From: Sphagnum compactum
Lineage: Eukaryota
Length of the DNA stretch: 64,000 nt
Assembly: GCA_965153455.1 (NCBI GenBank)
Contig: OZ234493.1
Coordinates: 17,970,213 to 18,034,212, forward strand
Direction: 5' to 3'
In this document: piece by piece, positions 1-64,000 of the stretch
Layout: each line of letters opens with the position of its first letter
Position numbering within the stretch: the first letter of the stretch is position 1
The notes under the pieces: generated by a model
Database searches by the model: none
The model's input: the letters and a program-made list of their open reading frames with translations, nothing else
Told to the model about the DNA's origin: nothing
Made by a program: the position numbers and the translations under genes

Positions 1-12619: not shown

Positions 12620-14451
12620 GTTATCATCCAACCACGCGAGAGACATCTGAAAGCCCACATGTTTCATCAAGACTGCATTTCCATTCCCATGCCCACACCT
12701 GTTCTTTCCTGGTCACATCCACATAGGGAGCCAGTCTCATAAGCTCTGTCACCAGGCTCTGAGTTCTATGCATTCTCTTTCTTTGCTTTCTTCCATTGCT
12801 TGGTGCAGGAAGAGCAGTCATCTTCAAAGTCTTCTTCAATTCTCTCAGTTTGAAGATACACCCAAAGCTTGTGATCTCCACCAGGTCAACACAGGAGTCT
12901 CTTTCAAGCAATCTAATGCCCCACTGACTACCTAGTTCACCTGAACACACAAGACAGTTCAACAGTCCTTCAACACCAACAATACAGAATCTGAAGTTGT
13001 GTGTCATAAGTTCTTGAGATGAAGGATTGAGTTCACAATTGTTAATGGATTTTGTCAATCCCACAACTATCATGACTGTCACTAGTTCATTCAGTTTCTA
13101 CTGTTTGTCAATGCAGCTGCAGCTTCCTGTGGATTAACCAATTATTGAAGCAAGGAGTTTTCCTTTTGCACAGAAAAACTATCCACATCTGCTATTTTTC
13201 AAAAGCAACATATCATAGAATAAAGTGCATTCAGTAGTCTAGAGTGGAGCAATTTTATGCCAGATGAAAAAGCAATGACTGGAGGTGGTGATCCTATCCA
13301 TGCCTATGCCATTGCTTCCTTGAAAAATACTACCAATGGTTCCAGCCTTCAGCTCCTAAAGGTGACAAATTGGAGGCCATAATCCTCAATGACTCAAACA
13401 AGTTCCTGCCATCATTCAATAAGCAACACAATCCAATACAACTGCATCAACAAATTACATTACTCAATGACCACACAACATTGGAGCTCAGTACCAGGTC
13501 CATGGATAAGATATAGAAACACAAATATACCTGCAGTGGCTTTGCTGTCTCAAGAATGGGGATCTCCTGGATTGGTTTGCACTCACATGACTACCTCAGC
13601 CAATGGCACAGAAAAAGTTACTTTCAGTTCCAGCTCCACATCTGTTTCATTGCCACCAGCTGTCTCACCATGCATAAAACCCCAATAATTGCTCTCTTCA
13701 AGCAACCAAACTCCAGTCCAGTGACATCCCATAAGGAAGTTCAAGATCAAACCTCTCCTGTGGTAAATCATTTCTGAACTCAGCTGGGTCTTCTCCATAA
13801 GAGACAAGCAAGTTGGCACTTAGAGTACACAGCAATTCCCAACCCCTTCTCCTCCTGGTGACCCTAAACAGTTCAAACACAATGCTAAGGCTCTTTGAAC
13901 TTTTATAGTGAGCAGGTTTGACATGTGCAGTGAGGCTTATGGACAAGAGTTTTACCAACCTGCACAAGGGAACAAATTGACAGTGAATGACTTGAACTTT
14001 TTCGCATCTGTCTTATTATTGAGTGCTGTAGCATCACTGTCACCCTTGCCCATGCTACCATGGTCCTCTTCAACGGCACCTCTACAACTGTTTGCTCAAG
14101 CTCCTCAAGAGTCCTTCCTTCATCCACTGCTGACCTACTTCCATCTCCTCGGGAGAGTGTGTTTTCCAATAAATTGTCTCCTTCCAATGGAGTTTCTCTG
14201 GAACAGCATTAAACCCCAATTTTGTTTTCTCTGGCATCTCCTTCAGTTCTGTCGGCGATGCTATATCATCAGTACACTGAGCTCCTTCATCTGTTTCTTT
14301 TTTGGCAGATTTCTCTTCCACAGAAACCAATCCCCCCTACATCCAGCAGCCTGCATTTTTCGCTCTCTCCCAGGAGGCTTCCTTCTCAGTTTCTTCTCCC
14401 TACCAAGTGGGACCAGAGGAGGAACCACAGGAAGAAGAGGAGCCACTATCT
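12620..14451 (-). pseudogene. Decayed 3' half of the NFRKB-like gene (winged-helix-like and C-terminal conserved blocks)
   Basis: Fragments with stops and frameshifts: VPLAEVVM*VQTNPGDP/ILETAKPLQ (about 13610-13531, followed by a GT donor); ELV*V/LRIMASNLSPLGAEGW/PLVVFFKEAMA*AWIG (about 13405-13290); VN*VVSGALDCL/ERDSCV/DHKLWVYLQTERIEEDFEDDCSSCTKQWKKAKKE (12940-12775). These match recalled plant NFRKB blocks (RVRSNPGDPCILETQEPLQDLVRGVLKIFSSKTAPLGAKGW; QVVSGALDRLHYERDPCV..KLWVYLHREREEEDFEDDGTSSTKKWK). Confidence 0.85.
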
Positions 14452-15942
14452 TTACCTGCGAATGGTATAATAGCTTCCTCTTATTTCTTCTTCTTCTAGA
14501 TCATCATCATCTTCTAGTGCATATGGGTCACTGGCACGGTCCATCTCTTCATCAAACAGCTGATGTTTGTGTTTGTATCCACCATCATCTGTGTCCTCCG
14601 ATTGATCATTGTCATCAAAGTCATCATCTGAATCTTCTGCCACCACTCCTCTCTCAAAATCTACCAGAGGTGGAGGTCCTCTGCTTCTGGGCACAAGACC
14701 ATCGGTTTTTTTCATGACACCTTTGCCCTTGGATATCACCTTCAAAACACCCTTGGGTGCAGGTTTGTGAAGTCTTGGTCTATTATATCCTTTGTCTGGT
14801 TTCTCCATCTCTGGAAACCTCTTGGATGGACCACCCTCTGCAGCAGCTCCTCCTCCTACTCTGGGAACTGTCTTGATCTTCAGAAACCCCTTGGATCCCA
14901 CTGTTGTGTGGGTTGGCATTACCATTTCTGGTTTTTTCTTCGTTGTTGTTGCAGGAGCAAGGACAGGTGGTACTACAATAGGAATACTCCTTTGCAGTGA
15001 AATTTTCCCTTTCTTAGGAGGAAGTTCAGGTGCCTTCCTTTTTGTTGTTATTCCTTCGTTGGTATTGAGTCTCTTGTTGTTTGTGCCATCGACAACCGCT
15101 GCCGCCGCTGCTGCCTGGACCACCACGCTCTTGGCTGTTGCTGGTTTCCGCATCACACGCTTGGGCTTCACAGGCAGCGGCGGCAACAGCTGCTGAGGTT
15201 GCGACTGCCGTTTGTGCCAGATCTCAGGTCTCTCCTCAAAGTCCGCTTCTGGAAAACTCTCCCACGTTTCTTGCATTTCCAGAAACAGGTTGACCATCTG
15301 GTTATGATACTGGCGGATCAGATGGTAATGCTCTTTCCTCTGCAAGTACTTCAAACCCTCGCGGTACTGCGAGACACGGGGATGACACAAACCCTTCTTC
15401 AACCGATCGAACAATGTGGTGATCGGACTACCGAAGTGGAAATTCCCACCACCGAGAAGCTCTCGGATCGTGTCCTTGAACACATCTTCCTCATCAAACG
15501 GTGGAAGAAAAGGCAACAGTCTCTCCCTCTCCTCTTCCGTTAAGCTATAGTTCCATGTGTTGAGAGACAGCACTCCTTGAAGACTCGGTAGATCAAACAA
15601 CTGTGCAGGTACCACGCACATGTCTCCTCCTATTTGACATACCTCACTCCCTCTCTCCACGTTTTCCTCGTCCGATCCTTCCGAATCCCCTCCTCCTCCT
15701 GCTCCACTCCCTCCCGCAACCGGCACTGCTCCTGCTGCTGCTGCTTCTGCGCCTGCAGCCGCTGATACTGCTATCGTTGCTGCTTCTGGTAGTGGTGGTG
15801 GTGCTACTGGTGCTACTGTTGGTTCAGGAATTTTTGCAACACGCCGCTTTGGCGGCGGCTTCACTGCTGGATTCTCATCTGTAGAAGAACCTGACATTTT
15901 ATTTCTCTTGTTCACTCCAGATCCCGTTCCTGTGATGGCCAT
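14452..15942 (-). CDS. NFRKB-like INO80 complex subunit, N-terminal DEUBAD/ASX-homology portion (496 aa, truncated)
   Basis: Uninterrupted ORF from ATG 15942 (MAITG..). GSEVCQIGGDMCVVPAQLFDLPSLQGVLSLNTWNYSLTEEERERLLPFLP..ELLGGGNFHFGSPITTLFDRLKKGLCHPRV..HYHLIRQYHNQMV is the plant NFRKB DEUBAD signature. A KGVLKV motif follows further downstream. Confidence 0.88.
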   Translation of the reverse strand: MAITGTGSGVNKRNKMSGSSTDENPAVKPPPKRRVAKIPEPTVAPVAPPPLPEAATIAVSAAAGAEAAAAGAVPVAGGSGAGGGGDSEGSDEENVERGSEVCQIGGDMCVVPAQLFDLPSLQGVLSLNTWNYSLTEEERERLLPFLPPFDEEDVFKDTIRELLGGGNFHFGSPITTLFDRLKKGLCHPRVSQYREGLKYLQRKEHYHLIRQYHNQMVNLFLEMQETWESFPEADFEERPEIWHKRQSQPQQLLPPLPVKPKRVMRKPATAKSVVVQAAAAAAVVDGTNNKRLNTNEGITTKRKAPELPPKKGKISLQRSIPIVVPPVLAPATTTKKKPEMVMPTHTTVGSKGFLKIKTVPRVGGGAAAEGGPSKRFPEMEKPDKGYNRPRLHKPAPKGVLKVISKGKGVMKKTDGLVPRSRGPPPLVDFERGVVAEDSDDDFDDNDQSEDTDDGGYKHKHQLFDEEMDRASDPYALEDDDDLEEEEIRGSYYTIRR

Positions 15943-16617
15943 CAATCGGAGCTCCGTCTCTCCGCGTCTACCCTAATATCTTCTCCCCAGCAAATCCAAC
16001 GACACATACACACAAATACACAGAGCACACACACTCTCTCTCTCCCTCTCTCTTGTGCGAGCGAGCGAGCGAGCTAGCTCCGCGTCTTCAATGAAGTAAA
16101 GAAGAGAAGAGAAACAAAAGGCGGTCGAGCTTGTCCGCCATCGCCAGACCTGCGTCGGGAGCTTGCCGCGCTTCCAGTGTTCCACGCTCTGGATCCGAAG
16201 CCTATGACCGCGGAGTGCACCGCCACGGCAGTACCGCGCGATTGAGCGGCTTTGCGCTCTTGTTCCAAGTTCCCACCAGTAATTTATTTTGGAGCGAAAA
16301 TTCGCTTTTTTCAACCTAAATTATGGGCTAGCGAATCATAAAAGGCGTTTTAAGGAAAACATCTGCCCTTAATCGCAAAGAAGTTATCAAAAAAATTTAG
16401 TGTTGCCATCATGACGACAACAGGAAGACACAGGACACCTCCCCCTTGTCAAGGGAAAATTGTCATTCATCAAAGACGAACCCACTTTACATCCAAATCA
16501 TTGGATCTTTGCCCTAATGACCGTTGATTTCGCAACCCTAACTCCTTCCCTCTAACCCATTTTCACCACCATGTCACCTCCCTCTAACCCGTTTTCATGC
16601 AGAATACTGTAGCAGTA

Positions 16618-16732
16618 AGAAGCATTGAGCATTGAGGCAGTAGTGACATAGCAACGTAGTTGTGAGTTGTGACCCATGAAGCATTGAGCATTGAGGTTGT
16701 AGTGGCATAGCAACGTAGTTGTGACTTGTGAC
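16618..16732. repeat. 60-bp tandem duplication
   Basis: GAAGCATTGAGCATTGAGG..GTAGTG.CATAGCAACGTAGTTGTGA.TTGTGAC occurs twice. Confidence 0.85.
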
Positions 16733-17759
16733 TTGTGCATTCCAAGTTTCAACTTGTAGATGGCCCTTGTTCTTTAATGCGCAATGATGCATCAATTATC
16801 TTAGTCTCAAGAGTTGTTGAAATCAAGCTATTGTACCAAAACAACAGCAACTCATGACTCGCAAGATGACGCTTCAACCTTCAACAATTCAGTGTTCAAC
16901 TCTTCATTGTTCGAGCCTCAAGGGTCTAGAGTTTGGACTCTAGATTGTAAACTCTCAAAGATTCCAAAGTCCACATTATACACCTTAGGGAGTTACAATT
17001 TTTTTAATTTATGTTTCAAAGTGTTTTTTTTCATCTTGCTCTTTGATCTTGGTTATGTAATGTGTACATGTGCATTGTGTAATTGGAGGTTGTTGATAGT
17101 GTAGGACTGTTATGTGTGCATGACTCTTCTTTTGTGTGTATTCTGGAAGTCATCAACATCTTGTTGGCAACTATTTAACATCTGTTATAACTTCTTTGTA
17201 TGAAGTTTGTTTTTTTGCGCAACTTTTCTTGTATGTGCGGCTTTTGTTGTAGTTAGATTTTGCATAACTATTACACTGATGCAACTTGTGTGCGTGTTTT
17301 GGAAGTCATTGACTTCTTGCTAACAGTTGTTCAACATCTGCTATAGTTTCTTTGTGTGAGGTTTGCAATTTGGACTCTAGACTTTGATGAACATCCACAC
17401 CATGAGTGAGTGTTGTTATGCATTTGCAATTTAAGTAGGCTCTTTCAACCTTCTCTTGAAATTCTATTGCTTTTGATTAGGGTTTCTGGATTTCATTCAA
17501 TCATGCCTCCACATAAGTTCCAACCAATTTTAAGTTCAAATATTTCTTCAGTGGTTGAATCCTTGGAAAAGTTTTAACACTTGATGAACCTCATTGTTGT
17601 GATGCACCTAAATCCAGTAGCATGGGTGTCGAAAGAAGTTGCATGCCTTCTTTTGAATTGCAAACTCTTAGTCCACCTTTGACTTTGTATGCAAACCTTG
17701 AAGGTCTTGAACCCCTTGAAATTTCTACTATTGTTAATGGCATGCACCCAATCCCAAGA

Positions 17760-18870
17760 AACAAAATAAATATGAAATTTCTAATGTGAATTGGAAATTT
17801 CAGGAGGTCTAAGCTTTGAAAATGCCATGTGCAGAGCCATATTGAATGATGTTGGTTTGGTAACTTTTATCAAATGTTGGTTTAGTAGAATTGAGTTCGA
17901 AATTAGGAGGTCTTAATGGCTAAATGGGATTCTATAAAGAAGCATGCAGGGAAGAGGAAAAGACCTAATGGTAAGTGGTATATGGATCCAAAATGTGAGC
18001 ATGCAAAAAATGAATTTGCACATGTTCAACTATCTTCCATAATTGTCCTCCAACAATTTAATATTGATTAGTAGTGGAAAACAAACGAAAACTTATCTAA
18101 TTTGCCATTGTTTTCAACTTGTTAAGTAAAGGTAAGCCCATGATAGATTATGAAGATTTTTTAACTTTTTTTTTAGTTCTTGAAACTTTGATCTACCCTT
18201 CAAAAACATTGGTTTGATGGTGCCTATTGGGAAATGGCAGAACACATTGACCATGAAAAGCCATTAAAATTGTTATCCAAAATGCCAAGTTTGCATCCTT
18301 ACTTTGTGTGATGAGGTCACTTAATTCCATGGATAATGCAAGTTGGGCAAGTGTGCATGGTTATAGTGTGTAGGATTGGTGTCACATACCTTTATTGTTG
18401 AATGTGCAACATGTGGTTTCTAAATCTGGAGTTAACATTATAACTTTGTTGATCATGAATTATTTTATGACACAAGGGGGTTTGAAGGAAGAGGAGTGTG
18501 GTTCAAAGCTAGTCTCTTTTGGTGTTAATGGGGTTGATACCTTCCAAGGCCTCAGATCTAGGATTACATTTCAATCCAATGTCAATATGTTCCATTCATC
18601 ATGAGTGTGCATTGTATAGTTCACTAGACAAATTTGACGATATAAACCCTCTCAAACCTTTCTTTGGTGTCTCACATTGAAGGTCTTTTGCAGTATTTAT
18701 AAAAAATTTCAACCATAGCCCTAAGGAACATCTGGAATTTATAAAAATGTTGAGATCATGGAAACCAACGATAGTAAAATAATACGAAATATAAAAACCA
18801 AGTGGATATCCATGATCAATCCTATCAAACGTGTGTTATTTAAATATCGCATTCTTTTAATGACGATGCA
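17760..18870 (+). mobile_element. Degenerate hAT-like (ZNF862/DUF4371-type) transposase remnant
   Basis: Broken-frame fragments CDEVT..MDNASWASVHGY, LLLNVQHVVSKSG..KLVSFGVNGVDTFQG, VHCIVH*TNL, NHSPK and IRNIKTKWISMINPIKRVL correspond to hAT DDE-domain motifs (DE-T, xDGA, HCxxH, TRW). Confidence 0.75.
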
Positions 18871-19145
18871 CTCAAATTGTAGAAGTTTTTAAAGACAATG
18901 TAAAAAAACAAAATGTGGCTTGGTACAGGTGTAAGGTTCCAATCCGTTGCATTGTTAGATGAATTAATGGTCAAACTAGAAATATGTTATAAAGTTTGGT
19001 GCGATGACTATTTCCACAATGGACATAGTAGTTACATTAAATATGCTTACATATACAATGTGGTAGTTCTAATCATCAACTAGAATAACTAATAGAAATA
19101 TTATTGCATGTGACTATCATTTGCAATTAGTTTTTAGTCACAAGC

Positions 19146-19982
19146 CAACGCACCCCCAAGCTCCTTGATAGACTCGACTGCAAGTCCAAAGTGAAAACAG
19201 CGAAAGGACAAAAAGTTGGGGTACGTTCCCTGGCTCGCAACACTTCAGGGTATAGGGGCGTGCTGGAGTTCCGGGATGGGACTAGGACGAGTGACAAGCG
19301 GGTCAATTATTCACATGGACTTGCACAAACCAAACAACAAGTTGATTACTGCATAGTTGGAGCACCTTTGGTGCATGGACGAACCATGGGCAAACATGGA
19401 TTCACAAGACTCACCATGGCCCGGACTTGGGGGAAGTCACCACCTTCCCCCTTATAGTATTCTTTGTGCCTGGCCACGGGGCCAATGCCCAAATGTCATT
19501 TTGTCTTGGGACTCTCAAGTTGGGAGTCCCAAAATTCCTGAAATTGGGACTCCTGCAACTTTGGAAGCCTATAACTTCTTATGCGAACCACGATATGTGG
19601 CACATCACCTACACGTAAGTAAATCAGGGCGATTCCCGATTTTTAATGGTCCTAACCTGTCTTTTGGCCATAACTTGTATTTTAAGTACCCAAATGGGTC
19701 ATGTGAGCTCATTTTAAACATCTACGTTCCAAAAGCTTTCCAATGGTATAAAAAACGGTTCAATTTAATCAATTTTGTCCCTTGCAATTGCCTTTTAAAA
19801 AGTCGAGAGTCCATTGGGACTCCAACTCCCAAAGTGGAAACTCACTTGGAAGTGTGGGGGTTCATTCCGTCACACTCTCGTACACTCCCAAGAGCATGAA
19901 ATGTGATTCTCGGGCTCCACCCTTGGCCCGCACCTTTACAAGCCCTTGCCTTGGTTGCGAGCCCAAAGCTAAGGTTGCGACA
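19146..19982. mobile_element. Solo-LTR-like interspersed repeat (~840 bp)
   Basis: GC-richer block ending in GGTTGCGACA; the 5' end is CAACGCACCCCC rather than canonical TG. Flanks CAAGC (19141-19145) and TAAGC (19983-19987) fit a 5-bp TSD with one mismatch. A decayed relative lies at 59223-60093. Confidence 0.7.
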
Positions 19983-20159
19983 TAAGCAACATTTGTGACT
20001 AAAATGGTTGTAGTAACAAATGACTCACAAGTTGCATGCGAAAACCAGTCACATGAGACGGATGAAATATTTTTTCATCAAATACATATATGGTCGTCAT
20101 ATAATGTATACATGAATGTTTTTGCAACTAAAATTGCAACTATATTGGTGACCAGTTAC

Positions 20160-21575
20160 ATTTTGCCATGTCACACCCACGTTTACAACGCCACATGGCA
20201 CCTATATAGCTTATGTGACACATAGGTTTAGACATAGGCCATGTGGCATATATCTAGACCTAGGTGCCACATGGCACGTCTAAACTTAGGTGCCACATAA
20301 CACTTAACTTATTCAGGTCTATACATATGCCATGTGGCACCTAGGTGTAAACAAATGCCACATGCCACTTTTAGGCCTACCCTAGGTGATCACCTAGGCT
20401 AGGCCTAGATTTAGGCCACGTGGCACATAGGCTAGGTCTAAACCTACGCCACTTAGGCTAGGCCTAGATTTAAGCCACATGGCAACTATTAAAAATATTA
20501 TATTTCTTTTTGGGTTTAATTAAGGTTGAGCCTTTTTTATTGGTTCAACCCAAAATGCAATTACATTTTAATTTGTACATTGTGCTCCTAGGACACCTTT
20601 TTATGTAGTTGACAAAACTAAAATGGGAAGCAAAACATATGGGATTAATTTTGTAGTTACAACCTAGTTGCAACCTAATTACAATTAGTTGTGCAATTAC
20701 TTGGGTTACTAGTGACTACCTAGTTTAACCTACTACTTTTAACCTAACTTACAACTTATTAACCTAACCTATTAATTAACACATTTTATGATGTGGCACA
20801 TAGTTTAATCATGTTGCCATGTGGCATGGAAAAAAAGGTTAATTAGGTGCCACATGGCATGGCCTAAACCTAGCCTATGTGTTATGTGGCATGCCCTAAC
20901 AGAACCTAGATGCCATGTGGCATGGCCTAAACTTTACCTAGTTGCCATAAAGCATGTCTTAGCCATGTGGCATGGCTAAACTTAGCCTAAATGCCATATG
21001 GCATGGCTAGGCGTAGTATATGTGTTATGTGACATGGCATAAGCCTAGTCTAAGCGCCATGTGGCATGGCATAGGCCTAGCCCAAGTGCCACATGGCATG
21101 TCCTAGCCTAAACTAAGTGCCACATGGCATGGCTTAAGCTAAGATAGGTGCCATGTGGCATGGCTTAAACCTCACATATGTGCCACGTGGCATGGCTTAA
21201 ACCTAACGTATGTGCCATGTGGCATGTCTTATGTCGTGTTTAGGTGCCATGTGGGGTGGCTTAGACCTACCCTACGTGTCACATGACATAGCCTAGGCCT
21301 AACATATGTGGCATTTCTTATGCCTTGCTTAAATGCCACATGGCATGGCCTAACATGTATATGCGCCATGTGGCATGTCATAGTTTTGGCTAAGTGCCAC
21401 GTGGCATGGCCTAAGCCTAACATAGATGCCATGTGACATGGCTTAAGCCTAGCATAAGTGCCATGTGGCATTGCCTAGGCCTAATCTATGTTCCACATGT
21501 TATGTCTAAGCCTATATGTAAACGTAGGCAATGCCACATGTCATTAAGCCTAGGTTAAGTACCATGTGGTTTAGG
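20160..21575. repeat. Minisatellite of palindromic GCCACGTGGC-derived units (~30-bp period) with CCTAGG-type spacers
   Basis: Dozens of GCCATGTGGC, GCCACATGGC and GCCACGTGGC motifs in two blocks, about 20160-20485 and 20790-21575. Confidence 0.9.
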
Positions 21576-22559
21576 TAGGTAGATACTAGTAAGTAGGTTG
21601 GTATATATATATCTAGGTATGTCCTTGCTAGTTAAGTGGCCTAGATACTTTGTACAACTAGCATGTGACTATTTTGGTTACACTTGCAACTAAATGTATA
21701 TACAATGTTGTAAAAAATACAAAGACATTATAAAAAATAACACAATTTAAGGATGAAATAGGTCAAAGTCGTAACCTAGTTGGAAAAAAACCAAACTTCA
21801 TCCAAATTTGAAAAGTAATTACATAGGCAACCATTTATAGTCACATGCGACACTTAGTTACACGTAGTCACACAGGGACAAGTTGCAAGCAACATGATTT
21901 TTAATACTGAATGAACATGTTACAAATCTCATCTTGTGCATCTATGTCTCATGCTATTTATCTAGGGCATGCCATTCACACTTTTGTGATACACGTATGG
22001 GGTTTTTGGTAGGGGCAGTGGGAGTGGGTTGTCATCTTTGTCTCCGCCACTTAAAGGCGGGCTTGGTGTCACCATGAATGGAAGACTCATCTATAGGGCC
22101 CCTTGTAGATGGAATAATTGGTGTATGAAGGAGAAAAAACCTTGTTTTGTGGTGGGGGATGTCGAGGTTATTATTTTTGTGGGCACTAAGTTCGATGGCT
22201 TGAGTTATTATGGAATCATGGACAATCACCTCATCAAGTGCATGTGTGTCCTTTGAAAGCAAGATGTGGGGGGGCCATACCCTTACTGTCATCCCTGACT
22301 TTCAATTCATTGACTACTACTTGGATAACACAACATTGGATTTTCCCAGTCAATTTGCCATGTTACTCCTTGATCACACCCCACAAATTGTATGGTAAAG
22401 TGAGTAATACACACATAGTTGTTACACGGATGCAAGTAGTCTACTAGTTACATGTGTCATCGTATCATCCAATTGTGTTATTCAATACATAAATTTAAAT
22501 ATGTTACCTATGTTATAACATGTATTTTCTAAATTGTGAGAAATGGCAAGGTGCCATTC

Positions 22560-23230
22560 AACTTACATGATAGGTTGGTAATGAAGCCAACATCCCTCTT
22601 TCTTTGTAGGTAGGTTTCAAAATTGAACACAACCTACTGGCCACACTCCCAGGAGTTTTTTTGAACAAATACCTTAAGAACAACTTTATCCAAATTCAGA
22701 AATGTTACAAACTTTGTGTCATCTTCATTTAGGCCCCTAAATAGAGCCCATGCAATATGCACATTATGTGCAAACTCTTTGGATGTTGTGTTGTTGTGGA
22801 ACCCTAGTTTAGAATCACATTGAATGGTTTGTTCTTCCTCAAGGATGTATAGGGACCAATGGTCTTTGTCCAAACATGGCACAACCATAGTGTTGTTGAA
22901 AGTTGAGCTATGTTTCCAATATTTTTTCCACCGTCGCATTGTCCCTCCTCCATTCTAAGCTTCATTTTTTATTAACCTTGAAACTTCTGCATTTAACAAA
23001 AGGTACATGCCCTTGTTTGAGGCGACATTTTGGGCAAATGTATGCACAAGCATGAAATCCAACCACTTGTTAGACATGGGTGCTTCAAAGTCCGTGAGAT
23101 GGTCAAGATTAAATAAGGAAATGTCGATTTCCATGCTTTTGAGGCCCTTGAAAAATACGATGTAGTCAAATGCATCTAGAGACTTTCCATTTTTCAATTC
23201 GTCCACCAACTCGTCAACCTTACAAAGGAA
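22560..23230 (-). mobile_element. Ulp1-like (C48 peptidase) remnant, probably carried by a DNA transposon
   Basis: VVPCLDKDHWSLYILEEEQTIQCDS...VQKNSWECGQ shows the Ulp1 H-W..D-S..Q-x-N-x-x-x-C-G catalytic pattern. The upstream fragment MSNKWLDFML resembles the WL-D motif. Interrupted by stops. Confidence 0.7.
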
Positions 23231-23399
23231 ATAAAAAACAATAGACCAAAAATTATTAACATGATGCACATATAGCAAGTAATATTGAATATTAACATCC
23301 AATTATTAAACAACAAGGGTAAATTATAATTACATTAATGTTTGTTGCAAATATTGTAGTGTTTTGTCTTTCCTAGGCATAGTAGGTGACTATGGTGTA

Positions 23400-26300
23400 A
23401 TCATGAATAATGTTTGTTTTGATTATTTATAAACATCATTGATGACTAGAGCATGCACCTCACTAGATGATGCATGTACATCTAGTGCTCCTAATGCAAG
23501 TTGTGTGTTGAGATTTTTTGTTGGCCAATCAACATTAGTTATGTAATCAAGGCCTTGGGATGCAATGCAAATACGCACATCCAATTTGTTGAATTTTAAA
23601 TGTGGTTTAGACTTCATGAGATTATCCAATTTGCTAATAGCTAAACTTGATTAGAATTGGGTATCTTCTAGTAACTTTGGGTGACCATTCATTTGTTGAT
23701 CTATCGAATTGTGGTCTACTAGTGCCATGGTTCCTAATTGACCATCCTCCCCAATTCTAACACAAGGGTGCACATCTTTGTCATCACATGTTTTGTGGTG
23801 CACAATCCTATTCGAAAACACCATCATAAAAGGCATGGTCATCACTATTGTGACTTCAACATCTTGCCCCACAAACAACCATTCCCCAACTAAGTACGTT
23901 TACATGTGACAATCCCTTATCTTCCTCCATGTTGCTGCCATTTATTCATGTTCTATTGATTCAAAACTTGGAATGCCTCCTAACCCAATACCTCGAAAAA
24001 TAGTTGATAATGGTAAAAGTTACCATGTAACACCACAACCCAAAAACTTGCCACATATTGCATCTTGTTATAGCAAGATTAGACTCTACATGCATGATGC
24101 TACACATTACATATTGGTAATAATTGTAAAATCCCAAGTTTTAAAAAAAAGGGTTATAATGTTAAAAGGTTGCCATGTTACACCACATCCCATAAATTAG
24201 CCATTGCATGTTATAATTTGTTTTAGCAAGTGAGTAGAATGGTACATGATGATACACATGACACATTGTTAATATTTTCAAAAGCAATGTTCTAATGTGT
24301 TTTGGCAATAACCCAAACAAAATCAATGTCTTCTTGTCACATCAACCATTTTGTGAGTGTGGAATCAAAAGAATTCCCAAGTGCACCCCATTCATGAATT
24401 TGCCACCCATTGATGAAATCCTTCCTGTTGTTGACTACAAATTTGGATGGATCGCAATATGACATTTTGTGACTAAGTGTAGAAGTTTGGCCACCATGTT
24501 GAATAATCTTTTAGGTGTTCAAATTCTTTCTGGACTTGGGCTTGTTAAACCTCTTGAGCCAATGACCCCACCCCACCTACAAATAACATGGGCCCTTCTT
24601 TTTACATGATGGCCAAGATTGTTTGCCATTGCGTTTTGTTGAGTCTTTTTAAAAGCCCTCATTTGTAGTTCATTTCAATACCACCATGGAATGTTTATCG
24701 CTTTTGAGAATGTGTAAGCTTAAGAAACTTTGCACACCATGGCATTGGTAGAATATACCAACCCTTTCCATGTTACAAATTCCATCACATATGATTATGG
24801 CCTCATTTTGTTGTGTGTCCAAGGAAAGGTGGGCAAGGGCCCGTAATGATGGAATTGTCATGAAGATGTGAAAGATTGGGTGCCAACCCCATTTTCTTCG
24901 TTCAACTTCTGGAGCAACAACTTGATCAAAGTCTTGCATTTTATTTTCAACATATGAAGCAATCATTTTTCACGTTCCTCCCACCATCGGGCTTTAAGCA
25001 TTTTATTATATCATTTGAATAACTTGTATTCAACATTTTCAACCAATGTTTTGAATTCGTTGTCCAAAGTTGCAAGGATTATCACATTATTAACAATCAT
25101 ATTCACTTTATTTCGTTGGGATTCAATACAACAATGTTGCATAGGAAAATAAATGAAATGAAAGTTAGAAGTTGGGTTTAGGGGGAGAAAACGGACTATA
25201 CGTTATATGGTTTTATAGCAGAATCTAACCATAGTAGCATGTTTTAGCATGTGACATGGCAGAAAGTGTTACACATGAAAATAAATGGAATGAAATTCAA
25301 AGATTGGATTTTGAGACTACTTGTAAATTATAAGTATCTATTTGCAAAGGAATCAAATTAAGGTAGCATGTTACAAATTAATCCAACCAAGTGATATGTG
25401 ACATGACAAAAACGAATGAACCCTAAACCATCGATTTCATAAACCAATGACTGGCTTACTTGGTTTTTGTGAGTCCACAACCCAAATGATGCCATAAACA
25501 CAACATCAACCCATTCATCCCATCCTTCTAGACAAGCCCGATAGCTTGCAAGCTTGGCCTTGAAATCATCGAAGGAAAAGCTCTCTCAATCAAACTTGCT
25601 CAATATGTATGGAAGCAAATGAAACAAGTTGGGTTGTAACTTGATTAGCATAGGTATGAGCCTTTCCCATGGGATTGTCATGTGTTCATTAGCTTCAAAT
25701 TCCACAAGTTTCAAGTAATGCTTTCATGCACCTTGAATGTCTTTCAAATTGTGTAACTCTCGTGGAACAACATTTCGATGCAATGGAGATGGATGTAGGT
25801 ATGAAGGAATCTCAGTACTTTCATTATCCCTTCCCATGTTGGAGTGAAGCAGACTTGTTATTCCATGAATCTTCTATTGTAATGCCATGTGCAAGAAGAT
25901 CTCAAAGCCTTTGATATTTTCCTCCCCTTTGCTATCTGACTTTTCTACATTGTCAATGAGGTCAATACTTGAAAAGTGGTCTCACCTATACTACCAACAG
26001 TGGTACTTGTGTCTTGATCACTTGAAGGAACCAACTTATTATCTTTGGTAATTTGTTTTGTAATTTTGGGGTCATCAACATGTGGCTATTTTTGTGGCAC
26101 ATCCAAAATATGTTTGCTTGATGTACTTGCAGTCCACCTTTTAGGTGATGGCCCCCCTTTTAACATCATTTGTGTTCCCCATTGATTGGAACTTTCTCCA
26201 AAGCCATTTCTGCATCTACTTCAACTTCGGTCCTCAACTTCAATTGAATAACAGAAGCATCATTGTTTTCAATTTGCCGTTTTAGCTATTTCGATAGTTG

Positions 26301-26470
26301 GGCATTAGCCAAATTGGGAAACACTTGGATAAAGATGGGTTTATTTGTTCTTGGGTCAATAGGACCATCTGGCCACCCTTTAGACCTATGGTCAAAAAGT
26401 CGCAATTTACTTCACCAATCCCTTCCAAAATACACACACTAGAAGTCAGGACGATCTTTCTTACCATTTA
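23400..26470 (-). mobile_element. Fragmented transposon-like ORF upstream of the Ulp1 remnant
   Basis: Several same-strand broken ORFs (23423-23878, 24670-24966, 25455-26300 with a GTAAG donor near 25459). Homologous text is better preserved at 60438-61290. Family not identified. Confidence 0.4.
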
Positions 26471-29059
26471 ATGGGGTCACTCGTGATGAAAATATCTTCA
26501 CTAGAAACTTATTATACAGTTCAGGAATGACCCATTGTTCTATAAATGAGGTAGGTGTTAACTTCACATATTACTTCAACAACCCTTCAAACCCATTTGG
26601 CCTTCCCATCTCCTTATTCATTGTAGCCATATTAGACAAAATTTCCAAAACACAAAATTCTTCCAACTACCATTGGACTTTGTGTTGCTTCCTATGGCAA
26701 CCTAAACCCACCACCATGTTAGAAATAACCATCTCACAACTAATTGTGCCCATAGTTGTGCAAATAAATAAAGAAACCTAATAACATAAACCCTACACAT
26801 TTATTCTCTGCTCATTTGAGGGCTTTAGATTTTTACAAAGCTTCAACCCTTTGCAATGAATTCACAACTCATAGGTTCACAACACCAGATCACTAGTTCG
26901 CAACACCAAAATTATAGTTTGACACCCAAGTCATGATTACATGTTTCTTCCTAAGTGTTGTTACAAAATTAGTTCCCATGTTATAGTTCACCCCATGTTA
27001 CATCGCAAGACTCAAAATAAAAGAATATCTAAATGCAAACACTCAGATGAGGTGATTTTGCTTGCATTTGAATGTGCACATTTGGATTGCTTTATTTTGA
27101 GTGGCACGCTTCACAAATCGTGACCCCGGTTCGCACACGAAGAAAAATTCAAAAAAATTTAAGCACTTATAGCAAAATGGAAAAAAAAAACCTGAAATCG
27201 AAAACCTAATGGTTCCCCTCCATGGAGATAACTAGATTTTCTACCAAATATTTTTGATCTAATTAGACACCAAGCAATAACGCTTTCACAAATGTTACCA
27301 AATACAATATTGGTCAACTTCATAATAATGTATTCACAAACATTTGTGGAAACACACAAACCCTAAACCTTGGTGTAGTTCCATGGTAACCAAAGTTGAA
27401 TGAACTTAACAACAAAACTGAAACTCCTTTGTCAACCTTGTGATTCAAGAGGATGCACAACATCAAGATAAAGAAGTTGTTCCACCATGAAATTCACAGT
27501 GGCAAATTGTACTCAAATAGTTGGAGGATCCAAGGCATTGCAACAACACCAAAAAAGAAAGCACAAGCTAGTGACGTTGAAACACACGAGCAAAGCTATT
27601 ACAAAACGTAAACCTTAATGGGGGAAAAAATGACATCCCATGGCATGTTGTTTGCCTGCATTCCATAAGGATGGGGATGACATCACATGTTACGAAATGA
27701 GCATAACATATTCGTGTTACACAAAGGACGCCATTGGGACCAGGTTTCAGGGAAGGGAAGAACGGCTGAGGACAAAACATGTCAGGCTATACTTTTGTAC
27801 TGGTCGCAATGCAATGGGGCCCAAAATTATGAGTTGTAACTTTCCACTGAACAGCAAATGAGAGTGTCATCCAGATTCTGAAGACTTTTGTAGGGCCCTT
27901 TAAAATTAGCAGCTGAAAAGAAGTTGCCACTTAATTTTGGGAGTCCCATGCCATAGGTGACAAATACTAGTCAATGGGGATCAAGGCCACTTGTCACAAG
28001 TTCAGGAAGACTGGTGGGACGCAACCGAAGAAGAAGAAGAAGAAGAAGTATTAGGGTGGGTTTGGAGAAGGTGGTGGACGATTCAAAGATTTGCGAGGAC
28101 GACGGAGTCTGTGTCGATTTTATAACTATAAGCATTTGTAATCGATCCGAAGGTTTTGTTTGTTGTAGTGATCGGTTGCAGCAAAAATTGCGATTGTTGT
28201 TTCTTTTGCTTCTTCACCTCTGAATCGGTTTGTTCTCCCATATCTACCTTAAATTCCCCTCTGGAAGCTTTCGTCAATCCGTTAGGAACTTGCCAAGAGG
28301 TTCCTCGATTTCGAGAAGAAAGAAGAAGACGGTTGCGTACGGGGGTTGATGGTGCTAAGGATTTGCTGTAGATTGATTTAGTCTTTCGTTGCGAATTGCA
28401 AAAGAAAAAAATCAAATAGGAAGAACGGAGGATCTTGAAGAAAAAGAAAGCAAGGCCCGTAGTGGTTGTGATTGGATTGCTTTTTTGGTTCTGAGGAAGG
28501 AAAGGCAAGCTGGAGGATCTCGTAAGGTACAGAGGAGGTGGTGGTGGAGGATTGGGGAGGTCAAGTGGAGGTGCATTCGATGGAGGAGCGATATCTGCAC
28601 ATAGCCAGGCGGCAGCGCTCGACCCTTCGACCCGTCAGTCTCTAATTTGCAAACAAGGCGAGAACAAACTTCGAGGTACGACTCACAGCAATCTGACTCA
28701 TACTGGTCGCGGTCCTACTCTAGCTATGGAAGGTCATGGCGAGGAGGAGGAGGAGGAGGAGGATCTCAGGGACAGCAGGAAGTAGCTGAATCTGGCATTG
28801 ACTTCTACTGGTTTATTGGCTTCTTCGTGATCGTGGGTACGCCAGATTTTCTTTCCTCTTCAGCTTCTCCCTCTTTGTTTTTGTTTTGGTGCTTCGTTTT
28901 AGGTCAAATATTTAAGGGTTCAAACCAGTGTGGTGAGGGTACCCGGTTTGTAGTGTTAGATTCTGGGGTTCAGGTTCTTGTGCCCTGGACTGGAGGTGGC
29001 ACCCTTTTGTTGGAACTGGCAGAAGAATGGGACCAAGGAACTAGCCTTTTTACAAGATC
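25251..29059 (+). repeat. Segmental duplication, copy 1 (direct repeat of 60238-64000)
   Basis: Colinear match from GTGACATGGCA.AAA.TG.TACACATGAAAATAAATGG to TTTTTACAAGATC, with reciprocal indels (about 26460-26630 only here; about 61155-61260 only in copy 2). Confidence 0.95.
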
Positions 29060-32000
29060 TGGAACTGAGAACGAAACCACTGTTGAATACATGTTCAGGT
29101 TGTTTAGGTGGGCAAGTTGATTCTTTTTTGAAAAAGTTGGCAAGTAGGCTGAACTTTATAATGAAGTATTAATTTTCATGTAGTTGTTGAACTCTGTACC
29201 TCTACAGACCCCTTTTTTAATTTGTTGTAAAACTTATAAAATCTGGCATTCAGGAGTGTGTAGTATGTGCATGGAACCAGGCCTAGAGGTTCTTGAATTT
29301 GTAAAAAAATGTGCCAGAACCAGGACCATGGGCTTGAGAAATTGAAAGAACTAGATTCAAACCCACACCCAGAGAAACGGGGACCAGAGGTTCTCTTTAA
29401 AAGGAAGAACCGCACAATGCTGGTTCAAACCTGTTCGTGGATTGTTTTTGCTTGTTAGCTGAAATTTGTACTTCAAAGAATGGGAAAGAAAATTTCCACA
29501 CCTTTCACACAGAATCATCATCCATTTCAGTCCTGTTGTTATATCATTGTTGTTCTTTCAGCTGCTTGTAGATCTCCATTTTAATGGATGAATTTGCACC
29601 CACTGTGCGTCCCCAGTGTCGCTATGGATGCTTATCAGCCTGTATGGATCCCAAGTCTTGGAGATGGGATTATTTTATTCCCGGGTCCTGAAGGCTAGTC
29701 CTTTGTTGGTGAAGGAGATCAAGGTTGGTGAGCATTTGCTAATTGCTTATGAATCCAATGCACATGTGCCATGTTTGCGTCCGTTTTGTGCTCAGAGTTG
29801 TGGTTTGGAAATGATTCAATTGCTGGGGGTTCATAATGTTGGACCATTGTGCTGAGTATGATCATCAGTATGGTGCTTTTTTGTGTGTGAGGGTTCAGGT
29901 TCAGAATCTTGGAGGGCCTGGTCCATTTGCAATTTCATTTGCAAAGCATCCAGGTTATGGTCATCCATTCATTTCAGATGAAAAATTTAATGTGACAGTC
30001 AATCCACAGTTCCACCAGGCATGTATCTCTCTGCCCTAGTTTATGTTTGGATTTTGTGTTGGACTCTCCTGCTTTCTTATATAATGGTGGGCAATTGAAA
30101 TCACTTTGCATCCATCTGATTTTAAGCAGAATCTGATGTGGTAGTTCTTTTTAATTATCTGCAGTGATATGGATTCTGGCTGAACAAAGGCTCATCTTTT
30201 ACTCTCATATACAATGTGAAAGACTCTCAAGAAGATAGCCTGGTGCTGGCAATTGTCAGAGGTGAAAAGGCTGTTATCTTCTTTGAGTTTGTTTGAAGGC
30301 AGAGCATTCAGTCATGGTACCCATGCACAGTGCTGGTTGATAGTCAAATTGTAGATGCAGCTGCGGAGAACTCCAATGACAAGGTATATCTCCTGTGAAA
30401 AATTCATGTCATCTATTATTGACAAATGAATGCCATTTGGTTTACTGTTGCAGGTGAAGATAGCTATCAGGAATGGACAAAGTATCCAAATAATGCTCAA
30501 TTAGTATCAGCATGGAAACGGATTTATGGCAAGACATTCATTCAGGAAGTCTCTAGAGCACATGGGATGAAGTTGCATATGTTTGTTCAGCTAATTGCCA
30601 ATCTTTGTATGACCGATTGGAGCTCAGGTTTGGTGGGTTGGGAGTCTTTCATCAAACTTCTGTGCTTACATGCCTATTCTCTCTATGCAACATGCAGGAA
30701 GAGGTTCATTAAATTTTACAGTGACAGAATTTGATGACTACTATGTTGCTTTTGGGAACTTGAATGCTCATGAAATGAAGGTGGGCGGTTCAACTGCCTA
30801 TTCATTTCGTATACAAGTTTACATGAGTGTGAACAAGTCTACATGAGACTTAACTCATGTGATCTGCTTTGCAACATTGCATACAAGTCTCGATTGAGAT
30901 GCTGGTTGACAGAGGAGAGGCATACCTGCTGGCTGGGGTATTTTTCAGAACAAGAGAAACCCAGATCTGTACTTAGCTCATCAATATTGTGGTTATTTTT
31001 GTGCCAATTTCCTTCTGCTTGAAGATGCATTGCATGATTTATTTTGTTCAAGATGCGGAATTTAAATGTTCACCGGTGAATGGGAACGTTTGCTGGGTGC
31101 CTCTGTCATTGTCCAAATCCAAGTGGGTGCTAATATCTGCGCCTGACAAGAAGCAGGTATTTGAACCCTGAGTACATATCTGAGTTTTTAATGAACAAAT
31201 ATAATGTTTCGACCAGAATAACGAGTCTGTCTTGCAGTTGTTTGAAGTTTTCCTTATTGGGTGGTCTGTCCAATCATTGATTTCTGCATAACAGGATGTA
31301 AAGCTGTATTTATGAGTAAGGGCATTCTTATTCTGGTAACCTATATCTGTGAATTTTTTATATGCTGTGACCAGCCTGCCACTACTAAAGCCTTGGAGTT
31401 GGGGTCATCTGCAGGAATGGACTATCTGTATTTTGTGTTGATTCACACTGTTGTGGTTGTGCATACAGCATGTTGTTGATGTTTGGAAGGTGAAAGTCTC
31501 ATATATACCTTACTGGATTACCTACTTCATATTGTGGAGTACGTTGTTTTTCCCATCCTGGACCTGAGGGAAATGCTATGGTTTGCACTACTCAGTTTTT
31601 GTTGATTCAAGTTCTTCTATGATATTTTGATGACAATCCTGAAATTTCCCCATTGGAGACGTTTGAAGCAAGTAATTTGATTTCAACTGGGTTGAGGTTG
31701 CAGGTGTAATAGGCTTGGACTATTAGGTATGGTGCTACATAAACAAGGCAGGCAAGTTTCCACAAGTCAACAAGAGGTGGTTCCTCTCACCTCTGTAGAA
31801 CGAAATGAAAGCCTTGAAAATTTGGCAAGAGAGAGCCAGTCTGCTGACTTTTCACCAGCTTTAGGATCTGAAAACTTTCAAGGGGGACATGGAGAGCAAT
31901 CTTTGGAGCAGCTGTGCACTGTGTGCTTGGATGCACCTAAGGACAGTTTCTTTGATCCTTGTGGCCATCGCTGCACATGTTACTCCTGTGGCATGAGGTA

Positions 32001-32332
32001 CCTACCCATCATCCAATGGCAACAAATGATTCCTTTTGCAGATGTTCTAGTTGTTTGCTGGTGGGGTTTTAAGCAGCTAGGACATGGGTAGGTGTCCAGC
32101 TGCAATTGCCCATGGCTCAGCAGTGCATGTTGTGTACTGGATCAGAAATAATCTGGACCACTGCTGTAGCACAAGGACAGTTTTGTTTCTCTATAAGTTT
32201 TCTGTTTTGGAGCTTGTGGGCTGACCATGAAACCATAATCGCTTGAATTGCAGGATACAAAATGGAGACATTGCAAGATGTCCCATTTGCCAGGAAAATG
32301 TGCTTGCTGTCCGTAGGATTTATGACTCATAA
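28580..32332 (+). pseudogene. APD-like (Aberrant Pollen Development family) membrane C3HC4 RING E3 ubiquitin ligase, disabled
   Basis: Exons 28580-28836, 29617-29723, 29899-30018, 30165-30261, 30454-30528, 30698-30780, about 31052-31156, 31469-31538, 31704-31997 and 32254-32332. Motifs LYGSQVLEMG, WLNKGS, DDYYVAFGNLN, VSYIPYWITY and RING CTVCLDAPKDSFFDPCGHRCTCYSC..CPIC. Lesions: frame break after ATG 28580, in-frame TGA at 30165, missing start of exon 7, 1-nt frameshift near 31716. Confidence 0.88.
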
Positions 32333-33947
32333 ACCCTTAGAAGCAACAATCTGGCTCTGGAGCAATCTTCCTTGCTTAAGTTTTGTGACTGTAAAGCATC
32401 TGAACGAGAAAATTGCTGAGTTGGTCACTAAGGCATGCTTTTTTTCTGTTCTGTGAGTGACGATAAGCAAACCATGGTCATCTTGTGAACTGGACAATGA
32501 AAAGGTGTGTCATTGCAGTGTAGATATTATCAATTTCTCCTAGCTCATCTAATTATCCTGAAGCATTTTGCAGTGAATGCTATGATGAAAAACAATGTTA
32601 GACACTGGTAAATGCAACTATGTCTAAAGATTGTTGCAACAACTTTTAAATCTGTACAACTTCAGGTTTTGCCACCCTAGATAGACAGACTTTTTGTGTA
32701 ATCTGTGTCCTATTGTGAATCTGAACTTGTGTACTTGGGATTCACCATTTGTGACTTTGATCTGCAATTTTTATGATTGAGGTTTAGAGTTCCAAGGGGC
32801 ATCAAGAGGAAATATCAACTCTGCAGAAATTGAAACATGTTAGAACATGTGGACATTAAGTTCAATGCTGTTTTGGAGGGTACGTTATAACGGGATGAGC
32901 TTTCTTAAAACGCAACACGTCATATAACAGTATGGTGGGCATGTCATTTCATTTTACAAAATGGTCGCCCCTGATTTTTTAATTTTGGATGTGCTTTACA
33001 TTGGCAACACCCACGGAGCAGGGGCATAACTGAAATAAGTACACCACCTCAGGAGGGTCCTTATTTCAGTAATGACCCATTCCTTGGGTGTTAACCCTAC
33101 ACATGAAGTACGAGCAGAAAATTTCTAATGTATCTGGAGGACACATTATCTTGCAGAATTTCTCATTGGGAAGTGGGTATTTCAAATTTTTTCCCCTTCA
33201 TCGCTGGTGGGTATCCTGCCATATGTGCTGAGTAACAAGGGTGTTGCCCAATGTAAAGCACATTCAAAATTAAAAAAACAGGGGCGACCATTTTGTAAAA
33301 TGAAATGACATGCCCACCATACTGTTATATGACAAGTGTTCCGTTTTAAGAAATGCTCATCCCGTTATAATGTACCCTCCAAAACAGCATTGAACTTAAT
33401 GTCCACATGTTCTAACATGTTTCAATTTCCGCACAGAGTTGATATTTCGTCTTGATGCCCCTTGGAACTCTAAACCTCAATCATAAAAATTGCAGATCAC
33501 AACTCAGCAATTTTCTGGTTCAGATGCTTTACAGTCACAAAACTTAAGCAGTTTTCAAGGAAGATTGCTCCAGAGCCATATTTTGCTTCTAAGGGTTTAT
33601 GAGTCATAAATCCTACGGACAGCAAGCACATTTTCCTGGCAAATGGGACATCTTGCAATGTCTCCATTTTGTATCCTGCAATTCAAGCGATTATGGTTTC
33701 ATGGTCAGCCCGCAGGCTCCGAACAGAAAACTTATAGAGAAACAAAACTGTCCTTGTGCTACAGCAGCGGTCCAGATTATTTCTGATCACAGTACACAAC
33801 ATGCACTGCTGAGCCATGGGCAATTGCAGCTGGACACCTACCCATGTCCTAGCTGCTTAAAACCCCACCAGCAAACAACTAGAACATCTGCAAAAGGAAT
33901 CATTTGTTGCCATTGGATGATGGGTAGGTACCTCATGCCACAGGAGT
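31982..33947. repeat. Inverted repeat A: RING-gene 3' end (31982-33012) mirrored at 33239-33947
   Basis: Reverse-complement match read directly; the ORF track also shows the same peptide MSHKSYGQQAHF.. on - at 32330 and on + at 33599. About 32425-32757 is absent from the right arm. Confidence 0.97.
33018..33240 (+). repeat. Spacer element E, copy 1 (~220 bp, begins with a 58-bp palindrome at 33021-33078)
   Basis: Direct-orientation homolog of 37096-37319; forms the loop of inverted repeat A. Confidence 0.95.
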
Positions 33948-34931
33948 TGAAAGATCAACTCCTTTTCGCTTGAGGCCATATGAATTTCCCATATTTCGCA
34001 CCACTGAAATTCCTATTGCTCACTGCTCTCATAAATATTTTTCTGTTGACCTTTTGATCTCATAAAACCTGCTACAAATCCTTTGCCATCTTGAGGATGG
34101 AATATGCAATGTCATTTTGAGACTTGTCAAACACGCTTTACTTTTTCCCTCTGGCCTCCTCCATTATTATCATCATGACTTTTGTTCACATCCACACACC
34201 CACCTCTCTTTTACCAAAAAACTATAGCCAAAAGAAAACTAAGTCAAAAAAATTTTAAATGCTAAAATTAGATGCTTTTTGAGATTCTCAATAGCCAAAA
34301 TTCCACCAAATTCAAAGAAAAATCGTCAGATTTCCATACATGGTTTTCAAGTAGGTAGCCAAAAAAAGAGAAAGATGTTTAAAATTTTCTAATGCCATAT
34401 TTAGCTCATAGCCAAATCTGACTAAATCTTCCTACCGATGATAGCCACTTGGGCTATATCTCAAAACTGACCCAAAAAATATGATCCACACGTTTCCTGC
34501 TGTTTGCTGATTTCACCCAGTGCATTATTGAAACGTTCTGCCAGAGCTCATGTTGCAGGCAATGCATGATGAATTGGGCCTTGGGCGAACCGGCCAGGGT
34601 GAATTGACCCCCACATTGAGATCACCGTAAAAAAAAACCCCCAAAACCCATTCAAACGGCCATATTAGGCCCCAAAAATTATAGATTTGGACTTTGGGAC
34701 CCCGATTTAATCTAGGGAAATGATATTTTTAAATATTTAGAATATTTATGATCAATTTAAATGGGCTTTGTGGGGTCAAGCTGCCTTGGTCAGTTGAACC
34801 TGGCCTATATTAGAACCACCCTGAAAATCCAAAAGTTTTTTGGGGCAGCTTCAAAACATTATAGATACATGCAGCGTCCTTAGACAAAATCAGGGTCTCT
34901 GAATCTACAACCCGAAACCCTAAACCCAAGA

Positions 34932-35883
34932 GGCCTCACTCAAGAAGGTGAGTGTACCAGTGTAGGTGCTGGTTCGCCCTGGCCAGTGGCTATGATTGGA
35001 GGAGCCTGGGGGGAGAAGGAAAAATTACATGGACGGTCATAGCAAATAAATCCGGAGTGAAAAAACAAAAGAAATTCTGTACAGAGCAGTGATTTTTTTG
35101 GGTGAATTTTCGCAATGTGGCTACAAAATGTTTTTGAAGAAATTGGGAAAATTCGTTTCAACAGTGTGAATTCGAGAAAAAATGCTCAAAAAATGGAAAA
35201 AATGGACAAAGTTTACAAACTGCAAAATTGAGAGAAAAAGAAAAAGAAAACACTGGTACAGAGGTATATATGTATGCACTCTAAATAAAGTAAAGAAAAA
35301 CATGTTGTGAAACTAAGGGTGACTTTAGACGAGGGTCCAAGGTCCAGGGACCGATGAATTCAAGCAATCTTATTGGTCCCAAGGCCTTTAGATGAGGGTC
35401 CAAGACCAAAAAGTGGCAAATTGAGGCTAATATGGCACCTGTTTTGGAGGGAAAATCAATTGGTTCAGACCAAAAGACAGTGCTAAAAGGAGAGCTCCTG
35501 ATTTGGAGAAAGCAAGAATCAGGCTACACTCCAACTCAAGGATTCAATTTGCTTCACATGAGTCCAAATGGGTTCCTAGGAAATTGGACCTAAAGTGGGC
35601 CTAATGGTGTTTTACTGCAAGACCCTTTTCACTCCCTATGTGGAGAACCACAATCAGCACGATTGACATCCGGTGCAAAGTGCACACATGTTGGATCCCA
35701 GATGTGAGGCATTAGCCTAGTGAAAGCCAGTAACTTTTTGCTCCATTTTGGTTTTCTGACTTGCTTTGTGTTATGGTGCCCACAACCAAGTCTGTTGTTT
35801 GTGAATGAATTGGGGAAACCTGTAATTAATGGCCAGGCTGAACCTGCACCTCCATTAATACACTCACCTTCTTGAATGAGGGC
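34932..35883. mobile_element. Non-autonomous TIR element (about 50-bp terminal inverted repeats); mirror copy at 38605-39210
   Basis: GGCCTCACTCAAGAAGGTGAGTGTA.. at 34932 and ..TACACTCACCTTCTTGAATGAGGGC ending at 35883. No clear TSD. Confidence 0.55.
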
Positions 35884-36302
35884 TTTCGCTGATAATAACC
35901 CCAAGACGCATCAAAGAAATGTTAAATTTGAACTCAAAGACCTTGATTTAGTCTAAGGCCTGCTTTACACTCCAAGTCAGGCCTGAAAAAACTTGGGGCC
36001 AAGTTTGAGCATTTTGGAATTTTTTGTCTGGCCCCAAGATACTAATAAATGCTACAACATTGGTCATAAGGGTTGCAAATTGGCTTCTCAAATTTGATGG
36101 TATCCTTTTCTTCAGTCTTGGGGCCAATACCATAAAGTTCAGCATTTATTAGTAACTTGGGGCAGATTGAAAAGATTTTTTCTATTTCAGCCTTGACTCC
36201 TAGTGTAATTTAGCCCTTGGGTCTGATTTCCAGTTTTCACCAATAGGAATGCGTGATTTGGGTTGAACATCGGCCTCCACTCCTAGTCTACAGTGGGCCT
36301 AA

Positions 36303-36621
36303 GAGCAGCTCCACAGGTGCTGGTATACGGCCCTGGCCAGTAAATTTTTGCTCAGCACAATGGCTTTGGCCTGGACATTTTCCCTGCTAATACCAAGGCA
36401 GGCAAAAGGCTCAGCAAAGGACAATACCTGCTGTTGATTGTTGGATACACACTTAGACGGGTGGTTGGTCCAAGTGGGTTGCTAGTAGCTATTATTGGTT
36501 ACCGATCATTTCCGGTGTCAGTTTTAGTGTGGGTTTGGGGAAAAAAAAAAAAAAACTAAGCCTGGTTTTGGGAAATATTGTGTTCTATTGCCATATACTC
36601 AGAGCACCTGTGGAGCTGCTC
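36303..36621. mobile_element. Tourist-like (PIF/Harbinger) MITE
   Basis: Perfect 19-bp TIR GAGCAGCTCCACAGGTGCT / AGCACCTGTGGAGCTGCTC flanked by TAA on both sides (36300-36302, 36622-36624). Confidence 0.85.
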
Positions 36622-37095
36622 TAAAAGATGATTTTAGCTCCAACAAAAGGTGTTTTTGAATGTCAAGTGATTACACTAGATTTTTGATTGAATTCATTGG
36701 TCTAATGAATGGGGAGTAATGAACTGCACCCTCATTTTGTAATAATTAAAAACAAACACAAAGTGTTTTCGTAACTTAATACCAATATAGATGCTGGTTT
36801 GGCCAAGGCATAAATATACCAGGTACATATACTATGCTTGGTCCCATGGCCTTGCGATGAGTGGCCACAGCATGGGAGGGTGTGCCCTGTGAATAGTGAA
36901 ACAGGGGGTGTTCCACTACCCTCTTTTCCTGACTTTAGGAATAACTTTAATATCACAAGTTAGAGTGGGTGGTGCCATCCAAGTCAGGCATTCTCCCTGA
37001 AATAGGCCGGCCCTGGCTTTGGCCTGTGTGTGTTCTTTGGTGTAAGACCTTGCTCTGAGGGCGTTCTGATGTACAGCACTGGCAGAACATTAGTT

Positions 37096-37319
37096 GCAGG
37101 GGCATAACTGAAATAAGTACACCACCTCAGGAGGGTCCTTATTTCAGTAATGACCCGTTTATTGGGTGTTCACCCTACACATGAAGTACGAGCAGAAAAT
37201 TTCTAGTGTATCTGGAGGACACATTATTTGGCAGAATTCTCATTGGCAAGTGTGCATTTCAGTTTTTTTCCCCAGTCATAGCTGGTGGGTATGCTGCCAT
37301 ATGTGCTGAGTATCATAGG
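37096..37319 (+). repeat. Spacer element E, copy 2 (58-bp palindrome at 37099-37156)
   Basis: Same sequence and orientation as 33018-33240; forms the loop of inverted repeat B. Confidence 0.95.
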
Positions 37320-37853
37320 AAAAGAAATGAAAACTAATTTTCTGCCAGTGCTGTACATCAGAACGCCCTCAGAGCAAGGTCTTACCCCAAAGAACACACA
37401 GTGGCCAAAGCCAGGGCAGGCCTATTTCAGGGAGAATACCTCACTTGGATGGCATTACCCCACTCTAACTTGTGATATTAAAGTTATTCCTAAAGTCAGG
37501 AAAATATGGTACTGGAACACCCCCCCCTGTTTCACTATTCACAGGGGCACACTCTCCCATGCTGTGGCCACTCATCGCAAGGCCATGGGACCAAGCATAG
37601 TATCTGTACCTGTTATAATTATGCCTTGGCCAAACCAGCATCTATATTGGTACTAAGTTACAAAAACACTTTGTGTTTGTTTTTAATTATTACAAAATGT
37701 GGATGCAGTTCATTACTCCCCATTCATTAGACCAATGAAATTCATTATTTTTGAACTGGTCTGAATTTACTTAAACGAATGAATTCATTGAAAATCTAGT
37801 GAATTCACTTGACATTAAAAGGCACCTTTTGTGGTAGGTAAAATCATCTTTTA

Positions 37854-38180
37854 GAGCAGCTGCACAGGTGCTCTGAGTATATGGCAATGGAACACAATAT
37901 TTCCCAAAACCAGGATTAGTTTTTTTTTTCCTTTTCTTTTTCTCAACCGCACACTAAAACTGACACTCGAAATGATCGGTAACCAATAATAGCTACTAGC
38001 AACCCACTTGGACCAGCACCTCTCCAAGAGTCTCTCCAACAAAAATCAACAGCGGGTATTGTCCTTTGCTGAGCCTTTTGCCTGCCTTGGTATTATCGGG
38101 GAAAATGTCCAGGCCAAAGCCATTGTGCTGAGCAAAATTTACTGTCCATGGCCATACACCCAGCACCTGTGGAGCTGCTC
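37854..38180. mobile_element. Tourist-like MITE, mirror copy within inverted repeat B
   Basis: Same TIR with one mismatch, TTA flanks at 37851-37853 and 38181-38183; flanking context mirrors 36303-36621. Confidence 0.85.
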
Positions 38181-40489
38181 TTAGGCCCACTTTACACTAA
38201 AAGTGGAGGCCAATGTTCAACTCAAATCACACATTCCTATCGGTGCAAAAGTTGAAATCAGCCTGGAAGGCTAAATTACACTAGCAGTCAAGGCTGAAAT
38301 AGAAAACATCTTTTCAATCCGCCCCAAGTTATTGATAAATGCTGAACTTTATGGCCTTGTATTGGCCCCAAGGCTGAAGAAAAGGATACCATCGAATTTG
38401 GGAAGCCAATTTGCAACCCTTGTGGCCCATGTTGTAGCGTTTATTAGTAACTTGGGGCCAGACAAAAAGTCCAAAATGCTCAAACTTGGCCCCAAGTTTT
38501 TTCAGCCCTGACTCCGAGTGTAAAGCAGGCCTTAGACTACATCAAGGTCTCGGAGTTCAAATTTAACATTTCTTTGATGCGTCTTGGAGTTATTATCAGA
38601 GAAAGGCCTCATTCAAGAAGGTGAGTATATTAATGTAGGTGCACATGTCTGAACCAATTGATTTCCCCTCCAAAACAGGTCCCATATTAGCCTCAATTTG
38701 CCACTTTTTGGTCTTGGACCCTCCTCTAAAGGCCTTGGAACCAATTTAAAGCTTTTGACCAATAAGATTGCTTGAATTCATTGGTCCCTGGACCTCGGAC
38801 CCTCGTCTAAAGTCGCCCTTAGTTTCACAACATGTTTTTTCATAATTTATTCAGAGTGCACACATATATACCTCTGTACCACTGTTTTCTTTTTCTTTTT
38901 CTTTTTTTCTCAATTTTGTAGTTTGTAAACTTTGTCCATTTTTTCCATTTTTTGAGAATTTTTTTCTTGAATTCACACTATTGAAACGAATTTTCCCAAT
39001 TTCTTCAAAAACATTTTGTAGCCACAGTGCGAAAATTCACCAAGAAAAATCACTGCTCTGTACAGAATTTCTTTTGTTTTTCCACTCCGGATTTATTTGC
39101 TATGACCGTCCATGTAATTTTTCCTTCTCCCCCCAGGCTCCTCCAATCATAGCCACTGGCCAGGGTGAACCAGCACCTACACTAGTACACTCACCTTCTT
39201 GAGTGAGGCCCCTTGGGTTTAGGGTTTAGGTGTAGGATTTCAGGTTGTAGATTCAGAGACCCTGATTTTGTCTAAGGACGCTACATGTATCTATAATGTT
39301 TTGAAGCTGCCCCCGAAAACTTTGGGATTTTCACAAAATGGTTCTAATATAGGCCAGGTTCACCTGACCAAGGCAAATTGACCCCCTAAAGCCCATTTAA
39401 ATTGCTCATAAATATTCTAAATATTTATAAATATCATTTCCCTAACCTAAATCGGGGTCGGAAGGTCCAAATCTATAATTTTTGGGGCCTAATATGGCCA
39501 TTTGAATGGGTGTTGGGGGCTTTTGCGGTGATCCCAATGTGGGGGTCAATTCACCCTGGCCGGTTCGCCCAAGGCCCAATTAATCATGCACTGCCTGCAA
39601 CATGAGCTCTGGGAGAACGTTTCAATAATGCACTGGGTGAAATCAGCAAACAGCAGGAAACGCGTGGATCAATAAATTTTTGGGTCAGATTTGAGAAATA
39701 GCCCAAGTGGCTATCATCGGTAAGAAGATTTAGTCAGATTTGGCTATGAGCTAAATATGGCATTAGAAAATTTTAAACATCTTTCTCTTTTTTTGGCTAC
39801 CTACTTGAAAACCATGTATGGAAATCTGACGATTTTTCTTTGAATGTGGTGGAATTTTGGCTATTGAGATTCTCAAAACGCATCTAATTTTAGCATTTAA
39901 AATTTTTTTGACTTAGTTTTTTCTTGGCTATAGTTTTTTTGTAAAAGAGAGGTCAGTGTGTGGATGTGAACAAAAGTCATGATGATAATAACGGAGGAGG
40001 CCAGAGGGCAAAAGTAAAGCGTATTTCACAAGTCTCAAGGTGACATTGCATATTCCATCCTCAATTATGAGTAGAAAATAGAGACATGTGTTCCAGAAAA
40101 GAAAGTAATGAATTGTTCAATGGCCAAGAAATCGGTAAAGCGCGTATGCTACAGTCTGAAGAGTCGCGGCAAAACCCTTCTAGAAGTTTCTGGGGGCGGA
40201 GGACGTGAAGAAGAAGAAGCATTTATGAGAAAAGTCGAGAAAGGAGTAAGAGAAGAGAGTGGGAATTCCAGGGAGATCGTGAAGAGCAAAGGGGTTGATG
40301 TTTTTTTGGGGAGAGCTAGTGGAAAGATCAGCTTAGTCTGCGGGAATCTGTGATGTGAGGGACACCCATCATACCCTCTGTATGCTATTGGGATGGCAAA
40401 GGATTTGTAGCACGTTTTATGAGACCAAAAGGTCAAGAGAAAAATATTTCTGAGAGGAGTGAGCAATAGGAATTTCAGTGGTGCGAAAT

Positions 40490-43400
40490 ATGGGAAATTC
40501 ATATGGCCTCAAGCGAAAAGGAGTTGATCTTTCACAAGGGCGACCAAAAAGAAAGAGAGATGCTGTGCTGAACACTGCTGTGATCGAGACACCGTTGGTC
40601 CCAGCTGAAAATGCTCCTTCAAGCTCTGGATGGCACAGCAATGTGGTGCTTCTTGATCTTATCCTGAGCTTTCTTTCCACAGTTTTTTCTTGGGCTTTCC
40701 CTAGTTACATGTTGAAGTTTGATTTTTCTTTACTTTTTCTATTTTGTTTGGGTGTTGACAATTTTCTTCACCCTTACAACCATGATAGCTTATTGTCCTC
40801 ACAAAGCATCAGGAGAAGGAGGTCTAGTTCAGATTTGAACTCCCCACCAGCGGCTTCACAACCATACCCTTTAGCCACTAGGGTACATGAATGTCCTCAA
40901 TCATTTACAAGCTTCCTTGTCATACATTTTCAGTTTGCCTACTTTCCAGTTTGTTTGTCTAGATAAAAAGAATAGGAAATGAAGTCATCATTATAGCCTC
41001 TTACATTAGGCTGGCAACTCAGTTGCTATATAACAAGTAGAATTGGTGAAAGGGAAATTTGTCAATTGGCATTGACTAAGAATACATTGAACTTGTAAGG
41101 ATTGGAGCTTTCATTATAGATTATGAGTTAAGTTCAATGTGTAGTCTTAATCCACCAACCTAAAGCAAATTATTAAAATGCTCTTGGACATTCTTATTGG
41201 GTTTGTGTCTCATTTCCTTAGGAGTTGGAGGCCTTAGTGGCGCAAATGTTGGGGAAAATGTCATGAAATACAAACAAACCAAACTAGATGGTTGAGTCAA
41301 TCGACCCAAACTTGAAAGAATCCAATTCTTAGCATTAACCTTTATTGATTGGCATACATTCCTCTTACAATGTAACAATATTTACTCATTGAACTATGTT
41401 TTGAAACTTTGAGGTCTTTGACACTTGTGAATGATCTTCATTTGTTAGTCATGCAAGATAGATTTGGTATTCTCCCATTCATCTATTATTGTCTTCTTGT
41501 TAAACTTGATCTTTTCAATTACTTATTGCCTTTATCTAACCACTATAATTTGTATATTGCATTTTTTTAATTTAATGTATAGTCAAATAATTTTCAAGAG
41601 ATGTTTGAAGAATTGTGTTGACTCTTTTTCATTTGTTTTGCAGAAATATTTAGTGTATGATTTAAATCCCACTTGCAATTCCAACAATCCAAACTTGACC
41701 ATCGTTTTTTTCCATGGGATTGCTTTTGGCACAAATGATGAATGGAAGGAAACATGGACAACATGCCCCACCAACAATAGAGAAGAGTGCATATGTTGGC
41801 CAGAAAAGTGGCTACCCGAAGATTTGAACAACAATGTTCGAATTTTATCATTGTCCTATGATTCTAACATTGTGGCAAGTGTTCACACTGATGTGACTGA
41901 AATTGGCAAAAACCTCATTCAAAGTTTGGTTACAAATTCAAGGTGTGACAATCTCTTCTCTTTATGGACACATTAATTACTTTTCCTTGTGTACATTAAA
42001 GATAATTGTGTAGAGCTTTAGAATTTTTTAAATCTTTTGCACAAGTTAATTGTTCAAGCGTGCTAATATTGTGATACACACCAATAAGTTTCCATTTATT
42101 TGAAGTGATAGATTGAGGTAAAAAAACATAAAATGGGGCTTAAATGCAAATGTTCTTGTTTGTGGATAATAGCAAAATCTATGTTCGTATTATAAGTTCA
42201 TGGTACAACTAGTTTGGTTTTGATGGCAATTTTTAATTCGCGTTTTTTGAAGGTTTATCCTTGGTACTGCAATTGAATTGAATTATATTATATTAATACA
42301 TGTGTCGAAAATTTGCATCCATTTCATTGTAAAAAAATTATTTCAAGAAAAGGGCATATCTTTTTCTCTTTTTTTTATTAAATTTCAACGGTATTTTCAA
42401 GGTAACACATCGAAGATGAGTTGTACATTAATAGAATAATGTAAACACCTAAATACTTGTACATAATAATTGTTTTACCAAAACATGGTTGTCACATTTT
42501 TTAGGTAGATTGATGGAGTCAATAAATGATAAATGATAGATGACAAGCAAATCAATTATGAACTTATGGCCTAGGTCATGTGTGAATTAGAAAATTGCCC
42601 CAAGTATAATAAGATAAATTTGTACATGCTAATATAATGTTGATAATGGAATTCTGGTGCATTGTTGAATATTTTGTAGTTATCAATCCCTGTGGGATGG
42701 ACCGGTGGCATTAGTTGCTTACAGCTTTGGAGGTCTTGTACTCAAAAGCTTGGTGGTTGAAGCTCACAAACATGTAAATCAAAGGCCAAGAAATGATTTG
42801 GATGATGAAATACAGAAATGTTGTAATACATTTTTGAATAATGTTAAAGGTGTAATATTTTATGGTGTACCACATGCTGGTGGTACCCAGTATTTATCAA
42901 ATTATTTCACTTGGCAACATCAACAAATCAACACATTGAGCAAGCATGCAACCCAATCTGGTTTTTAAAAAAAATTAGAATCTTTCAACCCACAAATGGA
43001 ACACCTTTCAACGGATTTTAAAAATGCCGTTCATGAAGACCTCAACATTTATGCATTTGGCGAAGGATTGCCACTCGATGAAAATTGGGTAAGATTTTCA
43101 TTTCACCACATCGAAAATTATCCAACTAGGTTCATTGGTTGAACATTTTTGTATTGTCAAAACTTGTGTGAAATCATGTACTCAATACTTTTAAATATAT
43201 TAATGGGGTGAATGGGTCATCTGTTTTATGAACTTTGTTTCATGAATTACTATTGTTGGAAAGGAAATTTGATTGATTTCAAATAGGAGAAAATTTCTTT
43301 TAAATTTTCCTTTTGTCAAATTAATTCCATATAAATATTTGGGAGGAAAATCATAACATCATTAAAAAATGTAAGATTAATGAAATTAAAAACAAATAAC

Positions 43401-46400
43401 TTTGTGATGTATTTGTATAATTTGTTTCCCAAGGGTGGAGGAAATTACTTTAACACCAAATATTTCATTCTTATTCAAACATCAATAGTTATTAAGCCAG
43501 AGTTTCCACCGCCATTTGAAATTAGTTTGTTACTTATAAATTCAAGCACAAGTGAACAAAAAAATCAATGGGCTCCATTAATTTAATCTTTTGCACATGC
43601 AGGGAATTTTAGTGCCATTTGCCTCAGCTATTCAGTTGTCAAACAACAACCATTACAAAATTGAGGATGCTAATCACTTGACAATTTGCAAGCCACCAAA
43701 CAAAGATCATCCAAGTTATTATTTATTGTTAAAATGTTTGAGAATATGTATGGAGGTAAAAACATCAAATCTAAATCTTTTGATTTCATATATGTTCATG
43801 TAATTTGATACACATTAGGTCATAGCACTCTTGATGTGTATTGCATATGCAATGTCATATATATTGGTTATCAAATAAAAAAGATAACATATAAATGACC
43901 TATATTTTGTGAATTTTGACAGAAAAATATATTGTTTCCACCTTTGCCATGTCATGAAGTGGCGTTGATTGACAAAACAAAAGACATAAACATCTTGTTA
44001 CAAAAGGAATCTATTGTTGGTTTGGTTGGAATGGGTGGGATTGGGAAAACCACTTTGTGCAAAAAATTCTATCATTTGTTCCACGACCAATATGACAAAT
44101 CTAGTTTTTTGGAGGATGTGAAATCAAAGGACAATTTCAATGATGTCATAAAACAACTCCTACATGATTTGTGTGGCAAAAGGTTATGCAAGGATGAAAA
44201 TGTGAATCAAAAAGACCTTGACCAAATTAGGCAATGTATGATATCAAAGAAAGTGTTGGTGGTGGTGGATAATGTTGGTAAGGAGGAGAACCTTACATCT
44301 TTGCCAATTTTCATTGATAAGGCTGCAAAGAATCCAACTTCTAAAAGCAGAGTACTTGTGAATTGTCGAAATTGGCAAAGTTTGGAATCTCATGTAAGCG
44401 AGGATGGAAAAGTGATCATGAAACCTTTGGAGAAAAAGCAAGCAAGGGAACTATTTATGTTCCATGCGTTGGGTAATGGAAATCATGTTCTAACAGAAGA
44501 TTTCAACAATATATGTATGAAGATTATAAAAGCTTGTGGGGGGCTCCCTTTAAGTCTTAAAGTATTGGGTTCTTTTTTGTGCAATACTAAAGAATTAGAA
44601 ATGTGGCGAGGTGCATTGAATAAATTGAAAAGTGGGCAAAGTCTCACTGGGGGCAATGATAATGAAAAGCTTTGGAGTGTATTAAGGATTTCTTATGACC
44701 ATTTGGATAAGCAACTTCAAGACATGTTTTTGGATATTGCTTGTTTTTTCAGTGGTTTGAAAATAAGTACAATTTGTCGAGCTTGGAGTGGAGATTATTT
44801 ACACCCAAAATTTGAATTACAAAATTTACAACATAGATCTTTAATCCAACGGGCAAAAGGTAGAATCTTGTACATACATGAGCAATTACAAGACATGGGT
44901 CAAAATATTGCAATGGAACTTCCAATGATGAATCGTTTTATATGGAAATCAAATAAGCCAAATTTATTTTTACAAAAGGATGAGGTTGTCACCATATTAT
45001 TTCAATCCTATAATTTTATTTTGATTTCCCATGAATTTTTTTTAGGTCCAAAATCAAATGTTTTACCTTTCAATCTTGATTTTATAAATACACGTTTTTT
45101 AAAAAACACATTGGCATTAGGATGAAATGTTTTTCTATATTGATAATCCTTTTGTTTTCATTTCATGTGATAGGTGGTGGAAAATCTAGAAGGCATTTCA
45201 TTGAAAAAATGTGTCAATTTGCCTACATTGTCCCAAATTGGCTCAAAGGGATTTCAGAACCTTAGGTTGGTTGACCTAACAGAAGCCTCACCGACTATTG
45301 TGAAAATTTTCATCCAAGGGCGAAATTTGAATAATGTTAAGTGGTTGTGCATCAAAAAATGCATGATTCGAAGGTTACCAAACAATTTGTTTTATTGTAT
45401 ACAATTAAAAGTACTTGATTTGACACAATGCGTAAGTTTGGAAAAAATACCTCCATCTATTGGCCGATTGAACGCACTACAAGAACTTGACTTGAAGGGG
45501 TGTTCGAGGTTGGAAGAACTACCTTCATCTATTGGCCAATTGAATGCACTCCAAAAGTTTGATTTATCAGGGTGTTCCAAGTTGAAAGAACTACCTTTAT
45601 CTATTGGCCAATTGAATTCACTCCAAAAGTTTGATTTATCAGGGTGTTTCAACTTGAAAGAACTACCTTCATCTATTGGTCAATTGAATGCACTCCAAAA
45701 GTTTTATTTATCAAAATGTTCCAAGTTGGAAGAACTACCTTCATCTATTGGCCAATTGAATGCACTCCAAAAGTTTGATTTATCAGGGTGTTCCAAGTTG
45801 AAAGAACTACCTTTATCTATTGGCCAATTGAATTCACTCCAAAAGTTTCATTTATCAGGGTGTTCCAAGTTGAAAGAACTACCTTTATCTATTGGCCAAT
45901 TGAATTCACTCCAAAAGTTTGATTTATCAGGGTGTTCCAAGTTGAAAGAACTACCTTTATCTATTGGCCAATTGAATTCACTCCAAAAGTTTGATTTATC
46001 AGGGTGTTTCAACTTGAAAGAACTACCTTCATCTATTGGTCAATTGAATGCACTCCAAAAGTTTTATTTATCAGAATGTTCCAAGTTGGAAGAACTACCT
46101 TCATCTATTGGCCAATTGAATGCACTCCAAGTGCTTGATTTGAATGAATGTTTCAACTTGAAAGAACTACCTTCTTCTATTGGGCAATTGAATGCATTCC
46201 AAGGGCTTGATTTATCACAGTGTTCCAAGTTGAAGGAACTACCTTCGTCTATTGGCCAATTCAGTGCACTCCAAGAGCTTAGTTTATCAGGGTGTTCCAA
46301 CTTGAAAGAACTACCTTCATCTATTGGCCAATTGAATGCACTCCAATACCTTATTTTATCAAGGTGTTCCAATTTAAAAGAACTACCTTCATCTATTGGC

Positions 46401-47750
46401 CAATTGAATGCACTTCAATACCTTAGTTTATCACAATGTTCCAGGTTGGAGGAACTACCTTCATCTATTGGCCAATTGAATGCACTCCAATACCTTAATT
46501 TATCAGAGTGTTCCAAGTTGGAAGAATTACCTTCGTCTATTGGCCAATTCAGTGCACTCCAAGAGCTTAATTTATCAGGGTGTTCCAACTTGAAAGAACT
46601 ACCTTCATCTATTAGCCAATTGAATGCGCTCGAAAGTCTTGATTTATTCAAGTGTTCCAACTTGAAAAAATTACCTTCATCTATTGGCCAATTGAGTGCA
46701 CTCGAAAGTCTTAATTTATTCAAGTGTTCCAACTTGAAAGAAGTACCTTCATCTATTGGCCAATTGAATGCACTCCAAAAGCTTGATTTATCACGGTGTT
46801 CCAACTTGAAAAAACTACCTTCATCTATTAGCCAATTGAATGCACTCGAAGAGCTTGGTTTGAGTGAGTGTTCCAACTTGAAAGAACTACTTTCATTTAT
46901 TTGCGAATTGAATGCACTCGAGGGGCTTCATTTGAGTGGGTGTTCCAGCCTGAAAGAACTATTTTCATCTATTGGCCAATTGAAAGCACTCCAAAAGTTT
47001 TCTTTATACGAGTGTTCCAACTTGAAAGAACTACCTTCATCTATTGGCCAATTGAATGCACTCCAAGAGCTTTATTTATCAGGGTGTTCCAACTTGAAAG
47101 AACTACCTTCATCTCTTGGCCAATTGAATGCACTCCAAAGGCTTGAATTGAAAGAGTGTTTCGAATTGAAAAAACTACCTTCATCTATTGTTCAATTGAA
47201 TGCACTCCGAGAGCTTTATTTATTTGAGTGTTCTAACTTGAAAGAATTACCTTCATCTATTGGCCAATTGAATGCACTTCGAGGGTTTATTTTGATTGGG
47301 TGTTCTAACTTGAAAGAATTACCTTCGTCTATTGGTCAATTGAATGCACTCGAAAGGCTTAATTTGACGGGGTGTTCAAACTTAAAAGAACTACCTTCAT
47401 CTATTGGCCAATTGAATGCACTTGAAATGTTTCATTTATCAAGGTGTTCCAACTTGAAAGAATTACCTTCGTCTATTGGCCAATTGAATGCACTCCAAAG
47501 TCTTTATTTGATTGCGTGCTCGAACTTAAAAGAACTACCTTCATCTATTGGTCAATTGAATGCACTCCAAGAGCTTGATTTAAATGGGTGTTCCAAGTTG
47601 AAAGAACTACCTTCATCTATTGGCCAATTGAATGCACTCCAAAGGCTTTTTTTAAATGGGTGTTCGAACTTAAAAGAACTACCTTCATCTATTGGTCGAT
47701 TGAATCCACTCCAAGAGCTTTATTTATCATGGTGTTCCAACTTGAAATAA
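40490..47750 (+). CDS. Alpha/beta-hydrolase-NB-ARC-LRR (HNL-type) NLR immune receptor; one in-frame stop at 42966-42968, so a probable pseudogene or defective allele
   Basis: Tentative 5' exon(s) from ATG 40490 to about 40882. Firm exons 41644-41942, 42680-43088 and 43603-43755 (hydrolase: VFFHG, CWPEKWLPEDL, VAYSFGGL nucleophile elbow, FYGVPHAG, DANHLTICKP), 43923-44984 (NB-ARC: GMGGIGKTT, VLVVVDNV, CGGLPLSL, FLDIACFF, IHEQL) and 45174-47750 (LRR). GT-AG phases are consistent. Confidence 0.9.
45430..47750 (+). repeat. In-frame 72-bp (24-aa) LRR tandem array, about 32 units
   Basis: CSxLKELPSSIGQLNALQxLxLxx repeated; variation is concentrated in the xxLxLxx positions. Confidence 0.97.
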
Positions 47751-50150
47751 CTACCTTCATCTATTGGTCAATTAAATGCACTCCAAACGCTTGATTTATC
47801 ATAGTGTTCAAACTTGAAATTTTTATTTTAATCTATTGGCCAATTGAATACACCCAAAAAAACTTAGTTTGAGTGAATGTTCCAACTTGAAATAATTATT
47901 TTCATTTATTGGCCAATTGAATGCACTCCAAGAGCTTGGTTTGAGTGGGTGTTCCAATTTGAAAAAATTATGTTCATTCATTGGCCAATTAAATGCACTC
48001 CAAAAGTTTTCATGTGTTCCAACTTGAAATAACTACATTTATCTATTAGCCATTTGAATGCACTTCCAAAGTTTTGTTTGAATGGGTGTTCGAAGTTAAA
48101 AGAACTACTTTGATCTATTGGCCAATTGAATGCACTCCCAAAGTTTTTTTATACAAATGTTCCAATTTGAAAGAACTACCTTCATCTATTGGCCAATTAA
48201 ATGCACTCCAAAAGTCTTTTTTCATATGAGTGGTCTAACTTGAAAGAACTACCTTCATTTATTGTTCAATTGAATGCACTCCAAAAGCTTGATTTATCAC
48301 AATGGTCCACCTTGAAAAAATTACCTTCGTCTATTGGCCAATTGAATGCACTCCAAAGGCTTTCTTTCAATGAGTGTTCCCAATTGGAAAAACTACTTTC
48401 ATCTATTATTCAATTGAATGCACTCTAAGAGCTTTATTTATCACAATGTTTCAATTTGAAAGAACTACCTTCATCTATTGGTTAATTGAATGCACTCCAA
48501 AGGTTTATTCTGAATGGGTGTTCCAACTTGAAAGAACTACCTTCATTTATTGTTCAATTGAATGCACTCCAAAACCTTAATTTATCACAATGTTCGAAGT
48601 TCAAATAACTACCTTCATCTATTAACAATTGAAATCACTCCAAGAGCTTTATTTATACGGGTGTTCCAACTTGAAAAAACTACTTTCATCTATTGGCCAA
48701 TTGAATGCACTCCAAAACCTTGATTTATCATAGTGTTCCAAATTTGAAAAACTACTTTCATCTATTGGTCAATTGAATGCACTCCAAAAGCTTGGTTTGA
48801 ATGGGTGTTCCAACTTAAAAGAACTACCTTCATCTATTGGCCTATTGAATGCACTCCAAAAGTTTGGTTTGAGTGCGTGTTCCAACTTGAAACAACTACC
48901 TTTATTTATTGACCAATTGAATGCACTCTAAAACTTTTAGTTGACATGGTGTTGCAAGTTGAAATAACTACCTTCGTCTATTGGTCAATTGAATGCACTC
49001 CAAAGCTTGGTTTGAGTGGGTGTTTGAACTTGAAAAAACTACCTTCATCTATTGGCCTATTGAATGCACTCCAAAAGCTTAGTTTCAGTGGGTGTCCAAC
49101 TTGAAAAAACTACCTTTATTTATTGACCGATTGAATGCACTCTAAAACTTTTAGTTGACATGGTGTTACAAGTTGAAATAACTACCTTCATCTATTGGTC
49201 AATTGAATGCACTCCAAGAACTTAATCTGCATGTGTGTTCTAACTTGAAATAATTACCTTCATCTATTGGCCAATTGAATACACTCCAATTTTTCATTTA
49301 TAAGATTTCTTCAACTTGAAAGCATTTTGAAAAAAATACATTCATCTATGGGCGAATTGAATGCACTCAAAGTGTTTCATTTTTTAAGGCAATCCAACTT
49401 GAAATAACTACTTTCATATATTGGCCAATTGAGTACATTCCAAAAGCTTCATTTATTAAGGTGTTCCAACTTGAAATAACTACTTTCATCTATTGGCCAA
49501 TTGAGTACATTCCAAAAGCTTCATTTGTCAAGGCAATCCAACTTGAAATAACCATTTTCATATATTGGCCAATTGAATACATTCCAAAAGCTTCATTTAT
49601 TAAGGTGTTCCAACTTGAAATAACTACTTTCATCTATTGGCCAATTAAGTACATTCCAAAAGCTTCATTTGTCAAGGCAATCCAACTTGAAATAACTACT
49701 TTCATCTATTGGCCAATGGAGTACATTCCAAAAGCTTCATTTGTGAAGGTGGTCCAACTTCAAATAACTACTTTCATCTACTAGCCAATTGAGTACAATC
49801 CAAAAGCATCATTTGTCAAGGCATTCCAACTTGAAATAACTACTTTCATCTATTGACCAATGGAGTACATTCCAAAAGCTTCACTTGTCAAGGTGTCCAA
49901 CTTGAAAAAATACTTTCATCTATTGGTCATTGAGTGCACTTGAAAATCTTGATTTGTGTGAATGCTACAACTTGCAGGAATTACTTAAATGTACCTTGAC
50001 CAATTAAATGCACTCCAAAAGTTTTAATTGTGAGAATGGATGAGCTTGCAAGAATTACTTATGTTTATTGTCCAATTTAATGCATTCAAGGAACTTAATT
50101 TGTTAAGGTGTTTCAAGTTGACAGAATCGCCTTCATCTATTGCCAACTGA
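47751..50150 (+). pseudogene. Decayed continuation of the LRR array, about 33 further units
   Basis: The 72-bp CTACCTTCATCTATTGGCCAATTGAATGCACTCCAA unit continues past the GAA>TAA stop with many stops and frameshifts. Confidence 0.93.
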
Positions 50151-51085
50151 ATCACTAATAGAAAACCCCTCTTTTTCAACCAACCCGCCTTCCATTTGAC
50201 ATCATCTTTGATTACATTTCAATTGTATTTTTTGAATATTTAAAAAAATTATTCACAATTGCCAAGTAAATTGAATTGCCCATTCTTTTGGTGGACAAAT
50301 GAAAGCAACTCCCAATCATTTCAGAATTCATGGAATATTTTTAGCACCCACATGGTCTACAATTGAATTCTAGTTGAAACATTGACTTGGAAAATTACAT
50401 AGTCTATAGTCAAGCTTCCCGGGGTGGTGTGTCAACTAACAAAGTCCCATGTTCAACTACTCTGGTCAATTATAAAACATAGTGATGGATGATAGATTAT
50501 AAATGGATGGATGACATTGAGATTGGGACTAATGTCTTTGTTGTAAGTGCAAGGCGGGATCTCTCTTGACTACAACTATGAGTTGAAAGGCAAAAAAAAA
50601 ATGTTGAGCACTCTTATTTACTATGTCAACACCTCAATTGCAAATGCTATCTAATAGATATGCCAACCACCATTGTGCCATGTTCTACAAACATTGGTGT
50701 GCGTGGTTCTGGTTTTAAGAAACAAACATTTATTGAAGTTGTCAAAGCCCACAAAGCCACAATGATGAAATTATGTTCCTTATCTTTGAAAGACCCCAAC
50801 AGGTAGATTTTGCAAACTATCAAGTTAGTTGATGATTTGTCACAAACATTCAAATCCTAGGTCCCATTATAGATGGTGGGCAAAAATGATTTAGCTTCCA
50901 AGAAAACATTATTCACATCAGGATGTGACCTTTCACCTAGCTCCCTCTTAAAAGAAATTCGGCATTGAAAAAATAATAATAAAATGAATTTTCTCTATAC
51001 TTTAATGCATAAAAAAATATATATGGACAAGGATAGCTTGATGCCCGAAAAGAGAAAAGACTTTTTTGTCAATATATAACATTGT

Positions 51086-51300
51086 CACTAGTAGAAAAAG
51101 GCTAAAATGTAATCGAATTGGTGACATTGGTGACCGAGAATCACATCACACATTTTTTGCTCACATTTAACGACTATGTTGCAATTATTTATAAGTTTTT
51201 CATTCTTCCAATGGAATGACATTTCACATTATTTTCATCTTAGAACACTTTTGTATGGCCCATTAGCTGCAAAAGTGACCAAAAATGGTAACTAATGCTT
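51086..51300 (+). mobile_element. Possible CACTA transposon terminus
   Basis: CACTAGTAGAAAAA at 51086 followed by short GTGAC-type repeats; no partner end found in the window. Confidence 0.35.
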
Positions 51301-51589
51301 ATTTATATATTAAGTTATGTATGTTACTAAGTTTGTATAGGGTAAGTCATGCATTTTATGTTATGGTAATTAACAATTATGTATAGTAAGCCTTATGTAT
51401 ACATTATGTACTCCATATTCGTAATAGTATATATATATGTATTATTCTTGGGGAATAATTAGGCATGGTTTGAAAAAACTATTATTGTATATTAGCCTCA
51501 TATTAAGGTATATGTAAAGGTGGAAATACATCAATCATCCATAGGTGTAGAAAAAACAAATACAATAATTATCGTAGAATTATTGTAAT

Positions 51590-52420
51590 TAAATTGATTA
51601 CCAAGAAAAGTTATAAATAATTATAGATAATCAAATTATTTAGAACTTAAAATTGATAATTAAAATCCATATTTAGTCTCTTTCCGCTCATCATAATGTA
51701 ATTCGAGTAATCAATGTATTTCTCATCATTACTATAAAATTAATATATCTATTATTTATAATTACTTATTTACAATGAATAAATATTCTTCCAACATAAA
51801 TATTCACCCTAATTATTTATTTTCTTACAATGTTAAAACAATATTTTAAAAATTAGATAATATGTAATTGCATTTAGTAGTAATATTAATAACTTATATT
51901 TTAAATTAACATTTATAATTCCTATGGTAATTTTATTATAATGTGAATAATTAATGCACTTATTTTAATTAAAATAATTCAATTATAGTAAATTATAGTA
52001 TGTAAAACCTATAATATTTTACTAAAAATGAATATTTATGATTACAACATTAATTTTAATGTTTTACAGTGTAATAAAAATTATAAAAATATAGTAAAAT
52101 GATTTTAATCAAATTAATTATTATAAAACCATTTTATTTATATTATTTATATATTTATTTGATGATTATAATATAAATATTTATATAATATTAAAATATT
52201 TATACGTTATAAATTACAATTCATTTAAGATCTAAGTTTTTTACAATAATTATATTGTAATTAGAATAATGAATGTAATTATTGTAAATTATTGTATTTA
52301 TAGCTTAAAATTACTTATTTATAGTTAACAGTTATTAGCATCACAAAATATTGACATTAATTATTCGTATTTTTACAGTAATGAAAATTAATTATTGCAA
52401 TTATAATAATTTAATGAAAG
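51590..52420. other. Extremely AT-rich low-complexity tract
   Basis: Almost only A/T by inspection; no ORF of 60 aa or more. Confidence 0.8.
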
Positions 52421-55400
52421 TTCATGACTATATGTTTGGTGTATAGTTTTTGAATTTCATCGTTATGTGCATACTTTTATTCAAATTGGCAATTTTAATT
52501 TGTAAATGTTTTTGTCACGTTGATGATTTCACCATATGTTTATGACATTTGAATAGAATACAATATGTAAAAAATCAAATGTGATGAAAAAATGAGGCAC
52601 CCTATCTTGTAACTACCCCACATGTCATGTTTGTGGATTGTGATTTAGTTGCAATAATTTATTGACAACCTTTTATAAATATGATATGATCATTCCCAAT
52701 AAAAACACCCAACATGTCATTTTCAAACACATGAAACATACTTTTGAATACATTTTGTTGTGTATGTGTTTATGTTATTTATTTCCATTCATTTGTGTGT
52801 TTTGTTTCAACATCTACGGTCTTCAAGAATCAATTTTCCATTGTTCTTTTTTAGTCCTTAATCCTGATGCACATGAATTTGTCTAGTTCATTGAGTTTTA
52901 ATTTCCTTTTCAATATCATCCTTAATGAATTTCTTACATACACATGGTCAATATCCATTAGTGCACCTTCATAATTTTTGTCACAAGATGTGTCCAACCA
53001 TTAGCTTTTTTAGGAACCAACATGTGGTTTCAAGAATTTAGAATCCTTAATAAGTCTTAGTATAAGACCTTATAATTTTCCGAAATATAGGAAATTTGGA
53101 AGGAAATGAATTAAATCCTTTTGAGTTGAGAATATGAGTCCTTGATTTTGTGGGAACATTTACTACCAAATAGTTTTTAGAAAATTGGATCCCTAGTTTA
53201 GGATCCCCAATTTTTCATTAACACATGCAATCTTGTGTTAGGAATTGGATTCTTGAGTTACAAATCCACTTTTGTTTTATGAAATCCAATCTTGCATATA
53301 TTGAGCTTAATTAAGTCTTATATTTCATTTTTCAATCCTACTTCAAGAGTGTGGATCCTAGACTAACAATATTATGTCCTATATTGAGGAAAATTCATTC
53401 CATTTTTAATCATTCTATTTGTAGGAAAAGTACGAAACATCATTGGAAATACAATAGAAAGTTTTGGCATTAAAGATGTCTCACCATTTGTCTCCAAGGT
53501 TTCACAAAGACTTGACCAACATCTTGCCAAAACAAAGCACAATAATTCATGTTAGAAAAGAGAATGGTAGGGTAATGTTCCATGAACTCTTACCACATTC
53601 ATCAAGAGGTGAAACATTCATTCCAATTGGCATAAACACAAAAAATGATGACTAGCTCTCCAATGTCCCATGTGAGTATGCTTCAACAAACTAGTGATAG
53701 TTCTTGAACGTTTGCACATGGAGCAATGAACACACCCATTTCAACTATTGAATCATGTGATCATTTACCAAGTCAAACCTAGTTTATTGGCCTAAATGCC
53801 CCAACAATGCATATATTGGCTATATTTCATTTAAAATTTAGTGTATGATGCGTATGTGGAATTTTTATAATGAATGGTTTCACCCTAAAAAGTGAAGGTG
53901 CCAATATATAATACATAGGTGATGGTCATTTTTCCTTTTTAGGAATTTTTGTTTGTAAAAATTATCATCCCTCAGAAGATTTAGCCAAATTTGGCTACAA
54001 ACCAAATAGGAAGTACAAATCTTTAATCATTTTCATATATTTTTGACTACACACTAAAAATCAAATATTAGAATGGTGATTTTTATTAAGTTTTTTCTTC
54101 ACTTATGGTCTTTGAAAACCTCCAATATTTATCTATGAAAGAAGGTAGTTTATTTGATTTGTTTGTCACATTGAAATTTCCCAAACCATGGTGCATCTTG
54201 TCATGTTCTTGGTGTCCTTGGAAAGTTTTCAATGAATAAGGGTGTATCAAGTTTGTTTCATAATGTTTCAACTTATAGTGAAGAAGTTATTGAAAACACA
54301 TTTTTCATTGAAAATTCATTTAAATAAAAAAATTAGAATGGAATTTGGGCACACTCTTGGTATTGTTAGAAATTTCAATTCATAGGATTTAATGAAGGCG
54401 TTTGGATTTGTGAAAGTCCAATGGCATTTGCGAAAAATATTGAATGTTGAATAGTTTTATTTCTTTGAAATTCGATGAAATTACAAAAAAATGGTTTTGG
54501 AAGGAAGAAATGGGTAACCAATTCACATTTAGGCCAATGACACAGGCTACACTAGTACATTTGATTTATAATTTTTCATCAATGGTCATTGTGGAAGAAG
54601 CAATGGCAAAACTTGTCACAAAATCTAGGTATGAAAAATGAGACTACCTTAGGAAGGGGAATGGAACCTTGGGACTTAAGAGTGACATATTTCTATGTAT
54701 TAAAGTTTTGTTTTCATTTTACATGTAGAAGGTGTCGATGGCATTGTAATGAATGTAGACAACCTTTATTTTGAGGTGTGTTGTTATTATAGGTGAAGGT
54801 TCATCTAGGCTAGCCATTCTTTTAAGTGTTCCTCTCCTCTCCTTATCCAATATGTTTCTCACAATGGGGGGGGGGGGGGGGACAATTTAATTACTTGATT
54901 TCTTCTTGTTCTCCTTACGATCTGCCCTCTTTGGAATATTTTTAATTTGCCAGGATTTGGGTCTTTCCATCTTGTACCTTTTTGTCCCCCTTTGTTGGGT
55001 TCTTTGTTTTATTTATAATTGATAGGTTTTCATCATTTTTGAACTTTTTCACGCGATGTAGTAGTCGAACTTAGACATGAAACCTATTAAAAATTTCTAT
55101 AGTCTTTTATGTCATGTAATCACACATATGTTAATTTCAAGTTTCAACTTAGAAAAGATGAAACCATTATTACTATTTTCTCAAGTTTTGGAAAGCAAAG
55201 GTATTGTGAATCCAGAGTAGAAACAAAGTTTATCGTGACATTTATCACGTCCTTTGCAGGAAAAGCAAGGTTATCATAAATGCAAAAATATACTCAATTA
55301 TGAAGTGCCATTGGTGTATGGAAAATCATTAGAACGATCATCAATTAAGATGCAACATATAAGATCATCCATTAAAATCTAGCATAATGATCATCAATTT

Positions 55401-58400
55401 GAAATCGCATCAAGGATTGCAACTTAAAAACATAGAAACAAATTCAATTTTGCATTAATAACAATTAGGTATGACATGGAAAAGCCTATTTTTCTGCATT
55501 GTAGCAAAGGGATTTGAGGCCATCGGAAAGGTTAATAGCATTCTATGATTGTGACCTTTGGATGCAAAAAGATCATCACAAGAGAGAATAGATTTGTCGA
55601 CCTTTTGTTGCACCAAATAATCAATGGTTAAGTTTTCTTATTTTCACAAAAAAACTCTTCATCACCATTTTCAACCTTCATCCTTGATGGACCAACTTTC
55701 TAATCCACTTGATATAACATTTACCAACAATCATTTAACTCCAATTTAATGACAAAAATTCAAGTAGCATTGTGGGCAAGTGTGGATTTTTTGGCCCTTG
55801 AAGGCCTCTATGACAACCATTCACTGAATGCACTACCTAATGGCTTCAACTCACGATGAGAATACTTCATTGCAAGTCATGGTTACAATGGTTTCCCGCA
55901 ATAATACTCTATTGATGGTTCTAATAATAAATAATTAATGTTATCTTCTTTTCGGTAAGTTGTTTGATGAAGGTCCCTTGTGAATATCATTAGACATCTT
56001 GACAAGATCCTGTTAGATTTAGTTTCTCCCAAACTTTGAAATCATTGCCATGATTAAGTAACTCAAAATTCAAACGTAGTAGTTCTAATAAATCATCCAC
56101 ACAAGGTCACCACCCACATTAATACACCTAAAAGGTTCTTACACCTAAAAGTAGGCATAATATCCATCTCACTCCTATGCCTCATGATTTATATAAATTT
56201 GGTTCATGATAAATTTTGCTTCATGCTTTATGGTAGGTAAAGCCCATGGGTGGGGGACATTCCCAAAATGGAAGGCTAGACTTGGCTATTGTTTCATCCT
56301 AGACCCCTTATTTAAATAATGCCCCCATCCTAGGGCTTTATTTTACACATGAAACTTGGAATGGGGAAATTCTGAAAAGAACAAATTAAATCTAAAACTT
56401 TATCCAAACTCATGACTTTAAAAACTTTTCAAATTTTAGGAACCTTACAAAAGTGGAAAGCCCCCTTCTTAATCAAATTGGGATTTACCCCAAATGGAAG
56501 GTGTTACCCAAATTTAGGAACATGTGACCTAATAGGTTGAAGATTTAAGCAAGTTATCAAACTTGATAGGTGAATTAATTTGTTATTTAACCTAACCATA
56601 TTTCTATGTGTTATGAGTGTACAAATTTCACTACACAATTAAATACGGGTGGACTAATTTCATAGTTGAACAAAGTGACGTGGTGATGGTTTTTCTTATT
56701 GTCTTCAAATGTGGTAGTTGATAATATCTCTTAAGATAATAAGGTTGGGCGGAAAATATCCTCCCATTGTTGTGCATGAATCTTTTGCAATATTTTTGTA
56801 CCTTGAATCCTAGATAGTTGTTTTATCGTTCACTTAACCTTAACATGCGAAAAAAAACAAATCATCTGGCTCATAGGCCTAATTATGAGCTTGAAAATCT
56901 AATTGTGAAATAAATCTTGTATCTCTTAGGTGACTGAACCCAGAAGAAACAAAGGGACGCCCCTAAATTTTACTTACTAATAGCACTAAAAAAATGGATA
57001 AAGACCACAACTTTTGTAGGGTAGGTCAAAACTCACAAACCACATGAGAATTTAAAGAGGGGAATTCACCCACCCTGAAGAATCCTAACACTTGCCTTCT
57101 TTTTCTAAAGGAAATAAAACAAAACAAAGGCTCGCATTATAGCTTAAGAACTGCACATGAAGAAAAGAATGACGGAAACAAAAATGAAAAAAAACCAGGA
57201 ATTCATCTTGACACCCAATTAGATCAATTGGTGAATTAATCTCACTCACCTGATGCTGGTGATGATGATATGATGACGAGGTATCAAGGATCAAATTCCA
57301 TATAGATAGATAAAAGATAGATACTGAAAATCAATGAATACAAGGAAGAAGGAATTCATGAATGCTCAAAAAACCTCTAGAGTTTACATGAAACAAATTG
57401 AAATTTCAAAATAAGTACAATTGGGTGCAAGTCCAATAGATTGTAACACAATTATGGGTGCACCTGCACTTAGATTATGTAGAGTTCAAGGTCTTGAATA
57501 TTTTCCTTATTAGTTTGTTGCCTGCAATTAGTGCCAAAATCTCATTAAGGTGGTCGGTCCCCCATAACTTCCAAGAAAGTAACAAGAGACAAAAAGGCCC
57601 ATGTGTTTTGGGTGGATGCAAGTTGTTTTGGAGCTCTCCACGTCTACCATATTCAAGTCCTTTTTTTTCCTTTTGTTTTTTTTTGGGTTAAATTTAGCCA
57701 AATTTATTTTCAAAATGGCTAGAAATACGTGTTTTTTTTCCCTCCTAGTAAAAAGATTTTGACAAATTTTTTGAAACATCTCTAGAATTCTCTATTGGGT
57801 TTTAGCATGTAGCCAAAAATGTAAAGGAGTCTTGAAATTTCTTTTACTTTCATACCTAATTTATATTTAAATTTGGCTAAATCTTCTTGTGGATGAACAT
57901 CATTTTGGCTACATCACAAAATTGGGAAAAACAAAAACCCTACTTGATGTTCCAACTAGTTCATTTGGTTTCACATTTTGAAGGATGTTGTTCACCCCAT
58001 GTTAGCAAATCCACCCTTACTACCCCCTATTTGAGCATGGATTAGTGTACACTAATCACATTCAACATGATGCACACTTATGTCATGTTAGTCTGATCTC
58101 CTTGCTTCACTCTCATTCAAGAATGTGTGTGTGTTAATAGTGTGATTCATATTAATTAGTTCATGGGTGCCCTTACATTGTTTGTAAAAAATTTCTTTTG
58201 GGAAATAGTCATGATGATTAGATCCACATCGATTTTTTTGGAACATTGGGTATTCCCCAATATAAGCACCTCTTTTGACCCCATATTGTAGAATAGAAAA
58301 AAATGTGTTAGCTTACTTCCCACCTTTTTAGTTTATATACATGGGAGTTGAAGTTTTGGCAAACCATATGGGATAACATTGAGGTGCTATATGAAACATC

Positions 58401-59222
58401 TAAGGAGAACAACATGGGAACTTGGGGAACCTTTTAAGAACATGATGGGAACACATTGGGAACAAGGAAAAAAACAAAAAATCCCTCCCTAAAATCAATG
58501 TCTTGTTGTAATTATGCGTTCGTTACATCACCTTTTTCTTGCAACTTTTTATTAAGAGCAAAATTTTAAAATTTTAACATAGCACTATCAACTAGATCAC
58601 ATCTTTTGTGTTTTAAGAAAACTCATTTACAATCCATGAGAATTCAAGTTCAAAAACACATAAAACACATGCCTAGTTTTGTTGTTTGTTTTGAAATTTG
58701 AAAACAAAAAAGTGAGAGTCTAAAATCACGTCATGGGATAACCTTGCCCCCACGACCACACCCTAACCCCCCCAAACTAGAAAAATCAAGACCTCCTTCA
58801 CACTAAATTGGATTCAAACCACTAATAATAAACTCCATGAAACTAATGTCTTATAAGCAATACTTGACAATGTTAATAATAATCAACATTTGAACCCTTG
58901 TTAATAACCAATTGATTTTTCAATAATTGTTAAACATTGGTCAACATTAGTTTGGAGTAGTGTTGGTACTAGGTTGTTAGTATATATAATTTAATATTGG
59001 TCTTCGTATCAAATAATCATTTAAACTTGTGTAACCTAAGGCAATACCAATTTCATCCTAGTTAACATTTTTTTTTTCATTTTTTTGGTATCAAAATTAG
59101 GTGAAATTTAGCAAAGAATTTAACAAAACTAGTTGAATTTACATTAAAATAAGAAATCTAATTTCTTTGTTGAAAAATGACAAAAGTTTGCTTCAGATAA
59201 AACATTGATCTTAATTTAAATT

Positions 59223-60093
59223 TGATGCACTCTTGAGTTTATAAAATGGTATCTAGGTAAAAAAACATGCTTTTCAATTTTGTAATAAAATTCAAACCTA
59301 AGGTGCATTTCTTAGCTCCCTAGAGAAAAAAGAAAGATGAGAGTTTTAGGATGGGACTCGGACAAGTTTACAAATGTTATTTCAAGGTGAAGCTAATTTG
59401 CACAAATTGAAAGAAGGCAATTAATGCAAATTAGAATCAAAATGGTGCATGGACGAAATCACAAGAAACAAACACTCACATGATTCAACACAACCCAAAC
59501 TTTAGAAAACATCTCCATTATCTTCCTTAAACTATATTCTATAGATGATGGTGAGGATTAGATTGAAGTGCTATAAATTGCAAGGATTCCAAAACAGGAG
59601 TCTTAAACTTTTTTTGATTATTAAATCACGAGTCTTCTTATTTTGTGGGATCATAATTCTTACATATGAATTTCAATTTAGGAATTTTCAAAGGCAAAGT
59701 TGTAACCAGATAAAATACCTTTCCAATGTCATATTACACGTTCCATTTGGAGGTCATTTGAACCCATCTATTGGTCGTTTAAATGGCTTACTAGTTTGAA
59801 TAAGAATGGTCATATCCTGTGCTTTAGATCTCAAAATTGGAAATGTGAGCTATTTTTGGATATCTAGTTTTCAAAACCTTTCCAAAGAGTGCATAATTCA
59901 AGGATGACTTTTGATCCTTCAAACTTTGTTTCAAATATTCAAAACACCATGGGATTTCAATTTTAAAATGGGAATGTTGGGATGAATTCATTCTTCCACA
60001 TGTGAATGTGTCTAAATCTTAAAATATTTTTTCAACCGGATTTCCTTCTCATACTTCAAACTTAATCATGAACCCAAGGCTAAGGTCAAAGCA
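59223..60093. mobile_element. Old degenerate relative of the solo-LTR-like repeat at 19146-19982
   Basis: Shared colinear motifs TGATGCAC.., GGATGGGACT, TTGCACAAA, TGGTGCATGGACGAA and CCCAAGGCTAAGGT..CA. Confidence 0.6.
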
Positions 60094-60237
60094 CAATGCA
60101 TGCATGTTAGTTGGGACATGAAATGAAATTAGCCTTGTACCAATACCTATTTAGTAAGGACATGAGGTAACATCAATTTCATACCATGGTTATCAATCTC
60201 AACATTACAAATATACCTATCTCATTTTAACCAAAAC

Positions 60238-63200
60238 GTGACATGGCATAAAATGCTACACATGAAAATAAATGGAATGAAATTTAAAGATTGGATTTTG
60301 AGATTGGTTATAAGTTATAGGTATTTACTTACAAAGGAATCAAACCAGGGTAACATGTTACAAATTAATCCAACAAAATGATATGTGACATGGCAGAAAG
60401 GAATGAACCCTGAACCACTGATTTCATAAACCAATGACTAGTCTACTTGGTCTTTGTGAGTCCACAACCCAAATGATGCCATAAACACAACATCAACCCA
60501 TTCATTCGATCCTTTTGGACAAGCTCGATAGCTTACAAGCCTGGCCTTGAAATCATCCAAGGAAAAGTTCTCCCAATCAAACTTCCTCAACATGTATGGA
60601 AGCAAGTGAAACAAGCGAAGTTGTAACCTGATTGGCATAGGTATGAGCCTTTCCCATGCGATTGTCCTGTGTTCATTAACTTCAGATTCTACAAGTTTCA
60701 AGTAATTGTTTTCACGCACCTTGAATGTCTCTCAAATCGTGCAACTCCCGTAGAACAACATTTCGATGCAATGGAGATGGATGTAGGTATGAAAGAATCT
60801 CAATACTTTCATTCTCCCCTCCCATGTTGGAGTGAAGGAGACTTGTTATTCCACGAATCTTCTATTGTAGTGCCATGTGGTAGAAGATGTCAAGGCCTTT
60901 GATATTTTACTCGCCTTTTCTATCCAACTTTTCTACATTGTCAAATGAGGTCAATACTTGAAAAACGGTCTCACCTATAATACCAACAATGGTACTTGTG
61001 TCTTGATCACTTGAAGGAACCAACTTGTTCTCTTTGGTAATTTGTTTTGTAATTTTGGGGTCATCAACATGTGGCTATTCATGTGGCACGTCCAAGATAT
61101 GCTTGCTTGATGTACTTGCAGGCCACTTTTTAGGTGATGGCCCCCCTTTTGACATCCGTTGTCCTAGATTTTTTGATGGGCCTTTCCAACATTGTCTATT
61201 ATTACAAGGTTCTGGCAACAACCCTTTGAAAGATTTGAACCTACACACCTGGACACGGATGTGCTCACCATTGATTGGAGCTTTTTCCAAGGCTGTTTTT
61301 ACATGGACTTCAACTTCGGTGTCAACTTCAATTGAATAGAAAAAGGATCATTGTTTTCAATTTGCCATTTTAGCTATTTCGTTAGTTGGGCATTAAACAA
61401 ATTGGGAAATAGATGGATAAATATGGGTTTATTTGTTTTTAGGTCAATGGGACCATCCGACCACCATTTAAAATTATGGTCAAAAAGTCGCAATTTACTT
61501 CACAATTCCCCTCCATAATACACACATTGGAAGTTAGGACGATCCTTCTTGCCCTCCTGTTTCCTTCTTCTTTGCAGTCATATTGCACAAAATCTCCAAA
61601 ACACTAAAATCTTCCAACTACCACTGGACTTTGTGTTATTTCCTATGGCAACCTAGACCCACCACCATGTTAAAAAAAACCATTCACAATTAATTGTGCC
61701 TATAGTTGTGCAAATAAATAATGAAACTTAATAACATAAACCTTATACTTTTTTTTTGCTCATTTGAGGGTTTTAGATTTTTACAAAACTTCAACCCTTT
61801 GCAATGAATTCACGATTCATAGCTTCACAACAGCAGATCACCGGTTCACAACACCAAAATTGTAGTTTCACACCCAAGTCATGATTACATGTTTCCTGCT
61901 AAATGTTGTTACAATATTAGTTCCCATGTTATAGTTCACCCCATGTTACATCACAAGACTCAAAATAAGAGAATACCTAAATGCAAACACTCAGATGAGG
62001 TGATTTTGCATGCATTTGAACGTGCACATTTGGATTGCTTTATTTTGAATGGCACCCTTCACAAATCGCGACCCTGGTTCGCACACGAGGAAGAATTCAA
62101 AAAATTTAAAGCACTTATAGCAAACTGAAAAAAAACTTGAAATGGAAACCTAATGGTTCCCTTCAATGGAAATTACTAAATTTCTACCAAATATTTCTAA
62201 TCTAGTTGGACACCAAGCAATAACACTTTCACAAATGTTATCAAATACATTATTGATCAACTTCATAGTAATGTATTCACAAACATTTGTGGAAACACAC
62301 AAACCCTAAACCTTGGTGTAGTTCCATGATAACCAACGTTGAATGAACTTAACAACAAAACTGAAACTCCTTTGTCAACCTTGTAATTCAAGAGAATGCA
62401 CAAAATCAAGGTGAAGAAGTTGCTCAACCATGAAATTCATAGTGGCAAATTGTACTCGAATAGTTGGAGGATCCAAGGCGCTGCAACAACACCAAAAAGA
62501 AAGCACAAAATGATGACGCTGAAACGCCCAGGCAAAGCTATTACAAAACGAAACCCTAATGGGGAAAAAATGACATCCCATGGCATGTTGTTTGCATGCA
62601 TTCCATAAGGATGGGGATGGCATCACATCTTACGAAATGGGCATAATATATTCGTGTTACACAAAGGACGCGATTGGGACCAGGTTTCAGGGAAGGGAAG
62701 CGTAACAGGAACGCCCGAGGACAAAACATGTCAGGCCGTACTTTTGTACCGTTCGCAATGCAATGGGGCCAAAAGTTATGGGTTGTAACTTCCCACTGAA
62801 CAGCTAATGAGAGTGTCCTCCAGATTCTGAAGAGTTTCGTAGGTCCCTTTGAAATTAGCAGCTGAAAAGAAGTTGCCACTTAATTTTCGGAGTCCCATGC
62901 CATAGCTGACAAATACTAGCCAATGGGGATCAAGGCCACTTGTCACAAGTTCAGGAAGACTGGCGGAACCCAACCGAAGAAGAAGAAGAAGTATTAGGGT
63001 TAGGGTTTGGAGAAGGTGGTGGACGATTAAAAAATTTGCGAGGACGACGGAGTCCGCGTCGATTTTAGAACTGTAAGCATTTGTAATCGATCCGAAGGTT
63101 TTGTTTGTTGTAGTGATCGGTTGCAGCAAAAATTACGATTGTTTTTTCTGTTGCTTGTTCACCTCTGAATCGGTCTCTTCTCCCACATCTACCTTAAATT

Positions 63201-64000
63201 CCCCTCCGGAAGCTTTCGTCAATCCGTAAGGAACTTGCCAAGATGTTCCTCGATTTCGAGAAGAAAGAAGAAGACGGCTGCGTACGGGGGTTGATGGTGC
63301 TAAGGATTTTCTGTAGATCGATTTAGTCCTTCGTTGCGAATTGCAAAAGAAAAAATAAAATAGGAAGAACGGAGGATCTTGAAGGAAAAGAAAGCAAGGC
63401 CCGTGGTGGTTGTGATTGGATTGCTTTTTTGGGTCTGAGGAAGGAAAGGCAAGCTGGAGGATCACGTAAGGTACAGAGGAGGTGGTGGTGGAGGATTGGG
63501 GACGTCAAGTGGAGGTGCATTCGATGGAGGAGCGATATCTGCACATAGCCAGGCGGCAGCGCTCGACCCTTCGACGCGTCAGTCTCTAATTCGCAAACAA
63601 GGCGAGAACAAACTTCGAGGTACGATTCACACCAATCTGACTCATACTGGTCGCGGTCCTACTCTAGCTATGGAAGGTCATGGCGAGGAGGAGGCGGAGG
63701 AGGATCTCAGGGACAGCAGGAAGTAGCTGAATCTGGCATTGACTTCTACTGGTTTATTGGCTTCTTCGTGATCGTGGGTACGCCAGATTTTCTTTCCTCT
63801 TCAGCTTCTCCCTCTTTGTTTTTGTTTTGGTGCTTCGTTTTAGGTCAAATATTTAAGGGTTCAAACCAGTGTGGTGAGGGTACCCGGTTTGTAGTGTTAG
63901 ATTCTGGGGTTCAGGTTCTTGTGCCCTGGACTGGAGGTGGCACCCTTTTGTTGGAACTGGCACAAGAATGGCACCAAGGAACAAGCGTTTTTACAAGATC
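60238..64000 (+). repeat. Segmental duplication, copy 2 (direct repeat of 25251-29059; runs off the window end)
   Basis: Colinear match; duplicated ORF-track peptides, e.g. 26941/61889, 28412/63323 and 28552/63496. Confidence 0.95.
63524..64000 (+). pseudogene. Second APD-like RING ligase copy: exon 1 (63524-63777) and start of intron 1; status unresolved
   Basis: Near-identical to 28580-29059, including the same frame break after the ATG and the G|GTACGC donor. Confidence 0.75.

What the first reader, a model, noticed from the sequence alone, without database searches (positions are those of the whole stretch)
31982..40534. Two back-to-back long inverted repeats centred on the same ~220-bp spacer (A-E-rcA|rcB-E-B)
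Seen: A (RING-gene 3' end, 31982-33012) is followed by E (33018-33240), rc(A) (33239-33947), rc(B) (33948-37095), E again in the same orientation (37096-37319) and B (37332-40534, NLR upstream region and first codons). Two unrelated palindromes share one loop sequence, and both strand switches occur within a few bases of E's two borders. Inference: the ancestral order was A-E-B. The 3.86-kb insert equals a B|A fusion (a circle-type or tandem-deletion junction) placed in inverted orientation between two direct copies of E. Homologous recombination between direct repeats cannot invert a segment, and ODIRA-type triplication would also invert E. This points to a process that brings E's two ends together (alternative-transposition-like or cruciform-driven template switching) and mirrors both flanks. 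If E does this elsewhere, it is a palindrome-generating element that turns neighbouring genes into hairpin loci.
Basis: partly seen in the sequence, partly recalled or inferred. Interest (0 to 1): 0.85.

Follow-up and report, generated by a model that had tools for sequence, protein, structure and literature searches.

The report
Inversion scar between two NLR-cluster repeats
The twin palindromes that share one 223-base spacer are real, but they look like the ordinary scar of one inversion plus a deletion between two neighbouring copies of a repeated RING-gene/immune-receptor unit, not the work of a special palindrome-making element.

Summary
The layout A-E-rcA|rcB-E-B is in the sequence at the stated coordinates. 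A metagenome scan gave 24 pattern hits, 6 of them true relatives, and all 6 carry A-prox, E and B-prox as one seamless stretch.

E is not an element. It has no terminal repeats and no target duplication. It has no borders in the relatives, no third copy in the window and no excess read depth. Its "borders" are two breakpoints.

Junctions E1|rcA and rcB|E2 are the two reciprocal joints of one inversion. They have 0-2 bases of microhomology, and 5 and 12 ancestral bases are lost.

The inner copies are not fresh duplicates. B, rcB and locus L024 are equidistant at 6.2-6.3%, and E1/E2 differ by 7.2%. A/rcA differ by only 1.7%. So two paralogous units were involved, not a local 4.4-kb duplication.

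Best reading (0.68): breakage and end-joining inverted the segment between E|B of one unit and A|E of the next, and about 30 kb was deleted. One breakpoint lies in a strong 88-nt DNA hairpin, which may be a fragile site.

No independent read was seen to bridge the new junctions. Interest is low to moderate.

The parts
31696..32332 (+). 3' part of the RING-finger gene. It holds the exon with the C3HC4 motif (open frame from 31696, splice near 32040), an intron, and the last exon with CPIC at 32279 and the stop at 32330-32332.
   Evidence: zf-C3HC4_3, E 3.2e-9
31982..33012 (+). A: the outer copy, continuous with the RING gene. It keeps a 334-bp stretch (32424-32757) that the inner copy lost.
   Evidence: the 334 bp are present in L006 and L009
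33006..33093 (.). H: an 88-nt imperfect DNA palindrome (hairpin) spanning the A|E border. Breakpoint p1 (33012-33017) lies in the base of its left arm.
   Evidence: dG -25.4 kcal/mol, z -6.4, 0 of 200 shuffles as good; one of 6 such sites in 64 kb; weak mir-8536-like hit on both strands, 30 bits against a cut-off of 100; 37 pairs, 0 compensatory
33018..33240 (+). E1: the 223-bp spacer copy that belongs with A (unit 0)
33239..33947 (-). rcA: the inner inverted copy of A (unit 1). It differs from A at 12 of 695 aligned sites and lacks 334 bp.
33947..33948 (.). J3: blunt fusion of RING-exon position 31982 to NLR codon 15 (position 40534). Read on the minus strand it gives a 19-codon out-of-frame ORF.
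33948..37095 (-). rcB: the inner inverted copy of the NLR upstream region plus 15 codons (unit 0). It keeps 371 bp (35471-35841) lost from B and lacks 327 bp just upstream of the ATG.
37096..37319 (+). E2: the spacer copy that belongs with B (unit 1). It starts inside the left arm of H, so its hairpin is truncated.
37320..37331 (+). 12 ancestral bases between E and B. They are present in all 6 relatives and absent from both new junctions.
37332..40534 (+). B: the outer copy, continuous with the NLR gene (ATG at 40490)
40490..50156 (+). NLR gene. It has N-terminal exons with a weak esterase-like match, NB-ARC at 43920-45125, and a very long array of 72-bp (24-aa) LRR units at 45434-50156.
   Evidence: DUF676, E 0.032, below cut-off
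25251..29059 (+). Start of the roughly 35-kb repeat unit. It is repeated at 60238-64000 with 86-92% identity.

Best explanation
The locus is the scar of a conservative inversion between two neighbouring, paralogous copies of a tandemly repeated unit (...NLR - X - RING - A - E - B - NLR...).

One double-strand break fell between E and B in unit 0. The other fell between A and E in unit 1, about 240 bp away in unit coordinates. The segment between the breaks was rejoined in reverse by end joining. This made the two reciprocal junctions E1|rcA and rcB|E2.

A deletion of roughly 30 kb inside the inverted segment removed NLR-0 and most of RING-1 and made the blunt junction rcA|rcB. It happened either in the same event or later.

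The breakpoints lay in two direct repeats at slightly offset positions. The direct repeats therefore became two back-to-back palindromes, and the 223 bp between the offsets stayed direct on both sides. E is that offset and nothing more.

Shown: the layout, the ancestral order, the reciprocity of the junctions, the lack of microhomology, the small losses at the joints, and the paralogous (not recent) origin of rcB and of one E copy.

Inferred: the breakage-and-joining mechanism, the size of the deletion, and the adjacency of the two units.

Speculative (about 0.25): the 88-nt hairpin H at breakpoint p1 acted as a fragile site.

Consequence: one NLR and one RING copy were lost. What remains is a 0.7-1.0-kb inverted repeat of the RING 3' end and a 3.2-kb inverted repeat of the NLR upstream region. 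Both could form hairpin RNA if transcribed. This was not tested.
For: 1. Ancestral state. Of 24 loci hit by the hairpin pattern, 6 are true relatives at 89-94% identity. All 6 show A-prox, the bases ACGGAG or a one-base variant, E, a 12-base stretch (one locus differs by one base) and B-prox as one collinear stretch.

2. Reciprocity. rcA ends and E2 begins at the same ancestral point, with 5 bases lost. E1 ends and rcB begins at the same ancestral point, with 12 bases lost. One two-break inversion predicts exactly this.

3. Junction type. Microhomology is 2 nt at E1|rcA, 0 nt at rcB|E2 and 0-1 nt at rcA|rcB.

4. Two different units were involved. B, rcB and L024 are equidistant over 2761 sites (6.30, 6.27 and 6.16%), and the sites shared by each pair number 82, 83 and 86. 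E1/E2 differ by 7.2%, no less than E1 differs from L024 (6.7%) or L009 (7.2%).

5. The three large indels are deletions in one copy each, because the relatives hold the longer state.

6. E is not repeated beyond its unit. In the raw reads of X22 the summed depth is 12.1 in the E1 bin and 6.8 in the E2 bin. It is 5.8-16.5 in the RING/A bins and 33-190 in most B/NLR bins.

7. Sequence specific to the inner copies exists in an independent run. X6 contigs match 35927-36100 and 37127-37323 with 0 differences.
Against: 1. If the breaks fell at random in two 35-kb units, an offset of 240 bp or less has a chance of about 1.4%. Either a fragile site or pairing of the units helped, or this is a selected coincidence.

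2. A/rcA differ at only 12 of 695 sites, and the first 61 nt of E are identical. The rest of E differs at 16 of 161 sites and B at 174 of 2761 (Fisher p 1.8e-6 and 1.3e-8). So the two units must already have shared a near-identical RING-A side, or the A arms were homogenised later while the B arms were not. Support for the first option is only indirect: exact-match RING/A contigs have about 5-8 times the depth of exact-match B-prox contigs in X1 and X6.

3. None of the 24 contig pieces listed bridges 33240, 33947/8 or 37095/6, and 13,281 pieces were not shown. The new junctions therefore rest on this assembly alone.

4. No un-inverted two-unit allele of this very locus was seen.
Confidence: 0.68

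Rival explanations
1. Replication-based template switching (fold-back priming or MMBIR). A broken or stalled 3' end at the right edge of E folded back onto its own strand at the base of hairpin H and copied A backwards. It then jumped to the NLR start, copied B backwards, and switched again to the left edge of E.
For: Junction E1|rcA has 2 nt of microhomology and a 223-bp spacer, which is typical of fold-back inversions. The papers on fold-back duplications, PMC3907307 and PMC10622511, were seen only in the listing and abstract. rcA is nearly identical to A (1.7%), as a fresh copy would be. Breakpoint p1 lies in a strong hairpin.
Against: rcB and one E copy are not fresh copies. B, rcB and L024 are equidistant and E1/E2 differ by 7.2%. 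The second fold-back would have to reuse the same two points within 5 and 12 bases, which a reciprocal inversion gives for free. Two of the three junctions have 0-1 nt of microhomology.
Confidence: 0.12
2. A local 4.4-kb tandem duplication of A-E-B (or re-integration of a circle) was followed by inversion of the piece between the two E copies.
For: It gives the same three junctions. A/rcA are close.
Against: It predicts that A/rcA, E1/E2 and B/rcB are equally old sister pairs. B and rcB share no excess of sites against L024 (82 against 83 and 86). The divergence classes differ sharply. Rescuing the idea would need complete later replacement of 3.2 kb of B and most of E by other paralogues.
Confidence: 0.07
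3. E is a mobile or otherwise active element whose two ends are cut and mis-joined (alternative transposition, or cruciform cutting at both ends). It would make palindromes wherever it sits.
For: Both strand switches lie at E's edges. A strong hairpin overlaps the left edge.
Against: E has no terminal inverted repeats and no target-site duplication. E has no edges in 6 of 6 relatives and sits at no palindrome centre there. Its read depth is at unit level only. There are only 2 copies in 64 kb. There is no structure at the right edge (z 0.17 and -0.38).
Confidence: 0.03
4. Assembly artefact: a chimeric or wrongly oriented join of reads from different units.
For: No independent read or contig was seen to bridge the three new junctions. 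The cluster is repetitive.
Against: The arms differ by 1.7-6.3% and by three indels of 327-371 bp, so this is not a fold-back read artefact. The junctions are blunt and lie in unique sequence, not inside shared repeats where assemblers switch. The two inversion junctions are reciprocal to within 5 and 12 bases. Sequence specific to the inner copies occurs with 0 differences in another study's run (X6).
Confidence: 0.06

Closest known systems
Cut-and-paste (breakage and non-homologous end-joining) chromosomal inversions, as described for Drosophila inversion breakpoints (passages of PMC7584159 read)
   Same: There are two breaks and two reciprocal junctions with little or no microhomology. A few bases are lost at each break. 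One breakpoint is associated with a motif that can form non-B DNA.
   Different: Here both breaks fall in two direct paralogous repeats at nearly homologous positions. The inversion therefore turns the repeats into two palindromes and leaves a direct 223-bp duplicate. A deletion of about 30 kb is also nested inside.
Fold-back inverted duplications with a short spacer (PMC3907307 and PMC10622511, listing and abstracts only)
   Same: Inverted arms lie around a spacer of a few hundred bp. Junction E1|rcA has 2 nt of microhomology.
   Different: Fold-back products are non-reciprocal copies made at the time of the event. Here a reciprocal partner junction exists, and most of the 'copy' is an old paralogue.
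ODIRA inverted triplication and DUP-TRP/INV-DUP
   Same: An inverted middle segment lies between direct flanking copies.
   Different: There is no triplication. There are no short inverted repeats at the junctions. There is no net copy gain relative to two units.
Reversed-ends or sister-chromatid alternative transposition of Ac/Ds (recalled, not read)
   Same: It makes inversions and inverted duplications whose junctions sit exactly at element ends.
   Different: E has none of the features of a transposon (see the membership test).
Endogenous inverted-repeat silencing loci and proto-miRNA genes made by inverted duplication of target genes. Allen et al. 2004 was seen only as a reference-list entry of PMC10575705. 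PAI1-PAI4 and Mu killer are recalled.
   Same: Long inverted repeats of gene sequence lie downstream of an unrelated, expressed-looking gene. The target family (B/NLR) is multi-copy.
   Different: No RNA or small-RNA evidence was obtained. The repeat covers the promoter plus 15 codons rather than the coding body. The inner promoter copy has lost the 327 bp next to the ATG.

Membership tests
DNA transposon / MITE (needed for alternative transposition) | Terminal inverted repeats at the two ends of E | tested here: not met
   The left and right ends of E show no complementarity. The only inverted repeat is hairpin H inside and across the left edge.
DNA transposon / MITE (needed for alternative transposition) | Target-site duplication flanking each copy | tested here: not met
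   The flanks of E1 and E2 differ from each other and from side to side.
DNA transposon / MITE (needed for alternative transposition) | Discrete borders: related loci with and without the element, or the element in unrelated contexts bounded at the same ends | tested here: not met
   6 of 6 relatives carry E seamlessly inside a longer conserved stretch. The one foreign context (L008/L015) holds a 520-bp block that overruns E on both sides.
DNA transposon / MITE (needed for alternative transposition) | Copy number above that of the flanks | tested here: not met
   The depth of the E bins equals the RING/A baseline in all 4 runs. There are 2 copies in the window.
ODIRA / inverted triplication | Three copies of the amplified segment, the middle one inverted | tested here: not met
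   A, E and B are each present twice. Relative to two ancestral units nothing is gained.
ODIRA / inverted triplication | Junctions at short interrupted inverted repeats | tested here: not met
   Microhomology is 0-2 nt. The weak 9-10-nt inverted match flanking E is not where the joins lie.
ODIRA / inverted triplication | A replication origin inside the segment | not testable with these tools
   No origin data are available.
Cut-and-paste NHEJ inversion | Two reciprocal junctions that together account for both sides of both breaks | tested here: met
   rcA/E2 share breakpoint p1 and E1/rcB share breakpoint p2. Only 5 and 12 ancestral bases are missing.
Cut-and-paste NHEJ inversion | No long homology at the junctions | tested here: met
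   2 nt and 0 nt.
Cut-and-paste NHEJ inversion | The un-inverted ancestral arrangement is documented | tested here: inconclusive
   The single-unit order A-E-B is seen in 6 of 6 relatives. The un-inverted two-unit allele of this same locus was not seen.
Fold-back inverted duplication | The inverted arm is a fresh copy of the adjacent arm | tested here: inconclusive
   Met for A/rcA (1.7%) but not for B/rcB, which are equidistant with L024.
Hairpin-RNA / inverted-repeat silencing locus | Long inverted repeat homologous to expressed genes | tested here: met
   The arms are 0.7-1.0 kb (RING 3' end) and 3.2 kb (NLR upstream region plus 15 codons).
Hairpin-RNA / inverted-repeat silencing locus | Transcription across the repeat, and small RNAs from it | not tested
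Hydrolase-type NLR of bryophytes (Hyd-NLR; passages of PMC11218826) | N-terminal alpha/beta-hydrolase domain + NB-ARC + LRR | tested here: inconclusive
   NB-ARC (2.3e-29) and LRR are clear. The N-terminal exons give only DUF676 at E 0.032, below the cut-off.

The most novel reading that the evidence does not exclude
The conserved 88-96-nt near-palindrome H in the RING-NLR spacer may be a recurrent breakage and recombination hotspot of this bryophyte-type NLR cluster. It would mark both the end of the tract that is near-identical between the two units (A plus the first 61 nt of E) and one inversion breakpoint. The inversion would also have created a read-through hairpin locus whose small RNAs act on the multi-copy NLR upstream family and on the RING paralogues.
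Probability: 0.1. Interest if true: 0.55.

Novelty: new member of a known kind. Interest (0 to 1): 0.27.

Why it matters
This case shows how a striking pattern, two unrelated palindromes sharing one loop, falls out of a single ordinary inversion when its two breakpoints lie at slightly offset positions in two direct repeats. No special element is needed. This matters when palindromes in repeat-rich immune-gene clusters are interpreted.

For the locus itself the event removed one NLR and one RING copy. It left long inverted repeats of an NLR promoter region that belongs to a multi-copy family. If transcribed, such repeats are the raw material of hairpin-derived small RNAs. That is worth one RNA-seq or small-RNA check but is unproven.

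The link between one breakpoint and one of the six strongest DNA hairpins in 64 kb is a small data point for fragile sites driven by secondary structure in plants.

Tried and rejected
- No whole genome is held for the window. A genome-wide census of E, and inspection of the next unit's A-E-B (which lies just beyond the window end), were therefore impossible.
- Three look-ups of earlier findings returned nothing.
- Rfam gave only a weak mir-8536-like hit on both strands at 33005-33093 (30 bits against a cut-off of 100). With 0 compensatory pairs among 37 there is no case for a structured RNA. That alignment is biased, because the inner 11-bp stems were the search pattern.
- The exact 36-mer scan of metagenome contigs found nothing. 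The looser stem pattern found 24 loci, of which 18 share only the pattern and were dropped after BLAST.
- Reads. The joints listed as 'opposite strands' (for example 36208/38263) lie at homologous positions of rcB and B. I read them as reads of other family members that fit one arm on one side and the other arm on the other side, not as real junctions.
- One X16 contig (33166 to 37686, side 24) is too weak to use.
- A 294-nt X16 contig fits 33249-33417 with 125 letters unplaced. It may be an A copy next to something other than E. I could not follow it up.
- Depth in the contig runs is a sum over paralogues and was used only for comparison within a run.
- I considered recombination between a short inverted repeat flanking E, and inverted pairing of the palindromic hairpins of two units. 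I rejected both because the predicted junctions would retain the 12 bases, or would invert the right part of E. Neither is seen.
- I considered constraint as the cause of the low A/rcA divergence and rejected it. Among the relatives A-prox is the fastest part, at 7.5-13.5%.
- L008 has no ORF of 120 aa or more in 10.4 kb.

Full report
**Observation**

The described layout is real. The repeat finder and a self-BLAST of the window give these blocks:

| Block | Coordinates | Match | Identity |
|---|---|---|---|
| A | 31982-33012 | inverted against 33947-33239 | 96.4% and 94.5%, with a 334-bp gap |
| E | 33018-33240 | direct against 37096-37319 | 91.6% |
| rcB | 33948-37095 | inverted against 40534-37332 | four collinear pieces, 89-96.5% |

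A 36-nt word of E occurs twice in the window, against 0 expected in 100 shuffles. Nothing else in the 64 kb resembles A, E or B.

Reading the junctions:
- A is followed by 5-6 private bases and then E1.
- E1 runs directly into rcA.
- rcA meets rcB at 33947/33948.
- rcB runs directly into E2.
- E2 is followed by 12 private bases and then B.

**Context**

- A is the 3' end of a RING-finger gene (zf-C3HC4_3, E 3.2e-9). It holds the last 15 nt of the RING exon, an intron, and the last exon with CPIC and a stop at 32330-32332.
- B is the upstream region and first 15 codons (ATG at 40490) of a gene with NB-ARC (2.3e-29) and a very long LRR array.
- The N-terminal exons of that gene look like an alpha/beta-hydrolase, but only weakly (DUF676, E 0.032).
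- Hydrolase-NLRs are described as a bryophyte speciality (passages of PMC11218826). The window is therefore probably from a bryophyte. I did not try to name it.
- The region belongs to a repeat unit of about 35 kb: 25251-29059 recurs at 60238-64000 with 86-92% identity.
- No genome is held for the window.

**What the junctions say by themselves**

The junction E1|rcA joins the right end of E to the inverted end of A. The junction rcB|E2 joins the inverted start of B to the left end of E. Read on the other strand, these are A|rcE and rcE|B. Together they are the two reciprocal joints produced when DNA is cut at A|E and at E|B and rejoined the other way round.

Take two direct copies of A-E-B. 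Put one cut at E|B in the first copy and one at A|E in the second, and invert what lies between. The result is A-E-rcA...rcB-E-B.

E is therefore defined by the offset of the two cuts. The observation that both strand switches lie at E's borders carries no independent information.

**Relatives**

An exact 36-mer of E found nothing in the metagenome contigs. The two 11-nt stems of E's hairpin with a free loop found 24 loci. BLAST against the window shows that 6 of the 24 are true relatives at 89-94% identity: L006, L008, L009, L011, L015 and L024. The other 18 share only the pattern.

In all 6 relatives A-prox, E and B-prox form one uninterrupted, collinear sequence.
- L024 runs from A through E and all of B into the NLR.
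- L009 runs NLR - X - RING - A - E - B-prox and then meets a DUF604 gene.
- L008 and L015 are paralogues of each other (94% over 4 kb). They hold only a 520-bp block that overruns E on both sides, in otherwise unrelated non-coding DNA.

Conclusions from the relatives:
- The ancestral order A-E-B is confirmed.
- E has no edges outside this window.
- E sits at no palindrome centre in any relative.
- The 5-6 bases before E1 and the 12 bases after E2 are ancestral, being present in 6 of 6 relatives with single-base variants.
- Those bases are missing from both new junctions, so a few bases were lost at each break.
- Microhomology is 2 nt at E1|rcA, 0 nt at rcB|E2 and 0-1 nt at rcA|rcB.

This is the signature of breakage and end joining. 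It is not the signature of homologous recombination or of a transposase.

**Is E an element?**

No test supports it.
- It has no terminal inverted repeats and no target-site duplication.
- It has no excess copy number. In the raw reads of X22 the two-strand depth is 12.1 in the E1 bin and 6.8 in the E2 bin. It is 5.8-16.5 across the RING/A bins and 33-190 across most B and NLR bins. The three contig runs show the same ranking.
- B, not E, is the multi-copy part.

**Age of the copies**

| Pair | Differences | Divergence |
|---|---|---|
| A vs rcA | 12 of 695 | 1.7% |
| E1 vs E2 | 16 of 222 | 7.2% |
| B vs rcB | 176 of 2770 | 6.35% |

- With L024 as a third sequence, B, rcB and L024 are equidistant (6.30, 6.27 and 6.16% over 2761 sites). 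The sites shared by each pair number 82, 83 and 86. rcB is therefore an old paralogue of B and not a recent copy.
- E1 is no closer to E2 than to L024 (6.7%) or L009 (7.2%).
- A and rcA are much closer to each other than either is to any relative (5.5-10.5%).
- This is not due to constraint. Among the relatives A-prox is the most divergent part, at 7.5-13.5%.
- All 16 E1/E2 substitutions lie beyond position 61 of E, and the first 61 nt are identical. At the rate of the rest of E the chance of that is 0.0017. One derived base is shared against all six relatives.
- The low-divergence class (12 of 756) differs from the rest of E (16 of 161, p 1.8e-6) and from B (174 of 2761, p 1.3e-8).

This rules out a simple local 4.4-kb duplication as the source of the inner copy.

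The simplest fit has two units of the array taking part. Their RING-A sides, perhaps up to about 60 nt into E, were already nearly identical. Their E-right and B sides were old paralogues.

Indirect support comes from the organism-A runs. Exact-match contigs over RING/A have about 5-8 times the depth of exact-match contigs over B-prox: 133-195 against 29 in X1 and 41-46 against 4.6-6.8 in X6. This suggests several near-identical RING-A copies.

The alternative is later homogenisation of the A arms alone. It cannot be excluded, but it would leave unexplained why the longer B arms show none.

**The three large indels**

All three are deletions in one copy, because the relatives hold the longer state.
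- rcA lost 334 bp.
- rcB lost the 327 bp lying 99-425 bp upstream of the ATG.
- The outer B lost 371 bp.

**The third junction**

rcA|rcB fuses RING-exon position 31982 to NLR codon 15, and the join is blunt. On the minus strand it reads as the NLR start followed by an out-of-frame stop after 19 codons. In the two-unit history it is a deletion, inside the inverted segment, of everything between the start of NLR-0 and the end of RING-1. That is about 30 kb if the units were adjacent.

Whether it arose with the inversion (four breaks, one fragment lost) or later cannot be told.

**A possible role for DNA structure**

The A|E border lies in the base of an 88-nt imperfect palindrome at 33006-33093.
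- As single-stranded DNA it folds at -25.4 kcal/mol, z -6.4, and 0 of 200 shuffles fold as well.
- In a scan of 110-nt windows over the 64 kb, only 6 places reach -25 kcal/mol, and this is one of them.
- The palindrome is present in all relatives, but with 0 compensatory changes among 37 pairs. The inner stems were my search pattern, so this says little about an RNA role.
- The right edge of E shows no structure (z 0.17 and -0.38).

If the two breaks had fallen at random in 35-kb units, an offset of 240 bp or less would have a chance of about 1.4%. In 4.4-kb units the chance would be 10.8%. A fragile hairpin, or two breaks made while the paralogous units were paired, would make the near-homologous positions less surprising.

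I rate this at about 0.25. It is a post-hoc association.

**Is it an assembly artefact?**

Probably not.
- The arms differ by substitutions and by three indels of 327-371 bp.
- The junctions are blunt and lie in unique sequence.
- The two inversion junctions are reciprocal.
- Contigs of another study's run (X6) match sequence specific to the inner copies with 0 differences, at 35927-36100 and 37127-37323.

However, none of the 24 contig pieces listed bridges 33240, 33947/8 or 37095/6, and 13,281 pieces were not shown. Independent confirmation of the three new junctions is therefore lacking.

**Comparison with known processes**

- The structure works like, and fits the tested features of, a cut-and-paste end-joining inversion (models summarised in passages of PMC7584159). 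The special feature is that both breaks lie in direct paralogous repeats.
- It fails the tests for a transposon, so alternative transposition is out.
- It fails for ODIRA or inverted triplication on copy number and on the absence of short inverted repeats at the junctions.
- It fits fold-back duplication only for the A arm. PMC3907307 and PMC10622511 were seen as listing and abstracts only.
- ODIRA, DUP-TRP/INV-DUP, Ac/Ds alternative transposition, PAI1-PAI4 and Mu killer are recalled from memory and were not read here.

**Function**

The event cost one NLR and one RING copy. It left two long inverted repeats directly downstream of an intact RING gene.

If transcription reads through, hairpin RNA against the RING 3' end and against the multi-copy NLR upstream family could arise. 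This is the known route to inverted-repeat silencing loci and young miRNA genes. Allen et al. 2004 was seen only as a reference entry in PMC10575705.

No RNA data were examined. The inner promoter copy has also lost the 327 bp next to its ATG. I regard the locus as most likely an inert scar.

**Verdict**

The proposed palindrome-generating element is not supported. This is an ordinary, if tidy, rearrangement of an immune-gene cluster. Confidence in the inversion-plus-deletion reading is 0.68, and interest is 0.27.

Noticed in passing
window 45434-50156 (+): The NLR's LRR region is a 4.7-kb tandem array of 72-bp (24-aa) units, about 65 repeats at 73-87% mutual identity in one open exon region. 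The homologue on L009 has a much shorter array.
   Followed up: partly
window 33906-36943 and 37812-43000: B and the NLR 5' part have 3-19 times the read depth of the RING gene and of E in all four runs. Peaks lie at 35208-35641 and 38246-39113, so part of the 'NLR upstream region' belongs to a high-copy family or holds repeats. Many loose ends sit at 35372, 35430, 35917, 35957 and 36208.
   Followed up: partly
window 30000-33000 versus 37710-37892: In the organism-A runs, exact-match contigs over RING/A have about 5-8 times the depth of exact-match contigs over B-prox. This suggests several near-identical RING-A copies in that genome.
   Followed up: no
L008 1944-2466 and L015 2976-3493: A 520-bp block (the last 190 nt of A, E, and the first 92 nt after E) sits in an otherwise unrelated stretch with no ORF of 120 aa or more in 10.4 kb. 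It may be a displaced fragment of the RING-NLR spacer.
   Followed up: partly
L009 167-895 (+): In this relative the A-E-B-prox stretch is followed by a DUF604 gene (E 6.3e-57) instead of an NLR, as at an edge of the array. Its unit (NLR to RING) is also far shorter than the window's 35 kb.
   Followed up: partly
window 8467-8538 (-): A tRNA-Asp (GTC) gene, 58 bits in Rfam.
   Followed up: no
window 20191-21514: A cluster of tandem repeats at 20962-21514 (74-80% identity between copies). 4 of the 6 strongest DNA hairpin sites of the window start between 20191 and 21371.
   Followed up: no
window 5928-6185: A 129-bp tandem duplication, with the two copies 98.4% identical.
   Followed up: no
window 33079-33093: Four substitutions private to E2 cluster within 15 nt, just after the 61-nt identical stretch. 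This may be a single multi-base event or the edge of a conversion tract.
   Followed up: no
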